IMG/VR virus record: IMGVR_UViG_3300032247_000928
Location: 1-64,000 of that record
Length of the DNA: 64,000 bases
Reading direction: 5' to 3' (one strand)
DNA from: a virus
Lineage: Duplodnaviria > Caudoviricetes
The position numbers and the translations under genes are program-made. Positions 1 through 64,000 of this stretch are shown here, one piece after another; position 1 is the stretch's first letter, and every line of letters begins with the position of its first letter. Below the pieces are notes generated by a model. The model saw nothing but the letters and a program-made list of their open reading frames with translations. It did no database searches and was not told the DNA's origin.

Positions 1-1187
1 ATATTAAAACGAGCACCGTTAGGAATAGGCCCAGTAACGCTTACATCTGCTGCCCAAGCTCCATCTGATGGATTTACATCTGCATTAAATCTAATTTGAG
101 TCATTTGTGTGTCTGCAGTAAATTGTGGGTAAGGACGTACATCCCAGGCAACAGTAAGAGTATTTGTGGTTGTTGAATAAGTCACTCCAGAACCACTGCT
201 CCATGTAGTCCAGTCATATCCTGCTACAGAAATTGATGGGGCGGTTGGAGTAGAATAATAATTTTGTCCTTCATTTACTCCAAACATAATTGTTCCATTA
301 GATCCTACATAAACATTATTATAAACAGTGTTACCCATTCGTAAATTAAATGGAAGGTTCATGCGAACACCAGCATCGTCTGTGTTTGCTAATACATTTG
401 TTGATGCTCCAATTGTTGCAGCTAATGCATTTACCGCATCTTGAGCATTATTAATTGCTATATTTGCTTGAGTTAATTGTGTTTGTGCCTCTGTCCGTGC
501 AGGAGTTACTGCTGATACCGCCGTAGTTGCTGTAGCAACTGTTGCAGTAGCAGTATCTATTGCTGTTTGTGCTGATTGAACCAAAACTGTGGCTGTTTCT
601 GATTTAGCAACCTCTGTTGCAATTGCTGTAGAAACCTGTTCAACTGTCATAGGAGTTGTTGTCATTAAAGGAGTTGCTGTGGCTATAACTGTGGCTGTTG
701 CTGATTCAATTACAGGGACTGCTGCTGATACTACTGCTTGAGCTGCCACAACTTCTGGTGTTTGAGTTGTAGCGCTTACTGGGATTGCTGATACTGCCTG
801 AGTTACGCTAGTCATGGCTTGAGTAACTGTCTGAATAACTGCTGTTGCTGTCTCTACCGCTGTAGACACACTAGATACTTCTGCTACTGCAGATACTGCT
901 GTGGCCACTGCTGTATTGGCTGCTGTGACTTCTGTATTAGATGCATTGACTGCTTGAACTGCTATTGCTATCGTGGCTGTTGCTGTCTCTGATGCTAAAA
1001 TGGCTTGGGCTACCTCAGTGGTGGCTGTTGCTAAGGCTGTATTTACTGCTTGCTGTGCAGGACTTACTACTACCTGCTCTGCTGGTGCTGGGACTTCTTC
1101 AGCATGAGCGTGGTTTAACGGAGAAAGAATAAGCCAAATACCCACCAAAAAAGCCACCAACCCACTTTTTAGTAGGATATTTCTAAT
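1..1187 (-). CDS. Partial exported Ala/Thr/Val-rich protein with NIDO/nidogen-like domain (runs off the left edge)
   Basis: Not in the ORF track. The open minus frame reads IRNILLKSGLVAFLVGIWLILSPLNHAHAEEVPAP (signal peptide-like), then an Ala/Thr-rich helical stretch, then NTDDAGVRMNLPFNLRMGNTVYNNVYVGSNGTIMFG. Start is uncertain: ATT at 1187 after GAAAGGA, or TTG/GTG near 1160. Confidence 0.75.
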   Translation of the reverse strand, partial: MRNILLKSGLVAFLVGIWLILSPLNHAHAEEVPAPAEQVVVSPAQQAVNTALATATTEVAQAILASETATATIAIAVQAVNASNTEVTAANTAVATAVSAVAEVSSVSTAVETATAVIQTVTQAMTSVTQAVSAIPVSATTQTPEVVAAQAVVSAAVPVIESATATVIATATPLMTTTPMTVEQVSTAIATEVAKSETATVLVQSAQTAIDTATATVATATTAVSAVTPARTEAQTQLTQANIAINNAQDAVNALAATIGASTNVLANTDDAGVRMNLPFNLRMGNTVYNNVYVGSNGTIMFGVNEGQNYYSTPTAPSISVAGYDWTTWSSGSGVTYSTTTNTLTVAWDVRPYPQFTADTQMTQIRFNADVNPSDGAWAADVSVTGPIPNGARFN

Positions 1188-1222
1188 AGAGAGCCATCCT
1201 TTCAGAGATGTTTTATAACCCT

Positions 1223-1231
1223 ATTATATCA
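1223..1231 (-). promoter_or_regulatory. Extended -10 promoter (TGATATAAT)
   Basis: Matches TGnTATAAT in the intergenic gap upstream of the partial CDS at 1-1187. Confidence 0.65.
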
Positions 1232-1248
1232 TTTTATGTGGGCTAGTC

Positions 1249-2280
1249 CTATAGCACCCATTGTGAATTTTTTTTACTCCATAAAACAGTATCCTTAAGA
1301 GAATATTCAGGGGTAACTGGAGGAACCCATCCAAGATTACTTAGTTTTTTACCACTAATAGAGTAATGAGGGTCCCAACCTGGCCTTAAGGGTTCAACAT
1401 CTACATACTCAATAATATTATTATTTTTAATTCCAAGAATATCTGCAATTAAAGATACAAGTTCGTCGTTATAAATTTTTATTTCACCAACAATGTTAAA
1501 TCTTTCTATCTTGTCAACATTATCTTTATACCTATATTTTAAGTCCTTAAACTTTTCAATCAAAAACTTGACAGCATCTGCTTGTGATTTTGCATGCAAA
1601 TAATGTCTGCTTCCAGCAACCCATTCATTATTAATCATATGTGCATGAACTGGGACTACTTTATTTTGCAACAAATAACCAATTGTTTTTGGAATAAATG
1701 CTTGATCTTGTTGTCTTTCTCCAAACATGTTTGTAGAGTTAGTAATTATAATTGGAAGATCATATGTTCTCCAGTATGCGTTTGCTATTGCTTCTTGACC
1801 CATCTTAGATGCTGAGTATGGATTAGAGGGCATTAATGGTTCCCACTCAGAATGTTTTTCATTTTTTTTTGCATCGCCATAAACTTCATCTGTTGAAATT
1901 TGAATGAAACAATCTAATGTATCTAATGTTCTTGCATACTCAAACATAGTTAATGCTAAATTAATATTATTTTGTATAAATGGAACAGGTGTTTTTATTG
2001 ATACATCTACGTGGCAGTGTGATGCATAATTAATTATTGTATTAACTTTTCCAAATTCCGATGCCACAAAATGATCAATTGGTTTAGATAGGTCATGGGC
2101 TATAACTTTTACACGATTCTTTGCTTCTGGCACTTCTTCAAAAACTGTTTTTATCCTTGAATATGATGTTAACTCATTAAAAGAATCTGTTGCAACAAAT
2201 TCCCAATCTGTTGTATTTAGCAAATAAATTAGAGCATGATGGCCTACAAAACCACCTGCTCCAGTAATTAAAACTTTCAT
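1249..2280 (-). CDS. rmlB: dTDP-glucose 4,6-dehydratase-like NAD-dependent epimerase/dehydratase
   Basis: GAGGFVG Rossmann motif, STDEVYG and YSASK catalytic motifs. Start moved to ATG 2280 (MKVLITG); the upstream in-frame extension overlaps a terminator. Confidence 0.88.
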   Translation of the reverse strand: MKVLITGAGGFVGHHALIYLLNTTDWEFVATDSFNELTSYSRIKTVFEEVPEAKNRVKVIAHDLSKPIDHFVASEFGKVNTIINYASHCHVDVSIKTPVPFIQNNINLALTMFEYARTLDTLDCFIQISTDEVYGDAKKNEKHSEWEPLMPSNPYSASKMGQEAIANAYWRTYDLPIIITNSTNMFGERQQDQAFIPKTIGYLLQNKVVPVHAHMINNEWVAGSRHYLHAKSQADAVKFLIEKFKDLKYRYKDNVDKIERFNIVGEIKIYNDELVSLIADILGIKNNNIIEYVDVEPLRPGWDPHYSISGKKLSNLGWVPPVTPEYSLKDTVLWSKKNSQWVL

Positions 2281-2298
2281 ATATTTTAAATAAATGAG

Positions 2299-2326
2299 GG
2301 TGGGGAGATAAAAGTATCCCCCCACC
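2299..2326 (-). terminator. Intrinsic terminator after the S-layer-like gene
   Basis: Hairpin GGTGGGGGGATA-CTTT-TATCTCCCCACC on the minus strand just past the stop at 2336, followed by a T-rich tail. Confidence 0.7.
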
Positions 2327-2335
2327 AACACATAT

Positions 2336-4042
2336 TTATGCGTTTACCTTCTTCTGAATCTTTACGACTAAAGCGGTAAGTGAAGTAATCTGCTTCTTAA
2401 GTGAAGCGATCATTGCTGACACTGTTGCAGACAACTTAGCAACCGCATCAGAAGCATCTTGTGCTGCAGCTGTTGCCTTATCTGCTGCATCTGCTGCTGC
2501 GAGTGCTGCATCTGTTGCTGCGTTAGCTGCATCTGTAGCCTCGTTAGCTGCATCTCTTGCATCATTAATTGCTGTATTTACAACCTTTGCAGTTGCTGTT
2601 ACTACAACCTGACCTGCTGCAGGAAGTGATGTACCACCTGTTGCAGAGATTGTTACAGTATTTTCAGTCAAAGGCATAAATACTTTATATGTCTTTGCTG
2701 TTGATGTATCAGTTGTAATTGAAGTTGCTGTAAGAACATCTGAACCTGAACCAAATGCATAGGTAGATGTGATTCCACCTGCTGCAAATGCATTAGCATG
2801 TGTCTTTCCAGATACTGGAAGACCTGCTGCATCAACAACCTGTACGGTAATTGTTGCTGCTTCTCCTGGAAGATATGTGTTCTTATCAAATGAGATCTTT
2901 ACAGTTGCTGCTGCTGCTTCTACACGAGTAGAAACTGGAGCAGATGCAATTGTTCCAGACTTAATTGTAAGAGCAACTCCGCCAGCCTTAACACCAGTAA
3001 TTGTAAATGTTGCTACACCATCAACGATTGTTGCTGCGGTTGCTGAATCAGAAACTGTTGTTACATCTGATGAGTATGCATAAAGGGTTCCTGCTCCAAC
3101 TGTTACACCAGAAGCATCCTTTGCAACTGCCTTAACTGTAGTTGTGTTTGCACCAACTGCGATAACAGACTTAACTGGAGTTGCTACGATTGTAGCAATA
3201 TCACCATAGAATGTTACCTGCTCTGTTGCAAGTACTGTACCTGTAAGGGTTGTAAGAGTAATTGTTCCAACTCCTGCTGTACCGTCAGCAAAAACACCAA
3301 TGTAGTTGCCTGATGGAATTACAAGTGCACGACCCATTGCTGTCATTGTTGTAGCATTTGTGCCGTAACCAATAAGGCCTGAACCTGTTACTGTTGCAAG
3401 AATTGACTCTGTAGCATTGCCACCTGCTGCGTTCTTAGGTGTAACAACGATAACCGCTGCTGCATCTGTTGATGCTGCCTTTGGTGCATAAACTGAAGCA
3501 TCTGTTGTTGCAGTTGTTACTTCACCAGAGTTGAGAATAGATGTTGTAGTTGAAGCAGATGGAGTTAGATCCGCTGCCTTAACTGTAACTGTCCAAGATA
3601 CTGATGCAGCACCTGTTGGACGTGTTGGAATAATATTTGTTACATAAGTACCTGCAACTGTTGGAGCATCCAATGTTACCTTGAACTTTGCTGTAACATA
3701 TCCTGCTGTATTAACTGTTGAGTTAACATCTGCAGAAGTATTACCTGAACCAAATGCTACTGTTGCAGTATTTGTTTCAACCAATGAAAGTGTTGCAGTC
3801 TTTGCTGAACCTGTTGGCTGTGAAAAAATAGCAGCAAGAACTGTTGCTGTGTCAGCCTTTGTTTCTGAAATAAATGACAATGTTACTACAGCAGTTGCAG
3901 ACTCGCCAGCAGTTACAGTTGTTGTTGCTGTATCAATGCTTAGAGTTGGAGCAATTACTGCAGCACTTGTCGGAAGTGCTGAAATAACGCCAAAGGCCAT
4001 CGCTGCAGCAACACCTAGGGCAATCTTCTTAAATGAATTCAT
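2336..4042 (-). CDS. Exported S-layer-like/Ig-like surface protein of actinobacterial type
   Basis: Signal peptide MNSFKKIALGVAAAMAFGVISALPTSAA, Thr/Ala/Val-rich beta-sandwich-like body, C-terminal coiled coil ATDAANAATDAA...LKKQITSLTALVVKIQKKVNA. Strong SD (AAGGAG). Confidence 0.7.
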   Translation of the reverse strand: MNSFKKIALGVAAAMAFGVISALPTSAAVIAPTLSIDTATTTVTAGESATAVVTLSFISETKADTATVLAAIFSQPTGSAKTATLSLVETNTATVAFGSGNTSADVNSTVNTAGYVTAKFKVTLDAPTVAGTYVTNIIPTRPTGAASVSWTVTVKAADLTPSASTTTSILNSGEVTTATTDASVYAPKAASTDAAAVIVVTPKNAAGGNATESILATVTGSGLIGYGTNATTMTAMGRALVIPSGNYIGVFADGTAGVGTITLTTLTGTVLATEQVTFYGDIATIVATPVKSVIAVGANTTTVKAVAKDASGVTVGAGTLYAYSSDVTTVSDSATAATIVDGVATFTITGVKAGGVALTIKSGTIASAPVSTRVEAAAATVKISFDKNTYLPGEAATITVQVVDAAGLPVSGKTHANAFAAGGITSTYAFGSGSDVLTATSITTDTSTAKTYKVFMPLTENTVTISATGGTSLPAAGQVVVTATAKVVNTAINDARDAANEATDAANAATDAALAAADAADKATAAAQDASDAVAKLSATVSAMIASLKKQITSLTALVVKIQKKVNA

Positions 4043-4063
4043 TTTTCTCCTTGTTAGTATTTT

Positions 4064-5851
4064 TTATAATAAATTGAAATTTCCAAGGTAATCCCTAACA
4101 TCTTCAGGAATTTCCTTAGTATCCAATTCTACCATACCCTGTTCTTGCTCTGCAAATCGTTGCGATGAGCGTGACCAAGTATGAATATCAATCTCTATAT
4201 TAGTATTCTTTGGTGTATGAGATAATGCACCAAAGACTGCACCTGTAACGGCATCGGATAAATCCTTAGATTTTTTACGGGGGTGATCCACTTTCTTGTC
4301 ATTAATAATCTTGAGCTCTGACATTTCATCAAGCAGTAAAGGAATATGTGGCATCGCAACACGCTCTTCATAAATCATCATAGCAAGATCTTCATAATGT
4401 TTTTTACCAACAGAAACAGTATCAGTTCTTATTCCTACTGCCTGTAGCTCCTGCTGAATATCAAATGATTGCCAACGGTCAAAAGTAACCATGCCAAGAT
4501 TAAATCCTTGTCTGCGAAGGTTTTGAATCCATTGTTTTACATCAGAAAGATTAACTGGTCCTTCAACCTTTGGTTCCCACCATACGACTGCATCAACAAT
4601 AATAATTGGAGCAACTTGCTCGTAGTCTTTAACTACTTGTAGGTTTACCCATTTATCAACATGAGCAATTGCAACGGCACACTTGTCGTGCTTTTGTGCA
4701 AGGTCAGCATGAACATAATAAATCTTGTCTGGGTCTGGCACAAATGACTCGTCAAACCTTTTATTATTATCAATTGGGTTTCTAAGTGTCATACACTTTT
4801 CAAGTTTATCTTTTTGCTTAAAAAAAGCATCGGATGCAAATGTTGGGACACAAGCAAAGCGTTGCATGGCATCACCCATGTCTGTAAAGAATGCTAACTT
4901 AAAGTCATCAATCTTTCTTGTTGGGTTTACTACCCATGTTGGTCTCTTTAGTGCAAATACCCCAGGATACTTATATGCAACGATCTGATCTTCATCCCAT
5001 GCAACATCTAAGTAGTTACCCTCAAGGTCATCTGGAAAATCTGGATTCATTATAAATCTATGAGTGTAGGTAATTGTTTCTTTTTCCATAATTGAGTCTT
5101 CATACTTTTGAGAGATAAAGTCTCCAGGAAAACGGGGGAAGGAAAGCAATGCAACCTTGCCAAGGTCAGGAAAACGTGAATCAACAGATGCACGAAAAGC
5201 CTTATAGATATTATCAGCAGTTTTTCCTTGATCATTTCCAGTGCCAACATCTTGTGCAAAACCAGAAATTTCATCAAGCACTGCAAGGATAAGGTTCAAA
5301 CCTTCGTGTGATTCTCTTTCTGAGTGACCAGAGTAAACTGTGATTGCTTTATTAAACTCAATGCTTTCAGCCTTAGCGTTATACTTTCCTGCAAACCATT
5401 CAGACTTCTCAATCTTAGTCTTGAAGCCTTTAAAGAACACATTCTTGGCCTGTTGAGCGTTAATAGCCACGTTAATAATATCAATAGCATCTCCTGCAGG
5501 CTTACCAAAGTACCTTGCTGGGTCTTTAAGGCATAGTAGTTTATATACTATGTATGCACATGCTACGGTTGATGTGAAGTCTTTTCCAGATCCCTTGCCA
5601 AGTTGCAGGATTACTTCATTCTTTGTGTACTTCTTGTAGTAACGATGACCTTCTTCTGGTCCCAAAATATCTACAAGATCTTCTTCTCTGTAAATTTGGC
5701 TCATTGCTTCAACAATATCATACTGAATATCAGAAAGTGGTGGTTGGTTTAGATATGCCTCGCCTTCAACAAATGTCTTTGCATCTACTGGCATTTCTTC
5801 AAAATTATTATTCTTTAGTGCTTCAAGAAAATCATTGAACATTGTTGACAA
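4064..5851 (-). CDS. terL: Terminase large subunit
   Basis: Walker A LGKGSGKD, Walker B VLDEISG, C-terminal RNase H-like nuclease (HADLA...KDLSDA). No intein. Confidence 0.93.
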   Translation of the reverse strand: MSTMFNDFLEALKNNNFEEMPVDAKTFVEGEAYLNQPPLSDIQYDIVEAMSQIYREEDLVDILGPEEGHRYYKKYTKNEVILQLGKGSGKDFTSTVACAYIVYKLLCLKDPARYFGKPAGDAIDIINVAINAQQAKNVFFKGFKTKIEKSEWFAGKYNAKAESIEFNKAITVYSGHSERESHEGLNLILAVLDEISGFAQDVGTGNDQGKTADNIYKAFRASVDSRFPDLGKVALLSFPRFPGDFISQKYEDSIMEKETITYTHRFIMNPDFPDDLEGNYLDVAWDEDQIVAYKYPGVFALKRPTWVVNPTRKIDDFKLAFFTDMGDAMQRFACVPTFASDAFFKQKDKLEKCMTLRNPIDNNKRFDESFVPDPDKIYYVHADLAQKHDKCAVAIAHVDKWVNLQVVKDYEQVAPIIIVDAVVWWEPKVEGPVNLSDVKQWIQNLRRQGFNLGMVTFDRWQSFDIQQELQAVGIRTDTVSVGKKHYEDLAMMIYEERVAMPHIPLLLDEMSELKIINDKKVDHPRKKSKDLSDAVTGAVFGALSHTPKNTNIEIDIHTWSRSSQRFAEQEQGMVELDTKEIPEDVRDYLGNFNLL

Positions 5852-6368
5852 CAGTAATCACTTCCCCATCTTTTGCAACAGAAGAAAGTCTATACATAAT
5901 TAAATCACGAATCTCTGGATGGGAAGAAGCAATGTCTCTAAGAATAGCAACCAGTGTTTCTTGACGTCTTTCAATTTCAACCATCTCTTCCGCAAGTTCT
6001 TTGTTCTCAAGAAGTCCTGCTTTTTGAAGCATATCAATTCTTGCTTTTTCAATATCAACAACAAGTTTAATTGCTTGAGTTTTTGCGCTAAGATTATTAG
6101 TCATTGACGCTTCATCAATAACCTCATAAGATTTTGTAATAAGTTTACTATAGTGTGCATCCATTGCAGCAAGTGCTTCTTTTGCACGTGCACGGATGGC
6201 ATCATTAGCAGAAGCCATTACCTTCCACTCATTAATAAGTTCTACAACACGGGTGCGTGGGATTGATAATTCTTTTGAAATTCTTGTTGGGTCAGTACCT
6301 TTTAGGTATTCTGCAACAACTTGGTTTACCTGATCAAGGTGTTTAACTAGGTCTTCTTCAGTTGACAT
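5832..6368 (-). CDS. Probable terminase small subunit
   Basis: N-terminal HTH (PTRISKELSIPRTRV) plus helical body; lies directly upstream of and overlaps terL. Confidence 0.6.
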   Translation of the reverse strand: MSTEEDLVKHLDQVNQVVAEYLKGTDPTRISKELSIPRTRVVELINEWKVMASANDAIRARAKEALAAMDAHYSKLITKSYEVIDEASMTNNLSAKTQAIKLVVDIEKARIDMLQKAGLLENKELAEEMVEIERRQETLVAILRDIASSHPEIRDLIMYRLSSVAKDGEVITVVNNVQ

Positions 6369-6600
6369 ACTTTCCCTCTAGTCTATTGATTTCATCCTTG
6401 ATATAAAAGATTGCTTTTTCAAGATCTTGGATAGTTTTTGACTCATCTTTTAGTCCTGCTCTCCAAAGATATTTAAAGGCATTGCCAATATTAAAATTAC
6501 GATGACGAGTAATCTGAATACATTCAACCCCAGAGGGGTCTGTTGTATAGTGTGCTGGATGATTAACTTGGTCAACCGTAATGTTTAAATTATTAGTCAT
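6358..6600 (-). CDS. DUF3310-family protein
   Basis: VNHPAHYT...ECIQITRH.NFNIGNAFKYLWRAGLK signature. ATG at 6600. Confidence 0.85.
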   Translation of the reverse strand: MTNNLNITVDQVNHPAHYTTDPSGVECIQITRHRNFNIGNAFKYLWRAGLKDESKTIQDLEKAIFYIKDEINRLEGKYVN

Positions 6601-6715
6601 TATCACCCTCCCAATCAAATGCTTCTGGCATTTCCTTTAATATAAATATAGCATATGTAATACCAACAGTAGATACAATTGCTAAAAATGTTATAAACTT
6701 ATGAAATTTAATCAT
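6593..6715 (-). CDS. Small membrane protein (40 aa)
   Basis: Read manually: MIKFHKFITFLAIVSTVGITYAIFILKEMPEAFDWEGDND. Fills the gap and overlaps both neighbours. Confidence 0.7.
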   Translation of the reverse strand: MIKFHKFITFLAIVSTVGITYAIFILKEMPEAFDWEGDND

Positions 6716-6867
6716 CGTTTTGATTTCCTTAATCCAAATTTAGCAAGATAAACATATATAGTCTCTACGCTTGCCCCACACTCTTTTGAAATTTCTTGAG
6801 GGGTTTTTTTATCAAGTATAAATCTTTTTTTTAGCCAAGTTTCATTTGTATAAAGTTTATTAGACAT
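6712..6867 (-). CDS. Small HTH DNA-binding protein (51 aa)
   Basis: Read manually: MSNKLYTNETWLKKRFILDKKTPQEISKECGASVETIYVYLAKFGLRKSKR. Its TGA overlaps the next ATG (ATGA). Confidence 0.8.
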   Translation of the reverse strand: MSNKLYTNETWLKKRFILDKKTPQEISKECGASVETIYVYLAKFGLRKSKR

Positions 6868-6875
6868 TAAAATAC

Positions 6876-8339
6876 TTATCCTATATCTCTAATAATTTTA
6901 ATTATTTCTTTATGATTTAAATATGATTTTTCTTCTTCTATAAAAATCATAGAATTAATAATTATATCTGCATTATCTTTCATGCCCTGTCCAGAAAAAC
7001 TATATTCTTGCAAAATTGCATCATTATCAAATAAATTAAGACCAGCCATGACAACAATAAAATTAGTAGCATTAAACATAGCATAGTTAGAATCACCAAT
7101 AAAATCTTCTTTAATTGGAAGTTTGGTTTTCCATTTTTCTAAATTATTTTTTAAAGAATCTGGAAGTTCTACATCTAAAATACTTCTCCAAAAATCAGTA
7201 TCGTTTCTTTTTGATAGATAGTGCAACATAATAAAATCTCTAATGTTATCAACAATAGTATCAAAAGATTTATTGTAATCTTTAATAACGTTTTCATCAT
7301 AATTTTGAAGTCTATGCATAAGCAAGAAACTTTGTTGAATTGTTAGGCCAATTGATGTTGCCTCTAGTGGCTCAAAAAAACATCCACTTAGACCCATTGC
7401 AACACAATTTTTTGTCCAAACATTTTCTAATGCACCTGGATCAAATTCAAAAGTTTTTCCAATTTCTATTGTATGTCCAAGTTCTTTTTCTATTTCTAGT
7501 TTTGCTTTTTCAGCAGTAATGAAGTTTTTATCATAAATATAACCATTGCCATGTCTTCCCCAGGTTGGGATCTTGAATCTCCATCCTGCATCCATTGCTT
7601 TTGCCAGTGTCCAAAAATTATAATTATCTTCGTCTGCTGTTGGAAATGTAATTGCAGAATTTAATTTTAAGTACTTACTATAAGATTTCCATTTAACATT
7701 TAACTTATTCATTAAAATTCTTTTAAATCCAGTTGCATCTATGTAAAAGTCGCTCTTATATTCAGAATTTTCTCCAATTATAAAATCAATAAAACCATTT
7801 TCGTCTAACTTAACATCTAAAATATCATCATCAAAAACTTTAATACCTTTTTCAATTGCTTTCTTTTTTAAAAAATCATTTAATTTAAAAGTATTAAAAT
7901 GATATTGATTTGTTTCTGGTGTATTATTTATGTCTATTGCTCTAGTGGCTATTATTTTATTGTTTAAAATTGAGTTTGAATAAAGATAGTTTGAATTTTC
8001 AGATATTTGCTTACCGTATACATATGTGTATTGGCCTATTGTATTGCTAAATGGAGGAACAACAGTATGTAAATATTTTTTATCTTGTATCCAATTATCA
8101 AACATAACTCCTATTTTAAAAGTAGCATCACATTCTTTAACAATTTCACTACCAGTAATTCCAACAAAATCCATAAATGATTTAAAATGTTCTGTTGATC
8201 CTTCACCTACACCAACAATTCCAACTTTTGAAGAATATACTATACTAACATCTAAGCTACTGCGTTCTTTTAAAATTAATGCAGATATTAGTCCAGCGGT
8301 ACCACCGCCAACAACAGTTAAACTTTTTACATTTCTCAT
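6876..8339 (-). CDS. Flavin-dependent halogenase (tryptophan halogenase/PrnA family)
   Basis: GGGTAG FAD motif, VGEGST, ATFK (catalytic Lys position), GWRFKIP (WxWxIP variant), FFEPLEATSIG. Start taken at ATG 8339. Confidence 0.88.
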   Translation of the reverse strand: MRNVKSLTVVGGGTAGLISALILKERSSLDVSIVYSSKVGIVGVGEGSTEHFKSFMDFVGITGSEIVKECDATFKIGVMFDNWIQDKKYLHTVVPPFSNTIGQYTYVYGKQISENSNYLYSNSILNNKIIATRAIDINNTPETNQYHFNTFKLNDFLKKKAIEKGIKVFDDDILDVKLDENGFIDFIIGENSEYKSDFYIDATGFKRILMNKLNVKWKSYSKYLKLNSAITFPTADEDNYNFWTLAKAMDAGWRFKIPTWGRHGNGYIYDKNFITAEKAKLEIEKELGHTIEIGKTFEFDPGALENVWTKNCVAMGLSGCFFEPLEATSIGLTIQQSFLLMHRLQNYDENVIKDYNKSFDTIVDNIRDFIMLHYLSKRNDTDFWRSILDVELPDSLKNNLEKWKTKLPIKEDFIGDSNYAMFNATNFIVVMAGLNLFDNDAILQEYSFSGQGMKDNADIIINSMIFIEEEKSYLNHKEIIKIIRDIG

Positions 8340-8929
8340 ATTTTCTTTACTCCCATTGCCATTCCCCAATTGTTAATTGCCCAGTGCCCGATTCCGCAAG
8401 CATCTGCAACATCATTGTCTGTAATCATTTTATCATATACTGTATTAATAAACTTAATTGTTCTTTCTTTTCTTAGGTTACGCTCATAGGTTTTATACCA
8501 TGAAACAGATTTACCAGGATGTTTTGCACGAATATAAAGTTGTTCATCTTTTGATATCTTCTTATTTCCAATGTAGTTCTGCCATGTAATTGGAGATACT
8601 TTTCCAAAGGTATCAATACCAGATAAACCTGCAGCACCAAGGAGTGCTCCTTGCACAAGAGCAAGATCAGCAGCAGTCTTAGGACTATTCATGAAAACGG
8701 TATGCTCAATAACTATGGCATCAACCATATTAAACTGATCAAATAATCCTTTTGTTTTTTTACATGCGTCTGCTACTTTTTCATAGATATCATTACCGCT
8801 AAAATTAATTTTTCCTATTGTTCCAAGATTTTTAAATGAGTAAAAAGCAAAAGCAAGACTATTAGTACTAGCATCAATTGCACAAATATTATTTGGTTGC
8901 ACTGGTCCGCCCCACTTAGTCTTGTTCAT
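8336..8929 (-). CDS. ruvC: RuvC-like Holliday junction resolvase
   Basis: AIDASTNSLAFA, IVIEHTVF and DVADACGIG acidic catalytic motifs. Confidence 0.8.
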   Translation of the reverse strand: MNKTKWGGPVQPNNICAIDASTNSLAFAFYSFKNLGTIGKINFSGNDIYEKVADACKKTKGLFDQFNMVDAIVIEHTVFMNSPKTAADLALVQGALLGAAGLSGIDTFGKVSPITWQNYIGNKKISKDEQLYIRAKHPGKSVSWYKTYERNLRKERTIKFINTVYDKMITDNDVADACGIGHWAINNWGMAMGVKKI

Positions 8930-9206
8930 ATTCAATAAACCCTTTTAGTTCTTTCATCATTTTGTCAACTGCTTTTTTGCTAATGTTGCAATTAGAACAG
9001 AAACCTGAATCGTTATAGATTGACAAATCAACTCCACAACCACCCAAGCATTTTCTGATTTTGCCTATTCTTTTTTGTCTACGAGTTGCCTGATAGCGCT
9101 CTGCTATTTTTTCTTTTGTAGCATCATCTCTACAAGATTCACTGCAGTAAATCTGATAAGAGACTTTTGGTGTGAAATAATTATCACATCTACTGCAAAG
9201 TTTCAC
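8916..9206 (-). CDS. Cys-rich zinc-finger hypothetical protein
   Basis: CSRC, CSESC, CLGGC and CSNC motifs; overlaps its neighbours. Confidence 0.7.
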   Translation of the reverse strand: MKLCSRCDNYFTPKVSYQIYCSESCRDDATKEKIAERYQATRRQKRIGKIRKCLGGCGVDLSIYNDSGFCSNCNISKKAVDKMMKELKGFIEYEQD

Positions 9207-10026
9207 TCAGTTCCTCCAGAGAAGCAATTTTAATTGTTCCTTCTCCTGCTTCGGTACATGCTGCTTTTACTGGGCATGTCTTACAAATTTTTGAATTGCC
9301 ACGATAATTTTTTGTTGGTATTGTTTGATCTTCCCAAGCCTTACGAACTTCACGCATCCAGTTAAATGCATAATCAATCCATTGGCGATAACCATCATTT
9401 ACTTCTACTGGAATAATCATTAAGTCGTGGTTATTTTTATTTTCATAAATTAATGCACCCTTTTGCTTGCCAAGAATTTTCATATAAATAAGCAACTGAA
9501 TTAAATGTGCACCCTTTGGTTTATTTGTTTTCTTGCGATATTCAAAGGCTTCACTCATCATTGTTTTAATTTCTCCAACAATTTCTTCACCTTCCCAATT
9601 AAGCATTACGTCACCGTAACCAAAGATTGGTGGATCATTTGCAACAACCTTAAACTCTGTTGTTTTCTCGCCTTTGTCATTTACATATGGAACAGCAACA
9701 CCAGAAGCAAGCATTGCTCCTTGAATTCTATCATGCCCCATAGTTCCAGAACTCATATTGGCAACACCATATGCATCTGTATAGTCATCAAAAATATTTC
9801 CATTGAATGCAAGATACCAATATCGTGGACATTGCCCATGTTGGTATGCAATTGTTGATGGAGCAAATGTTTTTTTTGTGGTCATCTTTGGACCACGGCT
9901 AACAGTGTATCCAGAATTAATCTTAGCTATCATATCTTCAGCATTAAAGATTATATTTTGCTTAGTAATTGCATCTCTTTTTTCTGTTTCTTTTAACATA
10001 ACCTGCTTTAGTAAACTTTTTGTCAT
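9190..10026 (-). CDS. Cas4-like PD-(D/E)XK exonuclease with Fe-S motif
   Basis: QCPRYWY, GYGDV...GEIKT, QLLIY and C-terminal CKTCPVKAAC (1+3 Cys pattern). Confidence 0.8.
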   Translation of the reverse strand: MTKSLLKQVMLKETEKRDAITKQNIIFNAEDMIAKINSGYTVSRGPKMTTKKTFAPSTIAYQHGQCPRYWYLAFNGNIFDDYTDAYGVANMSSGTMGHDRIQGAMLASGVAVPYVNDKGEKTTEFKVVANDPPIFGYGDVMLNWEGEEIVGEIKTMMSEAFEYRKKTNKPKGAHLIQLLIYMKILGKQKGALIYENKNNHDLMIIPVEVNDGYRQWIDYAFNWMREVRKAWEDQTIPTKNYRGNSKICKTCPVKAACTEAGEGTIKIASLEELSETLQ

Positions 10027-10051
10027 TATTTTTATTCCCTTTGTTTATATA

Positions 10052-10060
10052 AGTATAGCA
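10052..10060 (-). promoter_or_regulatory. Extended -10 promoter (TGCTATACT)
   Basis: Intergenic, upstream of the Cas4-like gene. Confidence 0.6.
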
Positions 10061-10062
10061 GG

Positions 10063-10380
10063 TTAGCGCATTATATACTTGAGTGCTGACACCAAGTTAT
10101 TGATAGATTCCGCTGCTGTGTAATAAATATTCTTTTTTGCACGATCATTTTTGTCTACATTAGCCATCCAAGTAGCCTTAAAAGCCATTTTTGCTGCTAT
10201 TGCCTGTAGTCTTACGATTTCAATACTTGCCACTTGAGTTGGAATATCTGGCTTAATAATTACCTTTGCAATAAATGTCAGGGCAGTAGTTAGTTCCTCA
10301 TCCTGCATATATTCTGCAATTTCAGTCAAACCATTTACCATTTCTAGTGTTGTTTTTACTGGTTCTACTTGTTCAGCCAT
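10063..10380 (-). CDS. Hypothetical protein (helical)
   Basis: 105-aa ORF, tightly packed, preceded by SD GAGGGGG. Confidence 0.75.
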   Translation of the reverse strand: MAEQVEPVKTTLEMVNGLTEIAEYMQDEELTTALTFIAKVIIKPDIPTQVASIEIVRLQAIAAKMAFKATWMANVDKNDRAKKNIYYTAAESINNLVSALKYIMR

Positions 10381-10381
10381 T

Positions 10382-10666
10382 TTATTCCCCCTCTGTTAAC
10401 TGTTCTAGTAATTCTACTTCTATTACTGCAAGGCGAACTTTAGAATCACCTTCGCCAAGTACAATAAATATTGCTGGGTCATTATGATTCTTAATTGCAT
10501 CAGTTACAGCTTTAGCCCAAATATCTTTATTGATAGTAATGCCTTTTGGATATTCCTTAAAGTCAACAGTAAAATTTTTCCAAGTTGCATCACCTTTATG
10601 GGTTCCACGACCTGAGTTTTTATGTTGCTTGGCTCCAAGCCTTTTTGATTCACTTTTTTCGCTCAT
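10382..10666 (-). CDS. Hjc-like PD-(D/E)XK Holliday junction resolvase
   Basis: E..E..RLGAKQHKNSGRG..KGDA...VDFKE pattern of small archaeal-type resolvases; recombination gene context. Confidence 0.6.
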   Translation of the reverse strand: MSEKSESKRLGAKQHKNSGRGTHKGDATWKNFTVDFKEYPKGITINKDIWAKAVTDAIKNHNDPAIFIVLGEGDSKVRLAVIEVELLEQLTEGE

Positions 10667-10829
10667 AATCCTTCTTTGTTACAATTAATGGAACTTTTGA
10701 TATATGTTTTTTTGTACACATCCAAGTAAGATCAGCAGTTTCAGTCCAAAGACGAAGAGATTTAACTTCTTCTTTGCATACTTGACAATTAAACTGACCG
10801 CTAAATACTTTAAATTTATCGTTAGGCAT
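10650..10829 (-). CDS. Small zinc-ribbon protein (59 aa)
   Basis: Read manually: MPNDKFKVFSGQFNCQVCKEEVKSLRLWTETADLTWMCTKKHISKVPLIVTKKDYERKK (CxxC...CxxxH). Confidence 0.75.
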   Translation of the reverse strand: MPNDKFKVFSGQFNCQVCKEEVKSLRLWTETADLTWMCTKKHISKVPLIVTKKDYERKK

Positions 10830-11835
10830 TCAACAGCTTACTCCTAAGAGATTCTTGCAAATCAAGATCTTCCCTAACACGATTAATAAATCCTTCACGA
10901 CCTTGAACTTTTGTTCCATCTTCAAGTTTATACCAAGCACCTGTGCGTTCTACTAAACCTGCGAGTTCAGCAGTGTCAACAAGATCGCCAATCCCATCAA
11001 TACCAACATTGTCACCTCTAAAATAGAAATCATATTCGCCAGATTGAAAACCAGCAGATGTTTTAGAAAACTGTAACTCCCATTTAACCTTGCGACCAAT
11101 TTTTTCTTCAATTAATTTATCTCCTACTTGAATCTTGCCTTTAATCGCTTGATTGTCAGATTCGGAAGAAAAAAGTTTAATAACAGTTGAGGAATAAAAC
11201 TTAGTAGCCTGACCACCAGAAGGCTGCTGGCTAGTATACATAGCACTGATATTGTTACGAGACTGAGAAATAAGAACAAGCAAAGTTGGCTTAACTTTAT
11301 TATTTGCATAATTAAGCATTTTCCACGCATTGCTAAAGTCTCTAGACTCAGCACCAATTTGTTTAGTGTTTTCAAGTTGTTTAAGTTCATCTGTATCCTT
11401 TTCAAAATAAATAGCAGGTAGTAAAGATGTAATACTATCTATAACAATTATATCAACGCCAGCATTCATTAGGCTTGTGCCTACATCTACCATTTCATTA
11501 ATAGTTCTTGCTTGTGAATAAATAAGTTTTGTTGAATCTACCCCAAGTTTTTTAGCCCATTCAGAATCGTATGACATTTCTGCATCAATCCACGCACAGA
11601 CTTTTCCTTCCCTTTGTGCTATACCTATCATTTGAAGGCATAGAGAGGACTTTGCAGAGGATTTGGAGCCCCAGATAAGTACCTGACGACCATAAGGTAA
11701 ACCACCTTTTAAGGCTTTGTTAATGCCAAAGCTAGGTGTTGCTGCATAATCAACCTTTTGTCCTGTAGCATCTCCAAGACGCTTACGGATACGTGGATCT
11801 AACTGTGCTAATACTTCTTCCATTGTTACTGACAT
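10822..11835 (-). CDS. recA: RecA/UvsX-like recombinase
   Basis: LKGGLPYGR, Walker A variant GSKSSAKS, WIDAE, IIVIDSI, ISQSR, GGQATKFYSS motifs. Confidence 0.92.
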   Translation of the reverse strand: MSVTMEEVLAQLDPRIRKRLGDATGQKVDYAATPSFGINKALKGGLPYGRQVLIWGSKSSAKSSLCLQMIGIAQREGKVCAWIDAEMSYDSEWAKKLGVDSTKLIYSQARTINEMVDVGTSLMNAGVDIIVIDSITSLLPAIYFEKDTDELKQLENTKQIGAESRDFSNAWKMLNYANNKVKPTLLVLISQSRNNISAMYTSQQPSGGQATKFYSSTVIKLFSSESDNQAIKGKIQVGDKLIEEKIGRKVKWELQFSKTSAGFQSGEYDFYFRGDNVGIDGIGDLVDTAELAGLVERTGAWYKLEDGTKVQGREGFINRVREDLDLQESLRSKLLNA

Positions 11836-12152
11836 TAAAATTTTACCCCATGTTTTTCTGGTCTAGTCTTGTTAAACTCTGATTTTTGTTTAAGAATATA
11901 ATCAAGTGATTCTCTAGTATACCCTGCTTCAACCATTCCTGCATAAAGATCTAGTGTGCGAATAATAATATCTGAAAACTCTTTAGCAATTTCTTCTCCA
12001 CCCTTATCTTTTCTTACTGCTTCCATTACTTCAACAACTTCAGATACAATCATCATGAGTTGCTTGGCAACAAAAATGTCATCAACATCTTCTGGCCAAA
12101 AACCTTTTTCAACTGCTACCTTGTGCAAATCAATTGCTAACTGATCAAACAT
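11835..12152 (-). CDS. mazG: MazG-like nucleotide pyrophosphohydrolase
   Basis: IVSEVVEVMEAVRK...IAKEFSDIIIRTLD motif. Confidence 0.82.
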   Translation of the reverse strand: MFDQLAIDLHKVAVEKGFWPEDVDDIFVAKQLMMIVSEVVEVMEAVRKDKGGEEIAKEFSDIIIRTLDLYAGMVEAGYTRESLDYILKQKSEFNKTRPEKHGVKF

Positions 12153-15100
12153 TTACTACGTCCTCCAATATAACTGTTCCATCTTTAGTTTTACCCAAAG
12201 AAACCTTATAGACATTTCCTTCTTCAATAGTCATGTAAGCCTTGGAAAATGCTGTAGGGAACACAAGCACTGAGTGAAGTTCTCTACCAGCATCTGCTAC
12301 TACAAGGTTTGCCATCTTCTTTCCAGCCTTTGTCATTCTTGGCTTAAAGGAAACTACAAACTGCTCTTCACCCTTATATGGCAACTGCTTATAATTTAAA
12401 AACTTTACTAAAGCATCTTTTGATTCTTTAATGCTATCTGCAGGAATTGCATTTACAATTCTGTTATCGCTAACAAGAATCAAATAAGTTTTACCAGTTT
12501 CAATTGTTGTGTTTTCATCATCAAAGATTCCGACACTACCAGTCTTATCAAGAAATTCAACTCTTGACCAACCCTTACCACGCTTAACTGACTTAATCAT
12601 TCCAAGCATTACAAAAGATCCAACCTCTTCATAATCTTCTGATTCTTGAATATAAGCATAATAATGTTGAGGAACTGTCATGTTAAACTCAGGCAGGTTT
12701 AAATACTCGTAGAGATTTTCTTTAATCTCTTGATCATTACGTTGGCTGTCTTCAAATGTTGCTGCACCGATAATTCGTAATGCTTGAAGAGCACGAGAGT
12801 TAACTCCGTTTCCTTTAGTAAAAGTAAACTCCTCAAGTTCAGCATATGACTTGAAAGGTCTAGCAGCCATGTATCGTTCAGCAATCTTATCTGAGATAAA
12901 CTTAATACCCGATAAACCAAACCGTATACCTTTACCTTCAATCTTAAAATCAATATCTGATTCGTTGATATGAGGTAACTTAATGCTGATTCCCATTCTT
13001 TTTGCTTCAATAAGATATTCAGTACGTGCATCTTTATCCTTTTCATTTTTTAATAGTGAATACATAAACTCTAGTGGGTAATGATACTTTAACCACGCCG
13101 TCCAATACGAAAGAGTAGAGTAAGCAACTGCGTGACTTTTGTTGAACGAATACCCCGCATGGGCTTCAAAGTCATGCCAAAGATCAAGAGCCTTGTTAGG
13201 CGAAATATAAGCAGACGCACCAGAAACAAACTTGTCCTTGAAAACGTCAAACTCTTTAGCATCTTTTTTCTTTCCAATGATTTTTCTAACTTTATCTGCT
13301 TCCGACATGGACATACCGCCAAGGTGTACGCATGCTTGCATAACTTGTTCCTGGTAAAGAATACAGCCATAAGTTTCCTCCGTAAATGATTTAAGAATTT
13401 GATGCTTATAATCTGGATTTTGACGTCCATGCTTGATAGCAATATAGTCTTTTCCAATAGTATTCATAGCACCAGGACGAACTAGAGCGTTTGATGCAGC
13501 AAGTTCTTCAAGATTCTTTACACGCATCTTAATAAGAAGGTTTGTGTATGGTGCTGCTTCACACTGAAACACACCCTTTGTATACCCATCTGAAAGCATT
13601 GTGTAAACATTAGCATCATCCATATTAATCTTTAATGGATCAATCTTTGTTCCTTCACGCTCTTTAATAATATCAATACAGTCTTTAAGTACCGTCAAAG
13701 TTTTTAGACCTAACGCATCAATCTTAATCAAACCAATGTTTTCGGCCTCTCCCATATCTACAGCAACAACAGGAATACGCTCATCTTGTCCAGCAACTGA
13801 TCTTGTTTCCATTGGGGCATATCTAAATATTGGATCCTTAGATGTTACAACTCCAGCAGCGTGAATACCTGTGCCCTTGATACGTCCACGTAATTGTTCT
13901 CCGTAAACCTCAACCTCTGGATACTTCTCTCTAAACCATGCTGCAGATTTTGAAGAACAGTACTCGTCCCAAGTGTCAATCTGCTTGTTTACTTTGTTTG
14001 CATCTGCCAATGGAATACTTAATACACGAGAAACATCTTTAACAATGTTCTTATCTTTAAACTGCATAAAGGTTGCAATTGAAGCAACGTGGCGATATTG
14101 TCTAACTAAATAATCTTTTACCTCATCACGACGATTGTCTTGAATATCAGAATCAATATCTGGAAAGTCATTACGTTCTGGATTAATAAATCGGAAGAAC
14201 AAGAGACCATGTTTAATTGGGTCAATGTCTGTAATACCAAGTGCATAACAGAGCAATGATCCTGCTGCAGATCCACGACCAGGACCTACCATGATTTCTT
14301 CTTTCTTTGCCCAGTTAAGCATATTGCGAACAACTAAGAAGTAAGGACCAAACTTTTTATCTTTAATAATTGTGAGTTCTTCATCAAGACGATCAAGGTA
14401 CTCTTGAGAATCTACCTTGCGTTCTTTCAAACCCTGAAGGGCAAGATCTTTTAGTTCTTTATCTGGATTTTTATATTGAACGGGAAGCAAATCAAGTCCA
14501 GACTTAATGTCATACTCTTCAATCTTATCTGCAATCTCTAAAGAACTTGTGAACATTTCTTCATCTGTGTGGCCCTGTTCTGCCATAGCAATATTCATTT
14601 CTTCATATGAGATAAGGTGAATATCAAAGGTTCTAAATGACATTTGACGGTCTTCGCCATATAGGTAGTCTAAGCGTTCCATCATATTGTCAATCTTCTT
14701 TGACTTATCAAATGTTGATTCTTTTAATACTTTACCGTGAGTATTTAGCAGGAGCATCATCTCCTGAATTTCTTTTTGACTTGTGTCAGCATGGTGACAA
14801 TCAGGCGTTACAACGACCTTAACGTCAAATGCTTTTGCTAACGCAACAAGTTCATCATTAATATTCTTTGGGTTATGCGGCATTAGTTCAATGTAGAAAT
14901 CATCCTTAAAACGATTCTTAAACCATTGAACCTTTTCTTTTGCAAAAGCATATTCTTCATTTTCAATAGCCTTTGCAATCAATCCACCTTGACAAGCAGA
15001 TAACGCAATAATTCCATCACCATACTTATCAAGTACTTCAAAATCAATGCGTGGCTTACGATAAAAACCATCAGTCCATGCAATTTCGTTTAACTTATTA

Positions 15101-15423
15101 AGGTTTTCCAAACCTTCTTGGTTCTTAGCAAGAAGAACTATGTGGAAATAGTTAACATCAAGTGGACCTACCCTTTCGGACTTATCCCTTTTATCATGTC
15201 TATCTAATGCCAAATAACCTTCTATGCCAAGAATTGGTTTGATGCCCTTTGCTTTTGCAATACGGTGCAGTTCCCTATGCCCAGATAAAGTTCCGTGGTC
15301 AGTAATGGCAATTGCTGTCATTCCTAACTCAACTGCACGGTCAATGTATTCTTCTGGAGTAGCAACACCATCCATCAATGAATAGTGTGTATGGACGTGT
15401 AGAGCAACATAGTTATTAGCCAT
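12145..15423 (-). CDS. dnaE: DNA polymerase III alpha subunit (C family)
   Basis: PHP domain (HVHTHYSLMDG, TDHG), GRGSAAGS, FPDIDSD, GIHAAGV, KIDALGL, GYSFNKSHAVAY, C-terminal OB fold. No intein. Confidence 0.97.
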   Translation of the reverse strand: MANNYVALHVHTHYSLMDGVATPEEYIDRAVELGMTAIAITDHGTLSGHRELHRIAKAKGIKPILGIEGYLALDRHDKRDKSERVGPLDVNYFHIVLLAKNQEGLENLNKLNEIAWTDGFYRKPRIDFEVLDKYGDGIIALSACQGGLIAKAIENEEYAFAKEKVQWFKNRFKDDFYIELMPHNPKNINDELVALAKAFDVKVVVTPDCHHADTSQKEIQEMMLLLNTHGKVLKESTFDKSKKIDNMMERLDYLYGEDRQMSFRTFDIHLISYEEMNIAMAEQGHTDEEMFTSSLEIADKIEEYDIKSGLDLLPVQYKNPDKELKDLALQGLKERKVDSQEYLDRLDEELTIIKDKKFGPYFLVVRNMLNWAKKEEIMVGPGRGSAAGSLLCYALGITDIDPIKHGLLFFRFINPERNDFPDIDSDIQDNRRDEVKDYLVRQYRHVASIATFMQFKDKNIVKDVSRVLSIPLADANKVNKQIDTWDEYCSSKSAAWFREKYPEVEVYGEQLRGRIKGTGIHAAGVVTSKDPIFRYAPMETRSVAGQDERIPVVAVDMGEAENIGLIKIDALGLKTLTVLKDCIDIIKEREGTKIDPLKINMDDANVYTMLSDGYTKGVFQCEAAPYTNLLIKMRVKNLEELAASNALVRPGAMNTIGKDYIAIKHGRQNPDYKHQILKSFTEETYGCILYQEQVMQACVHLGGMSMSEADKVRKIIGKKKDAKEFDVFKDKFVSGASAYISPNKALDLWHDFEAHAGYSFNKSHAVAYSTLSYWTAWLKYHYPLEFMYSLLKNEKDKDARTEYLIEAKRMGISIKLPHINESDIDFKIEGKGIRFGLSGIKFISDKIAERYMAARPFKSYAELEEFTFTKGNGVNSRALQALRIIGAATFEDSQRNDQEIKENLYEYLNLPEFNMTVPQHYYAYIQESEDYEEVGSFVMLGMIKSVKRGKGWSRVEFLDKTGSVGIFDDENTTIETGKTYLILVSDNRIVNAIPADSIKESKDALVKFLNYKQLPYKGEEQFVVSFKPRMTKAGKKMANLVVADAGRELHSVLVFPTAFSKAYMTIEEGNVYKVSLGKTKDGTVILEDVVNV

Positions 15424-16166
15424 TAATTAAAATCTTTCTTATTCCAGTATAACTTTTTATATCCACCTGAAAAAAATGACTTAACATTAAAAACTTGCTG
15501 ATTAACTTCATTTAAAGTTTTATTTTTTAATTGCATTTTTTCTGATTTCCAAGATTCTCTTTTAATTGGAATTATCTGATACATTGGAGTTCCTTTTGGT
15601 ATTAATCCAGAAAAATCTTCCTTTATAAAAAATCCGACTTTTCCACCCAAAAAATATTTATCTGAATCAATTATTCCAGAAAAACATTTAAAAGGTAGAT
15701 CATCCCTATTAAGTGGATGAGTAATTAATGCACTATATCCTTTTGGTAAAATTGGGTTCCAAACTCTAGACCAATGAAAAAAAGCATTTTTATCAAAACC
15801 AATTGGTACTGGTATTTTTGCTAGTCCAACTTTTGACCTAGTAGATATTATTGGACTTGCTTCATCTACTGATGTAGAATAATGAAAAAATATTTCATCA
15901 TCTTTACGTTCAATAAAAATATCGCACCAGGTTTCTTGAATATATCCAGACACTAATGTATCTAAAAATGGCATACACTTTTTTACAGTTGTATTTGGAA
16001 TGCCTGGCTCTTCAAAAAATAGATCATTAGTGTATGAATTACTTTTACTATTAAAAAAAGAGCCAGACTCCTTGTACCAATTTGGTAAATAAAATTTTGC
16101 TGGTTTTGGCATAGGTACAATTTCTTGTACAACATTGCTACTAGCAACAAAATTAATTTTTTTCAA
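15423..16166 (-). CDS. Degenerate dUTPase-like family protein, paralog 1
   Basis: KKCMPFLD..VSGY, PKGYSALITHPLNR.DLPF, SGIIDSDKY, IPKGTPMYQIIPIKR; the same motifs recur at 20964, 58070 and 63522. Confidence 0.7.
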   Translation of the reverse strand: MKKINFVASSNVVQEIVPMPKPAKFYLPNWYKESGSFFNSKSNSYTNDLFFEEPGIPNTTVKKCMPFLDTLVSGYIQETWCDIFIERKDDEIFFHYSTSVDEASPIISTRSKVGLAKIPVPIGFDKNAFFHWSRVWNPILPKGYSALITHPLNRDDLPFKCFSGIIDSDKYFLGGKVGFFIKEDFSGLIPKGTPMYQIIPIKRESWKSEKMQLKNKTLNEVNQQVFNVKSFFSGGYKKLYWNKKDFN

Positions 16167-16168
16167 TT

Positions 16169-16822
16169 TTACCAGTCCATGTTTCCCGAAGCAGTATTAG
16201 GTGTATCAAAGCCTAGATAAAAGGCTTCTTGTTCAGCATAAGGAATCTTATTAAGTGCTTTCTCTAATGGGAAAGGCTCAACTTCTGCCCAATTAAATGG
16301 TTCCTTGTCTGGACCACCTGGAATTAAAGTATAAGATGTTTCAGTTCCCTGACCATTACGCTTCATTTTCCAAGTAAGATTTGAAATACTGCCTGTCTCC
16401 AGTGCGTATTCACGAATAGTATTAAATGCAGATTGCTTGCTGACACCCATTGACCAAATAGCTACATATGGTGCTTCAATGCCGTCGTCTACAAGTACGT
16501 TGCAATAGAAGCGAAGACGTGCTCTCCAGCCTGCCTTCATATCCTTGCGGTGCATTTCTTCTGCCCAGTCACGACCTTCTGTATCCATTGTGTCTACAGC
16601 TTTACGCTTGTAATCCTTTGGGTTTGTATGTTCTGAAACAACAAGTGCGAGACCACGGGCCTCATTATAATTTGCTGAATCTTCATCAAGCTCTTCAATA
16701 AAACGAATCTTTACTGCTTGTCCATCAGCCAACTTGAGCCAACGAACTTTTGTGCCTGTGCCTTCATACTTGGGCTTGTCTACCAATGCGTTGATATTTT
16801 TTAATCCCTTTACAATAGCCAT
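16169..16822 (-). CDS. ssb: Single-stranded DNA-binding protein (gp32-like)
   Basis: WLKLADGQAVKIRF...YCNVLV...WKMKRNGQGTETSYTLIP with acidic/aromatic tail; replication gene context. Confidence 0.75.
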   Translation of the reverse strand: MAIVKGLKNINALVDKPKYEGTGTKVRWLKLADGQAVKIRFIEELDEDSANYNEARGLALVVSEHTNPKDYKRKAVDTMDTEGRDWAEEMHRKDMKAGWRARLRFYCNVLVDDGIEAPYVAIWSMGVSKQSAFNTIREYALETGSISNLTWKMKRNGQGTETSYTLIPGGPDKEPFNWAEVEPFPLEKALNKIPYAEQEAFYLGFDTPNTASGNMDW

Positions 16823-16857
16823 TTTTATTTTCTCCTATATGTTTTGTTATGTTTTTA

Positions 16858-17151
16858 TTATAGTATTAAGCCAAAATGTTTTGCAATTGATAAAATTGCT
16901 AAAATAGTCCATAATATATTGAACCAAATAATTGTTGGCAATGTTTTTACCGTTGATGACCAAATTAATGAAAAACTTGAAACCAATGCAAAAATATATA
17001 ACCACCAAAATTGTTTGCCAAATAGTAAACCTGGAAAGATAATTGCAATTTTTGTCATGAATGCAAAAAACTCTACGGTATTTGGCTTATCCCAATACGA
17101 CTTAAAACGCATTTTTTTCAATGCTTTTAGCCACTGTGTTCTAAATTTCAT
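16858..17151 (-). CDS. Small multi-pass membrane protein
   Basis: Three hydrophobic segments; own extended -10 (TGTTAAAAT, 17169-17177) and SD. Confidence 0.7.
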   Translation of the reverse strand: MKFRTQWLKALKKMRFKSYWDKPNTVEFFAFMTKIAIIFPGLLFGKQFWWLYIFALVSSFSLIWSSTVKTLPTIIWFNILWTILAILSIAKHFGLIL

Positions 17152-17166
17152 TTTGACCCCTTTATA

Positions 17167-18093
17167 CTATTTTAACATAGCAATGATTGAATTGTCAAAT
17201 TGGAATTCCAACTTTTTAATTGCTTCATCGTCCATGTCTCCTATGTCTTTATATTTTTTATCTAACTGTATTACTGTGACAAGGTGACCTAGTTTCTCAA
17301 CTAGTTTATCTTTCATGATAGAACCAGCCTCATCATTGTCTGCAACAAGTACAATATTATTGAAGTACTTTGCTAATAGTTTAATCTGTGATACAGATAC
17401 ATTAGCCCCCAGTGTTGCAACTGCTGGGAAACCTACTTGATCAAGTCTAATAGCATCAAATGATGATTCAACTACATAGACTGTTGTTGATGTTTTAACT
17501 CTGTGCAAGTTAAATAAAATTTTACTTTTTGGTAAACCTGGAGTATTTTTAAAATCTTTACCCTCAATAGTTCTAGCAACAAACCCAATACACATTCCAT
17601 CTGGAGTGGCCATTGGTATAGTTACTGAATCTTGTTTTTCTGAAAACCCTAGATTAAATTTTATCACAGAATCTTTAGTAATACTGCGACCTTCAAAATA
17701 TCTCATTGCTCTTGGTGATTCAATGGCTTGGTTGTTAAGTCTTTTAATTAATATTTCATCATACTGGACAAAATCTGCAGGAGCATATAGTGCTTTATCA
17801 ATTACAGAAGAAAGGTTTGACTCTTGTTCTTTGCTTTTAATATATCGTGCAGCTTCAAAATATGTTCTATTTGACATAAACATAATTAACTCAGTTAGAT
17901 TCTTTGTTACTTGACAGCCAAAACAAAAGAACAATCCAGACTCCTTAGATACTTCTCCAGCAGGTGTTTTATTGTTGTTGTGATAGGGACAAAAGATAAT
18001 AAAGTCAGAACCAAACTCTGCCTCAATATCAATCCCTGCTCCATTGAGAACACGACGAATCTGATCCTCTGTGTATATTTCTTTACTTGCCAT
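17167..18093 (-). CDS. dnaG: DNA primase (Zn-finger + Toprim)
   Basis: CPYH...CFGC zinc finger; VVESSFDAI and VADNDEAG Toprim motifs. Start at ATG 18093. Confidence 0.92.
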   Translation of the reverse strand: MASKEIYTEDQIRRVLNGAGIDIEAEFGSDFIIFCPYHNNNKTPAGEVSKESGLFFCFGCQVTKNLTELIMFMSNRTYFEAARYIKSKEQESNLSSVIDKALYAPADFVQYDEILIKRLNNQAIESPRAMRYFEGRSITKDSVIKFNLGFSEKQDSVTIPMATPDGMCIGFVARTIEGKDFKNTPGLPKSKILFNLHRVKTSTTVYVVESSFDAIRLDQVGFPAVATLGANVSVSQIKLLAKYFNNIVLVADNDEAGSIMKDKLVEKLGHLVTVIQLDKKYKDIGDMDDEAIKKLEFQFDNSIIAMLK

Positions 18094-19306
18094 CTTCAAA
18101 ATCCTTATATCTGTAATAACCCTTATCAAAGTCACACTGAACTAAGAAGTCACCCATAAAACCATTTCTATTCTTTCTAAATGCACATTCAATAATATCG
18201 CTGTTAGTTGCACGACCCATGGCTAGTACCCAGTCAGCATCGTATGCAATTTGTCTTGACCACGCTGTTTGTGCAAGGGTAGGAACTGTAGAAAGATCTT
18301 TAACATCATCTGGGGTAGCAGAGGATATAGCAATGATAGGAACTTCTTCGCTAATAGCCATTAGTTTAAGTTCTCGTGAAAGGTTCTTCATCTTTACCGT
18401 TTCATTATCAGCTTTTTGATTTGGATTCATCAACTGAAGATAATCTACTACAACAAAGTCTGGTTTGTACTGGTCTAGCTTTCCACGTATAACTGAAGGA
18501 GTTACTTCTCCGCCAGAGTCATTAGAAATAATATGAAAAGGCGGACGACCTTCAATTTTGTCTGCATGCCATTTCTTCATCATGTCAAGTTCAACCTCAC
18601 CATTTGAAAGTTTACGGTGTGACCAAAGTCCTTCTCCCATAATAGTAAATGCACGGTTACGGACTTCTGTTTCACTCATCTCAAGAGAGATGATAAGGGG
18701 TGTCTTACCCTGTTTCCAGGCCTGTGCAGCAAAGTATAGAGCCATCCATGACTTTCCTATACCTGGGTATGCTAGAAAGACTCCCAACTGCCCTGGCATA
18801 ATTCCAGAAGGAAGGTAGTTATCAAACCCTGGCAAACCTGTTTTAATTCCTCTATGACCTAAAGCCTGTTGCTCTTTAACGTTTTCAAAATATGCAATAG
18901 CAGAATCAATATCTGTTGCATCAATATCACGAATTGCTGAAGTATTCTTTTTTAACTGTGAAGTTTTTGTAATAAGTTCTTCAAGGGCTACTGATCCTTG
19001 TCCATTTTGAACTTCACCTGCTGCGGATCGTAAGATATCTTTAAGACTATCATTTAAGTATTCTGTCTGAAGTTCTTCAAGGTGATGCTTAGTTGCACCA
19101 ATTCCTTGTACTGGCTGGAAGTCTCTAAACTTTTCTACAACCAAAGATGTTGGTGGGATTGTTCCATTGTTTTCAGCGTATAGTCTAATAAAGTTCCATA
19201 CGTCATTATGAGTGCGAAGTAATGTTTCTACGTTTGCCTGTAGCAAAACATGCAGTTGTTTATCTGCTAGGACTGCTGAGATTACTTTTGCTTCTGTATT
19301 ATTCAC
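18083..19306 (-). CDS. dnaB: DnaB-like replicative helicase
   Basis: AYPGIGKS Walker A, ISLEMS, VVVDYLQLM, IAYDAD, KNRNG. Confidence 0.94.
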   Translation of the reverse strand: MNNTEAKVISAVLADKQLHVLLQANVETLLRTHNDVWNFIRLYAENNGTIPPTSLVVEKFRDFQPVQGIGATKHHLEELQTEYLNDSLKDILRSAAGEVQNGQGSVALEELITKTSQLKKNTSAIRDIDATDIDSAIAYFENVKEQQALGHRGIKTGLPGFDNYLPSGIMPGQLGVFLAYPGIGKSWMALYFAAQAWKQGKTPLIISLEMSETEVRNRAFTIMGEGLWSHRKLSNGEVELDMMKKWHADKIEGRPPFHIISNDSGGEVTPSVIRGKLDQYKPDFVVVDYLQLMNPNQKADNETVKMKNLSRELKLMAISEEVPIIAISSATPDDVKDLSTVPTLAQTAWSRQIAYDADWVLAMGRATNSDIIECAFRKNRNGFMGDFLVQCDFDKGYYRYKDFEDGK

Positions 19307-19607
19307 TCAGCCACTCCTTTGCTTTTTTTCTTAGTTCTGCTCTTTGTTTAATATCTTCTTGGACTTCTAGTTTACCATTAAGAATCTTTTCTGCATTGTA
19401 AGCAAAGTAATTCCATGTAGGATCTTGTGCAACACTAAAGTAATATTCTAATAAATCATAGCATTGAGAAATACCATATGATTCTACGAGAGCATCTGCT
19501 GCCCATTGTTCAACATTTAAGTTCATATTAGACTTACGCTCAAAACGCTGTGTATAAAATTTGTTGAATCTACTGAGCAAAGCCATGCGGTCTTTGCGGT
19601 CAGCCAT
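19299..19607 (-). CDS. Hypothetical protein (possible helicase loader/accessory)
   Basis: 102-aa ORF coupled to dnaB; function inferred from position only. Confidence 0.7.
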   Translation of the reverse strand: MADRKDRMALLSRFNKFYTQRFERKSNMNLNVEQWAADALVESYGISQCYDLLEYYFSVAQDPTWNYFAYNAEKILNGKLEVQEDIKQRAELRKKAKEWLSE

Positions 19608-19816
19608 TATCCTTCGGAAGCCTCTTCTTGTGCTTCCTTAATCTTCTCTGTAAGTTTATCTTCTACAAACTTATAGACACGATCAAAAGCCTGCTCTGTT
19701 GTTTCACCATCACGCTTGCTGTCAATAACGCCAAGGTCAAGTCTTAGTGACTGAAAATTTCCCAGGTTAAGAGTATATCCAAGTGTTACGTTTACCTTTG
19801 TTGAATCGTTTTCCAT
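19607..19816 (-). CDS. Hypothetical protein (69 aa)
   Basis: KVNVTLGYTLNLGNFQSLRLDLG motif; G-rich RBS GGAATGGGTGGGTA. Confidence 0.78.
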   Translation of the reverse strand: MENDSTKVNVTLGYTLNLGNFQSLRLDLGVIDSKRDGETTEQAFDRVYKFVEDKLTEKIKEAQEEASEG

Positions 19817-19834
19817 TACCCACCCATTCCTATT

Positions 19835-20377
19835 TTAAATGCTCTCTGACCAAGTTGGAATAAATCTTCCATCTTCTGTCTTCGTATATGTAAGAATACC
19901 ATCCCCCATACGCCTTGTCAATTCTTGCGTAGTAGGAGTCATATTATTTGTTATTAATTTGTCTTTTCTTGGTTGACCAATATGTATACTTGCAAGTATA
20001 GCACGTATCTCTTTTACTTGTGATTCTGAATAGTATGCCCTTACTTGCCATCCTGGTTCCCCGCCTTTTCTTGAACCTGTTGGTCCAGGAATAGTTCCTG
20101 CTTTAATTAATCTTGGCATATACTTTCTGTGTCTATTGACAAGAATAGCAGTTTCTGTTATAGTGTATGCTCTTTCACGGTTACGCCTAAAGTCAGTACG
20201 CAAACAAGTTTCAAGTCTATCTTTTGTAATGTTATAAAAGGAAGTCATTCCTGTTGATCTAGAGTTATGATGCATTCTAACAAGGTCACCATTCAAAAAC
20301 CATATCTTTTGGTTTCCTTTTATTACAGTGGACTGATTGTATTCTTCGCTCTGTATTTTTCGTTTAGCAGTAGCCAT
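19835..20377 (-). CDS. Putative DNA-binding protein (HTH-like)
   Basis: YTITETAILVNRHRKYMPRLIKAG...YYSESQV resembles a MerR/excisionase-type HTH. Confidence 0.6.
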   Translation of the reverse strand: MATAKRKIQSEEYNQSTVIKGNQKIWFLNGDLVRMHHNSRSTGMTSFYNITKDRLETCLRTDFRRNRERAYTITETAILVNRHRKYMPRLIKAGTIPGPTGSRKGGEPGWQVRAYYSESQVKEIRAILASIHIGQPRKDKLITNNMTPTTQELTRRMGDGILTYTKTEDGRFIPTWSESI

Positions 20378-20514
20378 CTGCCCTCCCTACTTTCTTGCGG
20401 GGGATGATAAAACTTTCTTTCACCACAGCGCACACAGTAGGTCTCAATATGCATTTGAGAAGTATATTGTCTGTCAACAAAAATCCTACCAGTGCATCGT
20501 TTGCAAGTTAACAT
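20323..20514 (-). CDS. Small zinc-ribbon protein
   Basis: CKRC...CVRC. Confidence 0.72.
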   Translation of the reverse strand: MLTCKRCTGRIFVDRQYTSQMHIETYCVRCGERKFYHPPQESREGRWLLLNEKYRAKNTISPL

Positions 20515-20531
20515 CTATTTAAAGTCTCTAA

Positions 20532-20705
20532 TTACTTCTTCTTAATTGTTTCAGAGTATTCTTCTATTGCTTTTTCTTTGTCTTCTTTTTCTTGCGACAG
20601 TTGTGTTAGGTCTGCTCTAAGAACAGCAATCTGTGTTTCATAGTTTGAAACAAGTTCCCCAATGCGTTGCTGCAGGGCAGTAATTACCAATTCTGCTCTC
20701 TCCAT
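20532..20705 (-). CDS. Small coiled-coil protein (57 aa)
   Basis: Read manually: MERAELVITALQQRIGELVSNYETQIAVLRADLTQLSQEKEDKEKAIEEYSETIKKK; SD AAGGGG. Confidence 0.78.
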   Translation of the reverse strand: MERAELVITALQQRIGELVSNYETQIAVLRADLTQLSQEKEDKEKAIEEYSETIKKK

Positions 20706-20715
20706 TATTTTCCCC

Positions 20716-20934
20716 TTATACAGTTAAAGATACAACTTCTGCATTTAATGCAGTCTGTTGTGCCACGATTGAATCAATCTGTGCCTGAGTATCCGTAATA
20801 GACTCTTGCTTTGGATTGCTTCCAGATGTTAATTCTAGCATGCTAACCTGAAGGTTATACTTGCTGTATTCCAAATTCTTTAGGTGTTGATCTATAATTG
20901 AGATCTTTTCTGCATTTGTTAATTCGTATGTCAT
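20716..20934 (-). CDS. Small coiled-coil protein (72 aa)
   Basis: ORF with SD AGGAGG; promoter TGCTATAAT at 20950-20958. Confidence 0.78.
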   Translation of the reverse strand: MTYELTNAEKISIIDQHLKNLEYSKYNLQVSMLELTSGSNPKQESITDTQAQIDSIVAQQTALNAEVVSLTV

Positions 20935-20963
20935 AGTTCCTCCTTGTTAATTATAGCATATGC

Positions 20964-21683
20964 TTATTCAAAGCGCATGCCTTGTCTATACCCCTTTTTA
21001 TAATGAGACATGGGAACAGACTCTTTTTCTTGAATAAGTTCTACCTTTTTATTAAAAAACCTTTGATCATCATTAATAGTATGATTCCAATCTTCACGTT
21101 TTATTGGAATGATTGAAAGAAGTGGAGTTCCAGCCTTGATTAATCCCTCAAAGTTATCTTTGATATGAAAACTAACATTTCCTGGAAGAGGATAAACATC
21201 ATAGTCGGCAAGTCCAGATACTGTTGTAAATGGCAAATCATATCTATTTATTGGGTGTGTTATTAGTGCTGACCAACCTTCTGGCATTTGAATACCCCAA
21301 TGCATTTGCCAACCAAAATGCGCCTGATAGTGTCCATGTGGAACTGGCATCTCTTTAAGAACTCTGTCTCCTGCTGGCTCCATCGGAGAATCCCAAGATA
21401 GTTTAGGAATATTATTTTTATCTATTAATACATGAATATCTGTATGCAATAGGTAATGATAGCCACATGTCATCGCATCATAGTATGGCATACAATGTTT
21501 CATGCTAAGAAAAACATTTGATCTGCTTGCTGTTCCATCTTTAAATTTTTCATAATCATTTTCGCCATGAAACCTTGGCATATTTTTCCAATAGTCTGGC
21601 AAGTTATCTCTTGCTGGTGTTGGAGAAATGGATGACTCTTTGGCTCCTTGTCCCCATGGATAAAACTGAATTACATTACTCAC
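20964..21683 (-). CDS. Degenerate dUTPase-like family protein, paralog 2
   Basis: KHCMPYYDAMTCGY, PEGWSALITHPINR.DLPF, SGLADYDVY, IKAGTPLLSIIPIKR. Confidence 0.7.
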   Translation of the reverse strand: MSNVIQFYPWGQGAKESSISPTPARDNLPDYWKNMPRFHGENDYEKFKDGTASRSNVFLSMKHCMPYYDAMTCGYHYLLHTDIHVLIDKNNIPKLSWDSPMEPAGDRVLKEMPVPHGHYQAHFGWQMHWGIQMPEGWSALITHPINRYDLPFTTVSGLADYDVYPLPGNVSFHIKDNFEGLIKAGTPLLSIIPIKREDWNHTINDDQRFFNKKVELIQEKESVPMSHYKKGYRQGMRFE

Positions 21684-22743
21684 TTAGACTTCTTTCTAAA
21701 TCATACAGCATTCTTCCTGCTGGATATTTATTGCCAGTTTCTTCTACCATCTTATACATTTCTGAATAAAATTTTTTGTAATTTAATCCAGATGCTTTTT
21801 CGTATTCTTCAATTAATTCTACTGATGGTGAGCCATATTCTCCAAGAACTTTTCCAGTTAAAATTTCTTTGTTTCTTAATGTACCAGAAACAACTTTATC
21901 TTTAAACGATATTCCATTTTCATCTGTTTCAAGATATGTTTGTTTCCATGAATTAGGAACATCTCTTCCCATTGAGTTAACGTCCCTTGTCCAAAGCACA
22001 TGATCTTTAATATTAAAAATTTTATATCCTCTTGTCCATGCTAATAGTGCAATTGCATTTTCTTCGTGGTAAGCAAGCATTGGATCATATTTAACATCTT
22101 TAATAAAAGATCCAGAAGTAAATAAAAAATGTCCAGATATTAAATAATGTTCTTCATAGCCTAGTTCATTATAGTTTGCAGTCTTTGCACCAGGGGAATC
22201 TAGGGCCTCAATGCCGTAAGCAAATGATAGATACTTTTCTTCATTTTCTATCCCTAAAGCCTCTGGATGGCTCTTGGAGACAAGAGACCAAGATGGATAA
22301 TCTGCTTCCCAGTTATTGTCCTTAACCATTGTAGTCTTTTCTCCAGTGTTCTTATCCCTATAATAGTAAGGAACATATGAAGATATGATTGGTTTTTCAT
22401 ATACCGTTTTTAATTTAACATAATTCTGTTTTAATGTTTTGTCCCAGTTATTTTTAAATACTGTATGCCCATCAATTTGCAAATAGTACTCTTCTTCTTT
22501 ATAGAATGTTGATGCTAACATTCTGCTCATGCCTACACCAAGGCCAATTTTCTCACTTATATTAACAAAATCTACATTTTTATATTTACTTAGATCTGGG
22601 AAATTTTTTTTTGGATAATGCAAAACAACACCAATATAAATATTATCAGGATTTTCTGCTTTAGAAAAAGCAGTATCTATGGTGTCAATAATATCTTCTT
22701 CGTTATAGGCTGCAATACCAATAAAAATTGAATCTTGTTTCAT
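21676..22743 (-). CDS. GT60-like (Skp1-hydroxyproline GlcNAc-transferase type) glycosyltransferase, paralog 1
   Basis: IFIGIAAYNE..II.TI..AFSKAENPDNIYIGVV N-terminus, YYLQIDGHTVF (DxH), SGHFLF, EE..IALLAWTRGY. Confidence 0.75.
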   Translation of the reverse strand: MKQDSIFIGIAAYNEEDIIDTIDTAFSKAENPDNIYIGVVLHYPKKNFPDLSKYKNVDFVNISEKIGLGVGMSRMLASTFYKEEEYYLQIDGHTVFKNNWDKTLKQNYVKLKTVYEKPIISSYVPYYYRDKNTGEKTTMVKDNNWEADYPSWSLVSKSHPEALGIENEEKYLSFAYGIEALDSPGAKTANYNELGYEEHYLISGHFLFTSGSFIKDVKYDPMLAYHEENAIALLAWTRGYKIFNIKDHVLWTRDVNSMGRDVPNSWKQTYLETDENGISFKDKVVSGTLRNKEILTGKVLGEYGSPSVELIEEYEKASGLNYKKFYSEMYKMVEETGNKYPAGRMLYDLERSLSE

Positions 22744-22746
22744 TAA

Positions 22747-22974
22747 TTACCATTTACCTAATGGACAATTTGATGATTCTATTTTTGTTTTTACTTGCAT
22801 AAAACATCCACATTTTTTGCATTGAGTTGTTAATTTAATAAATTCTGGACAACTTTGGCAAATTAAAAATCTTTTTTCTGCATCAAAATCATTAATTTTT
22901 TTTGTTTTTGGGTTCAGCATATCCAGTGGAGTTGAACCATATTTTTCTTTATATTGTTCCCACTTACTTGCCAT
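22747..22974 (-). CDS. Small Cys-rich protein (DUF6171-like)
   Basis: RFLICQSCP...QCKKCGCFM..KTK....CPLGKW. Confidence 0.7.
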   Translation of the reverse strand: MASKWEQYKEKYGSTPLDMLNPKTKKINDFDAEKRFLICQSCPEFIKLTTQCKKCGCFMQVKTKIESSNCPLGKW

Positions 22975-23365
22975 GATAAAAAGGCTCCAAACTTGTTTGA
23001 TCTTGATCTAAAAGTATAAATTTTTCTCCATCAAATTTAGCATTGGGGGAACTTACATATTGTCCATATGGATATAAACCTAAATCTACTACTTGTGGAT
23101 TACTTAATAATATACTGCCAAAATATTCTGAAGTATTAAATTCTTCTAATACCTCTCCATTTTTTAAAAATTGAACAGTTATTCCATTATGGTTTGGATA
23201 ATTATTAGATACATCAATAATTTCATCATATCCTGTAAAAATATCAACATATTTTTTAATTAATGGCAAATCATATAGTGCATCTTGATTAATAACCCAA
23301 CAAAGTGCTCTACCCTGTAAAATTTCATGCTGAGTATATGTTTCTATATCTTCATCATATATCAT
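22964..23365 (-). CDS. Hypothetical protein
   Basis: 133-aa ORF with SD AAGGGG and promoter TGCTACAAT at 23385-23393. Confidence 0.75.
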   Translation of the reverse strand: MIYDEDIETYTQHEILQGRALCWVINQDALYDLPLIKKYVDIFTGYDEIIDVSNNYPNHNGITVQFLKNGEVLEEFNTSEYFGSILLSNPQVVDLGLYPYGQYVSSPNAKFDGEKFILLDQDQTSLEPFYHGK

Positions 23366-23402
23366 AATTTTCCCCTTATTTTATATTGTAGCATATCCTA
23401 AA

Positions 23403-25373
23403 TTAACATGCAACATATGGGCTACAAACTGATCCAGTTCCTCCAGCACACTTTCCTGAACATCCAGGATTACATATACCATTTACAACATTTTGTGATG
23501 TACAAAGTTTAGACGTTGGAGCAGCATAATATGCTGGAGGTGCATAATATACAGGTGGTGCATAATATACAGGAGGTGCATAATATACAGGAGGTGCATA
23601 ATATACAGGAGGTGCATAATATACAGGAGGTGCATAATATACAGGTGGTGCATAATATACAGGTGGTGCATAATAAACTGGAGGAGCATAGTATGATGGA
23701 GGTGCATAATATGTTGGAGGAAGAGATGCCGTAATAGTGTTTGATGTTACGGTTGCAGAAGATCCTGCAGCATTACTTGCATATGCATATGCTTTAAAAA
23801 TATATGGAGGGGTAGTACCATCAAATGTTGTAACTGTGTAAGATACTGAATTTGATGTTGTTGGTGAATTTGTTGCTTTTAATACAGCAAAAGTACTTCC
23901 GTCAGTTCCAGCCTTAATAATAACATTATAAGATGTTGGTGAATTAGACCAATCAGTTGTTGTGGCGGTAATATCTGTTCCTGCTTGTCCACTTCCAGAT
24001 AAAGAAACGGTTCCACCAAATGGAGCATTAAAAGTATAAGTTTGGGTATTTGATGTTGTAGACCATCCATAAGAGTTATAGGCTGTAACAGTACAAGTAT
24101 ATGCTGTATCTGCTGATGTTGTACTTGGCGTATAAGAATCAGTTGTACTAGTTGTAGTATGAGTAACTGTTGGTTGTCCACCAATATCAGTTCTTTGCCA
24201 AGTATAACGGTATTGTGTTGGAGAATTGGTCCAATTTCCAGCAGTCATATATAATGTTCCACCAGAGTAACTAATCATTGAACCACCGCCTGCAACTGGA
24301 ATAACTGTTCCTAATGGAGTAATATCTACATTTGGGAATTGATATGTTGCTGTTGGTGTTGTTTGTGATGGAATTGTTCCTGATCCAGAAAATGCCGTTC
24401 CAGAAAAACCACTAGCAGTATTATATGGAGTAATTAATACACTTATTGAATCTCCTGAATTTCCTGATCCTAAAGAAATAAAGTTTCCAGTTGATGTTGT
24501 ATGTTGGGTTGTTCCACCATTAATAGAATAATCAATTTTATATTGGTTGGCATATGCTGAAGTATCCCATCCAGCAGAAAAAGATCCACCAGTTCCTGCG
24601 GTTCCATAAGCAGTTAATGATGCACTTACAGAAGTTAAAGTAGAAACATTTTTTGTTGGAGTTACAGATCCCGCAGAATAATATGTTTGTGGTGATGTTG
24701 GGGAAGTGTCAGATGGTGTCCAAGAAACAACTAAGTATGAAACATTTGTTAATGATGACCAAGAAAGAGTAAAATCGCCAAACCCACCCGTTGCATCAAC
24801 TGTACCCACTGATGGAGAAAGATTGCCTGTACCCGAAGAAATAGCCTGTACATATCCGTTAGTTAGTGCTGTTGGGTATGGAATTGTAACCGATGTGCTA
24901 TTGCTGCTTTCTTCATTTGTTGTATTATTTACATTTGCTACTGCAGTAACAGAAAAACGATAATATTGAGTATCTGTTACATAGTCTGATTGGTATATAG
25001 TTAATGTTTTTGTTTGACCATTAGATATAGATCCACTTGCTCCAATACTCATCCAATTAATTCCGTCAATTGAATATTCAAACTGATATGTTTCACTTAT
25101 TGTTCCACCACCACCATAGGTCCAAGTTCCATTTGTACCAGTTAAAACAAATCTACCTATGCTTGAAGAAACGGTCCAACTAGCAGCACTTATTGTAGGC
25201 TTTGCATTTATTTGTGGTCCAGTAGTTGATGCTGTTGGCCAAAATTGACTCCAACTTGAAGAACCTTTTATAAACGCTTTAACAATTGTATGCCAGGAAC
25301 CATCATCACCTTTAACAAAAAACCTAGATATTGGACCCCAAGTGCCATTGTCTCTCTTTACAAAATATCCCAT
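23403..25373 (-). CDS. Tail fibre/tip-associated protein: Ig/FN3-like Ser/Thr-rich modules, Pro-Tyr repeat and Cys-rich C-terminus
   Basis: Last gene of the tail-tip run; beta-rich modules (YQFEYS, YRFSVTA, YKIDYS, YRYTWQR), then (PPxYYA)11 and CTSQ...C..C...C.......C.....C. Confidence 0.72.
   Translation of the reverse strand: MGYFVKRDNGTWGPISRFFVKGDDGSWHTIVKAFIKGSSSWSQFWPTASTTGPQINAKPTISAASWTVSSSIGRFVLTGTNGTWTYGGGGTISETYQFEYSIDGINWMSIGASGSISNGQTKTLTIYQSDYVTDTQYYRFSVTAVANVNNTTNEESSNSTSVTIPYPTALTNGYVQAISSGTGNLSPSVGTVDATGGFGDFTLSWSSLTNVSYLVVSWTPSDTSPTSPQTYYSAGSVTPTKNVSTLTSVSASLTAYGTAGTGGSFSAGWDTSAYANQYKIDYSINGGTTQHTTSTGNFISLGSGNSGDSISVLITPYNTASGFSGTAFSGSGTIPSQTTPTATYQFPNVDITPLGTVIPVAGGGSMISYSGGTLYMTAGNWTNSPTQYRYTWQRTDIGGQPTVTHTTTSTTDSYTPSTTSADTAYTCTVTAYNSYGWSTTSNTQTYTFNAPFGGTVSLSGSGQAGTDITATTTDWSNSPTSYNVIIKAGTDGSTFAVLKATNSPTTSNSVSYTVTTFDGTTPPYIFKAYAYASNAAGSSATVTSNTITASLPPTYYAPPSYYAPPVYYAPPVYYAPPVYYAPPVYYAPPVYYAPPVYYAPPVYYAPPVYYAPPAYYAAPTSKLCTSQNVVNGICNPGCSGKCAGGTGSVCSPYVAC
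23524..23721 (-). repeat. 11 tandem 18-bp coding repeats, PP[V/T/S/A]YYA
   Basis: Plus-strand unit GCATAATATACAGG(A/T)GGT recurs every 18 bp from 23524 to 23704: 8 Val units plus single Thr, Ser and Ala variants. Synonymous differences between units support this reading frame. Confidence 0.95.
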
Positions 25374-28130
25374 TTAGTACACCACAAATAAGTCCCCAAT
25401 TACACCTGTAGTATCACTTGGTGTATTAGTACCAATTGGGTCTGTGGTTTTTCCATAGTATACCGCCATACCCCTTAAAAGTTCTCCAGTGTATTCACTT
25501 TGAACAACCATTCTTTGTCTTCCGTAAGGTCCAAGCGGATACAAGTCTTGTCCTCCAGAACCTAGTCTTGATCCAGAATGCACTCCACTTGTTTGAACTC
25601 TTCTTGTAATGTCTGCATCACCCTGAGCAGTAATACCAAAAATTTGAACCTTGTTACTTCCTAAAACAATTTTAGATGCAGATGTATATGGAGAATCTGT
25701 TCCATCTGAAGAACTTGCAGCTTGTAAAATAACTTGTTGTTCTTTGATTGTAATTGCTCCAACTGTTGTATCTGATCCTGAAGTCATTATAATTCCTGGA
25801 TTAGTTCCAGTTAAAGGCTCTAAACTAATTGCAACATTTTGAGATGCTTTAATTTGAATTCCAGTAGATGTTGCTGATAAGAAAGGTTTTGTTCCAGTGC
25901 CAGTAAAAGCACCTGTATAAATACCAATTCCATTTACTGTTGAACCGTATCTGTCTACAAATCCTGCTCCAACAGAAAAATATGGATTATTGTTTAAGTT
26001 GCCAATATCTGAGTAATCTCCACCAACAAATGGACTTGCTGACGTTAAATATGTATTTGAATTTCTTGGGAACAAATAACTTGTTGCTCCCGAAGATGCA
26101 ATAGATATTAAATCATGATCTCCATCCATTGTAACCGTTCCAAGTGCACCTGTACTAGTTACACTACCACCTGTAATTGCAGCACCAGTTGCATATAATT
26201 TTCCACCTAAAGTCACTCTAAATGGATTTGATGTAGAGGTTGGCCCATAAGTACCTGCCCAAAATACGTTATCTGTTAATGAATTTGTTGGACTATTAAT
26301 ACCAGCTTTTGAGTCTGATATAGAAGAGTGAGAAACTGCAATATATCCATTTGTTGAATCAATTTCTATGTTGCCTTTGCCAGAAATTGAGGTTTTATAA
26401 ATTCTATTTGTATCAACTGTCCAACCGCCTATATCGGCAGCGTTTGTAGTAAAGACAGCACCATTAGCCAATGGAGTCGTTAACATCGCTGTATAGCCAC
26501 CTGAAGCGTTATAGGCTGCTATTCCTGAAGAGTTAAAGATTGTTCTAATTCCACTATTTGCTGAGCCTCCTGTTCCTGGAGCATAAAGTGATCCACCATT
26601 TAATAAAACGTTTCCAGTAAAAGATCCACTTCTTGCGGTTATATCTCCATCTATTGCAAATGTAGATCCATTCCAAGAAATATAATTTGTTGTACTTCCG
26701 CCTATTTTTAATGATGCTGATTGTGCTGAGTCTATATACCAATAATTATTTGCATTAAATACTAAACCTCTTTTACCAGTGTCTACTCCATAACCAAACT
26801 TAAATGTTCCTGTGTCTGTTCCACTTATTCCTGCTTGAAAAAATCCTGTAGTTGAAATATTTGTTCCTATAAAAGGTGTTCCGCTAATTGCAACATTTGA
26901 CCCAGCAATATAAGAAGTTGAAGTATTATTATATTCATCATATGTAGCAACTGCAATTTCATATGTAAGACCTGCGCCAAGGCCAGATAATCTATATGCA
27001 GTTCCAGAGCCTGGTGAGTCGGCATAAGAATATGATGATACTGGAGTTGTTATTGGTCTATACCTTATTCTATACCCACGAATACCGCCAGTTGTAACGG
27101 AAGACCAAGAAATATCTGCATAACCATTAAATCCAATTGTTCCAGTAGTATCTAATCCTCCCGTTGTTGTAACCGTTTCTACATTTGCAGGTCCTTCTGT
27201 ATCTACTGAAACTGGACTTGTTGGAGTTATTGCATATGCTAAAGAATATGCCGTAGTTAAACCACTACTTGATGTAAATCTTGCTTTTATCCAACGTTTA
27301 TTAAAATTATGAACAATAATATTTGCTGGATTAATTGTTCCAAGATAAGTTCTTATATATGTTACACCTGTTGGTTCTGTTAAACTATTTGATTCATACT
27401 CAACAATTTCAATTGAATTATAAGAACTTTGTGTTGGTGTAGTATATGCAACACTATAACCACTAGTAATTCCAGTGACTGTAATGGTGGGTGCTGTAAG
27501 ATCTAAAGTATATGTTGGTACTGATGCAGCGCAAATAGTTTCACTAATGTTATTAAGTGGATCGGCAACAAGAACACAAATGCTAGTAATTTGAGTTCTA
27601 AAGATTCCAAAAGTTTGGGTATTTAGTGTTTTTGTTAATGTTACTGTTTGAGCGGTTTGAGTTTTATTTGCAGCAAATGTATTTAATGCTGTCCGCTTAG
27701 TAATACCATCTGCTGTTAATTCAAGAATAAATTGTGATACTGTTTTATTAAGGGTATTTGCATAATCCCAATTAAACTGTACAACTAAGTCTTCACCAGA
27801 CCAACTAGCAGTTACATCTGTTGGGTTAGTTGGAACAATAACAACTGGTCCTTGTCCATTATATATTGCTTGTGGCAAACCATTCATTGGTGGAGTGTAT
27901 GTATCTTGAGTATAAGTTTTACTTTGAGTTACACTTGATCCTGATTGATTACCTGGAGATTTACCGCCAGCAATTAATGCTTTTCCATCAAGTCCAACAA
28001 TATCAACTTCGGCACCTTGACGAGATTTTGTTTGATTTATTTTATTCCATGCTACTCTAGGATCATCTGCACTTATTGGAACTGTTGGATTTTTTGCAAC
28101 AGATTTACCACTTTTATATTGTGATTTCAC
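25374..28130 (-). CDS. Minor tail protein / tail fibre with fibronectin type III modules
   Basis: GGIRGYRIRYRP...YRLSGLGAGLTYEIAVATYDEYNN FN3 pattern; position in the tail-tip cluster. Confidence 0.8.
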   Translation of the reverse strand: MKSQYKSGKSVAKNPTVPISADDPRVAWNKINQTKSRQGAEVDIVGLDGKALIAGGKSPGNQSGSSVTQSKTYTQDTYTPPMNGLPQAIYNGQGPVVIVPTNPTDVTASWSGEDLVVQFNWDYANTLNKTVSQFILELTADGITKRTALNTFAANKTQTAQTVTLTKTLNTQTFGIFRTQITSICVLVADPLNNISETICAASVPTYTLDLTAPTITVTGITSGYSVAYTTPTQSSYNSIEIVEYESNSLTEPTGVTYIRTYLGTINPANIIVHNFNKRWIKARFTSSSGLTTAYSLAYAITPTSPVSVDTEGPANVETVTTTGGLDTTGTIGFNGYADISWSSVTTGGIRGYRIRYRPITTPVSSYSYADSPGSGTAYRLSGLGAGLTYEIAVATYDEYNNTSTSYIAGSNVAISGTPFIGTNISTTGFFQAGISGTDTGTFKFGYGVDTGKRGLVFNANNYWYIDSAQSASLKIGGSTTNYISWNGSTFAIDGDITARSGSFTGNVLLNGGSLYAPGTGGSANSGIRTIFNSSGIAAYNASGGYTAMLTTPLANGAVFTTNAADIGGWTVDTNRIYKTSISGKGNIEIDSTNGYIAVSHSSISDSKAGINSPTNSLTDNVFWAGTYGPTSTSNPFRVTLGGKLYATGAAITGGSVTSTGALGTVTMDGDHDLISIASSGATSYLFPRNSNTYLTSASPFVGGDYSDIGNLNNNPYFSVGAGFVDRYGSTVNGIGIYTGAFTGTGTKPFLSATSTGIQIKASQNVAISLEPLTGTNPGIIMTSGSDTTVGAITIKEQQVILQAASSSDGTDSPYTSASKIVLGSNKVQIFGITAQGDADITRRVQTSGVHSGSRLGSGGQDLYPLGPYGRQRMVVQSEYTGELLRGMAVYYGKTTDPIGTNTPSDTTGVIGDLFVVY

Positions 28131-28142
28131 TGTAATCCTTAA

Positions 28143-28646
28143 TTACTTTGGACCTATTGCTTGCCAATTTATATAACAAGCACCCGTAAGTGCTGCGGGA
28201 CTAGTATTTGCCCTATTTAATCTAAAACTAAAAGTATCTTTGTTAACATTATAAACAGTAAGAACTATATCATGATCTGAAGAACTAAAATCTGTATTGC
28301 CAAATTGTATTGTTGCAGTAACAATTGGTCTTGCACTAAATGATGTTGCTCCAGTTACATTATCACCATAATCAATATCACCATGATAAATATTTCCATT
28401 AACCAAAGCAGCATTATCTCCAGTAAAATATACTTTTGTTCTTCCATAAAGAATTTTTTCAGAACCCGGGGTATACTCATGGCCAACAGCATCTTCTGCG
28501 TTCCAGTCTGGGGTGCCAGTTCCAGTAGTACCAAAGTTATTGGTTATGGTATTAATACTATCACTGTGTTGATTAATAACATTAATAAGTTGATGCCAAG
28601 CAGCAAGGTCAATTATGTTTGGGTCTGATATTTTTACGTATGGCAT
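28143..28646 (-). CDS. Minor tail protein (H-type-lectin-like C-terminus)
   Basis: FSARPIVTATI...VYNVNKDTFSFRL...YINWQAIGP; tail-tip context. Confidence 0.65.
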   Translation of the reverse strand: MPYVKISDPNIIDLAAWHQLINVINQHSDSINTITNNFGTTGTGTPDWNAEDAVGHEYTPGSEKILYGRTKVYFTGDNAALVNGNIYHGDIDYGDNVTGATSFSARPIVTATIQFGNTDFSSSDHDIVLTVYNVNKDTFSFRLNRANTSPAALTGACYINWQAIGPK

Positions 28647-28666
28647 TCTATTCTCCTATTTTATTA

Positions 28667-28675
28667 ATTATACCA
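28667..28675 (-). promoter_or_regulatory. Extended -10 promoter (TGGTATAAT)
   Basis: Intergenic, upstream of SD AGGAGA and the gene at 28646. Confidence 0.6.
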
Positions 28676-28681
28676 CAGGGC

Positions 28682-31600
28682 CTAATAGATCCTGTTAAGT
28701 GTTAATTTAGTACTAAGTCCATTATCAAATGTATGGCTAACAGAAACTACAACATATCTTTGGCTAGAAATTCCATTGAGTGCGTATGTAAGGGTTACTA
28801 CATCTCCTACCTGGATTAATGGATTACCAAATATATTTAACGATACCGTTTTTGAAAAACCTTCAATACCCATAGATATTACCTTAAGCATTCTTTGTGC
28901 TGCCTGCTTTGATTGTATCCATTCAGAGTCTAGCTGTACTACTTCTGATATATTTGATGGATCAATTACTGCCTCCAAAATTTCTGGGTCTGATGGAGCA
29001 ACAATTTCATGTGTCCAAAGATTAAGATTAATTGTAAATTGATCAAGGTCATCTGCTTCTTTATGCAAGAACACAAGGTTTGATGAATTATTTGCAATTG
29101 CCATCTTTGCTCTAAACCCTGTATTGATTGGTGTTGAGTATGACAAAGAATATTCATCAACTAGTTTTTTCTGGTAATTTCTTTGGTCTCCCTGCTCATT
29201 TCCTGGAAAATAATACCACATGTATTCTACTGGCAAAACATCAACAGAAACTGCTGCAGGAGTTGTATACTGAATGTCGTAATAATTAATCCCCGAAATT
29301 TCTGGAGTAGTCTGCATAATATAAGTTATTGAATTGCCATACAATGGTTGACCCTGCACTAAACCATTTAAAAATTCTCTATCTTGATAAAAATAACTTA
29401 CACTTCGTTCTTTTAGTGATTTTTGAGTTGCGTGAATTTCTCTTAGTGATGCTGGTGCCAATATTGGGTTTTCTACTTTATAGTTAAATGCTGGATGTAT
29501 TCCTGGAACTATTCCTGGATTTGTAGTTGCATAAAATCCAAATTTTTTACCTGAAGAAATATTGTCTGTAAAAAATGGTTTTTGTCTCATTCCCGTTTTA
29601 AGATTAACATCCATTGTTTTCCAAGCAGAACCACCTGGATTTGTGGTTGCATCATAGTCATCTGTTTTTTGTTCGTTCCATCCAGTAATTTCCGTATTAT
29701 TTAAAAACACAGAAAGTATTCTTTTTGGAGTTTCTGTTGTTGCATTTTCTCCATCAGTTCCATCTGACAAATAGTGAATAACCTTTAGACTAAAAGGATT
29801 ATCTGTTACGTAAGAATATGTTGTTGGAGTTGTTGCTTCATTTTTTTTAATAATTTTTGGGAAATTGTTAATAATACTGTTACATTGGCCCGTAACATCA
29901 GCCCAATAATTAGTTGATGTTCCAGGACCAAAGATAAACAATAGGTATTTATATTTTGCTGGAGAGTATAGATTTGTTGTTTTTGGATCTACCAAACTAA
30001 ATCTAACAAGTTCTACCATATATGTGCCAACTGAACTTGTTGCACTGGTCATATTAAAAAATAAGCCAGCAGCAGAAACATCTTGGTCTGGCATATCAAA
30101 CTTAACAGAATATGTTTGATACCCGTTATCTACTTGGTTTGTTGGGTAAATTAAAACCCTGGAATCGTTTGCACTATTAACTTGTATTTTTGATATACTT
30201 GGCAAACTTGTATCATTATCATAATCATCTATAATTGAAGTAAAACCAGAAGATGTAGATATTGTATAATCTAAATTTAATAATTTTTCAGATAAACCTT
30301 TGCTTGCAAGAGTTGTTATTCTTGAGTGAGCAGATGGGGCAGTTCCAAAAAGTCCTCGCTGAACATTTGTTATATTTCCTGTTGGGGTTACAATAACATC
30401 ATAATCTTGTTTTTCTGTGCCGTCTGAAGTTTTAAGACCAACACTATATTTTTTAATAAAATTATTAATTTCAGACTGTAATTCAAGATCATTTTTAATT
30501 GAAACAGTTACTGATGTTCCGTCGGTTTTTGCAATTGTATATTCTTTGTACAACAATGACACAATTTCATTTTCAATAAAAGCATAACCATTTGTATCAC
30601 GATTAAAAGTGTGAAAAATATTTTGTAAATCATTTACATTTATACTCATAATATTACTATCTAGGGCCATTAAGTTTTTTAAATAATTAAAACCAACAGA
30701 GTCTATGCTTTGCTGTTGCCAAACAACATCATTTGATGTTGTATAAATAAATGATGGAGAATTTTTAATTGTTGGGTTTGTTACATTTTGTAAGGATGGA
30801 GATTGTTTTACTTTAGGAACTTGATACCTTAAAGAAATTTTTCCTGGCTTTGCTTTATTTGATACCGAGAATCCACCTTGTTTAATATCTTTGTCTGCAA
30901 GATTTAAAGAAGAACCAGAAGAAGAAAGAATATTGTGTAAACTCAAAAACTTCATAATTCCATATTCATCAATATATGCACCAATTTGATATGCAACAAA
31001 AATTTTATTAAGTGTATCTAAAATTGTGGAATCTTTTGAGTTACAATAAAAATACGATACATCCATTGGCATGGCTTTACTGTTACAAATATTATACAAT
31101 GAATCATAATCATAATCAGTAAAACCTGCTGTGTCTAAAATATTTGTTACAATTTCAAATACGCTCTTTAAGTTTGCAACATAATCTGGGACTGGAGTAG
31201 CTTGAAGATATCTTGATATATCAAAAGATTGAATAGAAACTGTATCTATATCGTTTTCATCCCAAGTATCAGAGTAAAATATTCCTCCAGGAATATAAGA
31301 GCTAGCTGCGGTTGTTGAAGATGTTGATAATTGAGAATATTGAAAAACATTAAAATTAACATAAAGCTTAATATTTTTTCTTAATATATTTGCAAGAACA
31401 GTTGAAGCTTGATCACTTTGACTAGAAAATATGTTTACTGGTTGGTTATTGTTGTACAAAGGAATAGAAGATAGGGTTATGCTGCATGCATCAGAGTTTA
31501 TTGAAGAAATAGGAAGAGCACTATTTTGAGAGTCTATGGATTTATCTATTGATAAAGACTGCACAAACTCTGAAAGATCAATTTCAAGTCTTGGAGACAC

Positions 31601-32815
31601 TTCAATTAATTGCATTCTTGCAAAATCTGCAACTGCATCTGTACTTGTATATGAGTTAAAAGCAGATCTTTTTGTTTCTGATATCTGTGTAATAGTTATT
31701 TTGTTTATGGTCGTTGTTTTACTTATTTCTCCCGTGCTTGTAAACTTTGGCATTTCAGACCATCTTGTTTTTGTCCAAGCAGATCCAGTCCAATACAAAA
31801 CTAGCACTCCTGTGTTAAAACTTTCTGAGTTTGATGGAATAGTAATACTCTGGCTTCCATCAACAGTAATAGTTGTTCCATTTAAAATAACATTAAATGT
31901 AGGAATTGTAACTAAAGTATTAAATTTAATTACAATTTTGTTTGTTAAAATAGAAGACTCATATATTCCAGTAATACTTTTTGTGTTCTGTCCAGATACA
32001 AAATACTTGTAGGGAGATATATCTGTTGGTGGTGCGCTCTTTATTCCTGGGACTGGTGGGGAGGCAAAGAAAAAGGAAGGCATATGAAGAATTGAACTTA
32101 CTGGAGAATAATTTGGAGCAGTATATCCATTAATTATTGAAGATAAAATTTTTCTATGGTTGGTAGGAAATGAACAGTTTGTGTTTCCAGTAGGGACATA
32201 TGATTCTCCAGGTCTAAAATAAGTGAATGGGCTATCTGTTGGCCAAAGAGATCCGTATCTATAGTCTGTGATTGATGTTTTATATGCTTGTGGAACTGTA
32301 AAATATATTGTTGGATTAATATCTGTACCGCTCAAAGAATTAACATTGATTGTATAAACAAAAGAAGAAATGCCAGATATTACTGAAGCTGGTGAACCAA
32401 TATAGGTGACAACTTTTGTCCAACCTAGAGAACTTGCCTCTTCCTGTTTTGATCCATACTCACCACTTGAACCTTTAGCATATGCTGTAATCATAACTGG
32501 TATTGCATTATCTGTTTTTATATAAGTAATTATCTTGCATGCATCTGCACTATCTGCAGTTACATTATATGATACAGAACCTTTTCCAGCAGACATAGTA
32601 AACTTCTTTGTAGTAAAGTTTTTCTTTTGTACATCATTAGAATCAGAAACGGTACTGGAAGAAGTAGAAAAAGATGTAGAAAGAGAAGTTCCAGTACTGG
32701 CAGTAGTAATATAAGGTTGATTAAATAAGTTATGATTCCATTCTGCAGAAACAACAGGAACCATGCCTATTGAATCAGAATTTGAGAATACTGAAGAACT
32801 TAAATTTGTTAACAT
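28682..32815 (-). CDS. Large minor tail protein (tail tip/hub-like)
   Basis: 1377 aa, second gene after the tape measure; C-terminal GNPLIQVGDVVTL...YVVVSVSHTF hub-type motif. Confidence 0.75.
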   Translation of the reverse strand: MLTNLSSSVFSNSDSIGMVPVVSAEWNHNLFNQPYITTASTGTSLSTSFSTSSSTVSDSNDVQKKNFTTKKFTMSAGKGSVSYNVTADSADACKIITYIKTDNAIPVMITAYAKGSSGEYGSKQEEASSLGWTKVVTYIGSPASVISGISSFVYTINVNSLSGTDINPTIYFTVPQAYKTSITDYRYGSLWPTDSPFTYFRPGESYVPTGNTNCSFPTNHRKILSSIINGYTAPNYSPVSSILHMPSFFFASPPVPGIKSAPPTDISPYKYFVSGQNTKSITGIYESSILTNKIVIKFNTLVTIPTFNVILNGTTITVDGSQSITIPSNSESFNTGVLVLYWTGSAWTKTRWSEMPKFTSTGEISKTTTINKITITQISETKRSAFNSYTSTDAVADFARMQLIEVSPRLEIDLSEFVQSLSIDKSIDSQNSALPISSINSDACSITLSSIPLYNNNQPVNIFSSQSDQASTVLANILRKNIKLYVNFNVFQYSQLSTSSTTAASSYIPGGIFYSDTWDENDIDTVSIQSFDISRYLQATPVPDYVANLKSVFEIVTNILDTAGFTDYDYDSLYNICNSKAMPMDVSYFYCNSKDSTILDTLNKIFVAYQIGAYIDEYGIMKFLSLHNILSSSGSSLNLADKDIKQGGFSVSNKAKPGKISLRYQVPKVKQSPSLQNVTNPTIKNSPSFIYTTSNDVVWQQQSIDSVGFNYLKNLMALDSNIMSINVNDLQNIFHTFNRDTNGYAFIENEIVSLLYKEYTIAKTDGTSVTVSIKNDLELQSEINNFIKKYSVGLKTSDGTEKQDYDVIVTPTGNITNVQRGLFGTAPSAHSRITTLASKGLSEKLLNLDYTISTSSGFTSIIDDYDNDTSLPSISKIQVNSANDSRVLIYPTNQVDNGYQTYSVKFDMPDQDVSAAGLFFNMTSATSSVGTYMVELVRFSLVDPKTTNLYSPAKYKYLLFIFGPGTSTNYWADVTGQCNSIINNFPKIIKKNEATTPTTYSYVTDNPFSLKVIHYLSDGTDGENATTETPKRILSVFLNNTEITGWNEQKTDDYDATTNPGGSAWKTMDVNLKTGMRQKPFFTDNISSGKKFGFYATTNPGIVPGIHPAFNYKVENPILAPASLREIHATQKSLKERSVSYFYQDREFLNGLVQGQPLYGNSITYIMQTTPEISGINYYDIQYTTPAAVSVDVLPVEYMWYYFPGNEQGDQRNYQKKLVDEYSLSYSTPINTGFRAKMAIANNSSNLVFLHKEADDLDQFTINLNLWTHEIVAPSDPEILEAVIDPSNISEVVQLDSEWIQSKQAAQRMLKVISMGIEGFSKTVSLNIFGNPLIQVGDVVTLTYALNGISSQRYVVVSVSHTFDNGLSTKLTLNRIY

Positions 32816-33321
32816 TAAATCTCCGTAAATTCAATTTTTATATCTACGTAGTCAGCTACTGGTGTTCTCTTAGATAGAGTTTTTGAAAATGATGTTATAA
32901 ATGCGCTATATGTTCTAGATCCAGTTGCATTTGTTACTGTTGCTTCTGTTTGTGACGTTTTAAAGTTAGTGCCAGACTCGTCTGGAACTGCTCCTGCTAC
33001 AGGATCTGCATTAAGTTTAGACTCAATAACTTTTACATAAATAGGAACTCCAGCATTAGCATTATAAAATGATTCCATCCAAGCAGCTCCATAGTTACCA
33101 TCTGCTGTCTCTGTTGTCTTAGTAGGAATAAAATTCCACCCTGTTGAAATTTTATACTTTTTAGCAACCACATATTTTCTCATAGAGCCATTTGCCATAC
33201 GTGCAGAGGATTCAATCAACTCTACATCTATTTGAATAGGATCTCTATTATGGTCTGTTAGTTTATACCATGTTGATCCATTGAGAGATACTTGAAGTCC
33301 CGCTTGAATTTTATATGTCAT
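32815..33321 (-). CDS. Distal tail protein (Dit-like)
   Basis: Immediately after the tape measure; RMANGSMRKYVVAKKYKIS.GW...FTEI pattern. Confidence 0.65.
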   Translation of the reverse strand: MTYKIQAGLQVSLNGSTWYKLTDHNRDPIQIDVELIESSARMANGSMRKYVVAKKYKISTGWNFIPTKTTETADGNYGAAWMESFYNANAGVPIYVKVIESKLNADPVAGAVPDESGTNFKTSQTEATVTNATGSRTYSAFITSFSKTLSKRTPVADYVDIKIEFTEI

Positions 33322-36300
33322 TACATTCTCACCATATTTGACTTATTAATCTTTGAAGTTTCAACTTTAAGTCTTCTAATTACTTGATCTGCAATATCAC
33401 TAGCATTTGCATTACCACCATTTACAGTCATGTTAACATTATACACGGTATCGCCAGAAGTTGATGAGGTATTTGAATTTATAGCACTAACTTTTTGATT
33501 ATTAATTGCATCCATAAATCCGACACCATAATTTTGAACAGCTTTTGCTTGAACTATATATTCTCCATTAGATACAGTAAGTTGTGGAAGTCCACCTCCA
33601 GCAAAGCGTGCCATTATGGAGTCTGAAATGCCTGTTCCAGGACCTTGTATAAGTCCACCCGTGGCTTTACCTTTAGCTTTTGCCAATGCTGCTTGAGCAG
33701 CTGTAACTTTATTTGTTGCTTGAATTGCAGAAATTTCATTTTCAAGAGTTTTTATTTTATCATCAAGTACTTGAGCATCTGTTGTTTTATTAAATTGTGA
33801 AGTTTCAAATGATTTTTGTGCTCCAATAATTGCAGCACCAATATAATTACCTGAAATTTTTGCTTGCGTTGCATCAGATTGCAACTGCATCAATTTTTGT
33901 TGATAATCATATTGACGTTTTAAATCATCATTTGTTCCATTGATTACATCTCTTTTAGTTTTTAATAAATCTAATTCTTTTTGCATATTTGCAATAGCAA
34001 GTTTAGATTGTTTTGAAAGAACATCTGCTCCGCCAGGTGTTGTTCCTCCTGCTGCTGAAAGAGCAGCTTTTTGTGCTGCTACCAATTCTTTTGTTTGTTT
34101 TTCAATCATTGCAGTAATATCTGCTTGAGTTCTACCCTTAATGTCATTAAGGATTGGATCTACCCCACTATAACTTAAAGCTTTAATCATTTCTTTTGAT
34201 ATTTGATCACCAAGTCCTACTGACGCTGCTCTTAATAAAAGCAATTTATCTTTAAAGTCTTTAACTCCAATTGCAGCTCTTGCAACATCTGGTGCCATTG
34301 CCTTAAGAGCAGTATCAAGTAAAATGATTGCATTTGATTGATCTGGCATTTTTTGTAATGAAACAACAAGAGAATCAAACATAGTGTTAAATTGTTTTCC
34401 ATTAATTTGTCCACTTACAAGGGCAGAAGAAATTCCATTTAAATATTTATTAATAATTCCTGCCTCTGATTTAAATGGAACCATTGCCTTATCTCGTTCT
34501 TGTTTTGTTCCAAGAACAGTTTGAATCCACGCACCAGTTTTAAACTTTTTAGATTCTTTTTCAAAATCTTTAAGAATATCGGCTGGAAGTTTATCTAGAT
34601 TAATATTACCAAAATCAATTTTTAAGTCAGTTCTTTTTGCTTCTTGTTGAATAGCTTGAATAATAATTTGAATTTGATCTTTAGAAAACCCTGCACCTAA
34701 AAGTTCAAACATTTTTGCATTTAATACTTGTGTTGCCTGAGTATCGTTAAGATTTTTTAAAGCTTTTACTGTTGGTGTGCCATATTTCTTAAATGAATCT
34801 GATTCTCTAAATTTATCTGCTGCTGAAATTTGTGCTGCAGTCCCTGGTGCAAAACCAGTCTTTTTTTCTAGTGCACTTATAGCAGGCTGTGTTCCAAAGT
34901 AATCACCTAAAGATTTAAGCTGATCTGTTGTTGTTACAAGTGCATTTGAAAATGCTTCTGTTTTTTCTTTTGCTGCTTGCTGCGCTTTATTATAAGCAAA
35001 TAAACTTACACCTATAGTTATTGCAATTGCTGCTAATTTGCCCCAAGGACCTAAAAAGTTTAATGCAAATCTTCCAGCAGTTAATAGTCTTGCACCCCAG
35101 GAAGCTACTCCAACAAATAATGTTTTAAACGCTGTTGCTCCCATAGCCTGTGCAACTGTATTTGCTCTTGTTGCAACAACCTCTAATAGTTTTGCTTGTG
35201 TTAATAACTGAGTTATAGTTTGCAATGCAAATAGTGCTCCAGATACATTAAATATAACACTTGATATATTTCCTAATGTACCTCCAAACATTTGTGCTAC
35301 ACCCGACAGTCCCATTAATGCAAATGATCCACCTTGAAGTGCATTGTTCATTTTTAAAAGTTTTGGAGATGTTTCTTTTAGTGAATTACTAAATTTTTTA
35401 ATTTCTTCTTCAGTTTGTGGAGCAGAAACAAGTTGTGCTGATACTTGTGATAATGGGGCTCCCTGTGCTCTTATTGCTACTCTGCGACCACTTTGTGTAG
35501 CATTCTGTATGCCAGTAATTCCAGCATTTCCTAGCTGTTCTCCTGCAACAGTAGCATTTTTTTCTCCACCTTTAATTGCATTAACAAAACCATTTATAAC
35601 ATTTTTACCCTGCACTATTGCTTTCTTTGAATCTGAGTGGGAATCTGTACCTTCAGCAATTCCCTTAATTGCCTGATCTCCAACCTCAAAACCTGCAATA
35701 CCTGCTAGTTTTGCCTCCTCCATTAGTGTTTTAGTAAATAACTTAACATCATCTTTTATTAATGAAAGTTTAATTTTAACTTCATCACTAAGTTGTTTGT
35801 ATGTAATTGCTAAAAATTCTTTAGTTTTTTGAGCTTCTGCTGCCATTGCATCATTAATTTGAAAAGCACCTGTAGTAGAATATGGAACACTTCCATTTGC
35901 AACTTCTTGCATTCCTATTCCATAGGTAGATCTTTTATCTTTATAAGATTTTCCAAGACTAATTCTATTTTGTTTTCCGCCACGAGCCTCAACATCTGCA
36001 ACAGCGGTTACTCTTTGCATTTTTGCGTAAGCAGTTTCTACATTTTTATCTGTTTTAGATACTGCTATATATGCTTCTTTAATTATTTTATCAAGATCAT
36101 CAGCAGTTACAACTGCTACATCTCCAAGTTTTGTAAATCCATTTTCAATTTCAGTAGTTACTTTTGCAACCGTTGTTTTTATTTGTTCAATTGGAACTCC
36201 TGCTTGTTTTAGCTGATCAACTAATTCTGGGTGTGCTACGCTTCCTCTTGTTATTAAATCTCTTTTTGCAAGAGCAATTGGTGCTGTTTGACCACTACCA

Positions 36301-38834
36301 CTTTTACCAACGGCAAGATTTAATTCATCTGAAATTGCAACAACTCTATTATCAAATGTCGTAAATAAACGTTTTAATCCATTTTCTGTTCTTGCAACCA
36401 TCTCTGTAATATTTTTTTCTGCAGCCTGAGAAATTGTTTTTGAATAAGCAATTAACTCTTCTCCAGTCATTTGGCTTGATCCACCAAAGTGACCCGAATG
36501 GTATGTTCCTGGAACATTAACTTGTTTGCCTCTTGAAATTATTGGTTCTGAAATAGAAGGCATATTTCCAGGAACACCTATAGTTGCACCAGACATACCA
36601 CGTCCTGCAATTAAATTATTGACACCTCTATAACTAAAATTACTTCTAGCAGCATTTCCTGGTGCCCCAGTTAGATCTATTTTTGGCTCATATTTTCCAG
36701 TTTTTAATAATGCATTAACAGCTTCTGGATTCTCATTAACAGTTTTTGCATCAATTATTGCTTCTCCATTAGAAGCCATGATAGGAATTGAATCTGAGGT
36801 TCCAGTTCCTTTACCTCTGATAATTCCATTATTTGCAAACTTTTGTCTTTTATTTGGTGGAACCATCATTCCAGGATTTAAACTTGCAAACCTTGATGCT
36901 GCACTGGTTGCTTCTTGATATACTGCTATAAGCCTTTGAAGGGCTTCTGCTTCTACTGTAAATTGTTGAGTAAGAGTTGCATGTGCTTGATTAAGTGAGT
37001 GAGCTGCTGCTGCAGCATCTATTTGCTCACTTGTCATATATTGTGTTTGTTCTCCTAAGTTTTGTGACTGCCCCGTTAATTTTTGATATCCAGTACGTAA
37101 TGTTAAGAAAAGCTTAATAACATTTGCAACACCATTTGCAAGTAAGCCGAATGTCATAAGCAGAATAGGGCCAAGTCCACCAACAGCAACAATCATTAAA
37201 GTAATTGCTTTTTTAGTTCCATCGGAAAGATGTGAAAATCCATTTGCAATTTTTGATACAACATTTACAACTGGAGTTATTGCTTTTAAGAATGCTTCAC
37301 CTACTGGAACAATTGCAAACTTAAGATCTTCAACAGCTTTTTTGAATTTATTCATTGGAGAATCAGCAGTAATATTTAATTCTTTATTTGATAAATATGC
37401 TAAATCTTGAATTGATGTTCCTGCCAACTTAAGTACTTCTGATGCCTGTGTTCCATCTTTTGTAACATTTTGAAATAATGTTGATAAACGGGCAAATTGA
37501 AATTTACCAAACATTGTTTCAATTGCTTGTGCTCTTTGAAGGGGAGCAAGCGTATCAAGTGCCATTGCAAAATCAATAACAGTTTTCTTTAAATCACCCT
37601 TGTCTTTTTGTACAATCCCTAAAATATCAACCCCAAGCCCTTTAAGCATTGTTCTTGCTTTAGTACTTGGATTAATCAAAGATGCAAGACCAGACTTAAG
37701 TGCGTTAGCACCTTCTGCTGCATTAACACCTCCTTGTTTCATTGCTGTAAGGAAGAATGCTAAGTCTTTTACATTACCACCAAGTTGTTTAATAATTGGG
37801 GCAACTTTTGGAATTGCAGTTGTTACGTCATCAAGAGTTAAAACTGTTTGGTTTTCTACTGCGTTAAGAAAATCAATAGTACTAGTTAGATCAGCACTTG
37901 AAATACCAAAAGCATTTTGTAGTGAAATTGTTGTTTGTAATGCTTTTTGATTATCAATTTGACCAAGAATAGAAAGTCTTGTTGCTTCTGTTGTTTGACG
38001 CTGTAAATCTAAACCTTTAAATCCTGCTGCTGCAGCATCTGCTGCAAGACCTACAGTATCTGATACTGCAACACCATATTTTGTAAATTCTTTTCCAAGT
38101 TCTTTAATATTAGCAAGCGCTTGTTGTGTTTCTGCTTGTGGGGTAAAAATATCTCCATAAACTTTTTTAAATTTAAGTGCTTGAGCTTCCATTTGCATAA
38201 ATGTTTTAGATGCAGCAGAACCAACTGCAATAAGAGGAAGAGTAAATCCAACCATAAGCTGACGTCCAGCCCACTGTGTATTTTTACCAAAATTTAAAAG
38301 GTTTGTAGAACCTTGTTTCATCAACTGATTAAATAATGCTTGTTTTTGTGCAGCAATCTGAGTTTGTGTTGCAAAACTACTCATATCTAATTGATTTGGA
38401 GTAATAGCAATAGCCTTCATAGCTCCAGATGCATCACGACCCATTTTAATATACTGAGTTTGTAGCTTTTTTACACGGTCTTCTGCTACCTTACCAATTG
38501 TGTCATATTCTGATTTAAATAATTGACCAAATGTTTTTGTTGATGCCCCCGCATAGCGGAAGTATTCTCGCATTGAAAACTTATTCTTTTCAAGAGAACT
38601 TGTAAATGACTCTGATGTTGTTTTTACAGTTCGGAACTCTGCAGAGAAAGCTCCAATAGAACTTATACTATTAAGAAAATTTCTCTGCAGATCCCTTTGA
38701 GCAAGTGCTGCTGCTTCGCTAGATTTAGCGACTGAAGTATGAAATAACGATATCTGACGTTGTAAGGACTTAAGTTGGTCTAATGCTGCAGACGTATTAA
38801 TATTTACGCCAATATTAGCATTTACATCAGACAT
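33321..38834 (-). CDS. Tape measure protein
   Basis: 1837 aa, Ala/Gly/Leu-rich helical, TP901-type core (AIPKVAPIIKQLGG..KDLAFFLTAMKQGGVNAAEGANALKSGL); follows the tail chaperones. Confidence 0.95.
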   Translation of the reverse strand: MSDVNANIGVNINTSAALDQLKSLQRQISLFHTSVAKSSEAAALAQRDLQRNFLNSISSIGAFSAEFRTVKTTSESFTSSLEKNKFSMREYFRYAGASTKTFGQLFKSEYDTIGKVAEDRVKKLQTQYIKMGRDASGAMKAIAITPNQLDMSSFATQTQIAAQKQALFNQLMKQGSTNLLNFGKNTQWAGRQLMVGFTLPLIAVGSAASKTFMQMEAQALKFKKVYGDIFTPQAETQQALANIKELGKEFTKYGVAVSDTVGLAADAAAAGFKGLDLQRQTTEATRLSILGQIDNQKALQTTISLQNAFGISSADLTSTIDFLNAVENQTVLTLDDVTTAIPKVAPIIKQLGGNVKDLAFFLTAMKQGGVNAAEGANALKSGLASLINPSTKARTMLKGLGVDILGIVQKDKGDLKKTVIDFAMALDTLAPLQRAQAIETMFGKFQFARLSTLFQNVTKDGTQASEVLKLAGTSIQDLAYLSNKELNITADSPMNKFKKAVEDLKFAIVPVGEAFLKAITPVVNVVSKIANGFSHLSDGTKKAITLMIVAVGGLGPILLMTFGLLANGVANVIKLFLTLRTGYQKLTGQSQNLGEQTQYMTSEQIDAAAAAHSLNQAHATLTQQFTVEAEALQRLIAVYQEATSAASRFASLNPGMMVPPNKRQKFANNGIIRGKGTGTSDSIPIMASNGEAIIDAKTVNENPEAVNALLKTGKYEPKIDLTGAPGNAARSNFSYRGVNNLIAGRGMSGATIGVPGNMPSISEPIISRGKQVNVPGTYHSGHFGGSSQMTGEELIAYSKTISQAAEKNITEMVARTENGLKRLFTTFDNRVVAISDELNLAVGKSGSGQTAPIALAKRDLITRGSVAHPELVDQLKQAGVPIEQIKTTVAKVTTEIENGFTKLGDVAVVTADDLDKIIKEAYIAVSKTDKNVETAYAKMQRVTAVADVEARGGKQNRISLGKSYKDKRSTYGIGMQEVANGSVPYSTTGAFQINDAMAAEAQKTKEFLAITYKQLSDEVKIKLSLIKDDVKLFTKTLMEEAKLAGIAGFEVGDQAIKGIAEGTDSHSDSKKAIVQGKNVINGFVNAIKGGEKNATVAGEQLGNAGITGIQNATQSGRRVAIRAQGAPLSQVSAQLVSAPQTEEEIKKFSNSLKETSPKLLKMNNALQGGSFALMGLSGVAQMFGGTLGNISSVIFNVSGALFALQTITQLLTQAKLLEVVATRANTVAQAMGATAFKTLFVGVASWGARLLTAGRFALNFLGPWGKLAAIAITIGVSLFAYNKAQQAAKEKTEAFSNALVTTTDQLKSLGDYFGTQPAISALEKKTGFAPGTAAQISAADKFRESDSFKKYGTPTVKALKNLNDTQATQVLNAKMFELLGAGFSKDQIQIIIQAIQQEAKRTDLKIDFGNINLDKLPADILKDFEKESKKFKTGAWIQTVLGTKQERDKAMVPFKSEAGIINKYLNGISSALVSGQINGKQFNTMFDSLVVSLQKMPDQSNAIILLDTALKAMAPDVARAAIGVKDFKDKLLLLRAASVGLGDQISKEMIKALSYSGVDPILNDIKGRTQADITAMIEKQTKELVAAQKAALSAAGGTTPGGADVLSKQSKLAIANMQKELDLLKTKRDVINGTNDDLKRQYDYQQKLMQLQSDATQAKISGNYIGAAIIGAQKSFETSQFNKTTDAQVLDDKIKTLENEISAIQATNKVTAAQAALAKAKGKATGGLIQGPGTGISDSIMARFAGGGLPQLTVSNGEYIVQAKAVQNYGVGFMDAINNQKVSAINSNTSSTSGDTVYNVNMTVNGGNANASDIADQVIRRLKVETSKINKSNMVRM

Positions 38835-38859
38835 GTATCACCTCTTTTAAGTTTTATTT

Positions 38860-39174
38860 TTATGCAAGAATGTCTGCTACAGAACCAAGTTCAATACCTG
38901 ATGCTGCTTCAACAATCTTATATACAGTTGGAAGATCAAGAATCTCTTCTAATGCATCTAAGTCGTTAGCCAGTTCTGGCTTATACTGCTTCATAGCAAT
39001 CTGTACGCATTCAATTAAAAGAGTCATTGACTTTTCATTGTTGTCTGCCACCGCTGCCACACCTTCAAACTTCTTCATAAATGGGCGAAGTAGAGAAATT
39101 TTGAGAGGTCTAACCTCAATCTCTGTCCCATCAATGAGCGTAAGTTTGTTACTCTCATGTACTATTGTTGCCAT
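38860..39174 (-). CDS. Tail assembly chaperone, short (G-like) form
   Basis: Between major tail and tape measure; LIDGTEIEVRPLKI...LLIECVQIAMKQY; own promoter TGCTATAAT at 39200-39208 and SD AGGAGG. Confidence 0.78.
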   Translation of the reverse strand: MATIVHESNKLTLIDGTEIEVRPLKISLLRPFMKKFEGVAAVADNNEKSMTLLIECVQIAMKQYKPELANDLDALEEILDLPTVYKIVEAASGIELGSVADILA

Positions 39175-39200
39175 TGTTCCTCCTATATAGGCTATGTCAA

Positions 39201-39911
39201 TTATAGCATAGCGGAGGGGTCTCTAACGTCTTCATAATCAAGTCCCATACCAATACCAAACCCTACCTTTTCTGCATTAATGCCTTGTAATGCAAGAACA
39301 TCATTACTATCAGATGTGGCACCTCCACTGAAGACTCTTGCTTTCATGTCTTCCCATTCTTTTTGACCTTTATCGTTATCGTTTTCTGCATCTAGGTCAA
39401 CTCCTTGAATGGCTGCTAAAAATTTTTTTTCTTCATAATCTAATTCTCTTTTACTCGCTAAAGTTGCCATAAGTTCTGGCATAGATATAGATATTTCTAA
39501 TTGATAATAATCTTTCCATATGCCCAATAAAAATACTTCTGATTCTAATTTTGCTAAATCTAATGTATCCCAAGTGATAACATTTTCACTTGCTTGTGTT
39601 TTTACTGGTTCTTCTGATGTGGCTTTTATTTTTATTCCTGCTGCAATATCTAGGGTTTCATATATATTAGGCAAATCAATATTATTTTCAATATCCTCAA
39701 TACTTCCAGAAATTGATGGGCAATATTGTTTCATTGCTATTCTTACACATTCTACCAAAAGGCCAATTGCTTCATCATCATTTTCTGCAGTTTGAACAAT
39801 TTGAAAAGCATCCATAAACTCACGAAGATACTTTATTTTTAAAGGCATTGCCTCTAATTCAGTTCCGTCAATAAGTTTAATTATTTTATTATTATAAACA
39901 GTTGTAGCCAT
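39201..39911 (-). CDS. Tail assembly chaperone, long (GT-like) form
   Basis: N-terminal ~105 aa is homologous to 38860-39174 (LIDGTELEAMPLKI...LLVECVRIAMKQY), plus a C-terminal WDTLDLAKLESEVFLLGIW domain. Start ATG 39911, 8 nt after TGCTAAAAT. Confidence 0.75.
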   Translation of the reverse strand: MATTVYNNKIIKLIDGTELEAMPLKIKYLREFMDAFQIVQTAENDDEAIGLLVECVRIAMKQYCPSISGSIEDIENNIDLPNIYETLDIAAGIKIKATSEEPVKTQASENVITWDTLDLAKLESEVFLLGIWKDYYQLEISISMPELMATLASKRELDYEEKKFLAAIQGVDLDAENDNDKGQKEWEDMKARVFSGGATSDSNDVLALQGINAEKVGFGIGMGLDYEDVRDPSAML

Positions 39912-39944
39912 ATTATTCAATTTTAGCACATAGAAACAACAAAA

Positions 39945-39965
39945 CCCACTATTTTTAATAGTGGG
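39945..39965 (-). terminator. Intrinsic terminator after the major tail gene
   Basis: CCCACTATT-AAA-AATAGTGGG followed by TTTTGTT on the minus strand. Confidence 0.8.
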
Positions 39966-39988
39966 CTAAGTCGTATAATTATATTAAA

Positions 39989-40627
39989 TTATGATGCTAT
40001 TGTATGTGTACGATCTACGATCTTACCATATGAGCCTGAGACGTCTTCTGGTAGAAGACGGAAATTAACAGCAAACTCTGATGCCGCATCACGCTTTGCC
40101 ATTACTGACACATTATCAATTGACAATGCACGGTATGCAGTATAAACACGTTCTACTGTTGTAGAATTAATGCAATCACCAGTACCTGGACCAATTGCAA
40201 CAATTCCACGTTCTACTGGACATTCACCAATATCTCCTGCTGAAAGATCAAGTGCACGGCCAGCCGAAGATGACTTTGTGCCTGAAATCTTTGAATCCTT
40301 ATATGCAAGTGCAAGAAGAAGGTTTTCTAGTGTTGCTTCTGCAAAAGAAGTTTTTAGATCAACCTTCATACCTTGCTTATAAAGTTTTGCAACGTCAAGA
40401 ATTTGATCAACCGAAACTTCACCGAAGGTTGGTTGAAACATTAATTCAAGGCCGTTTGTTGTGTAGCCTACGTTTGTGTAATCTACGTCATTTGTAAGGG
40501 TATCCTTAAAAGACTTAGTAGATTCAAATGCTGTAAGGCTTGCTGCATCAAGAGTTGTGTCTGCAACAAAAAGTGCTGCTGCACCAACGATAATGTTGGT
40601 TGATGTACCACGACTATAATTAGCCAT
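39989..40627 (-). CDS. Major tail (tube) protein
   Basis: NIIVGAAALF...VGYTTNGLELMFQP...VDQILD..K...KTSFAEATLENL; strong SD GAGGTGA; followed by terminator and chaperones. No sheath gene seen. Confidence 0.88.
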   Translation of the reverse strand: MANYSRGTSTNIIVGAAALFVADTTLDAASLTAFESTKSFKDTLTNDVDYTNVGYTTNGLELMFQPTFGEVSVDQILDVAKLYKQGMKVDLKTSFAEATLENLLLALAYKDSKISGTKSSSAGRALDLSAGDIGECPVERGIVAIGPGTGDCINSTTVERVYTAYRALSIDNVSVMAKRDAASEFAVNFRLLPEDVSGSYGKIVDRTHTIAS

Positions 40628-40692
40628 ATTTTCACCTCTTTTTTCTAAATAGGGTTATTAAATTGTTTTTGGCGCTGTGTTTCCTCAAACTC

Positions 40693-40701
40693 AGTATAAC
40701 A
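40693..40701 (-). promoter_or_regulatory. Extended -10 promoter (TGTTATACT) for the major tail gene
   Basis: Consensus match in the intergenic gap. Confidence 0.6.
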
Positions 40702-40707
40702 GCATTT

Positions 40708-41241
40708 TTAATTATATAAAGATGTTGTAGCGTGATAGTCATACTCAATAATGATCTTGCCACGCCAGTTAAATTTCACTGACCCTAGTTTTAGGATATC
40801 GGCTGTTTGGTCAATCTGAAATACCCTAAAAGCATGAAAAAATACATTAAGAGCAGGGAGTTTATCTTTATTTTGACTAAGCCATGTATTTACATCTTGG
40901 CCTGCTGCATCTTCACGGTCTAAAGCTTCAATGATTACCCTTGAAATATCAAGGCCTTTTGCACTATCTGCTGCATGTATTGTATAAACTAATTGCTCTC
41001 TTTTATTCCAATATGTAGTATCAGACCCATATCTAATTAATCTATCATATGCTATTAAAAAAGCATCCCCAGTAACGGTAATTTCGTCATATAGGTCATC
41101 AATATTTGTTGCCTGTACTGGGATTATTGGCTCAATGCCTTCAATTCCCGTGACAAGGTCAAAAGTTTTTAATTGATCAATAATGTATTTATTAATAAAA
41201 ACTGGTGGAAATACTGTTTGTAATGCTACGCTCTCTGCCAT
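40708..41241 (-). CDS. Tail terminator/completion protein
   Basis: Directly upstream of major tail; size and beta-strand pattern fit. Assignment is positional. Confidence 0.6.
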   Translation of the reverse strand: MAESVALQTVFPPVFINKYIIDQLKTFDLVTGIEGIEPIIPVQATNIDDLYDEITVTGDAFLIAYDRLIRYGSDTTYWNKREQLVYTIHAADSAKGLDISRVIIEALDREDAAGQDVNTWLSQNKDKLPALNVFFHAFRVFQIDQTADILKLGSVKFNWRGKIIIEYDYHATTSLYN

Positions 41242-41245
41242 AATA

Positions 41246-41923
41246 TTATGCTACTCCAATTTTTGCGTTTGCTATCCATTTAAAGCCAGTTTCAACTCCA
41301 ACTGATTTTCCAGCTTTTGATCCTGCAGTAAAATTTTTCTTATAAATTATTGGATTTTTAATATAATTATATATTCCAGATGATTTTAAAAATGATTGTT
41401 TAAAATATATATTAAAAAATTCATCAACTATTTTTTGAAAAGATCCTTGAACTGCTTTTCCTCCTGGGTTTTCAACTGTAATTTCTTTTTCTGTAAATAT
41501 GGTTTCTCCATCAATTTCAAATACAAGTTTATTTCCTTTTTTAGGAGAAATTGTTACTGGAATTCCTTCTTCCATAATTTTTGCTTTATCATAGAATGGT
41601 GTATTTGATCCATTAGAAACAGTTTGTGATTGACTGAATGTTGATTTAAAAGATAGTCCAATATTGCTTACAGTGTAATTAAAATTATATAATCTTGCGC
41701 TTGGACTTCCAGTTTGATACCATTCATAAATATGATGAAGTGCTTTTGGATTTGATCTTGCTTCTGCATCAACATATTGTTTTAATACCTCAATAACGCC
41801 AATACCGAGATTATTTAAAAATACAGTTTTACCTTTTTCTACTCCATCTAAAAATCCGATTGAATATTCATAAATATTAAAAAGTTTTTTTTCAAATTCT
41901 TTTGTATTAAGTGTTATTTGCAT
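41246..41923 (-). CDS. Neck/tail-completion protein (HK97 gp10-like position)
   Basis: Position in the head-tail joining block. Confidence 0.55.
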   Translation of the reverse strand: MQITLNTKEFEKKLFNIYEYSIGFLDGVEKGKTVFLNNLGIGVIEVLKQYVDAEARSNPKALHHIYEWYQTGSPSARLYNFNYTVSNIGLSFKSTFSQSQTVSNGSNTPFYDKAKIMEEGIPVTISPKKGNKLVFEIDGETIFTEKEITVENPGGKAVQGSFQKIVDEFFNIYFKQSFLKSSGIYNYIKNPIIYKKNFTAGSKAGKSVGVETGFKWIANAKIGVA

Positions 41924-42387
41924 TATCCACCAACTGTTTGATTTTCTGATCTACGCCAAAGCATATAATAAAACTCAACTGTTTGAAGTCCACCAATAAA
42001 TGGCTCAAGAGTTGATATTTCAAAGATTGTTCCTTTTCCGCTTCTAACTCCTGCTGTTTCTCTATAGATTAATTTATCTCCTGGAAATCTTACATTTTCT
42101 ATTAGAATATTAGTTAAATTATTATTTTCGCCTTTTGTTGAAGTTCTTACATCAACTTTAGATCTTGTTTTTAATTTTCCATCTAATTGAAGAAATACTT
42201 CGGGAGCTAGTTCTTCTTGAAGTCTGACTGTAAATGGTTGGGCGTTGCAAGCAATTGTTCTATCAAATACCCATTCTTTTACTGCTTTTCCATATTCGTC
42301 TTGGCTAATTATTGCATAGTAAACATCAGCAAGCATTGGAAACATAAAATCTGTTGTATCACAGGAATTTGATGATGCTCCATACAT
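41923..42387 (-). CDS. Head-closure (stopper) protein
   Basis: ADVYYA.ISQDEYG...EWVFDRTI pattern; position. Confidence 0.62.
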   Translation of the reverse strand: MYGASSNSCDTTDFMFPMLADVYYAIISQDEYGKAVKEWVFDRTIACNAQPFTVRLQEELAPEVFLQLDGKLKTRSKVDVRTSTKGENNNLTNILIENVRFPGDKLIYRETAGVRSGKGTIFEISTLEPFIGGLQTVEFYYMLWRRSENQTVGG

Positions 42388-43373
42388 TACAACATCCCTG
42401 GGGTGCGTAGATTTGTTATGTACTTATCAAGGATAATATCAACCATAATATTTCCAGTACCAAAGAATTTAGATGGATCATATTTTAAAGTAAACTGATC
42501 TGTTTGATATTCAGCAATATATGCTTTATAATGATCCATTTTTCCACATTTAATATCTTCAATCATCATTCCTACTGCATCACGCACATCATTTGGAATA
42601 ACTTTATACCCTGCATCATAGACAAAAATATAATCAAATCCTTCTGGGAATGAAACAGCAGGATTACGTGTATTAATCCACATATTATCAAAATTTTCAT
42701 ATGGAGCATATGTATAAAATGAATCTGATCCAGCGTCTCTATATTTTAGGGGTTTGCGCTCATTACGATTCTTTGGTTCATACTGACTTGTATCTGTAGG
42801 TACCTTAACAATTGATGTTCTATCTTTTGTAATAATATAATCAAACCCTGCAAGGGCTGGTCCATTAACTATATCTGTAATGTCGTATACCAATACGCCA
42901 TTCTCATAAACCTGATCAATCTTATAAATTGTTTCCCAGACTGGCATGTAGTCTGTGCCTTGACCAACTACCTCAAGGACTTTCTTTTTAAAAGTAAAAC
43001 CACGAGTAATTAATGAATCAACTATTGCTCTTGCAATACGTTCATTATATGTTGCTTCTGCAATTTCTGTTGCAGTTGTTCCTAAAGTTTTTGGGTCTAC
43101 ATATGGTCTAATTATGCTAAGAATATCTTGAACTAAAATATGCTCTTCTGGGTTATCATTAATTTCATAAATTTGAACTGAATAATCATGATCATAAGTG
43201 ATGAAGTCACCAGTTAAAGTAAAAGTAACTTGTGAATTTTCATCTGATGTTAGGGTTACTGATGCTTCAATTGTTCTTGGAGCATTTTCAATTGTAAATA
43301 AATAATCTGTATGTGGCATTGGAACATCATACTTAACATCAATTGGATATGGTGGGAGTCTAAGAATGATCAT
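42387..43373 (-). CDS. Head-tail adaptor protein
   Basis: C-terminal YDAGYKVIPNDVRDAVGMMIEDI adaptor-type motif; position after the capsid genes. Confidence 0.65.
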   Translation of the reverse strand: MIILRLPPYPIDVKYDVPMPHTDYLFTIENAPRTIEASVTLTSDENSQVTFTLTGDFITYDHDYSVQIYEINDNPEEHILVQDILSIIRPYVDPKTLGTTATEIAEATYNERIARAIVDSLITRGFTFKKKVLEVVGQGTDYMPVWETIYKIDQVYENGVLVYDITDIVNGPALAGFDYIITKDRTSIVKVPTDTSQYEPKNRNERKPLKYRDAGSDSFYTYAPYENFDNMWINTRNPAVSFPEGFDYIFVYDAGYKVIPNDVRDAVGMMIEDIKCGKMDHYKAYIAEYQTDQFTLKYDPSKFFGTGNIMVDIILDKYITNLRTPGML

Positions 43374-43375
43374 TA

Positions 43376-43717
43376 TTATTTCCCGTAGTGTTTTGCTACC
43401 TCTTGGGGTGTCGCTGTGCGAACCTTATCGTGGGTAAGCCACTTTTCGGAAACCTCCTTGGTTACAATGTTATAGCCTTTTACAACTTCTCCAACACCGT
43501 TCCAGAAGATATTACGCTCTGAAAATAGTGCTACTTTTTCTTCTACAGGCTTTACAATTTTTGGTACTGCTATTGATTCTTCTTTTGGTGTCCAACTAGC
43601 AATTACCTCAAGCATATGAGCCTTTGTTTTTACCCCAAATAAATCAATATTATTTTTCTTTGCATAAGACTTTATTTCCATAACAGTCTTTTTAGACAAA
43701 TCTTCAATAATAGACAT
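43376..43717 (-). CDS. Hypothetical protein (Rho-N-like helical N-terminus)
   Basis: LSKKTVMEIKSYAKKNNIDL..VKTKAHMLEVI; SD AGGAGG; promoter TGGTATAAT at 43734-43742. Confidence 0.7.
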   Translation of the reverse strand: MSIIEDLSKKTVMEIKSYAKKNNIDLFGVKTKAHMLEVIASWTPKEESIAVPKIVKPVEEKVALFSERNIFWNGVGEVVKGYNIVTKEVSEKWLTHDKVRTATPQEVAKHYGK

Positions 43718-43745
43718 TAGTTCCTCCTATGTCATTATACCAGAA

Positions 43746-44003
43746 TTAGCGGGTTCTTCTTCTATATGTTGAACTATAACTTCTAAAATTATTTTGTGAT
43801 GGCAAACGAATTCCGTTTGGTGTTCCAGATGGATTAACTGCATTTGGTCCTGACGTATCACCCATATTTGGTTCTCCAAGTGTTCCCATTGTATTAACTT
43901 GTAAACCACCTGGTCCCATAACAATTACTCCTGGATTTCCAAGTGTAACAATTGCACCCTCAGCAATATGAGTGTGTCCTTCTGGTGTTCCTGGATATGA
44001 CAT
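43746..44003 (-). CDS. Small protein homologous to the N-terminal arm of the major capsid protein
   Basis: YPGTPEGHTHIAEG / GPNAVNPSGTPNGIRLPSQ against capsid YPGTTQGHTHTGEG / GPNGVNPVGTPGGILLPEQ; SD AAGGAG. Confidence 0.82.
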   Translation of the reverse strand: MSYPGTPEGHTHIAEGAIVTLGNPGVIVMGPGGLQVNTMGTLGEPNMGDTSGPNAVNPSGTPNGIRLPSQNNFRSYSSTYRRRTR

Positions 44004-44027
44004 TATTACTCCTTATTAATGACTAAA

Positions 44028-44051
44028 GGGGACGGATTTTATACCGTCCCC
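44028..44051 (-). terminator. Terminator/attenuator after the major capsid gene
   Basis: GGGGACGG-TATAAAAT-CCGTCCCC with only TTT following, so possibly leaky. Confidence 0.7.
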
Positions 44052-44070
44052 CAAGTCAATCGTTTAGCGA

Positions 44071-45183
44071 TTATGAGTTGTTTGCTGCTGTTGCAAATGC
44101 AACTGCGTCAAGTTCTTCCCACTGAATACCAAAGCGGACGAATACTGTGTATTCAATTGTGTCCTTCTTTGGCTGGTAGAAACGGTTTACAGTGATATCA
44201 CGCTGGAATCCCCATACACGGTTCTGAGGGAATGTAAGATCTACATAACCTGCAGGGTAGTAAGGAACTTCCTGAACTTCAACACCGAGAACACGAGTTG
44301 TACGTGCTCCACCAAATGTCTGAGCGTTACCGTCGTAGTATGCCTGACGATTAGCCTCAGTACCACCAAGACGTGGCGTAAATGCTTCTGCAATTGCATC
44401 TGCAAGTGTACCGTTATTCTTGACAATACCTTGGAATGCATCTGTACCAGCATAGAACTTAAGATTGTTCTTGATTGCACGATACTTACGTGGCATTGCG
44501 AGGATGATATTTTGAAGTACTGGTGTAGTCCAGTTGTTATCAGCAACTGTTACGTATGACTCGTGTGAGTCTCCGCCCTGTGCCTTTGAAACGAAGCCTT
44601 CCATGATTGAAAGGAAGTTTCCTGTTGAACCGTCACCGTTGATCGCAAGATCTTCAATGTCGTTTGCAAAAGCAGTTGTCATCAAACGTACTAGATGATC
44701 TTCAAGAGCTCCACCTTCTACGTTATCTTCTAGTGCTTCTGTTGATACTTCCCAGTCCAGACGAATCTTCTTAGTAGTCAATTCAACCTTTGAGAAAGTT
44801 GCGCCTGCATTTGTAAATGTAGGGTCTGCTTGTGCTGCTGCACGAATTACACGCTCACCAACGTTAACTTTTTCAAGTTCCATTGTGTTGGCTCTCATAG
44901 TAACTCTACGTCCATCCTTAGCGAGAACTGTAGCATCCCACACATAATCAATGAAGCGACGTGCTTGTTCAGGCAATAGAATACCGCCTGGAGTACCTAC
45001 TGGATTAACTCCATTAGGACCTTCAGTTCCGTAATTTGCACCTGCAATGTTACCCATAACGCCAAGACGACCATTAGCAATGGCTGCTGCGTTACCAGTA
45101 GAGCCAGATGCTACTGAGCCCTCACCTGTATGAGTGTGGCCCTGTGTTGTACCTGGATAGTTTTTTACGATATCTTCTGACAT
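44071..45183 (-). CDS. Major capsid protein (HK97 fold)
   Basis: GGILLPEQARRFIDYV, ELTTKKIRLDWEVSTEALEDN, NDIEDLAINGDG; SD AGGAGGTGA before ATG 45183. Confidence 0.95.
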   Translation of the reverse strand: MSEDIVKNYPGTTQGHTHTGEGSVASGSTGNAAAIANGRLGVMGNIAGANYGTEGPNGVNPVGTPGGILLPEQARRFIDYVWDATVLAKDGRRVTMRANTMELEKVNVGERVIRAAAQADPTFTNAGATFSKVELTTKKIRLDWEVSTEALEDNVEGGALEDHLVRLMTTAFANDIEDLAINGDGSTGNFLSIMEGFVSKAQGGDSHESYVTVADNNWTTPVLQNIILAMPRKYRAIKNNLKFYAGTDAFQGIVKNNGTLADAIAEAFTPRLGGTEANRQAYYDGNAQTFGGARTTRVLGVEVQEVPYYPAGYVDLTFPQNRVWGFQRDITVNRFYQPKKDTIEYTVFVRFGIQWEELDAVAFATAANNS

Positions 45184-45210
45184 ATTGTTCACCTCCTAGT
45201 GATTTTTATG

Positions 45211-46569
45211 TTAGTTATATAGGTCGGAGAATTTGAGGAAACGTCCGCCCCATAGGGATTTTTGAAGTGGACTTTCATCCAATTCCTGCACGATCTCGCC
45301 TAGATCGCCAGACTTGCGGAAAGCGGTGTCCTTTTCTACGGAATCAACTCTCTTTCCAATTTCATTAAAAGTACCCTTGATCTGATTTACATCAGTTGTT
45401 GTGGCATCAAGAGACTTCTTCATATTTGCAACTTCATCACCAAGTGATTTAATTGTTGCTGTTAGATCGCTAAAGGCATTAGTAACAGAATCTTTAAGTT
45501 CTGTAATTACATCAGTAATTACATCATCTGACTTAGGAGCCATTGGCTTCTTCTTGTCTTCTGCTTCTTCATCTGCTGGTGTTTCAGCTGCAGCATCAGC
45601 AGCAGATTCTTCTTCATCAGCTATTGGCTTTGCAGCCTTTTCTGTTGAATCTTCTTCTGTTGCATCAGACTTCATATCGCACTTGCACTTATCCATGGGA
45701 TTGTTGCAATCTGGACACATTGCTGCATCTGCCTTTGGAGCGACCTCTGCTGATACTGCTTCTGTCTTTGCAACGGGTGCATCAACTACTGCTGTTGTAT
45801 CTTCTGACATAGGGTTTACCTCCTTGTTAATCTTAGAAGTATTAATGCCTTTAGCACTATCAACTAAGAATTTTATCATGTTTGCTTTTTCTGAATCATT
45901 TTTTTCTACAAAACCAATATTTTTCATTTCGTTACCACTTACTGGGCTAACGTATGTTTCTTCATCAGAGGTTAAAACAATTCCTGTTTCTTCATCATAA
46001 AAAACATTTTCTACAACTACATCTGCAAGATCACCTTTAATTGTATTTACACCATTAACTTTTTCAACTGACATAATACTTGCAAATTGATTTGCTGGGG
46101 AATCTACAAGACTCAACTCAACAAGATCGTAATCTTTAATAATTCTAATTGCTTTATCAAGTTCTTCATTATATGCATCATCCCATTTGTTCATTCTACC
46201 GCCAATAGAAAAACCAGTGTATGTTCCGTCAAGAACTTTTTCCCAAGCATCTGCTGCTCCCTTAGAAATGTATGTAGAAACATAGATACCTTTATAAAAC
46301 TTTTTTGATTCTGGATCAAAATATTTTTCTTCTTTAAATGAAATCATTTTGCCTACTGCAGAGGGTTGATGCATTTCTCTAATATTTCCACGGAACTTTG
46401 CAAAAGCACTCATTGATGCTTCAGTGGTAACAATGTCATATTGCTTATCAACATTATCAACAGATGCAAAACCAGAGACAATTCTCTTCTCAATATCTAC
46501 TTTGCCAAAGGGCATTGATAAGCGAACATTGTCGCCGTCAGTGGTCCAAAAAGCTTTATTTATGTTCAT
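45211..46569 (-). CDS. Prohead protease fused to acidic scaffolding region
   Basis: VSGFAS, REMH, GFSIGG, ELSLVDSPAN (HK97 protease), then an Asp/Glu/Ala-rich linker and coiled coil. Start ATG 46569; the track's ATG overlaps the -10 box at 46580-46588. Confidence 0.9.
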   Translation of the reverse strand: MNINKAFWTTDGDNVRLSMPFGKVDIEKRIVSGFASVDNVDKQYDIVTTEASMSAFAKFRGNIREMHQPSAVGKMISFKEEKYFDPESKKFYKGIYVSTYISKGAADAWEKVLDGTYTGFSIGGRMNKWDDAYNEELDKAIRIIKDYDLVELSLVDSPANQFASIMSVEKVNGVNTIKGDLADVVVENVFYDEETGIVLTSDEETYVSPVSGNEMKNIGFVEKNDSEKANMIKFLVDSAKGINTSKINKEVNPMSEDTTAVVDAPVAKTEAVSAEVAPKADAAMCPDCNNPMDKCKCDMKSDATEEDSTEKAAKPIADEEESAADAAAETPADEEAEDKKKPMAPKSDDVITDVITELKDSVTNAFSDLTATIKSLGDEVANMKKSLDATTTDVNQIKGTFNEIGKRVDSVEKDTAFRKSGDLGEIVQELDESPLQKSLWGGRFLKFSDLYN

Positions 46570-46610
46570 ATCGTATTCCATTATACCAAATGTTTATGTA
46601 GGTTTCTCAA

Positions 46611-48245
46611 CTATTGAGACGCTCTACCTTCACCCTTCGGATTACGTCCAGATACTGTTGCAGAACCATCTGATTGATTATTTGTTCTCTCTGCATCTCT
46701 AGAACGATTTCCATTTGCTCTTGAATCTGCAGACTGTCTTGGGCTTAATTCAAGCGGTGTATCGCCATGATCTGCTTGAGGAAGATCTAAAATTTCACGG
46801 GCTTCATTAGGAAGCATAATCTGATTCTTAACATAACGCTCAAGAATCTGGGACTGTGCAATTTCATCTGTAAGAGTAAGTTCATTAAACTTGAACTGAA
46901 GAATATCTGTTCTTTCCTTGATAAGCTTGCTAATTACCTTTTCAAGGTGCTGTTGTTCTGGACGAGATACCTGCTCTTTAAAAGTACGGTCTTGTGCTAA
47001 GGCTGCTGCAATTGCTCCTGAATCTGAACCGCCAAGTTTAGAAATTGGAACCTGATGAGCAATTAAAATATCATCACGGTTCTGCTTACGATACTCTTTA
47101 AATGATCCATCTTGAATACCGTTTTCAATTGGCTTCATATCAAACTCAACCTTAGAGTGATCATTGTCGCCAGGAAGTGGGATATATAGAGTTCTGTGTG
47201 ACTGAGACTTTAGTCCTGTTTGCAAGAATCTAAACATCTTATCTTCGGCATCAGCAGATAACTTAGCACCCTTAAGAGTAATTACATATCTTGGTACCGC
47301 TTTGTTTTCAAAATAATCAATGTTGTATTGTGAAGCAAGTTGATCACCAATAAGTGATGGCAGCGCTGCAATAATATCTGGAACACCATAATATGTATTT
47401 AGTGGTGAATAATCTTTGAAATGAATAATTTCATTTGGACGTGGATCTGCTGTTAATGGATTTTGATTTGTGGCACCAAAGTTGCGGAAGTAAACAACCT
47501 TTGGTCCAATAATTTGAACGTGCCCATCACGAATACGGCGCACTCTCATTGTTGTAGATGGAATATGACCAACATATCCAATCTCACCACTTACTGTTCT
47601 GCCAACTTCCATATAGCCATTTCCAGTTGCCTGAAGGTCTGTATAAATTTTTTCCATTGTTCTTGTAAAACTATCATCATCGTTAAGTGACTCAAGCCAA
47701 TCACGAAGTTCTAATTTTGCTCTTTCAATTCTCTTACGTGCACGATCTGTTGCACCTTGGTCTGCGTTATTTTCAAGGCTCATCATTGTACGGTCTGTTA
47801 CATCAAAACGGTAGCCAAGACCAACAACATTTTCTACCTTTGCATCAATTGCAGCATGGTTAGCAAAAGACGTATCATAAAAATTAGCAAGCTCATACAT
47901 ATTGTATGGTGGTGTAATTACATCAAAAAGACCGTATCCATTTCGGTATACCAAACCAGGGTTAATTGCCTTTGATCCAGAATCTTTTAAACCTTTTGGA
48001 TCTGCATTTGCTGAGTCAAGATAAGGAATACTAAGAAGATCAATATTTGCATTAGTAGCAAGATAACCTTCTTGTGTCATTGCTTTATTTACTTGTCTAG
48101 TAATACGACGTTTAACATTTTCTTCAAGTCCCGCTAAAGATTTTAGTTCATCCCATGTTTTGTTAAATGGATCACTATTTTTAAACTGATTTTCTGGTTT
48201 TTCTGTAGTGCCAAGTCTGGCTTCTAGATAATCACTATTACTCAT
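46611..48245 (-). CDS. Portal protein
   Basis: HAAIDAKVENVVGLG, DLQATGNGYMEV, YYGVPDII, NKAVPRYVI, LPNEAREIL. Start ATG 48245. Confidence 0.93.
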   Translation of the reverse strand: MSNSDYLEARLGTTEKPENQFKNSDPFNKTWDELKSLAGLEENVKRRITRQVNKAMTQEGYLATNANIDLLSIPYLDSANADPKGLKDSGSKAINPGLVYRNGYGLFDVITPPYNMYELANFYDTSFANHAAIDAKVENVVGLGYRFDVTDRTMMSLENNADQGATDRARKRIERAKLELRDWLESLNDDDSFTRTMEKIYTDLQATGNGYMEVGRTVSGEIGYVGHIPSTTMRVRRIRDGHVQIIGPKVVYFRNFGATNQNPLTADPRPNEIIHFKDYSPLNTYYGVPDIIAALPSLIGDQLASQYNIDYFENKAVPRYVITLKGAKLSADAEDKMFRFLQTGLKSQSHRTLYIPLPGDNDHSKVEFDMKPIENGIQDGSFKEYRKQNRDDILIAHQVPISKLGGSDSGAIAAALAQDRTFKEQVSRPEQQHLEKVISKLIKERTDILQFKFNELTLTDEIAQSQILERYVKNQIMLPNEAREILDLPQADHGDTPLELSPRQSADSRANGNRSRDAERTNNQSDGSATVSGRNPKGEGRASQ

Positions 48246-48633
48246 TAAATGCATCCTTGCCTGATTTATTAAGAGTCTGTTGTGCTGCATGCCAAGCACC
48301 AAGGTCATTCATTGAAGGAATAAGTCCAGACTTCATGCGATCTAATTGTTCTGAATGTTCCTCTTCGGTAATACGAGTAAGGCCAGGAACAAAGACTGCT
48401 TCGCCATCACCTTCGTCACCATAATATTTGGCTGCTGATTTAAGTTCTGCAATTTTAGTTAAATCATTACGCATAGACTCAATATTTAGTACATTACCTT
48501 GTCCATCAGTAAACCATTTACCATTTGATTTTTTGTATACATATAGACCCCAGTTATATTTCTTTTCAATAACTTGTCTACGTACATTTTTGACAATTGG
48601 TTCGCCAGTTTCGGGGTTGATTAATGAATCCAT
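48238..48633 (-). CDS. Conserved hypothetical protein upstream of the portal
   Basis: Probably leaderless: ATG 48633 lies 7 nt after TGGTATACT (48641-48649). Confidence 0.75.
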   Translation of the reverse strand: MDSLINPETGEPIVKNVRRQVIEKKYNWGLYVYKKSNGKWFTDGQGNVLNIESMRNDLTKIAELKSAAKYYGDEGDGEAVFVPGLTRITEEEHSEQLDRMKSGLIPSMNDLGAWHAAQQTLNKSGKDAFNE

Positions 48634-48685
48634 AACCATCAGTATACCATATTCCTATTGTATAAGTAGTTTAATGACCAATATT

Positions 48686-50719
48686 TTAATAGAACTTGAT
48701 TTCACATGCATCGGTAGAACAATATGCTTCACCTTCTGCTTCAAGATTTTCTACGCCATCGTAGATAGCAGACCAGTCAATTTTACCAATCTTGCCTACA
48801 TAGGCGTTGTATTCTTCTCTTGTAATTTCTGAATATGGCTGCTGAGGGTAAACTTTATCTCCCATTGGAAGGAAAGATACAGCCTTTAGCTGTCCCTCAT
48901 ACATATTAAGGGCTGGTGCTACAAACTTCTTTTCAGTTTCCTTGTCAAATGAAAGTGTTACGGAAACACCATTATCTGACCAGTATTTCTGAGCAGTTGC
49001 TGCCAAACCAATTTTTTCAAATAGGCTGACCTGCTTTTCTGCACGTTTGTGTCCAGATGCTACTGGGAAATATACTACTTGAGTATTTGCTGATACTAGA
49101 TCTGGTTCAACTTTATATCCCGCTGCTTTAAACAAATGAAGCATTGGATCAGTATCACCAAAACGAATAGCACGAAGATAAAATTCTCCACCAGGTCCCC
49201 AGTGAACTCCAGGAGTTGCACCAGAAAGAAGTGAAACAGATCCTGATGGTTTAATGGTTGTTACACGAACTGATTCACGAACGCATAGCCACTCTGAATA
49301 CTTGTGATCGTAGTAGCGAATCTTGTGATAGCCTTCATCCATCCATTCACGGGTAGTTGGCAAACCATTTTCATCGGCAAATGAAGCAATACCTGTAAGA
49401 GATGTACCAATACGGCGATTGCGTTGCATAATACCATTTGTAGTTGGCCAATGTGTTGGCATAAGTGTAACGGTCTTGCCGTACAAGTATGCAAACTTAA
49501 GAGTCTTTAAAAAATCTTCTTTTGAATCATGTCGGTTAAGGTGAACTTCTACAAGTGTGCAAAGTTCATAAGATTCAAGTGGTTGCTCTGCACATGGATT
49601 GAATCCCATAATACGAGCATCTTTATAATCTGGTGCATCTGCAAGACGACCATAATCACGAGCAACATCAAGCCAAATAAAACCTGGCTCTCCATTGTCT
49701 GCGATCAAGTCAACATAGTCTTCATATTTTGTTCCAACTTCAGCAGCAATAGAATTATTACTCATCCAAGCCCAACCTGGTTTTGCTGGATCATATGAGT
49801 TTCTTTCTGGAAATACTTCTGGGTTCTTGAGATTAATAAAACCATCATCTTTTGCAGTACCTAATGCAAGAGTTGCAGAACGGCGAACATTGCCAGAAAC
49901 AACGCATGTGCCAATAAGGTTTACAATATCTACAATTGCACGGCTATCAAGTGCTTCTCCTGCTCTAGAACCAACTACATTGCGAATGCGTGTATGGAGA
50001 TCAATCAAAGGTGCTGGACCGCTGGCTACCCCGCCAAAGCCCTTAATGGGGGCTCCTAGAGGACGGATAAGGTCATAGTTAAACTCCTGAGTAGGCTGGT
50101 TCTGGCGTAAAAATGAGTTGATCAGAAGGCGTACAGACTCTACCCAACCTTCACGAGTATCTGGAATTTCATAAATAAATGCTGGCTCTGTAGGTGCATA
50201 AATAGACATTTGCTTATCTTGTCCAAGGGTATCAAATCCAACTCCAATACCCAACATTAATGCATCCATTACCCAAGCAAATAATGCACCAGGATCATTA
50301 CGATCAATGTCACGAGTAGAGACCATTGCACAATTTTGAAGGGATGCTGAGTTGCGCTTTTCCATAGTCATAGGTGTACCAAATGCCCAAAGACCACGAC
50401 CTGGGGGTGTCCACTTTAATTCAAACATTCTTTGAAAAGCTTCTTGTGCAGACTTCTGTGCCTTGTTATCATTCCAGGGTAGACGGTTATCTTTAGCGTG
50501 GTTTTTTTGAACTGAATACATACCCTCAATTACACGACGACAAACTTCATGCCAGCGTTCCTTTGTACCGTCTTCTTTAACACGAGAATATGTACGAATA
50601 AATGTTACTTCTCCCAACGAGTTAGACCCTGCATCTGAGAATCCAAATGGTGCTGGAATAGTTTGATATTTAGTTACAAATTCATCTGAAAGACGAAAAG
50701 AGAATACGGTTTCTGGCAT
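48686..50719 (-). CDS. nrdJ: Class II (adenosylcobalamin-dependent) ribonucleoside-triphosphate reductase
   Basis: TFIRTYSR, PPGRGLW, LQNCA, GNVRRSA, GFNPCAEQ.L..YELCTL, TTIKPSGSVS, C-terminal YCSTDAC Cys pair. Confidence 0.95.
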   Translation of the reverse strand: MPETVFSFRLSDEFVTKYQTIPAPFGFSDAGSNSLGEVTFIRTYSRVKEDGTKERWHEVCRRVIEGMYSVQKNHAKDNRLPWNDNKAQKSAQEAFQRMFELKWTPPGRGLWAFGTPMTMEKRNSASLQNCAMVSTRDIDRNDPGALFAWVMDALMLGIGVGFDTLGQDKQMSIYAPTEPAFIYEIPDTREGWVESVRLLINSFLRQNQPTQEFNYDLIRPLGAPIKGFGGVASGPAPLIDLHTRIRNVVGSRAGEALDSRAIVDIVNLIGTCVVSGNVRRSATLALGTAKDDGFINLKNPEVFPERNSYDPAKPGWAWMSNNSIAAEVGTKYEDYVDLIADNGEPGFIWLDVARDYGRLADAPDYKDARIMGFNPCAEQPLESYELCTLVEVHLNRHDSKEDFLKTLKFAYLYGKTVTLMPTHWPTTNGIMQRNRRIGTSLTGIASFADENGLPTTREWMDEGYHKIRYYDHKYSEWLCVRESVRVTTIKPSGSVSLLSGATPGVHWGPGGEFYLRAIRFGDTDPMLHLFKAAGYKVEPDLVSANTQVVYFPVASGHKRAEKQVSLFEKIGLAATAQKYWSDNGVSVTLSFDKETEKKFVAPALNMYEGQLKAVSFLPMGDKVYPQQPYSEITREEYNAYVGKIGKIDWSAIYDGVENLEAEGEAYCSTDACEIKFY

Positions 50720-50779
50720 TTATTTACCTTTCATAGCAAAAATAAGTTAAGTACTTCAGTAATTCGGAAGTAGTCCCTA

Positions 50780-50788
50780 AGTATAACA
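50780..50788 (-). promoter_or_regulatory. Extended -10 promoter (TGTTATACT) for nrdJ
   Basis: Lies between the upstream terminator and the nrdJ SD (GAAAGGT). Confidence 0.62.
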
Positions 50789-50804
50789 CAGTTTAAAAAG
50801 AAAA

Positions 50805-50825
50805 ACACGCTCAACAAGAGCGTGT
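50805..50825 (-). terminator. Intrinsic terminator after the fibre cluster
   Basis: ACACGCTC-TTGTT-GAGCGTGT followed by TTTTCTTTTT on the minus strand. Confidence 0.82.
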
Positions 50826-50867
50826 AAATCTTTACTTTATAGTTAGTGCATTAATTTTTATTAAGTA

Positions 50868-53285
50868 CTATGCACCGATCAACATAAGTTCGCTGAATGC
50901 TGCTCCACCTGCTGGTGTAATCCACTGAACTCCAGAACCTGTTGAAGAAAGTACCTGTCCTGATGTTCCTGTTGCTGAACCTGCTGTAAGTGTACCCGTA
51001 AGTGTAGCATTTGAAAGTGTAAGTCCTGCAATTGTTGTTACAGTTGCGCCAGATGCAATTGATGTTGAACCAAGTGTAGGTGCTGAGTATGAAGATACTG
51101 TTCCCCATGATACGTTAGTTCCATCAGATGTTAAGTACTTTCCACTTGCTGAAGTCTGTGAAGGAAGAACTGCATTTGCTGCACCTGCCTGTGTTGTTGC
51201 TCCAGTACCACCCTTATTGAGGGCAATTGCTGTACCAGACCATGTACCAGTTGCAATAGTTCCAAGTGTTGTAATATTTGTAGAACCAGCCCATGTTGAA
51301 ACTGCTGTATTTTCTACGTTTCCAAGTCCAATAGATGTTCTGTGTGTAGATGCTGATTCAGCACTTACAGTATTATCTGCATTGTACTTAGGGAAAGTAA
51401 TTGCTGATGGATTAGTTTGTGTAAATATATTTGCACCAAGAGTTGTAGCACCAAGATTTGTTCTTGCAGTTGCTGCATCAGTTGCACCTGTACCACCATT
51501 TGCAATTGGGAGAGTTCCAGTTACACCAGTAGTTAAAGGCAATCCAGTTGCATTAGTAAGAGTTCCTGAAGCAGGTGTACCAAGTACTGGAGTCACAAGT
51601 GTAGGGGATGTAGCAAATACTAAAGCGCCTGAACCAGTCTCATCAGAGATGATTCCAGCAAGTTCAGATGAAGATGTAGAAGCGTGTACAGATAGTTTAT
51701 CTGTTGTTACTACTAGTGTCTTTGATGAAGGAATAGTTGTACCGTTGACAGATGTAGCAGTAGCCACACCAAGTGCTGGTGTTGTCAAGGTTGGAGATGT
51801 TAATGTTTTATTTGTTAATGTTTCTGTTCCAGCAATTGTTGCAAAATCTGCATCAGTAACCGCTGTATTAAATTGTGCAATTGTTCCTGATACTGTATTT
51901 GAGCCAAGAGCAACTGTTTTATTTGTAAGTGTTTCTGTGGCATCTTTTAGTAATGTTCCATTTGCATAGTATGACTTACCTGAAGCAAGATCTATGTGTT
52001 CTGATGAAGTCCAAGCAGAAGTTGCATTAACCCAGTTAAATGTTTTATTTGTTGTGCCATTTACAGTAATACCAGCGCCATCAGCAGTAGTATTTGTAGG
52101 TGTTGCTACATCTGCAAGAACAATATTCTTGTCTTCAATAACTAGGTTAGTTGAGTTAAGGTTTGTTGTTGTTCCGTTTACTGTCAAATCCCCAGAAATT
52201 GTTAGGTTAACTGCTGTTGCAGTTCCTGTTAACGCTGGTGATGCAAGTGGAGCCTTATCAGCAAGGGCTGTAGTAAGACCTGAAATCTTAGACTGAGCAA
52301 TTGCTGCTGCAGAATTAATGTCTGCATCTACGATTGTGTCATTTGCAATCTTTGCTGATGTAATTGCACTATCAGCAATGTCTCCTGTGGCAATTGTTCC
52401 ATCTAGAATTTTTGCAGTTGTGATAGCACCGTCAGCAATATCTCCAGCAACAATAGTACCGTCAGCAATCTTAGCAGAAGTAATTGCTGAATCAGCAATA
52501 TCTGCTGTAGCGATTGTTCCATCAACAATGTCTGATGATGTAATAGACCCTGTAAGGTTTAACTTACTGTAAGCAATTGCTGCTGATGCATTAATATCAG
52601 CGTTAACAATAGTACCGTCAGCAATCTTAGCAGAAGTAATTGCTGAATCAGCAATATCTGCTGTAGCGATTGTTCCATCTAGAATCATTGTAGATGTAAC
52701 AGTTCCTGATGGTAGTGTTACAGTACCTGTAAATGTTGGGGAAGCAAGAGGAGCCTTATTATTAATCTGTGTTTGAATTGCAGAAGTAACACCATCAAGG
52801 TAACCAATTTCAGTATCTGAAACACCAGTTACACGAGCCTGAATTGCTGTTGTATCTACTGCTAAAGTTAATGTATTTGCTGCATCGTTATAATTTTTTG
52901 TTATACCTGTACCCGCAGTTAAAGCTGCATCAATTGCATCTTGTGAAAGTTCTGCAATGTCAGATGTTAGGGCTACTGTACCTGATGCATCTGGAAGTGT
53001 AATTGTGCGATCCGCTGTAGGATCTGTTACCTGAAGAGTAGTCTCGTATGAGTCTTCTGTTGCACCCTCAAAAGTAATGCTTGAACCAAATGATGGGTTT
53101 ACTGTTGAGTTAGAGTCAACGAAGTAATCAAGGTCAATCCAGTGATTTGTACCATCACCAATTTTAAATTTATTTGTGTCAGTTTCATAACCGATTTCAC
53201 CTGCGTTGAGGATTGGGCCATTGCCAGAATTTGTTGAAATCCATTGAGCAGCAGTACCTCTGCGCTGTTGCATTCTTGTTGCCAT
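50868..53285 (-). CDS. Fibre protein with Mtd-N-like N-terminus and internal repeats
   Basis: [12 protein letters not shown]....[23 protein letters not shown]-terminus; repeated [15 protein letters not shown] decapeptide units; Thr/Gly-rich shaft. Confidence 0.82.
52449..52679. repeat. Exact 75-bp intragenic duplication (52449-52523 = 52605-52679)
   Basis: AACAATAGTACCGTCAGCAATCTTAGC...GATTGTTCCATC occurs twice, offset 156 bp. Confidence 0.9.
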
Positions 53286-53331
53286 TTATAGTCTCCTCTT
53301 TCGTGGTGTCTTATAGTATTATATCAGATTA

Positions 53332-53817
53332 TTAACTGAAGTTATCTAATGGGCTTCCGCCATCGTAACTGTTATTCCAATATGTTGAATCATAAAATGC
53401 TGCAATTTCTGTTGATGTAAAGATTGAGTCGTAATAACCAGCATCTTGGAATATTGAAACAATAAGTCCTGTTCCATCAATTGCAGTATCGTGGATGTGC
53501 TGTCTAAGATCAGCGGTATCAGTAAATGTTGCAATCATAATCCAATCAGCAGCATCAGTAGAATAAATAGATAGATGGCGTGATACTGTATCAAACCATA
53601 ACTGTCCATCTACTGGACTTACTGGTGCAGATGACTCAGTAGGGACAATTGGAGTTCTTGCCCCTACCAAGTTATCTACATAAAGTTTTGTTGTTGCATG
53701 TGAATTGTCAGTAGGAGTGGCAACTGTGACAGTTCCACCAAAAGTACCGCCATTGGCTACATCTAGCCCATGCTTTACTTTGAAGTCTCTATTGGTTGTT
53801 GTTGATGGTACTGTCAC
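53332..53817 (-). CDS. Virion fibre-associated protein
   Basis: N-terminal DFKVKHGLDV motif shared with the gene at 53837; PVSPVDGQLWFDT motif common in fibres. Confidence 0.68.
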   Translation of the reverse strand: MTVPSTTTNRDFKVKHGLDVANGGTFGGTVTVATPTDNSHATTKLYVDNLVGARTPIVPTESSAPVSPVDGQLWFDTVSRHLSIYSTDAADWIMIATFTDTADLRQHIHDTAIDGTGLIVSIFQDAGYYDSIFTSTEIAAFYDSTYWNNSYDGGSPLDNFS

Positions 53818-53836
53818 AGTTGGTTCCTCTTTTCAA

Positions 53837-56185
53837 TTATGCCTTGATGTAGGTCTTGCTTACCTTAACAGTAGTATTTGCTGCTGCTGCAGTAACTTGC
53901 ATAAGAACATTGCCTGCTGAATATACAGCATCTGTTATTCCAAGTTGGCCATTGCTTTGTACATCAGCATACTCTGTTACATAAACATTGTTTGATGCAT
54001 CTACGCCAACTAACATTTCAATTACTTCAATGTCTCCACCAGTATTCTTCATTTGTACTACATACTTAGCAGCAGTATATGTTGTTGCTGAGAATGTGTC
54101 AATTGTAGTTGCTGAAGTTCCTGCAACTGCTGTTGCAGAACCTGTAAGAGTATCAGCAAAACCTACTGATGTTGCTAATGCTGCACCAAGAGTTGGTGTA
54201 ACAAGAGTTGGGCTATTTGAAAATACTAGTGTGCTTGTTCCTGTTTCATCAGTTAAAGCTGCTGCAAGGTTTGCAGAAGATGGTGTTGCAAGGAATGTTG
54301 CTACACCAGATCCAAGACCAGAGATACCAGAAGATACTGGCAAACCAGTTGCATTTGTAAGTGTTGCAGAAGAAGGTGTTCCAAGTGCTCCACCATTTGT
54401 AACAAATGCTCCTGCTGAACCAACATTTACTCCAAGTGCTGTAGAAACTCCTGTACCCAAGCCTGAAATACCAGTTGATACTGGAAGTCCAGTTGCATTT
54501 GTAAGAACACCAGATGCTGGAGTTCCAAGCGCTGGTGTAGTTAATACTGGGCTAGTAAGTGTCTTGTTTGTAAGTGTTTGTGCTGTTGAAAGATCTACAG
54601 TTACTGATGTATCAATTGAAAGTGTATTTCCTGACTTTGAAATACCAGTTCCTGCTGTAACTTGACCTAAGCCAGTAAACTGTGTGAAAGTAAGAGCTGT
54701 GGTTCCAATTGTAATTGCACCATTATTTGTTAATGTCCAACCAGAATCTGCGTTTACAGTTCCTTCTTCAACAAATACTGCAAGTGAAGGAGTTACTTCT
54801 GCTGCTGCGTCTGCATCTGTTGAACGAGTTGGTGCACCTGTTGCATTAACGGTATAAATACCATTTTCAGCACCTGATGCCTGATTCTTAACAAGAATTC
54901 TATTTCCAGTTGCAAGTGTTACTCCATCAATTACAGATCCATTAGCAAATGCTGATGAAAGAGTTCCAGAAGTAGTTGTTGCTGCACGTACTGAAGCTTT
55001 CCAGTCAATTCCCTGAGCTGCTGAATCAACATATGCTTTTGTTGATGCATCTGAATCATTTACTGGTGTTGGAACTGTTACAGTTCCTGTAAATGTTGGA
55101 GAATTAAGTGGAGCTCTTGATGTATCTGTAGCATGTACGTGATCTGCACGAGCAGCTGTTGTTCCTGTACCAATTGCAGCAGTTCCATCCATTGATGGAG
55201 TTGTTGAGCTTAATCCAGTGATGCTGTTAAATGATGTACCTGTTGCAACACCAATATTTGGAGTTACAAATGTTGGGCTGTTAGTAAATGCAACTGTTGA
55301 AGTTCCTGACTCATCTGTAAGTGCTGTTGCTAGATTTGCAGATGTTGGAGTTGCAAGAAATGCTGCTACGCCTGTACCAAGACCAGATACACCAGTTGAA
55401 ATTGGAAGACCTGTTGCGTTTGTTAATGTTCCGCTTGAAGGTGTACCTAATGCTCCGCCATTTACAACTACAGCGCCAGCAGAGCCAACGTTTGTTGCAA
55501 GAGCAGTAGCAACGTTAGTTCCAAGTCCTGAAACACCTGTGCTAATTGGCAAACCAGTAGCATTTGTAAGTGTAGCCGAAGATGGTGTTCCAAGTGCTGG
55601 TGATGTTAATGTAGGTGATGTTAAAGTCTTATTTGTAAGTGTTTGTGTTCCAGAAAGTGTGGCAACTACTGTTGTATCTAATGTAATTGTATTTGCTGGG
55701 TCATTATATGTAAAACCAGTACCCAATATATTACCAACTGCATCCTGTGCTCTTTCATCTGTAAAGTAAAGGTTTGTACCTTCTGAAAGTGCTGTTGTTG
55801 ATGAAGGAATATCTGAAGTAAATGCCACTGTTCCTGAAGCATCTTTAAGTGTAATTGTGCGATCAGCAGTTGGGTCTGTTACTGCAAGAGTTGTCTGATA
55901 TGAATCTGTTGTTGCACCTTCAAATTCAATGCTTGTACCAAAAACACCAACTGCTTGTGGGGCTGCCCACTTAATACCATTGGTTGCACTTGAATCTGCT
56001 GTAAGAATATAATTATTAGTTCCTACTGCTAAACGAGCAACTGCATCGTCTGCACTTCCTACTAGTAAATCACCTTTAGCATCAATTGTGCCTGCAGTGA
56101 TTACATTTTTTCCGTTGACAGTCGCAGTTGTACCTTCAACTACCAGTCCTGCCTTTACTCTAAAATCTTTTGTTACTGTTGCCAT
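53837..56185 (-). CDS. Long fibre protein with a duplicated ~120-aa shaft block
   Basis: [11 protein letters not shown]-terminus; four [19 protein letters not shown] units; central [11 protein letters not shown]...[16 protein letters not shown]...ENGIY module. Confidence 0.8.
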
Positions 56186-56201
56186 TTTTATATCTCCTTA
56201 G

Positions 56202-56648
56202 TTAGGCCTTTAGACCAATACGCAAATAGCGCAAGGTTATCGGGGTTTGCCCACCTACAGGAACTACAGTTAGTGAAACTGTATCCCCTGCTCTAGACAC
56301 GGAGATGGTGCCAATATTCCCATCATTGTCTACTGTTCCATATTCACTGACGTTTACGTTTGTAGCATCAGGGACTATGGTTAATTCTGTTGCGTAGTAC
56401 TTATTTGCACCACCAGCAGTTTTTTTGATTGAGACCATGTACTTAACTGATCTCCATTCACTGGCAAGGAAGTTATCAAAAATTGTTGAATTTTCAATGC
56501 CGTTGATAGTTACTTCATTATTACCATCAGAACCTAAGTCTGTTGATCTCGCAGAAGTGCTGTCAATCAAATCTTCATAATCTGCTTGACTTGGACGGTC
56601 ACCTGTTTGGAAAAGGGACTTGATACTCGTGATTGATAACTTAGCCAT
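56202..56648 (-). CDS. Virion protein sharing a C-terminal domain with 53837-56185
   Basis: D.F....(W/Y).(S/A).KY.V..K...VSEYG/VTEYA pattern; leaderless (ATG 6 nt after TGATATAAT at 56655-56663). Confidence 0.7.
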   Translation of the reverse strand: MAKLSITSIKSLFQTGDRPSQADYEDLIDSTSARSTDLGSDGNNEVTINGIENSTIFDNFLASEWRSVKYMVSIKKTAGGANKYYATELTIVPDATNVNVSEYGTVDNDGNIGTISVSRAGDTVSLTVVPVGGQTPITLRYLRIGLKA

Positions 56649-56669
56649 GTTTGTATTATATCATGCATT

Positions 56670-56891
56670 TTAAAGTATATAGTTAGATAATCCAATAATC
56701 TGAAGTGGAATTGCTGGTATATTGGCAATAGATGTTGGTATCTGTATTGTTGTAAATCTTATTCTAAAAGGTAAAACTGAATTTATCTTTACCCCATGAT
56801 TTTGTTGTATGATCTCTGTATTTGGAAAAAAGACTCTTTCAATATTTTTTGTAAAAACTGGGGTATTGTTATTTATAGCAACTGTCGCCAT
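56670..56891 (-). CDS. Hypothetical protein (73 aa)
   Basis: Start overlaps the stop of the upstream gene (TAATG). Confidence 0.7.
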   Translation of the reverse strand: MATVAINNNTPVFTKNIERVFFPNTEIIQQNHGVKINSVLPFRIRFTTIQIPTSIANIPAIPLQIIGLSNYIL

Positions 56892-57304
56892 TAGTTTGTA
56901 ACATCCTCAAGGAGAGTAATCTTCCCTTGAGCAACTGTCCAAACAAGTGTGTTTTGTGGAAGACTAATTTCAATATCAAAAATATCATTTGTTCTTAGTA
57001 ATGAAGTTTGGTATGCAGATAGTTTTACTTTAAACTCACCTCTACCATCCTCTAAATCTTGCTGTGGGTTAGTACTAAAAATTAAAGTTGCATCATCAGT
57101 AATTATTTGAGGATCAACTGGTGTATTTGGTCTTTTAAAGTCTATCTTAATATGCCAATCAGGAATAACCAAAGGCTGCTTTGCATCGTCTGTAAGATAA
57201 ACCATAAAGGAAACTGTGTCCCCTTTTACAATTGTCCAATTGACAAATGGTGGTTTTTCACCAATATCATATGTATTTGCGCCTTGCCCTCTATATGTAG
57301 CCAT
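56891..57304 (-). CDS. BppU-N-like Ig-fold virion protein, paralog 1
   Basis: WTIVKGDTVSF...GEFKVKLSAYQTSLL...DIEI...WTVAQGKITLLEDVT; similar to 61708-62121. Confidence 0.6.
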   Translation of the reverse strand: MATYRGQGANTYDIGEKPPFVNWTIVKGDTVSFMVYLTDDAKQPLVIPDWHIKIDFKRPNTPVDPQIITDDATLIFSTNPQQDLEDGRGEFKVKLSAYQTSLLRTNDIFDIEISLPQNTLVWTVAQGKITLLEDVTN

Positions 57305-57342
57305 AGTTCTTTTATTATATCATATAAGTAATGCTATATTTT

Positions 57343-57358
57343 GTTATCAAAACGTTAT
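57343..57358. promoter_or_regulatory. GTTAT-N6-GTTAT direct-repeat box (copy 1)
   Basis: TTGTTATCAAAACGTTATAA lies between divergent promoters; a near-identical copy is at 62317-62336. Confidence 0.45.
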
Positions 57359-57410
57359 AATTGTATCTTGGTACAAAACGGACATTAATTTGTACTTATG
57401 AGTAGAATAG

Positions 57411-57419
57411 TGCTATACT
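57411..57419 (+). promoter_or_regulatory. Extended -10 promoter (TGCTATACT) for the transglycosylase gene
   Basis: Followed at the predicted +1 by hairpin TGAGACCT-AAAA-AGGTCTCA (57425-57444) and SD AGGAGG. Confidence 0.68.
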
Positions 57420-57468
57420 TAATTTGAGACCTAAAAAGGTCTCATTCGTTTCTTAGGAGGTAAAAACT

Positions 57469-58011
57469 ATGAGAGAAACAAAAGTGTGGTTAGGGGTAAT
57501 GTTATTGGTGGTATCGTCTGCTGTTTTTGCAAACAATGCTAATGCCATTAATAATAAAATACTAAGTACATCTGCTTTGGATGAAACTACCGCCCATAAA
57601 GCGGTTTTTTTGGTTTCTAAGGAAGAAATATTAAAAAAGTATGAAAATGCAGCAACTCTTTCAGATAAAGATTTGGCCGTGATGCTTAAGGCAGTAGGGT
57701 TTAAAGGTAATGATCTAAAAGAAGCTTGGGCAATAGCAAAACGTGAATCTAACGGGCAACCAATTAGATTTAACGGTAATAAAAAAACTGGAGATAGTTC
57801 TTATGGACTTTTTCAGATTAACATGATCAGAGATTTAGGTCCAGAACGTCGTGAGAAGTTTAACCTTAGAACAAATTCTGATTTATTAAATCCAGTAGTA
57901 AATGCAAAAATAGCATTTTATATGAGCGATGGTGGTAAGAACTGGACTGCTTGGCATGGTTTAACGGCAAGGGCCAAGATGTGGATTGAGAAGTTCCCAC
58001 ATAACATTTAG
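57469..58011 (+). CDS. Secreted lysozyme-like/lytic transglycosylase (SLT/Rpf-like)
   Basis: Signal peptide, then AWAIAKRESNG (catalytic Glu), SYGLFQINM, NPVVNAKIA...GGKNWTAW. Confidence 0.85.
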   Translation: MRETKVWLGVMLLVVSSAVFANNANAINNKILSTSALDETTAHKAVFLVSKEEILKKYENAATLSDKDLAVMLKAVGFKGNDLKEAWAIAKRESNGQPIRFNGNKKTGDSSYGLFQINMIRDLGPERREKFNLRTNSDLLNPVVNAKIAFYMSDGGKNWTAWHGLTARAKMWIEKFPHNI

Positions 58012-58020
58012 TTATAAATA

Positions 58021-58060
58021 AAAAATCCCCCTTGGCTATATGCCTTGGGGGTATTTTTTT
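58021..58060. terminator. Bidirectional terminator between convergent genes
   Basis: A5-T-CCCCC-TT-GGC-TATAT-GCC-TT-GGGGG-TA-T7. Confidence 0.72.
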
Positions 58061-58069
58061 ATATATTTT

Positions 58070-58810
58070 TTAGTTATATTGTTTTTTATCCCAAAACATA
58101 GTCTTATATTTATCAAAAAACTTTGTATTTAATTTTATTTTTGTTTGCAAAATGTTTTCAATATCATTTTTATTGCCAATAACAGTTTCCCAACTATCTC
58201 TTTTGAAAGGAATAACCTGAGCAATTGGTGTTCCTTTTGGAATAATTCCTTCAAAATCTGGATCATTAACCACAAAAGGAAAATTAACTGGATTAGGATA
58301 TCTATCTGTGTCTACAATACCAGGAAGTATAGTAAATATAGATTCTCTATGCATTGGTTGAATAAATAATGAGGAGTATCCCTTTGGAGTTTGAATACCC
58401 CAAGGATTTATCCATTTTGGATAGGGAAATTCATTTTTTGCTGGATGATTTGGAGCCTGAGCAATTGGATGAAAATCAATTAAACTAAACCAAGACCAAA
58501 TAAAATGTTGTTGTTTTTCTAAACTATGATCTTGTGTCAAATCAATATTATTTAATTTTTCTTTTTCTACTTGTCTTGGAGAGATATATATATCTGCTGG
58601 TGACTCAATTATATATCCTGAAGTAATTGCATCAAAAACTGGAATACATTTTTTTATTGTAGAAGGAGTACTTCCATCGTCAAATGGTTTTTTTTCGTTG
58701 TCAACATAAGACTTAGTTTGCTTATACCAATCTGGAACATATCTTGATGCTGGTTTTGGTGGCTCTAAGTCCCTATAATCACTTACATTTGTAAAAATAA
58801 TTTTTTTCAT
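58070..58810 (-). CDS. Degenerate dUTPase-like family protein, paralog 3
   Basis: KKCIPVFDAITSGY, TPKGYSSLFIQPMHR, PGIVDTDRY, IPKGTPIAQVIPFKR; promoter TGATATAAT at 58830-58838. Confidence 0.72.
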   Translation of the reverse strand: MKKIIFTNVSDYRDLEPPKPASRYVPDWYKQTKSYVDNEKKPFDDGSTPSTIKKCIPVFDAITSGYIIESPADIYISPRQVEKEKLNNIDLTQDHSLEKQQHFIWSWFSLIDFHPIAQAPNHPAKNEFPYPKWINPWGIQTPKGYSSLFIQPMHRESIFTILPGIVDTDRYPNPVNFPFVVNDPDFEGIIPKGTPIAQVIPFKRDSWETVIGNKNDIENILQTKIKLNTKFFDKYKTMFWDKKQYN

Positions 58811-58874
58811 TAACTACCCCTTACAAATTATTATATCATAAAGAGTTAATAAAGAAAATAAAACTATATTTTTA

Positions 58875-59480
58875 TTAAGCAATAAAAGGATTTAGTACTA
58901 TTCCTGAATTTGGAAGAATATTTGGTTCATTTGCAGGAATTGATTGGGTAAATATTTTTCCAGCATATTCAGAAACTTTTGCTCTTCCATAAGGAACTTG
59001 TACCTCTGACATATTTGTAGCATTTTTAGTAACAACAAATTTATTTTCACTTACAACAGATACAATATTATAGGTTCCATTTAAATCTTCATTTTCTAAA
59101 GATTCAAGAACTACAGAATCGCCAATTTTATAATTATTATTAAAAATTGTTTCAACTGTAAGTTGATTTGAGTTAATTGATATTGCAGATATTGCTGGTG
59201 TTGTGCCCTCTCCAATTATAACATCAAACCCTAAATCTTGTAATAAAGTTTCTGCTTCTGTAGCACTCATTCCAAATACATCTGGAACTTCCAAATATGT
59301 TGAATTTGATATAAAGTTTGAATCAATATATTGATAGCCTACAGCAACATCTTCAGGCGCTTCAACTAATTGGTCATATTCATTTTCTTGAATGATTGAG
59401 TTAACAAGTTCTTCATTTAACTCTTCAAATAGTGTTATGTTTTCTACAATATTATTTTTTATACATGCATATTTTAACAT
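58875..59480 (-). CDS. Protein with a PASTA-like domain interrupted by a beta-rich insert
   Basis: EVPDVFGMSATEAETLLQDLGFDV ... KIFTQSIPANE...NSGIVL flank a ~75-aa insert. Start ATG 59480. Confidence 0.58.
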   Translation of the reverse strand: MLKYACIKNNIVENITLFEELNEELVNSIIQENEYDQLVEAPEDVAVGYQYIDSNFISNSTYLEVPDVFGMSATEAETLLQDLGFDVIIGEGTTPAISAISINSNQLTVETIFNNNYKIGDSVVLESLENEDLNGTYNIVSVVSENKFVVTKNATNMSEVQVPYGRAKVSEYAGKIFTQSIPANEPNILPNSGIVLNPFIA

Positions 59481-59481
59481 A

Positions 59482-60495
59482 TTAAGACACCTTCTTTTCA
59501 AATACTATAACTCGTCCTGCAGCGCCTGCACCGCCTGTGCCACCGTTACCGCCTCCGCCACCACCGCCAGATAAACCGTTACCTGCACCGCCTGTGCCAC
59601 CACCGTGACCACCGTAGTTCCAACTTGCATTGCGATAGTTAAAACTCATGTGCTGACCTGATCCGCCACCACCGCCACCGCCGTAAGGTGATCCACCAGC
59701 ATTTCCTCCGCTACCACCTGCGTGAGCAGAGTATCCGTCCCAAAGATCATTTGGACTTGTGCCGTTACCATTACCACCGTTACCACCGCCACCACCGTAG
59801 TTATAGGTTTGTCCAGGACCAGAAAGTGTTAGGTTTCCACCTGTACCGCCTCCACCTGCACCTCCACCGTTACCTGCTGTCTTTGATGTAGCATTTCCGC
59901 CACCAGTACTATCTAAATAAGAACCAAAAGAACTTGTTGCTCCGCCAGATGCGCCAACAGTAATTGTTGCTGTGTGACCTGGGGTTGGAAGATTAACTAT
60001 TCCAGAATATGCATTTCCTCCAGCACCACCACTTTGTCCAGAACCATTCTGTCCAGCACCAAAAGCATAAATACCTAATTGTGAAACGCCAGATGGTAAT
60101 GAGTATGACTGAGTTGTATTTGCTGTTACTGCTAATACCCAAGTTGCTGCTGCTGCAGTAATTGCACCAGAGTCTGCACTGTAAGTTGAGTTTCCAGTTG
60201 AGTTATTTGCTCTTGCTTTAAAGGTATATGATGTGCCATTAGTTAAGCCTGTAATTGTCAGTGGAGAAGATGATCCAGTTGCTGTAATATTACCTGGTGT
60301 TGATATAACAGTATAATCTGTTACTGCACCACCTGTAGTCGCTGAAGTAAATGCTATTTGTGCACCTAGATCAATTCTTGTTACAGAAGAGACTTCTGGA
60401 GAGTCTGGAACGTCAACAATCTTTGATGTTCCAGCGGAAGCATCAATGTATCTTGTACCCAATAGTCCAGAATTACTTGCTTTTTTAATAGCCAT
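59482..60495 (-). CDS. Gly-rich virion protein with an FN3 module
   Basis: PDSPEVSSVT...GGAVTDYTVIS.PG...LTITGLTNGTSYTFKARANN FN3, then a GGxGG-rich region. Confidence 0.75.
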   Translation of the reverse strand: MAIKKASNSGLLGTRYIDASAGTSKIVDVPDSPEVSSVTRIDLGAQIAFTSATTGGAVTDYTVISTPGNITATGSSSPLTITGLTNGTSYTFKARANNSTGNSTYSADSGAITAAAATWVLAVTANTTQSYSLPSGVSQLGIYAFGAGQNGSGQSGGAGGNAYSGIVNLPTPGHTATITVGASGGATSSFGSYLDSTGGGNATSKTAGNGGGAGGGGTGGNLTLSGPGQTYNYGGGGGNGGNGNGTSPNDLWDGYSAHAGGSGGNAGGSPYGGGGGGGSGQHMSFNYRNASWNYGGHGGGTGGAGNGLSGGGGGGGNGGTGGAGAAGRVIVFEKKVS

Positions 60496-60516
60496 GTTAA
60501 ATTATCCTTTTCTTAA

Positions 60517-60843
60517 TTATGAAATTTCTGATCCAAATGCTGAAAATGATGTGTTAGCATTTGAAGAATAAACCTGTACTTTATCGCCTGATGCAAGTGT
60601 AAGTCCAAGAGTTAACATGATTGAGTCTGATGCAGCAACTGTTGCTCCATATACAATCCAGTGTTTTGCAGCGGTTGAACCGTCTGCTGATGGACGTACT
60701 GCAATGCGATAAGTTGCAGATGAACCTGCTTGGTTGCAAATTGCAATAGTAGAAACTACTGCAGCAGCACCAGCGGTGTATAGTGTTGTTTCAGTTGTAG
60801 CACTTGGGTTAGACTGTGCTAGTACCTTGTAAGTTGTTGCCAT
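60517..60843 (-). CDS. Small virion structural protein (fibre/collar cluster)
   Basis: YKVLAQSNPSATTETTLYT...VSTIAICNQ...SFSAFGSEI; SD AGGAG; promoter TGATACAAT at 60872-60880. Confidence 0.7.
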   Translation of the reverse strand: MATTYKVLAQSNPSATTETTLYTAGAAAVVSTIAICNQAGSSATYRIAVRPSADGSTAAKHWIVYGATVAASDSIMLTLGLTLASGDKVQVYSSNANTSFSAFGSEIS

Positions 60844-60885
60844 TGTGTGGCTCCTATCTGTATATGTTAGTATTGTATCACATAT

Positions 60886-61620
60886 TTATGATACTGATAT
60901 ATACATACCCTTTAAAATAATACTGGACTCATTATCAGTTCTTGCCTGGATAATTCCACCTTCAGACCTTATTTTTGAAACATCTATATATAAAGTTTGG
61001 TTAAACGACATTTCATATGGGTATTTGTATTTAAGCATTCCTATATATCCCGTTGGAGATTCAACTTTTGGAATGAATGTTCTAATCCATGCTTCTGTAC
61101 TATTTGTATCGGTATTTAAAATAATATCATAACGTATATCAACCTTAGTACCAACTTTTAATTGTTTAAAATTAATTCTTTGGGTAATGGGATTCCATAA
61201 AGATACGTGCTCTGCAGGTAAAAATGTTAAAGTACTATTTGCTGGATCATCTGTCATTAAAATGTCTACCCAACCATCATCACCTCTATCTGGGCCAAGT
61301 AAAATTGGTTTTTTGTCTTGGTTTTGATAATACGCCCATCCAGGATATTGGCCAGAAGGGCTCTCGTATGATTGTCCTCCGCCTTTTCCTGGTTCACCCT
61401 TTGGTCCTTGAGGACCTTCTTTTCCATCTCTTCCTTGAGGACCTCTTTCGCCTTTTTCACCTTGTGGGCCTGCTGGTCCTTGAGCTCCTGTTTCACCTTT
61501 TTCGCCTTGAATTCCTGGTACGGCAATATACTCTGTATTACTTAATTGAGTTCCTTTTGTTTCTTTGATTGCCTCTGCATATCTTGATTTTGGGGCATCC
61601 ATATTTTTTGAAATAGCCAT
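60886..61620 (-). CDS. Collagen-like (Gly-X-Y) protein
   Basis: About 15 consecutive GXY triplets (GIQGEKGETGAQGPAGPQGEKGERGPQGRDGKEGPQGPKGEPGKG) followed by a beta-rich C-terminal domain. Confidence 0.85.
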   Translation of the reverse strand: MAISKNMDAPKSRYAEAIKETKGTQLSNTEYIAVPGIQGEKGETGAQGPAGPQGEKGERGPQGRDGKEGPQGPKGEPGKGGGQSYESPSGQYPGWAYYQNQDKKPILLGPDRGDDGWVDILMTDDPANSTLTFLPAEHVSLWNPITQRINFKQLKVGTKVDIRYDIILNTDTNSTEAWIRTFIPKVESPTGYIGMLKYKYPYEMSFNQTLYIDVSKIRSEGGIIQARTDNESSIILKGMYISVS

Positions 61621-61623
61621 TTA

Positions 61624-61707
61624 CTACTTCTTTACTTTAAAAATTGTACCATTTATCTTTATTAGTGGAGGCAGTTTAACGCTAGTGTCGTTAATTTTAA
61701 TTATCAT
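61624..61707 (-). CDS. 27-aa basic micro-protein
   Basis: MIIKINDTSVKLPPLIKINGTIFKVKK fills the gap exactly; its ATG abuts the upstream TAA and its stop is 3 nt before the next ATG. Confidence 0.6.
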   Translation of the reverse strand: MIIKINDTSVKLPPLIKINGTIFKVKK

Positions 61708-62121
61708 TTAAGATACCCCACTCGTAGTTCTTGTGCTTGCTGGAGAAACATCTCCTAATACGCATATCGTTCCAATTACTGGAGTCCAAGTCATTACCGA
61801 GGGACCATCTGGAACTACCGCTTGAAGATCAAAAGAAAGTTCTGCAACCACTGACTTATATTTTGTTCCCCAGTTTGCTGTTATATCTGCTGGGGCAGTA
61901 ACTGTAACAACACTTCCATTAGTTGTAACAACAAGTTCATCTAGAACATCTGCAATAGGGTCGTAGGCTGTTGCTGAGTAAGTCCAGCCTTCTGTATCAA
62001 ACTCTGTAACTTCGTCATTTTCAAGAAGGGAGACTGTAAAAGAAGCAGAGTCACCACGAACAACGGTCCATTGTATATTTGCTGGGGTGGCCCCAAATTT
62101 TTCTATCGTAGGTGAGCACAT
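61708..62121 (-). CDS. BppU-N-like Ig-fold virion protein, paralog 2
   Basis: IQWTVVRGDSASF...WTPVIGTICVLGDVS. Start ATG 62121, 7 nt after TGGTATAAT (62129-62137), leaderless. Confidence 0.65.
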   Translation of the reverse strand: MCSPTIEKFGATPANIQWTVVRGDSASFTVSLLENDEVTEFDTEGWTYSATAYDPIADVLDELVVTTNGSVVTVTAPADITANWGTKYKSVVAELSFDLQAVVPDGPSVMTWTPVIGTICVLGDVSPASTRTTSGVS

Positions 62122-62141
62122 ATCATTGATTATACCATAAT

Positions 62142-62200
62142 AAAAAGGACTGACTCCTAGGGGCAGTGGGGTGGGTAGAGAGCAACCTAGGAGCCAATCC
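62142..62200 (-). ncRNA. Putative ~59-nt stem-loop small RNA with C-rich loop
   Basis: TGTTATAAT (62206-62214) puts +1 at about 62200/62199, the first G of GGATTGGCTCCTAGG. This pairs (13 WC + 2 G-U) with CCTAGGAGTCAGTCC, followed by TTTTT. The 24-nt loop is UUGCUCUCUACCCACCCCACUGCC. Confidence 0.62.
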
Positions 62201-62214
62201 ATATGATTATAACA

Positions 62215-62476
62215 TTCATTTATACATCAGTTAGTAAACATCGTACCCCAATATATTAATTAGTAACAAAAAATTATAATTGGGAATTAAAATTATAATG
62301 CCAGAGTGTGTTGAAATTGTTATCAAAGAGTTATAAATACATATATACCAAATGTCCATATTGTCTCAATAAGCCAGAGTATTGATAGTGTATACTTAAA
62401 AATATAAAGAAAAGAAATAACTAACTAGCAAGATTTTAATATATCTTCTATATAGTATATGAGTAAATTATATAAA
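62215..62476. other. AT-rich non-coding region, candidate replication origin/control region
   Basis: Largest intergenic gap in the window; direct repeats AAATTATAAT x2 and GCCAGAGT x2; GTTAT-N6-GTTAT box; near the switch in transcription direction. Confidence 0.4.
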
Positions 62477-63457
62477 TTATTGTATGTTGGCGTAATCACT
62501 TGGAAAAGCACAATAATTATAGTAGGTGTCATCAAAATAAAAATTTGCGTATTCTTGAAATTTTTTTAGTTTTTCTTTGCTTTGCTCATTAGTTAAAAGG
62601 TTGCGTATTCTTTCGGTATTTTCTTTAACAATATCTCTGCCGTATTTTTTTTGTATATCTAGCAGATTTTTTCTTTCTCCAATACCATCAACTATATCCT
62701 GTGTATGTAAATGACTAATTACAGCCAACTCTCCAGGATAAACTAAAGTAAATCCGTTGTGTAATAGTTCCGATGTTTGCCAAATTTCTTCTTCATAAAA
62801 TAATGTATTTTCATCTAAATGTCTATTTTCTGCAAATAAATTATTTCCAAATATAAAAGCACCGCAAACTTTTGCTGCAGGAAGAATTTCTTCTTTTAAA
62901 AGCCTATCCTTTAATTTTTTTGATACTTCCGAAGGGTATGCATGACCAAATAGAGGAAATCTGCCATCACATACCCAAGTACTTTTATCAAACCAGATGT
63001 TATACCCAAGCACTTGCCTAAATAATATTTCCTCATATTCTCCTTGATCATTTTTTTTGTATGTGTAGTGTGCTGGTGTGCCCGTTAGTAGCAATTTATT
63101 ATTTTTTAATTTTTTTACCGCATACTCGTGTTTTTGTATAAGATACTCGTCCCAGGCATTAATAAATCTTGAGTGTGAATCAATCTGCAAAATATATTCT
63201 TCTTTGTTATAAAAACTTATTGGTAATTTTTTCCCAATACCAGTACCTATGTGATTTTTATAGTTATGAAATGATATTTTTACGTGTGTGTTATCTTTAA
63301 ACTCTTCTATTACTTTTTTATAATAGTCCTTTTCGCCAATAATGGCAATACCTAAAAATATTTTATCGGGATTATTTGCATTATTTATACAAGACTTTAT
63401 GGTGGGTATTAGTTCGGTGTCTCCACCAAAACAAGGAATTGATACAAAAATTGACAT
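62477..63457 (-). CDS. GT60-like glycosyltransferase, paralog 2
   Basis: IFVSIPCF.GD.EL..TI.SCINNANNPDKIFLGI, YILQIDSHSRF, GAFIFG, YEEEIWQT. Leaderless (ATG 6 nt after TGATACAAT at 63464-63472). Confidence 0.78.
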   Translation of the reverse strand: MSIFVSIPCFGGDTELIPTIKSCINNANNPDKIFLGIAIIGEKDYYKKVIEEFKDNTHVKISFHNYKNHIGTGIGKKLPISFYNKEEYILQIDSHSRFINAWDEYLIQKHEYAVKKLKNNKLLLTGTPAHYTYKKNDQGEYEEILFRQVLGYNIWFDKSTWVCDGRFPLFGHAYPSEVSKKLKDRLLKEEILPAAKVCGAFIFGNNLFAENRHLDENTLFYEEEIWQTSELLHNGFTLVYPGELAVISHLHTQDIVDGIGERKNLLDIQKKYGRDIVKENTERIRNLLTNEQSKEKLKKFQEYANFYFDDTYYNYCAFPSDYANIQ

Positions 63458-63521
63458 ATTTTCATTGTATCATAAAACCTAATATTTATTTAGTGTATAC
63501 TTAATATAAAAGGGAAAATAA

Positions 63522-64000
63522 ATGAAAATAAAAAAAATACAAGAGATTTTGTTTTATCCAGTAAATGAACAAGCAGCATTGTATATTGATCCTCCATTAC
63601 CATCTTCTAATTTTATTCCAGAGTGGTACAAAAAAATACCTAAATATAAAGATAGATCAAATAAATTTAGAAATTATGGAATAGGTGATAATAATTTAAG
63701 TGTAAAGTCATGTCTTCCTATTGTTGATTCTTTAACTTCTGGATACATGATAAGTTTGCCACACGATATACAAATTTCAAGAGATAATAGTAATTTGGCT
63801 CCAATAATAAACTGGTCTTTTTCTGTTAATGGTTTACCTGATTTTATAAATTCAAGACCAAATAGAGATGATAGTTGTGCCTGGGATAATATTGATGGAT
63901 ATGATGATTTACTATTTAATTGGCTTCCATTTTGGTGTATTAAAACTCCAAAAGGATACAGTTCATTGTTTTCTCATCCAGTAAATAGACCAGATTTACC
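63522..64000 (+). CDS. Degenerate dUTPase-like family protein, paralog 4 (partial)
   Basis: Not in the ORF track. MKIKKIQEILFYP...PEWYKKIP...SVKSCLPIVDSLTSGY...TPKGYSSLFSHPVNRPDLP runs off the right edge; SD AAGGGA. Confidence 0.85.
   Translation, partial: MKIKKIQEILFYPVNEQAALYIDPPLPSSNFIPEWYKKIPKYKDRSNKFRNYGIGDNNLSVKSCLPIVDSLTSGYMISLPHDIQISRDNSNLAPIINWSFSVNGLPDFINSRPNRDDSCAWDNIDGYDDLLFNWLPFWCIKTPKGYSSLFSHPVNRPDL

Follow-up and report, generated by a model that had tools for sequence, protein, structure and literature searches.

The region at 20964 to 25373 of the uncultured-phage DNA analyzed here (a 64,000-nt stretch of a 79.9-kb record, hereafter the window) may be a fiber-tail maturation module. 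In this reading, to which we give a probability of about one-half, a gene cassette would glycosylate a stalk-bearing tail protein without a hydroxylase, with tyrosine as the most economical acceptor. Judged from gene content and order, the four genes of the cassette probably modify the tail.

The repeat-tailed protein and the cassette behind it

The last protein of the tail module (656 amino acids [aa]; 23403..25373, minus strand) consists of a Ser/Thr-rich body, in which Ser plus Thr make up 34%, a stalk of aromatic-proline repeats, and a cysteine cap. The stalk (residues 552 to 617; 23523..23720, minus strand) has 11 PP[V/T/S/A]YYA units with a DNA period of 18 nt; eight are PPVYYA, and PPTYYA, PPSYYA, and PPAYYA occur once each, the Thr and Ser falling in units 1 and 2. 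The cap (23406..23522, minus strand) has 39 residues, six of them Cys. Tandem Repeats Finder gave a period of 18, 10.5 copies, 91% matches, and a score of 294 for positions 23524 to 23712, an array that far exceeds chance. The tandem units and six-Cys cap described in the initial annotation were confirmed in the translated open reading frame (ORF). Its label of “last tail-tip gene” agrees with the gene order, which runs portal, protease, capsid, major tail, tape measure (1837 aa), minor tail (1377 aa), 918 aa (fn3), and 656 aa. Among the ORFs of the 79.9-kb genome, the 656-aa ORF alone had a strong aromatic-proline repeat score. Repeat number had been suggested to be a variable, and proteins that agree in all of their last 25 residues do differ in it, with 9 to 21 copies. 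Homologous proteins made of fn3, repeat, and cap precede the cassette in many loci, and the 656-aa protein is a candidate client of the cassette.

The cassette genes all lie downstream of the 656-aa gene on the same strand, in the order and with the overlaps or near abutments first described. After a gap of 37 nt comes a 133-aa protein of unknown family (22964..23365, minus strand), which had no match in Pfam or PHROG and no lead in the Atlas; homologues occupy the equivalent position, between the repeat protein and DUF6171, in loci L005, L011, L018, L022, and L028. Its ORF is overlapped by 11 nt by that of a 75-aa protein (22747..22974, minus strand) that matched PF19668 (DUF6171; E = 1.7e-7, 32 bits, cutoff of 27) and phrog_13558 (E = 1.9e-16). 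The DUF6171 consensus pattern is C-x2-C...C-x2-C-x-C...C-P-x-x-K-W. When loci are compared, DUF6171 co-occurs with caps that have four or more Cys (29/7 versus 9/56, the loci not being independent).

The third gene, 3 nt farther on, encodes a 355-aa GT60-type GT-A glycosyltransferase (GT) (21676..22743, minus strand). It matched PF11397 “GlcNAc” (GT60) with an E value of 1.7e-28 (100 bits, cutoff of 21), and D91-x-H93 is invariant in the GT60 alignment. The AF2 model had a pLDDT of 95, and each of its approximately 40 top PDB matches was a polypeptide GalNAc-transferase of family GT27 (best E = 3e-11). The Pfam family, the invariant D-x-H, and the nearest folds, which are those of mucin-type GalNAc-transferases, all point to an enzyme of the polypeptide-directed type.

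The fourth gene overlaps the GT gene by 8 nt and encodes a 239-aa protein (20964..21683, minus strand; phrog_7084, DUF6065 superfamily). Calling it a dUTPase-like paralog proved right at the level of the fold: when its AF2 model (pLDDT of 89) was compared with 48,161 PDB representatives, every one of the best 23 was a dUTPase or a dCTP deaminase (Z, 9.1 to 4.7; next row, 2.9). The family aligned with the DUF6065 group in hhalign (96.6% probability, E = 7e-10), and in the Atlas TM scores between the protein and DUF6065 clusters were 0.66 to 0.72. At 33 to 77% identity, 22 positions of the family are invariant and a further 23 nearly so; K62, C64, D69, H143, R147, D160, D162, and R196 are among those conserved. 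The family had no PF00692 match, and a C-terminal motif-V-like segment is missing. The gene adjoins the GT in 15/15 loci of the Tyr-type GT clade described below, and in P0100 the two are one natural fusion. It is thus a regular cassette member of the DUF6065 superfamily, a point absent from the initial annotation.

The genome holds four such paralogs. The second (247 aa; 15423..16166, minus strand; HMM E = 4e-74) abuts the gene for Pol III alpha, a position at which the closest relative, L005, has no dUTPase-fold gene. The third (246 aa; 58070..58810, minus strand) lies beside a second block of fiber-like genes, and the fourth (63522..64000, plus strand) continues past the window to 64262. 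A second DUF6171 gene is at 65331-65528 of the genome, outside the window. Four copies, one of them by a DNA polymerase gene, are a poor fit to a purely fiber-linked role.

Co-occurrence of tyrosine-type repeats and GT60

Pro-rich tails and GT60 genes, whose co-occurrence the initial annotation had proposed to check, were found together in both directions of search. Among IMG/VR loci selected by GT60, the DUF6171/GT block was immediately preceded by a gene ending in tandem aromatic-proline repeats and a Cys-rich cap at about 15 distinct loci, the units varying among YYAPP, QYYAAP, YHAP, PTYFAPE, PNFP, PPSFAV, and PPVFT. A metagenome search with nothing but the YYA[A/P]P-repeat DNA pattern as the query found 96 loci; 20 of them were low in GC, phage-like, and had at least 1.3 kb of downstream sequence. 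GT60 was just downstream in 18 of these 20; the other two have two PF13640 genes instead. The cassette was essentially missing near YYAPP proteins of high-GC soil sequences (none found, or 1 to 2 of 9 to 18 by a looser repeat detector), and two viral scans with Tyr-type patterns matched only contigs that bear the cassette. Homologues of the fn3 body with and without repeats are a natural control for this link: the cassette was present in 4/4 with repeats and in 0/4 without. A functional link between Pro-rich tail and GT60 gene is supported by these gene neighborhoods. The association counts (Fisher) are inflated by relatedness, and crude clustering reduced the loci to 25 clusters with P values of 0.03 to 0.09.

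In the GT tree, all 14 Tyr-type loci fell into one clade (SH-aLRT of 99), with identities down to 39% and both myovirus and siphovirus contexts. Because the combination of Tyr-type repeats, GT60, and no hydroxylase is confined to this clade, the tree points to a single, long-kept evolutionary event and no repeated convergence. Several other phage GT60 clades had no Pro-rich protein within 10 kb; thus, GT60 is not tied to such tails in every case.

The acceptor and alternative readings

In the mechanism that we favor, the tail protein would end in a stiff, polyproline-II-type PPxYYA stalk closed by a six-Cys knot. The rise of a polyproline-II helix is 3.1 Å per residue, and the 66-residue stalk would be about 20 nm long if fully extended. 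The cassette, traveling with aromatic-proline tails, would act on them in the infected cell ahead of assembly, that of this lineage being the glycosylation branch. As a retaining GT-A enzyme, the GT60 protein would place a sugar on hydroxyls of the tail protein, prior hydroxylation of proline being unnecessary; judging by its family, the sugar would be HexNAc and the donor a UDP-sugar. The most economical model is that the stalk is O-glycosylated on Tyr because Tyr is the sole hydroxyl-bearing residue common to every repeat type of the GT clade; the units QYYAAP, YHAP, and APYYAPYV have neither Ser nor Thr. Counting against it, the acceptors with precedent in GT60 are Hyp and Thr, not Tyr. Translational overlap and the one natural fusion suggest that the GT cannot do without the dUTPase-fold protein, whose task may be substrate presentation or handling of the uridine nucleotide. 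DUF6171 goes with the Cys cap and probably helps the cap to fold or to take up metal. O-glycosylated Tyr has a bacterial precedent in S-layer proteins (PMC2943079).

The hydroxyproline-type step first suggested for this phage, in which the repeat prolines are 4-hydroxylated before GT60 adds HexNAc, now appears quite unlikely. The Skp1 Hyp GlcNAc-transferase belongs to GT60/PF11397 (PMC3515798, PMC11570480), and in sister cassettes PF13640 oxygenases adjoin GT60 and DUF6171 (9/9 tested were above the Pfam cutoff). In P0138, PF13640 and GT60 are fused, and a further PF13640 gene and DUF6171 lie ahead of the fusion. DUF6171 precedes the PF13640-GT60 fusion in L004. For these sister cassettes only, hydroxylation followed by GT60 is plausible. 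Neither the Pfam model nor an HMM built from 97 cassette oxygenases found a PF13640-type oxygenase in the whole 79.9-kb record (completeness, about 73%); any hydroxylase would have to come from the missing part or from the host. The absence that had been observed within the window therefore holds throughout the record. Among five large records of the Tyr GT clade, four had no PF13640 match, and the single match was 78 kb from the cassette; that incompleteness hid one randomly placed gene in all five genomes would be an event of about 0.1%. Of the 14 Tyr-clade cassettes, 13 lack PF13640, the exception being L017, which has the gene inside its cassette. In contrast, loci with Phe-type repeats (FFPP and similar) had PF13640 genes in 84/112 cases, 83 of the 84 downstream, at a median gap of 350 bp, and GT60 in only 5/112. 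Across loci, then, Tyr-type repeats pair with GT60 without a hydroxylase, and Phe-type repeats pair with hydroxylases.

Classical O-glycosylation is to be considered because of the Ser and Thr of the body and of units 1 and 2. The targets of the GT would then be in the fiber body, in its cap, or in further proteins of the virion; the repeat would be a spacer, linked to the cassette because both sit where the tail module ends. The nearest solved folds are indeed Ser/Thr GalNAc-transferases, and virion proteins of mycobacteriophages are reportedly glycosylated by phage-encoded GTs. Moreover, a second GT60 gene (326 aa; 62477..63457, minus strand; PF11397 E = 3.6e-23, HMM E = 4e-33) adjoins another fiber-like block that has no repeat protein. 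This reading is made unlikely by the many small clients (fn3, repeat, and cap in 150 to 250 aa) that offer little else to modify, by the fn3 homologues that lack both repeats and cassette, and by the persistence of the cassette behind the repeat gene though the flanking structural genes change.

It is also rather improbable that the cassette acts elsewhere than on the fiber, making or tailoring a small molecule or peptide or modifying DNA or the host envelope. The window does encode a tryptophan-halogenase homologue (6876..8369; E = 1e-91) and a sugar-nucleotide epimerase/dehydratase (1249..2331), the dUTPase fold binds nucleotides and has a paralog next to Pol III alpha, and the cassette adjoins the replication module; related arrays in the cyanophage Syn9 were taken for secondary-metabolite clusters (Iyer et al. 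2010, PMC2938197). Against this stand the polypeptide type of the GT fold and the tight, oriented link to proteins with repeat tails, seen from whichever side the search was started. No scaffold-building enzyme is in the cassette, halogenase homologues are rare in related loci (two besides the window's own), and in the relatives L006 and L016 the cassette lies between structural genes, away from replication genes. No thymidylate-synthase-like (hydroxymethylase) or TET/JBP gene was found, leaving no source of a hydroxymethyl base for DNA glycosylation.

A slim chance attaches to the idea that the GT is the sole enzyme and that the dUTPase-fold, DUF6171, and 133-aa proteins are noncatalytic assembly factors, such as trimerization or folding chaperones for a trimeric fiber tip. 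Both dUTPases and fibers are trimers, and fiber chaperone genes usually come after fiber genes. The lack of PF00692 and motif V in the dUTPase-fold family would suit such a role, as would the way in which caps follow DUF6171. However, the family's 45 invariant or nearly invariant positions look enzyme-like, and its members alternate one-to-one with oxygenases in Phe-type arrays.

Comparison with known systems

The Skp1 pathway of Dictyostelium and Toxoplasma (PhyA prolyl 4-hydroxylase plus Gnt1, CAZy GT60) shares with the phage the PF11397 family, the D-x-H motif, and a cytoplasmic, soluble, protein-directed GT. Its two-step logic is mirrored in sister phage cassettes, where a PF13640 oxygenase adjoins the GT or forms one protein with it, whereas this phage and nearly all of its clade have no hydroxylase. 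The client in the Skp1 pathway is one Pro in a subunit of an E3 ligase, and that of the phage would be a repetitive virion tail, with Tyr as the possible acceptor; the dUTPase-fold and DUF6171 partners have no Skp1 counterpart.

The DUF6065 superfamily has already been noted in oxygenase arrays of Syn9, where a tandem dioxygenase neighborhood holds a conserved-Cys dUTPase-fold protein and tryptophan halogenases (Iyer, Abhiman, de Souza, and Aravind 2010, PMC2938197). The present genome likewise has dUTPase-fold genes, four in number and with invariant C64, and a halogenase homologue, but it has GT60 and DUF6171 in place of dioxygenases. For Syn9, secondary metabolites were suggested and no protein substrate was named (PMC2938197); here, a repeat-tailed fiber protein is the linked candidate. 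Of the Phe-type loci of uncultured phages, for whose repeat proteins with PF13640 arrays we found no publication, the present locus is a Tyr/GT60 variant. They share the homologous fn3 and repeat (and cap) protein placed after a fiber gene, the dUTPase-fold and DUF6171 partners, and the oriented gene order. They differ in having FFPP or PPxF repeats and up to about 10 oxygenases, versus Tyr repeats, no oxygenases, and a constant GT60.

The likeness to plant proline-rich, extensin-type wall proteins (PPVYK type) is limited to the repeats, whose Pro-Pro-Val-Tyr-type units favor a polyproline-II rod and make Tyr available for cross-links; the phage has no Ser-Pro4 motif, secretory pathway, hydroxylase, or arabinosyl- or galactosyltransferases. 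In mycobacteriophages, C-terminal extensions are said to be the acceptors. Like the present phage in our reading, mycobacteriophages (Freeman et al. 2023) and the chlorovirus PBCV-1 modify their own structural proteins with viral enzymes in the host cytoplasm. The PBCV-1 prolyl 4-hydroxylase is active on Pro-rich repeat peptides, although Hyp was never detected in PBCV-1 virions (PMC7019647). Their GT families are others, their clients are capsid and tail tube, and neither has the aromatic-proline stalk, the dUTPase-fold partner, or DUF6171. Bacterial S-layer glycosylation (PMC2943079) offers the same O-glycosidic sugar-Tyr bond on a surface-display protein, but there the glycan is first assembled on a lipid carrier, and an oligosaccharyltransferase then attaches it outside the membrane, whereas the phage would use a soluble GT-A enzyme.

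The repeat tail and the genes behind it

The 79.9-kb parent record, of which the window is the first 64 kb, is ~73% complete and has a G+C content of ~35%. Its minus strand carries, in order, the genes for portal, protease, capsid, major tail, tape measure (1,837 aa), minor tail (1,377 aa), a 918-aa fn3 protein, and a 656-aa protein (25373..23403, minus strand). Residues 552 to 617 of the 656-aa protein are exactly 11 hexapeptides, in which the variable position is V eight times (PPVYYA) and T, S, or A once each; the underlying DNA has a period of 18, with 10.5 copies and 91% matches. The body ahead of the repeat is 34% Ser+Thr, and the 39-residue end that follows the repeat contains six Cys. 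The next four genes, which we call the cassette, overlap or nearly touch. They encode a 133-aa ORF, a DUF6171 protein, a PF11397 (GT60) glycosyltransferase (GT), and a 239-aa protein of phrog_7084. Downstream lies the replication module (DnaB-like helicase, primase, Pol III alpha, and RecA). Thus, every element that the initial annotation had described here, the repeat tail, the cap, and the four following genes, was borne out by the ORFs, the family assignments, and the repeat analysis. The 133-aa ORF was assigned to no family, and a structure-atlas (Atlas) search with it was also without result. By blastn, nothing matching the region was found among 50,697 phage records.

It had also been proposed that the number of repeats determines the length of the stalk. 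In support of a length-variable stalk, the proteins of five comparison loci (L230, L244, L250, L252, and L268) have identical last 25 residues, comprising the Cys cap, yet carry 9 to 21 QYYAAP units. Repeat number therefore changes fast between near-identical phages.

The GT of the window matched PF11397 with an E value of 1.7e-28 and 100.5 bits (cut-off, 21), and PF11397 was present in all 91 GT homologues. Both D91 and H93 of the D-x-H metal/nucleotide motif are invariant among 24 sequences. Searches of the PDB by sequence, with the single protein or with the 24-sequence profile, found nothing useful. Structure matches of the AlphaFold2 (AF2) model (pLDDT, 95) were more informative: the best ~40 were all GT27 polypeptide GalNAc-transferases (top E value, 3e-11). 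The protein is, as modeled, a GT60 member with a GT-A fold related to these enzymes. GT60 enzymes as classified in CAZy use UDP-GlcNAc as the donor, and the precedent acceptors are Hyp and Thr on polypeptide.

The most constant partner in the cassette is the dUTPase-fold protein, which is the 239-aa protein of the window. Its gene and that of the GT overlap by 8 nt in the window and in comparison loci L005, L006, and L011, and in the homologous protein P0100 the GT and the dUTPase-fold protein are fused. A prediction of the complex of the two proteins scored 0.00, a value that, obtained without controls, counts neither for nor against binding. The AF2 model of the 239-aa protein (pLDDT, 89) is a dUTPase/dCTP-deaminase jelly roll. 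The best 23 PDB rows obtained with VIA-align were all dUTPases or dCTP deaminases, with Z scores from 9.1 (rmsd, 3.3; 129 aligned) to 4.7, and the next row had a Z score of 2.9. Foldseek gave probabilities of 0.97 to 1.0 but E values of only ~1e-3, and a PDB sequence search found nothing useful. Canonical dUTPase function was set aside because there was no match to PF00692 at an E value of ≤1 anywhere in the genome and because catalytic motifs are missing. Of the five dUTPase motifs, the family keeps only a motif-III-like G-x-x-D-x-D and a motif-IV-like G-T-P...I-P; the Gly-rich C-terminal motif V is not present. A Lys-x-Cys, in which the Cys is C64, is invariant in the family, and by its conservation pattern the protein appears to be enzyme-like.

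No Pfam family matched the 239-aa protein, DUF6065 (PF19541) included, and the best PF19541 match in the genome, at 58139 to 58345 on a paralog, was below the cut-off (E value, 0.03; 9 bits). When the 239-aa group was compared by hhalign to a DUF6065 alignment started from a true family member (PF19541 E value, 2.8e-34), the probability was 96.6% and the E value was 6.9e-10. The two groups were also joined by iterated searching, and Atlas TM values of the protein to DUF6065 clusters were 0.66 to 0.72. We therefore place the 239-aa protein in the DUF6065 superfamily, as a distant member. A DUF6065 search of genome contigs matched only phage-like contigs binned into metagenome-assembled genomes (MAGs).

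The DUF6171 protein of the window matched PF19668 with 32 bits (cut-off, 27), and the consensus of 26 sequences has six conserved Cys. Across loci, DUF6171 co-occurs with the Cys cap (29/7 versus 9/56, counted over related loci). Because it tracks the cap, the pattern suggests that DUF6171 may help to fold the cap or to load metal into it.

In all, the genome has two genes each for DUF6171 and GT60, and four for the dUTPase-fold family. The second GT60 gene (62477 to 63457) flanks a second fibre-like block, which spans 53837 to 64000 of the window and 64001 to 65528 of the genome and encodes a 782-aa protein, a Gly-rich fn3 protein of 337 aa, and others. Two dUTPase-fold paralogs (58070 to 58810 and 63522 to 64262) and the second DUF6171 gene (65331 to 65528) also flank this block, in which there is no aromatic-proline repeat protein. 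The remaining dUTPase-fold paralog (15423 to 16166, minus strand) has a 217-aa gene on one side and the gene for Pol III alpha on the other. Since these two neighbours are directly adjacent in L005, the closest relative, the paralog seems to have been inserted or duplicated recently. Elsewhere in the window are homologues of a tryptophan halogenase (6876 to 8369, minus strand; PF04820, E value of 1e-91) and of an NAD-dependent sugar-nucleotide epimerase/dehydratase (1249 to 2331, minus strand; PF16363/PF01370). Halogenases are rare in the related loci examined. The two genes and other ORFs of the window without assigned function were rejected as companions of the cassette because, within the available flanks, they do not travel with it.

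Association of the cassette with aromatic-proline tails

The initial annotation predicted that Pro-rich tails and GT60 genes would be found together. We tested for this association in both directions, and both were positive. Among 76 IMG/VR loci retrieved by GT60 homology, there are ~15 distinct ones in which the gene immediately ahead of the DUF6171/GT block ends in tandem aromatic-proline units. Among these units are YYAPP, QYYAAP, YHAP, PTYFAPE, PNFP, PPSFAV, and PPVFT, and in most of these loci the repeat is followed by a small Cys-rich cap. In the reverse direction, scanning metagenomes with a YYA[A/P]P-repeat DNA pattern alone gave 96 loci. GT60 was present in 18 of the 20 low-GC phage-like loci that had at least 1.3 kb downstream; the other two had two PF13640 oxygenase genes instead. 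Both scans of viral records with Tyr patterns returned cassette contigs only, and the strict viral YYAPP scan matched the nearest relative alone.

High-GC soil contigs encoding YYAPP proteins had no cassette gene and so are a useful negative control; with a looser repeat detector, a cassette-family match was found in 1/18, or 2/9, high-GC loci. These members of L216 to L311 (e.g., L217, L221, and L238) are from soil bacteria with 60 to 70% G+C and encode many small YYAPP- or GYYAPP-repeat proteins. Homologues of the fn3 body were chosen blind to the presence of repeats or GT; the cassette accompanied 4/4 of those with repeats and 0/4 of those without. Other phage GT60 clades had no Pro-rich neighbour, and thus the link between cassette and repeat is specific to certain clades. 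In single-linkage clustering, 60 of 101 repeat proteins fell together, owing to the conserved fn3 segment ahead of the repeat.

In L001 and L008 to L010, the Cys cap is replaced by a Hint-like domain joined through Gly-Gly-Gly-Cys. At L001:4356-5876, L008:3075-4439, L010:8471-9982, and L012:1-2421, the Tyr-Pro repeat is followed by Gly-Gly-Gly-Cys and a domain of ~150 residues ending in His-Asn. The Pfam intein/Hint matches of these alternative C-terminal domains were all sub-threshold, and such an end would be putatively self-cleaving or self-ligating. PASTA domains in two of the proteins with Hint-like ends hint at Gram-positive hosts with exposed peptidoglycan.

Distribution of hydroxylases

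A hydroxyproline route for the GT had been proposed for this phage, and a search of the whole record did not uphold it. The 79.9-kb record had no match to PF13640 or to an HMM of the cassette oxygenases, and no partner prolyl 4-hydroxylase of the kind used in the Skp1-type Hyp-glycosylation pathway was found in it. Nor was a PF13640-type oxygenase found in 4/5 large records of the window's GT clade. Among Tyr-type cassettes, 13/14 were without a hydroxylase. All Tyr-type loci fell into one clade of the GT tree (SH-aLRT, 99), and in 15/15 of this clade the dUTPase-fold gene adjoins the GT.

PF13640 oxygenases occur in many sister cassettes (9/9 tested pass the cut-off), and homologous protein P0138 is a PF13640-GT60 fusion. 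In Phe-repeat loci with GT60, hydroxylases were alongside in 6/7. A scan with the (FFPP)3 pattern alone gave at least 120 IMG/VR loci, with the repeat ORF in 112 of the matches listed. Of these 112, 84 had PF13640-like genes, in up to ~10 copies, and in 83 of the 84 the oxygenases were downstream of the repeat gene at a median gap of 350 bp. DUF6065 was present in 63, DUF6171 in 32, and GT60 in only 5 of the 112. Together, the hydroxylase counts and the GT tree give a simple pattern: Tyr repeats are found with GT60 and the dUTPase-fold protein, without a hydroxylase, and Phe repeats are found with hydroxylases. Raw Fisher tests gave very small values (5e-9 and 1e-6), which are descriptive and not probabilities, given the relatedness of the loci and because the Tyr pattern goes back to one evolutionary event kept for a long time.

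Several arrangements of these genes were seen. In L092 to L211 (e.g., L093, L110, and L130) and L313 to L316, the (FFPP)n proteins lie behind a fibre gene that ends with the conserved motif ...TPGLKLR..WSSATL.KR...W...GDL.A, and after the repeat gene arrays of PF13640 genes (up to ~10) are interleaved with DUF6065 and dUTPase-fold genes. Some of the (FFPP)n loci fall in MAGs of Bacteroidota and Verrucomicrobiota. At L003:46-2417 and L004:2-2599, both short contigs, DUF6171, a 234-aa PF13640 oxygenase, and a 555-aa PF13640-GT60 fusion stand in a row, which is a compact hydroxylase-plus-glycosyltransferase form of the cassette.

Possible maturation of the tail and comparison with known systems

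On the simplest reading, maturation of the aromatic-proline tail is the task of the cassette, and the GT requires that the tail carry a hydroxyl. The oxygenases would make this hydroxyl in Phe-type tails; in Tyr-type tails, it would already be genetically encoded. Several units of the Tyr clade (QYYAAP, YHAP, and APYYAPYV) have no Ser or Thr, leaving Tyr as the only hydroxyl common to all units, and we infer that Tyr may be the acceptor of the GT in the stalk. Tyr-linked glycans are known on S-layer proteins (PMC2943079). In its full form, this would be a modular "hydroxyl-supply" system for polyproline-type fibre tails, in which banks of oxygenases of the prolyl-hydroxylase type hydroxylate Phe-type repeats, and Tyr-type repeats dispense with oxygenases and are O-glycosylated on Tyr by GT60 and its dUTPase-fold partner. 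Judging from anatomy and comparative genomics, on which all our functional statements are based, we give it about one chance in four.

Other explanations have to be weighed against this one. Glycosylation of Hyp would fit the GT60 precedent and the oxygenases of the sister cassettes; it would need an unseen hydroxylase, encoded by the host or by the part of the genome that the 79.9-kb record does not cover, and most of the Tyr-type cassettes have none. The Ser/Thr-rich body of the fibre, ahead of the repeat, is an alternative acceptor; the cassette nonetheless follows the repeats among the fn3-body homologues. Alternatively, the three small cassette proteins would be non-catalytic chaperones, which would suit the tracking of the Cys cap by DUF6171 and would suit less well the enzyme-like conservation of the dUTPase-fold protein.

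The target may also lie outside the fibre, in line with what Iyer et al. proposed for Syn9, and be a small molecule, DNA, or the envelope. For DNA this is unlikely, because no thymidylate-synthase-like (hydroxymethylase) or TET/JBP gene is present, because the fold of the GT is of the polypeptide type, and because in relatives the cassette is among structural, not replication, genes. Against any non-fibre target stands the co-occurrence of cassette and repeat tail in both search directions.

To our knowledge, phage-encoded modification of a phage's own virion proteins is known from few cases only, and we know of no substrate assigned to the 2OG oxygenase, GT60, and dUTPase-fold genes of aquatic phages since they were first noticed in 2010. 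Virion glycosylation has reportedly been found in mycobacteriophages. The locus and its relatives name a concrete candidate substrate, a tail of ~100 residues accompanied by one to four small genes, and they provide a natural experiment, in that a glycosyltransferase without a hydroxylase accompanies Tyr-type tails and hydroxylases accompany Phe-type tails. If the hydroxyl-supply reading is true, a virion protein would undergo Tyr-O-HexNAc glycosylation in the cytoplasm, and GT60 chemistry would extend beyond eukaryotes. Phages would have a new route to build and tune receptor-contacting structures, with repeat number setting the length of the stalk and sugars its surface chemistry, and DUF6065 and DUF6171 would gain their first functions.

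We found no published description of aromatic-proline fibre tails with this cassette. New from the window are the hydroxylase-free Tyr/GT60 branch, the fusion of GT and dUTPase-fold protein, the association of DUF6171 with the Cys cap, and, for the partner protein, a fold and a superfamily. The nearest published systems are the Skp1 pathway (PMC3515798, PMC11570480), the Syn9 array, virion glycosylation in mycobacteriophages, Tyr-linked glycans of S-layers, and the prolyl 4-hydroxylase of PBCV-1; Hyp was never found in PBCV-1 virions (PMC7019647). The plant hydroxyproline-rich glycoproteins of the extensin/PRP type share tandem Pro-rich units with Tyr (11 PPxYYA units here), but the 656-aa protein has no Ser-Pro(3-5)/SPPP(P) motif and there is no hydroxylase gene. 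The tandem array of 2OG-Fe(II) dioxygenases in the Syn9 neighbourhood, in which halogenases accompany the dUTPase-fold protein (Iyer et al. 2010, PMC2938197), was not found in the 79.9-kb record; what the two share, likened by the published description, is a dUTPase-fold protein with a conserved Cys.

Follow-up and report, generated by a model that had tools for sequence, protein, structure and literature searches.

A free-standing, conserved paralogue of the capsid N-terminal extension encoded behind the major capsid gene of a tailed phage

Why would a phage keep, directly behind the gene for its major capsid protein (MCP), a short second gene that repeats the beginning of that protein? The question is raised by a 64,000-nt stretch of DNA from an uncultured lake phage (the window), which is part of a 79.9-kb IMG/VR record estimated to be 73% complete. 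In this study, we found that the short gene, here called the mini-gene, almost certainly encodes a functional and conserved paralogue of the MCP.

The mini-gene and the part of the capsid protein that it copies

The head module is read from right to left in the order portal, protease-scaffold, MCP, mini-gene, 113-aa gene and 328-aa gene. The portal gene (46611-48308) lies upstream of a prohead protease of the S78 type that is fused to a scaffold-like part (45211..46581, minus strand), with a very acidic linker (approximately 37 acidic versus 10 basic residues), a coiled coil and a conserved C-terminal KSLWGGRFL motif. The linker also contains a C-P-D-C...C-K-C cysteine cluster, which is missing from the close relative L002 and occurs in three- or four-Cys versions in several other relatives; from its residues, the cluster may be a small metal-binding insert. 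The MCP gene (44071..45183, minus strand) encodes an HK97-fold protein that matched PF05065, TIGR01554 and phrog_1623. Its reading frame is open from a GTG at 45192, and this GTG sits within the Shine-Dalgarno (SD) sequence (AGGAGGTG). Since AGGAGG precedes the ATG at 45183, this ATG is probably the start, giving a product of 370 aa that begins M-S-E-D-I-V-K-N-Y-P-G.

The mini-gene (43746..44003, minus strand) starts 67 nt past the end of the MCP gene. It has an ATG start, with the SD AAGGAG (44009..44014, minus strand) 5 nt ahead, and encodes a protein of 85 aa and 8.9 kDa. A first-pass annotation, made from the letters of this DNA, had described an 85-aa ORF with a strong SD after the capsid gene, and this was confirmed; of the span that it gave (43746-44055), the ORF occupies the part just stated, and the remainder consists of the SD and of a GC-rich hairpin 3' of the MCP stop (44028..44051, minus strand). 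The hairpin, GGGGACGG-8 nt-CCGTCCCC, has a stem of 8-9 bp, an 8-nt loop and a short T run. It had been called a weak terminator, which is a fair label because only three T follow the stem and a terminator scan did not detect it. The 113-aa neighbour gene downstream (43376..43717, minus strand) is kept in all relatives and lies outside the duplication.

BLASTP aligned residues 2-70 of the mini-protein with MCP residues 11-76 (44965..45162, minus strand), with identity at 34 of 71 positions (48%, E 4e-15), so the alignment with the capsid N-terminus proposed in the first-pass annotation held. A six-frame search of the whole 79.9-kb record found two copies only, one in the MCP and one in the mini-gene, and the N-terminal motif was found in no third protein of this record (73% complete).

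The delta domain of HK97 precedes the N-arm. We determined which part of the MCP is copied by locating the start of the fold. The match of PF05065 (Phage_capsid, Pfam) on the MCP starts at residue 69, and positions 109-282 of the TIGR01554 profile, which includes the HK97 delta domain, match MCP residues 63-250. The 331-aa MCP of TunaTartare, a Streptomyces phage, is 42% identical; its residue 20 aligns to residue 69 of the window MCP, and the TunaTartare protein has no counterpart of the approximately 50 intervening residues, i.e., the extension is absent. PF05065, TIGR01554 and the alignment of Streptomyces phage MCPs together place the start of the HK97 fold at MCP residue ~66-69, and the mini-protein ends approximately 10 residues into the region where the family models start. 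By these alignments, the copied part is chiefly a lineage-specific, Gly-rich pre-arm extension, together with the first ~10 arm residues (G-T-P-G-G-I-L-L-P-E-Q). Located N-terminal to the N-arm, the MCP extension has the position of a delta-domain-type segment and, as far as alignment can place it, stands where HK97 has its delta domain; the mini-protein is its paralogue. Across the relatives, the MCP fold was nearly invariant and the extension was variable. The name "N-terminal arm" that had been given to the copied part fits the first ~10 arm residues, but most of the copy is pre-arm extension at the delta-domain position. The basic tail had been placed where the capsid fold would start, which agrees with family models that begin at MCP residue ~66-69.

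The mini-protein begins M-S-Y-P-G. Its residues 1-70 are acidic (pI 4.8) and consist to 57% of Gly, Pro, Asn, Thr and Ser, and its tail (residues 71-85) has five Arg and no Asp or Glu (net charge +5, pI 11.8). Because the first 65 residues contain no Lys or Arg, the mini-protein would be missed by routine tryptic proteomics. An AF2 model from a 50-sequence alignment reached a pLDDT of 49, with two tiny strands, no helices and no fold, and the ESM Atlas model had a pLDDT of 0.28; from these low values, the mini-protein by itself is likely disordered. For the MCP, the AF2 model (pLDDT 35) was too poor to judge, and a complex prediction of MCP (57-row alignment) with mini-protein scored 0.00, which is evidence neither way.

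No family match to the mini-protein was found in Pfam, PHROG or NCBIfam, and a profile search of the PDB gave no match. In the ESM Atlas, no look-alike matched by features, and the structural hits there rest on the model with pLDDT 0.28. The mini-protein is homologous to the N-terminal part of the MCP, although by fold it is no HK97-fold MCP, since it matches no family model. A profile search of 1.84 billion representatives returned only mini-proteins and MCP N-termini, besides three long repeat proteins (P0096, P0105 and P0106). The latter were rejected as compositional matches; they scored 3-13 bits per repeat, summed over identical Gly/Thr/Ser-rich repeats.

Distribution, selection and origin of the mini-gene

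A scan of viral contigs with the MCP yielded 80 related loci. At least 37 of the 80 have, 65-76 nt past the MCP stop, an ORF of 70-85 aa whose product starts M-S-Y-P-G. A search of 5.8 billion proteins found 93 clusters of the mini-protein (90% identity), all unnamed and 75-92 aa long, with two shorter fragments (47 and 52 aa) left aside. In total, 136 distinct homologues were collected, all of them intact, 70-92 aa long and always in the same slot. In a tblastn search with the mini-protein against 50,697 phage records, no match was found, and literature searches yielded no account of the mini-gene family or of MCP processing in related Streptomyces phages.

We then compared the selection acting on the mini-gene and on the MCP by the Nei-Gojobori method. 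The dN/dS of the mini-gene among orthologues was 0.17 (15 loci) and 0.27 (16 loci) in two clades. In the same two clades, the values were 0.22 and 0.18 for the MCP extension and 0.15 and 0.12 for the MCP body. The ORF might instead be a pseudogene stub left over from a tandem duplication of the capsid gene, as its nature of a partial 5' copy immediately downstream of the parent gene would allow, and tandem duplications do occur at this locus in the relative L002. We consider this very improbable. All 136 distinct sequences have an intact frame and a constant length, dN/dS is 0.17-0.27, the SD is conserved, M-S-Y-P-G never varies, and some differences from the MCP are fixed; no relaxed selection, broken frame or variable length of the kind that marks a pseudogene was found. 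Nor does any relative have an intact second MCP besides the exact and evidently recent repeat in L002. The earlier claim of selection rather than decay is thus borne out by the dN/dS values, the 136 intact homologues and the fixed differences.

The repeat in L002 (L002:3647-5808), a close relative with an MCP that is 95% identical, is an exact tandem duplication of 1081 bp. It spans MCP codon ~50 through the hairpin to mini-gene codon 14, with a 7-nt microhomology (GGTGCAA) at its junction. Between an intact first MCP and an intact last mini-gene lies the middle copy, an out-of-frame chimera. This repeat reflects either illegitimate recombination in the very recent past or an artefact of assembly.

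The origin of the mini-gene was analysed with a maximum likelihood tree of 33 mini-proteins and 62 MCP N-termini over 72 common columns. One branch, with a support of 100/98, split the two groups, and both subtrees were alike in shape. Because all mini-proteins group against all MCP N-termini, the tree points to one old duplication; on this evidence, a single partial duplication, of the capsid gene's 5' end, gave rise to the mini-gene.

On the MCP tree, the pattern of presence and absence of the mini-gene required 8 changes, and at least 6 of the changes were forced by well-supported branches. Several near-identical phage pairs differed only in the presence of the mini-gene. Such repeated changes among very close relatives indicate that the mini-gene, which by its substitution pattern is under constraint where present, is yet dispensable and is not needed for head assembly. 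Absence or disruption in close relatives under neutral dN/dS had been named as the finding that would speak against the first-pass annotation; many close relatives do lack the gene, but they lost it cleanly and repeatedly, and it is constrained where present.

In some relatives without the mini-gene (L059:3794-4114, and also L060, L078 and L070), another ORF of 106-111 aa follows the capsid hairpin. In its C-terminal half, this ORF is paralogous to the corresponding half of the 113-aa gene, from which it has diverged (29% over 48 aa, E 4e-5). Partial copies of adjacent genes seem to accumulate in the slot behind the capsid hairpin.

Expression signals and co-variation with the capsid protein

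In every relative, a GC-rich hairpin of 9-14 bp, with compensatory changes, lies 3' of the MCP stop, and the intergenic region between MCP and mini-gene folds with -26 kcal/mol. All mini-bearing relatives have a GGAG-type SD. An extended -10 promoter (TGGTATAAT; 43734..43742, minus strand) lies 4 nt past the mini-gene stop and belongs to the next gene. It was found ahead of the 113-aa gene in 73 of 73 loci. In the mini-less loci (38/38), the hairpin is followed within a few bases by the extended -10 promoter (TGnTATAAT) and then by the 113-aa gene, and in the mini-bearing loci (35/35) the order is hairpin, SD, mini-gene, stop and then, 6-11 nt on, the same promoter. A TATAAT between MCP and mini-gene was absent in 34 of the 35 loci. 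The promoter at the capsid hairpin or the end of the mini-gene thus splits the head module into at least two transcription units, and by these signals the mini-gene is the last gene of the capsid transcription unit and lies beyond the hairpin. It does not have the promoter and terminator of its own that a moron has. An overlapping ORF of 65 aa in another frame (43727-43924) was rejected as a gene, its conserved C-terminus being the translated promoter and its starts and lengths being variable.

With no promoter of its own, and with the hairpin on one side and the next gene's promoter on the other, the mini-gene could, as far as these signals show, be transcribed only by read-through of the hairpin. 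Expression by read-through had been suggested before, and the route fits, with no recognisable promoter and a hairpin kept in every relative. Among RNA contigs from four metatranscriptomes, the conserved MCP body was heavily covered and the mini-gene was covered only at a depth of ~3 in one run, which says nothing on mini-gene expression or read-through because the variable N-terminal region of the MCP was equally poorly covered.

We compared the mini-protein with the MCP segment residue by residue. The MCP heptad at the start of the arm is G-I-L-(L/A)-P-E-Q, with its Leu and Glu in 69 of 69 sequences; among Streptomyces-type (BE-type) MCPs, the Leu was found in 106 of 106 and the Glu in 104 of 106. 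The mini-protein heptad is G-I-(R/K)-L-P-x-Q, with R/K in 132 of 136 sequences and Glu in none. The tail past the heptad Gln has a median of 9 residues and a median net charge of +4 (136 sequences), and in some clades the mini-protein ends at an R-R aligned with the invariant A-R-R-F of the MCP. The N-terminal M-S-Y-P-G is invariant among mini-proteins, and a hydrophobic stretch of the G-V-I-V-M-G type, without a counterpart in the MCP, is conserved in their middle. The mini-proteins of one subclade (L027, L028, L035, L037, L064 and L071) have two conserved Cys (G-C-I-A ... L-G-C-I-P), a pair missing from the clade of the window's mini-protein; their conservation hints at a disulfide or metal site.

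The two proteins also co-vary. An H-x-H pair was present in mini-protein and MCP together, or in neither, in 40 of 40 genomes, with at least two to three independent switches visible. The likeness of the N-segments was 0.56 for cognate pairs and 0.45-0.48 for non-cognate pairs (permutation p 2e-4, by a test that ignores shared ancestry). The C-segments showed no excess likeness between cognate mini-protein and MCP. Recent gene conversion is not supported as the source of this co-variation, since third-codon identity at the residues common to both genes was only ~0.5, with synonymous sites near random. Old gene conversion or co-selection is possible. From these patterns, the N-terminal motif seems to do the same job in the MCP and in the mini-protein.

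A mimic would also need to follow the motif of its cognate MCP, and the patchy presence of the mini-gene among near-identical phages is typical of accessory counter-defence genes. The mini-protein might then be directed at the host, as a decoy or sponge towards a defence with specificity for the capsid N-terminus, or as another anti-defence peptide. This explanation appears improbable, because a copied trigger would be expected to activate such a sensor rather than blunt it, because expression from the capsid operon is late, and because the scans of Pfam, PHROG and NCBIfam gave no match. We know of no defence system that senses a capsid N-terminal segment of this type.

Possible role of the mini-protein

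MCP propeptides and delta domains (HK97, T4 and T5) lie inside proheads, contact scaffold or protease and are usually removed. In T4, the position of the MCP propeptide and its removal by the prohead protease have been described (PMC9026906). By analogy, the MCP of this lineage may be cleaved by the S78-type protease encoded next to it. The first-pass annotation had suggested a minor internal or size-modulating peptide, a rival for binding to scaffold or protease, or a decoy for host defences; these are candidate roles for or against which the structure and complex predictions gave no indication. Since the extension is at the propeptide position and an acidic protease-scaffold fusion adjoins it, entry of the mini-protein into the prohead through MCP-type contacts is conceivable. 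Our preferred reading, held tentatively and somewhat short of an even chance, is that the mini-protein is an optional, accessory prohead-associated protein that uses the contacts of the MCP N-terminus. It would be produced along with the MCP, probably in smaller amounts through hairpin read-through, and the common N-terminal motif would bind the partner of the MCP N-terminus within the assembling prohead. Candidate partners are the acidic protease-scaffold core and neighbouring MCP N-termini. Because it has no HK97 fold, the mini-protein would be unable to polymerise and would ride along as an optional minor component of the prohead or head. With Arg in place of Leu, a neutral residue in place of Glu and a basic tail, the mini-protein would have a fate unlike that of the MCP segment. 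It might escape cleavage, undergo another kind of processing or be retained, and its binding partner might be the acidic scaffold linker or DNA.

The comparison with known systems shows both likeness and difference. The propeptides of T4 gp23 and T5 pb8 and the delta domain of HK97 gp5 are likewise N-terminal to the N-arm in phages with a prohead protease, and the segment described here resembles MCP propeptides in that it varies far more than the HK97 fold. However, known MCP propeptides act in cis, whereas here the second copy is a separate gene. The HK97 delta domain is a helical coiled coil, and the segment here is Gly-rich and predicted to be disordered; no helical or coiled-coil structure was present in the AF2 model of the mini-protein. 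Unlike in systems with HK97-type propeptides, a separate scaffold, fused to the protease, is also present here.

An N-terminal sequence directs the core and internal proteins of T4 into the prohead, whose protease processes them (PMC9026906), and gp67, gp68 and IPI-III are, like the mini-protein, small, partly basic and dispensable or variable proteins of the head module (PMC9026906). The T4 targeting sequence is approximately 10 residues long, common to several cargoes and not derived from the MCP (PMC9026906), whereas ~70 of the 85 mini-protein residues are MCP-like and only MCP and mini-protein carry the sequence. A short tag common to several packaged proteins, as in T4, was thus not found, and since no other protein of the record carries the motif, it is no general cargo-targeting tag. 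T4-type cargo is cleaved after the Glu of an L/I-x-E motif; here, the MCP has an invariant L-P-E-Q, the mini-protein never has Glu at the matching position, and the protease is of the S78 type. In the staphylococcal phage 80alpha, the capsid and scaffolding proteins share a homologous N-terminal sequence, so that, as here, two head-assembly proteins carry it (PMC5744158). The 80alpha motif, however, is 13-14 residues long, is copied from ribosomal protein L27 and is cut by the host protease Prp (PMC5744158), and the 80alpha proteins have large functional bodies, whereas here the common part is nearly the whole mini-protein. SaPI1 CpmB, a small protein with the terminal motif of an assembly protein that competes for the same site, offers a model for a module-only copy (PMC5644958). 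It is satellite-encoded, helical and dimeric, copies the C-terminus of the scaffold and changes capsid size (PMC5644958); the mini-protein is phage-encoded, is derived from the MCP N-terminus and is not known to affect capsid size. T4 gp24, the vertex protein and a paralogue of gp23, is also a duplicate of a capsid gene kept beside its parent, but it is a full-length HK97-fold paralogue that builds pentons, whereas the mini-protein has no fold domain. In none of these systems does the N-terminal extension of the capsid protein exist as a separate copy that is under selection. To our knowledge, no trans-acting copy of a capsid propeptide or N-terminal extension has been described in tailed phages.

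The precedent of CpmB, which shares a terminal motif with the 80alpha scaffold (PMC5644958), also bears on whether the mini-protein could act outside the particle. It would then be a soluble assembly modulator that competes with the MCP for the protease-scaffold, or a pseudo-substrate or inhibitor, and it would tune nucleation, scaffold load or the timing of maturation. Its homology to and co-variation with the cognate MCP N-terminus would suit this role, as would the loss of the MCP-invariant Glu and Leu from the conserved heptad, which might be expected of a non-cleavable analogue or one of altered affinity, and the position behind the hairpin, which suggests a sub-stoichiometric dose. However, the mini-gene has been lost repeatedly without visible compensation: no compensating change was seen in the MCP N-terminus or the scaffold-protease, and the protease-scaffold showed no gross difference in length, charge or Cys content between phages with and without the mini-gene. 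That the mini-protein is non-cleavable is itself conjecture. We therefore regard a soluble modulator as rather unlikely.

Many decoration proteins are, like the mini-protein, small, dispensable and encoded next to the MCP; their mark is a self-folding domain that attaches to the mature lattice, often as a trimer. The Gly/Thr/Pro-rich extension could thus lie on the capsid surface and the free copy add more of it, as a cement-like external accessory or a carrier of surface modification that is perhaps glycosylated on the conserved G-T-P motifs. The phage does encode a GT60-type glycosyltransferase (PF11397 GlcNAc, E 1.7e-28; 21676-22743, minus strand). This type of enzyme was also found in two long relatives (the L057 and L077 records), one with and one without the mini-gene, and it was absent from TunaTartare, whose MCP has no extension. 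With its gene in the tail-fibre region, however, the glycosyltransferase is more likely to act on the fibre. Segments N-terminal to the N-arm in HK97-type capsids usually face the prohead interior, the mini-protein is predicted to be disordered (pLDDT 49 and 0.28), with no decoration-protein-like fold in the models and no family match, and a basic tail is atypical of decoration proteins. An external role is hence given little chance.

Beyond the preferred reading of an accessory prohead protein, a broader proposal can be made, which is possible but doubtful. The N-terminal module of the capsid protein may have split off as a separate, co-evolving and trans-acting gene, whose product would be a "module-only" subunit that docks in the prohead through the contacts of the real subunit and cannot polymerise. 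As a further part of this doubtful proposal, the subunit might deliver a basic peptide, modulate scaffold or protease, or act as a mimic towards a host system that senses the capsid.

The stretch was found in lake and freshwater metagenomes of several studies. In lake and freshwater metatranscriptomes of four studies, the depths of contigs 85-100% identical to the MCP body (44100-44970) added up to hundreds, so that phages of this capsid type seem to be abundant and active in lakes. The relatives of the MCP in Streptomyces and Rhodococcus phages point to an actinobacterial host; no WhiB gene was found in the 79.9-kb record. The carriers are probably abundant lake phages of actinobacteria.

The occurrence of the mini-gene is a clear phenomenon that is widespread in lake phages. 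The partial duplication of a capsid gene into a stable, selected, module-only protein is an unusual way to a new head-assembly factor. Near-identical phages with and without the mini-gene provide a natural experiment on the role of N-terminal extensions of the HK97 fold. Residues 1-70 of the mini-protein would be a natural module for capsid targeting, provided that the protein does enter proheads.

Follow-up and report, generated by a model that had tools for sequence, protein, structure and literature searches.

What is the short inverted repeat that sits between two promoter motifs, just ahead of a cluster of putative fibre genes, in the genome of an uncultured phage: an RNA, a signal acting on the next gene, a DNA site or part of a protein? 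Our analysis of a window of 64,000 nt (the whole stretch of DNA that was analysed) showed that it is a conserved, strand-specific, non-coding RNA hairpin located behind a promoter motif of the phage's standard type. To our knowledge, very few phage-encoded regulatory RNAs have been described, and we know of none from this kind of uncultured phage.

Organization of the locus

The window comes from a 79.9-kb virus record of about 35% G+C, estimated to be 73% complete, and its minus strand carries almost all of the genes. The portal protein is 44-47% identical to the portals of large Streptomyces phages, several of the phage genes appear leaderless and the promoters appear to be -10-only; taken together, these features suggest that the host of the phage is actinobacterial. 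No tRNA or tmRNA was found in the window. An 805-aa protein with an Mtd_N (major tropism determinant N-terminal) domain is encoded at 50868-53285 of the window, and the search for a link to a DGR revealed no reverse transcriptase in the 79.9 kb of this incomplete genome.

The element precedes the first gene of the fibre cluster. Its features are given below in minus-strand order; the relatives of the element fall into two clades, which are described in a later section.

62203..62476, minus: AT-rich spacer with TTATAAC/ATAAC repeats (62336, 62323), a candidate operator (blocks in 110 aligned spacers)
62214-62206, minus: P1, extended -10 promoter TGTTATAAT (read in the sequence)
between P1 and the 5' arm, minus: CATAT (read in the sequence)
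62199..62200, minus: predicted RNA start, at the first G residues of the stem (from spacing)
62200-62147, minus: hairpin, 54 nt (two 15-nt arms and a 24-nt loop)
62200-62186, minus: 5' arm, GGATTGGCTCCTAGG (fold and covariation)
62185-62162, minus: loop, 24 nt, DNA TTGCTCTCTACCCACCCCACTGCC, RNA UUGCUCUCUACCCACCCCACUGCC (fold and conservation)
62170-62177, minus: UACCCACC, common to clade 2 (cross-clade comparison)
62163..62176, minus: conserved loop core of clade 1, ACCCACCCCACUGC (invariant or near-invariant columns of alignments A1 and A2)
62161-62147, minus: 3' arm, CCTAGGAGTCAGTCC (fold and covariation)
62146-62142, minus: U5 tract (TTTTT), likely the 3' end of a 59-61-nt RNA (T content after the stem)
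62139-62129, minus: P2, TATGGTATAAT (TRTGnTATAAT), promoter of the next gene (conserved in relatives)
between P2 and ATG 62121, minus: CAATGAT (read in the sequence)
61708..62121, minus: 137-aa gene (phrog_1084, possible LtfC-like fibre protein), first gene of the fibre cluster

Read along the minus strand, P1 is followed by the 54-nt hairpin, the U5 tract, P2 and ATG 62121. The small-RNA layout that the initial annotation of this DNA had described is present in the sequence with small coordinate corrections, the hairpin proper being 54 nt long, or 59 nt with U5 included. Only one hairpin lies between P1 and P2 (6C RNA, discussed below, has two or more).

The AT-rich spacer before P1 contains blocks that are conserved in the 110 aligned relatives, and its repeats are likely an operator for a DNA-binding protein, or iterons. 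We also observed, in many relatives, a palindrome (TATAAC-N5-GTTATA) some 35 nt ahead of the P1 motif. Most relatives carry a co-oriented 94-aa gene about 200 nt upstream of the module. The 94-aa protein, apparently leaderless, has an apparent N-terminal hydrophobic (membrane) segment (G000 64263-64547, minus strand; L002:2371-2655). In the source genome, the 94-aa gene and the module are separated by two further genes, one on the plus strand (63522-64262) and one for a GlcNAc-type glycosyltransferase (62477-63457).

Two promoter motifs flank the hairpin

The stem starts 5 nt past the -10 hexamer of P1 here, and 3-8 nt past it (mode 6) in the relatives. These spacings suggest that the RNA would start from P1 at the base of the stem, which is where the initial annotation had supposed the promoter to be aimed; both the spacing and the hexamer hold in this phage and across the relatives. 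Among 121 unique contexts, the P1 hexamer is TATAAT in 111 and TATACT in 8, TG is present in 88, and the stem opens with a purine in 112. In clade 2, P1 reads TATG(G/A)TATAAT.

P2 is even more constant: TGnTATAAT was found in all 121 contexts, with an ATG 6-8 nt further on in 119 of them, in support of the proposal that the next gene has a promoter of its own. Since ATG 62121 lies just 7 nt past the -10 of P2, the 137-aa gene would be leaderless when transcribed from this promoter. Other genes of the phage appear to be organized in the same way. The motif TGNTATAAT occurs 14 times in the window, always on the minus (gene-sense) strand, with 6.6 copies expected over both strands; the whole record has 16 copies, each in sense orientation and immediately preceding a gene. 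At five of them, an ATG comes 6-10 nt later (-10s at 64565 in G000 numbering, 62137, 57322, 56663 and 46588, each given as the first base on the minus strand), which is consistent with leaderless mRNAs for the genes concerned, and most of the other sites have a 15-35-nt leader with an AGGAGG-type or G-rich Shine-Dalgarno (SD) sequence. Note that P1 shares this standard motif but precedes a hairpin rather than a gene. TRTGnTATAAT thus provides a usable promoter consensus for annotating this group of phages. As a separate observation, the ribosome binding sites (RBSs) at the gene starts 19816 (GGGUGGGUA), 20377 (GUAGGGAGGG) and 58810 (AAGGGGUAG) are unusually rich in G.

The stem covaries, and its wobbles point to the minus strand

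As an RNA of the minus strand, the hairpin folds with -27.7 kcal/mol (z -4.57), and none of 200 shuffled sequences folded as well; the plus strand reaches -20.5 kcal/mol (z -1.26). Two of the 15 pairs of the stem are G-U in the minus-strand RNA, and the plus strand folds worse because there these two pairs turn into A-C mismatches.

We then asked how the stem varies in an alignment of 46 distinct sequences (MAFFT, with pairs assigned by RNAalifold). Twelve of the 13 aligned pairs have changes on both sides, and 99.0% of the cells at paired positions are paired, compared to 85% in shuffles. The covariation score was 0.618 versus 0.322 in shuffles, none of 500 shuffles reaching the real value, and it was 0.22 or lower when the partner column was slid by 1-3 columns. 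The alignment has 46 wobble cells, all of them G-U or U-G on the minus strand, and just 6 non-pairs. Since the wobbles are confined to one strand, the strand is fixed, and an RNA is favoured over a feature of double-stranded DNA. Both the strand, which the initial annotation had called from the G-U pairs possible on the minus strand only, and the covariation of the stem, which it had named as a check, have therefore been borne out, the former here and across the relatives and the latter by compensatory changes in 12 of 13 pairs.

The 98 distinct hairpins of clade 1 share one common fold, with energies from -18 to -29 kcal/mol, and in clade 2 compensatory changes were found in 8 of the 15 pairs of the stem. 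The element represents a genuine RNA family that Rfam 15 does not contain: searches against it returned only noise, at E up to 10 for the region and at E up to 1 for 8 variant loci, in keeping with the earlier proposal of an undescribed RNA. Literature searches found no mention of the element.

The module is widespread in uncultured phages

The complete module (P1, hairpin, T-rich tract, P2 and ATG) is present upstream of the gene in 136 of the 139 related loci with readable upstream DNA. The hairpin, with compensatory changes, occurs in well over 300 viral and metagenome contigs, the pattern scan covering at least 120 stretches in IMG/VR and at least 120 in JGI metagenome contigs. Use of a more distant query uncovered the second clade, which has a shorter hairpin. 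A covariance model from related phages had been suggested as a way of checking the element; the model R1, built on clade 1, detects the clade-2 elements at E = 6.5e-8 to 0.1, and finds a single copy in the 79.9-kb record. In bacterial genome contigs, 9 pattern matches were obtained, which is the number expected by chance, and all of them fail R1. Among cultured phages, neither the region nor the 137-aa gene was matched at the DNA or protein level.

Exceptions to the common arrangement were informative. Three relatives (L269, L270 and L272, at about 1400-1500) are without P1 and the hairpin, an unrelated stretch replacing this region, and R1 finds nothing in them; they nevertheless keep the T-tract, P2 and the apparently leaderless gene. 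Since this lineage retains P2 and the gene, the hairpin is not required in cis for the gene. In another relative (L102:3900-4800, on one contig with L240), an inserted gene of 254 aa, whose start is preceded by an SD (GGGGGA), separates the module from the 137-aa-type gene, so that the P1-hairpin-promoter module stays ahead of whichever gene is first. Finally, the nearest upstream ORF of at least 80 aa is divergent in L010, L039, L080, L049 and L052, and in these relatives the hairpin is thus not simply the terminator of the preceding gene.

The downstream gene starts after the hairpin

An ORF of 164 aa runs from ATG 62202 through the hairpin (61708-62202). This ORF is an over-extension, and the true gene is 61708-62121, encoding 137 aa; correcting this start is a first practical outcome of the analysis. 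The only matching PHROG family, phrog_1084, aligns from residue 39 of the 164-aa ORF, and nearly all of the IMG/VR relatives (best 80 of 496) align from M28 (MCSPTIEK). An upstream in-frame start without an intervening stop exists in just 16 of 151 distinct contexts, the frame being blocked or start-less in the other 135, and ATG 62202 is only 3 nt past the -10 of P1. The non-coding status assumed in the initial annotation is therefore upheld. A language-model look-up gave a weak lead to an LtfC-type fibre protein for the 137-aa product, and collagen-like and fn3/Gly-rich fibre genes are located downstream of it. In most of the relatives seen, position 2 of the 137-aa protein is Cys.

Probable termination at the U-tract

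As in intrinsic terminators, a G+C-rich stem is directly followed by a U-tract (U5 here). The initial annotation had treated this tract as a constant part of the element, which it is not: at least 5 T are present in the 8 nt past the stem in 89 of 121 variants (74%), and the remaining 32 have 4 U or fewer. L095 and L115 have essentially no U-tract, their tails being CUUAUAAGAAA and CUUACAAGAAA, respectively. The U-tracts of clade 2, in contrast, are very good. For comparison, the other promoters of the phage have about 2 T in the matching window (hand count). Termination at the hairpin and U-tract is probable, and may be partial. It is not certain, because the hairpin-less relatives also retain the T-tract before P2 and because the tails are weak in 32 of 121 variants. 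Note that a terminator scan of the region did not call the hairpin, and that the ends of metagenome contigs showed no pile-up at the predicted RNA ends.

The loop is the most conserved part of the hairpin

The loop of the hairpin contains 13 C in 24 nt, and the minimum-energy fold leaves it open apart from an inner helix of 2 bp. In both clades it is pyrimidine-rich and nearly G-free, with a fixed UACCCACC. The clade-2 loop reads ..UCUCU(U)CAUACCCACC..; all 24 clade-2 sequences share an unchanged AUACCCACC. The length of the loop ranges from 15 to 24 nt around an invariant core, whereas the loop of an intrinsic terminator would be expected to have 3-8 nt and to vary freely. Since the arms drift while the loop core remains more than 90% conserved, we read the loop as the functional surface of the element. 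The distance from UACCCACC to the -10 of P2 differs by 8 nt between the clades (clade 1, 35 nt; clade 2, 27 nt; hand count), which makes a fixed DNA site serving P2 unlikely.

If the loop is a functional surface, what does it recognise? The own record and three complete relatives (G001-G003) were scanned for sites complementary to each genome's own loop. The strong duplex sites were mostly runs of Gly or Trp-Gly-Gly codons inside genes. When the target prediction advised by the initial annotation was run on the start regions of phage genes, the real loop did better than shuffled loops in one of the four genomes: 0 of 100 shuffled loops beat it in G003, compared to 36-62 of 100 in the other three.

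The sole recurrent intergenic site was the RBS, (A/G)UGGGGUGA, of a gene for a 100-aa acidic protein located about 29 kb upstream (L299:14637-14939 in G003; L309-L383), whose RBS is near-invariant while its start codon alternates between ATG and GTG; this RBS was not found in the incomplete G000 record. Among sites inside the phage it offers the best match to the loop, although a weak one; in G003 it is the top non-self site, with -27.1 kcal/mol and 11 perfect pairs. In about 80 relatives, however, its complementarity to the loop extends over just 7-9 nt, and no covariation was detected between the loop and this RBS (T1). Moreover, in G004 the SD of the 100-aa gene becomes GGGGUC and the loop is unchanged.

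Several other candidates were rejected. The RBS GGGUGGGUA at 19816 has a 9-nt match to the loop that is lost in G002 and G003; the GGTGAGTATGA sites of clade 2 lie in coding sequence; the G-rich arm of a pseudoknot copy at a gene end, near genome position 72377, is merely one strand of its own stem; and shuffled versions of the loop pair with the phage tRNA-Asp at least as well as the real loop does. A 9-nt stretch of the clade-1 loop, 62163-62171 (CCCCACUGC), has its complement in GCAGUGGGG of bacterial 16S rRNA (about positions 354-362); the clade-2 loop has no such stretch, and the match is probably a coincidence. In summary, no supported conserved target was found inside the phage, in its own record or in G001-G003.

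Possible functions of the hairpin RNA

Our preferred reading, to which we give a probability of about 40%, is that the element is a short, independently transcribed hairpin RNA whose exposed C-rich loop recognises a partner in trans, in the manner of 6C RNA. We favour an independent RNA because a promoter lies 5 nt before a covarying stem, the exposed loop is invariant, the tail is U-rich and the next gene has a separate promoter. According to this scheme, the host RNA polymerase would initiate from P1, at the G that opens the stem, and would mostly stop at the hairpin and U-tract, giving an RNA of about 59 nt. This RNA should be stable, since it would be almost wholly one hairpin from its 5' end. 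The stem would serve only to display the loop, of which the core UACCCACC, extended to ACCCACCCCACUGC in clade 1, is held constant. The loop would act in trans, most likely by G-C-rich pairing with an accessible run rich in G, for instance a G-rich RBS, without a chaperone, as 6C does, and its partner would more likely be a host RNA than a phage RNA, with a G-rich, GGUGGGUA-like site. As a side effect, the hairpin and the U-tract may shield P2 from upstream transcription. A bolder version, possible but doubtful, is that a widespread group of uncultured phages, probably infecting actinobacteria, makes an abundant one-hairpin RNA whose invariant C-rich loop copies the 6C-like principle, either shutting down host genes with G-rich RBSs or titrating a host RNA-binding factor in the course of infection.

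Other readings have to be weighed against the RNA acting in trans. The hairpin might work in cis, as a terminator, insulator or attenuator that stops transcription coming from upstream genes or P1 and thereby keeps the strong P2 from being occluded, or whose loop is read by a factor modulating read-through into the fibre operon. The strong stem with a U-rich tail in 74% of the variants and very good tails in clade 2 would fit such a role, as would the constant position of the hairpin, always 9-14 nt before the -10 of P2, the co-oriented 94-aa gene upstream in most relatives and the L102 module, which remains ahead of whichever gene is first. A plain terminator, however, needs neither an invariant loop of 15-24 nt nor a conserved promoter 5 nt ahead of it; P2 appears to run without the hairpin in the relatives that lack it, the RNA resulting from read-through would carry an AUG without an SD, and about a quarter of the variants have poor U-tracts. 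For these reasons we judge an action in cis unlikely. Read-through from P1 could also serve the fibre operon differently, if the hairpin at the 5' end protected the longer mRNA from 5'-end-dependent decay. The hairpin does start at the predicted +1, and L095 and L115 are essentially without a U-tract; but a conserved loop would be superfluous in a stabiliser, the tails of most variants resemble those of terminators, and the AUG would be internal and without an SD in an mRNA that P2 would already supply in leaderless form. The chances of this explanation are slim.

A partner in trans need not be an RNA. By inference, the G-poor, C/U-rich loop might act as a decoy that titrates an RNA-binding protein of the host or the phage, for example Rho, a KH or cold-shock domain protein or a toxin RNase. 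The pyrimidine-rich, nearly G-free loop with its fixed UACCCACC in both clades speaks for this, as does the outcome of the phage scans, which found no RNA target, and with P1 equal to P2 in promoter quality, an abundant RNA is conceivable; on the other side, no candidate protein was identified, and we regard a decoy as quite unlikely. The antitoxin, sponge and origin-associated roles put forward in the initial annotation are likewise conjectural. Were the conserved C/G-rich 14 bp instead a DNA-level element, that is, an activator site for P2 or part of a replication origin, the inverted repeat would be incidental. The core does lie at -42 to -55 of P2 (hand count), and the upstream AT-rich spacer has its conserved TTATAAC repeats, yet pairing of the arms is kept through wobbles that are G-U on one strand, whereas the opposite strand, or a cruciform, would have A-C mismatches at these positions, and the distance from the motif to P2 shifts by 8 nt between the clades, which makes such a DNA element very improbable. 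There is hardly any chance at all that the element codes for the extended N-terminus of a 164-aa protein: although this window leaves the frame open, 135 of 151 relatives block it or have no start, the homology begins at M28 and ATG 62202 is just 3 nt past the -10 of P1.

With its small size, well-marked boundaries (promoter, stem, loop and tail), strong covariation and distribution over hundreds of contigs, the element is easy to synthesise and test. If the loop works in trans, as we favour, the phage would be following the principle by which actinobacterial sRNAs act through C-rich loops without a chaperone; if the element works in cis, it would represent a new promoter-terminator-promoter design ahead of leaderless genes.

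Comparison with known RNAs and regulatory systems

Short phage RNAs that run from a promoter to a terminator are known from phage λ, namely oop RNA and the 6S RNA of the PR'-tR' region; oop is antisense to cII, and the 6S RNA is a substrate of Q antitermination. Like them, the element described here is a tiny unit with a host-type promoter and a putative intrinsic terminator, located beside a long late or structural operon. In contrast to them, nothing lies antisense to it, a second full promoter follows the terminator-like hairpin, and there is no similarity in sequence or structure. The put RNA of phage HK022, a cis-acting antiterminator, consists of two stem-loops without a terminator-like tail. 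It is likewise a structured RNA made close behind a promoter where a long operon begins, whereas our element has a single hairpin, followed by Us and then by another promoter.

With intrinsic (Rho-independent) terminators, including the U-poor ones of actinobacteria, the element shares a G+C-rich stem of -20 to -28 kcal/mol and, in most variants, a U-rich tail. It differs from them in its invariant loop of 15-24 nt, in having its own promoter 3-8 nt upstream and in not always being located behind a co-oriented gene. The UCCC-loop sRNAs of Firmicutes, such as RNAIII and RsaE, use C-rich loops as anti-SD seeds, and are multi-hairpin RNAs with known targets. The likeness here is the C-rich loop; the loop motif and the phylum are different.

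The closest parallel is with the 6C RNA of actinobacteria (RF01066; B11 in M. tuberculosis), whose C-rich loops pair with G-rich RBSs without a chaperone, neither Hfq nor ProQ being involved (PMC6486639). The 6C model (gathering score, 47 bits) gave no match at E up to 10 in the region or in the whole record, a weak negative, as the model reached its cut-off in 0 of 14 control genomes, Corynebacterium glutamicum included. Unlike 6C RNA, which has two or three hairpins, our element has one; it is encoded by a phage, and its loop carries a different motif, UACCCACC(CCACUGC). As in 6C RNA, a stable hairpin is predicted to present a single-stranded C-rich loop, and the likely host of the phage is an actinobacterium. 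Judged by its sequence motifs and its conservation, the element also has the traits of a trans-acting sRNA: a promoter of its own, a terminator of its own and no ORF.
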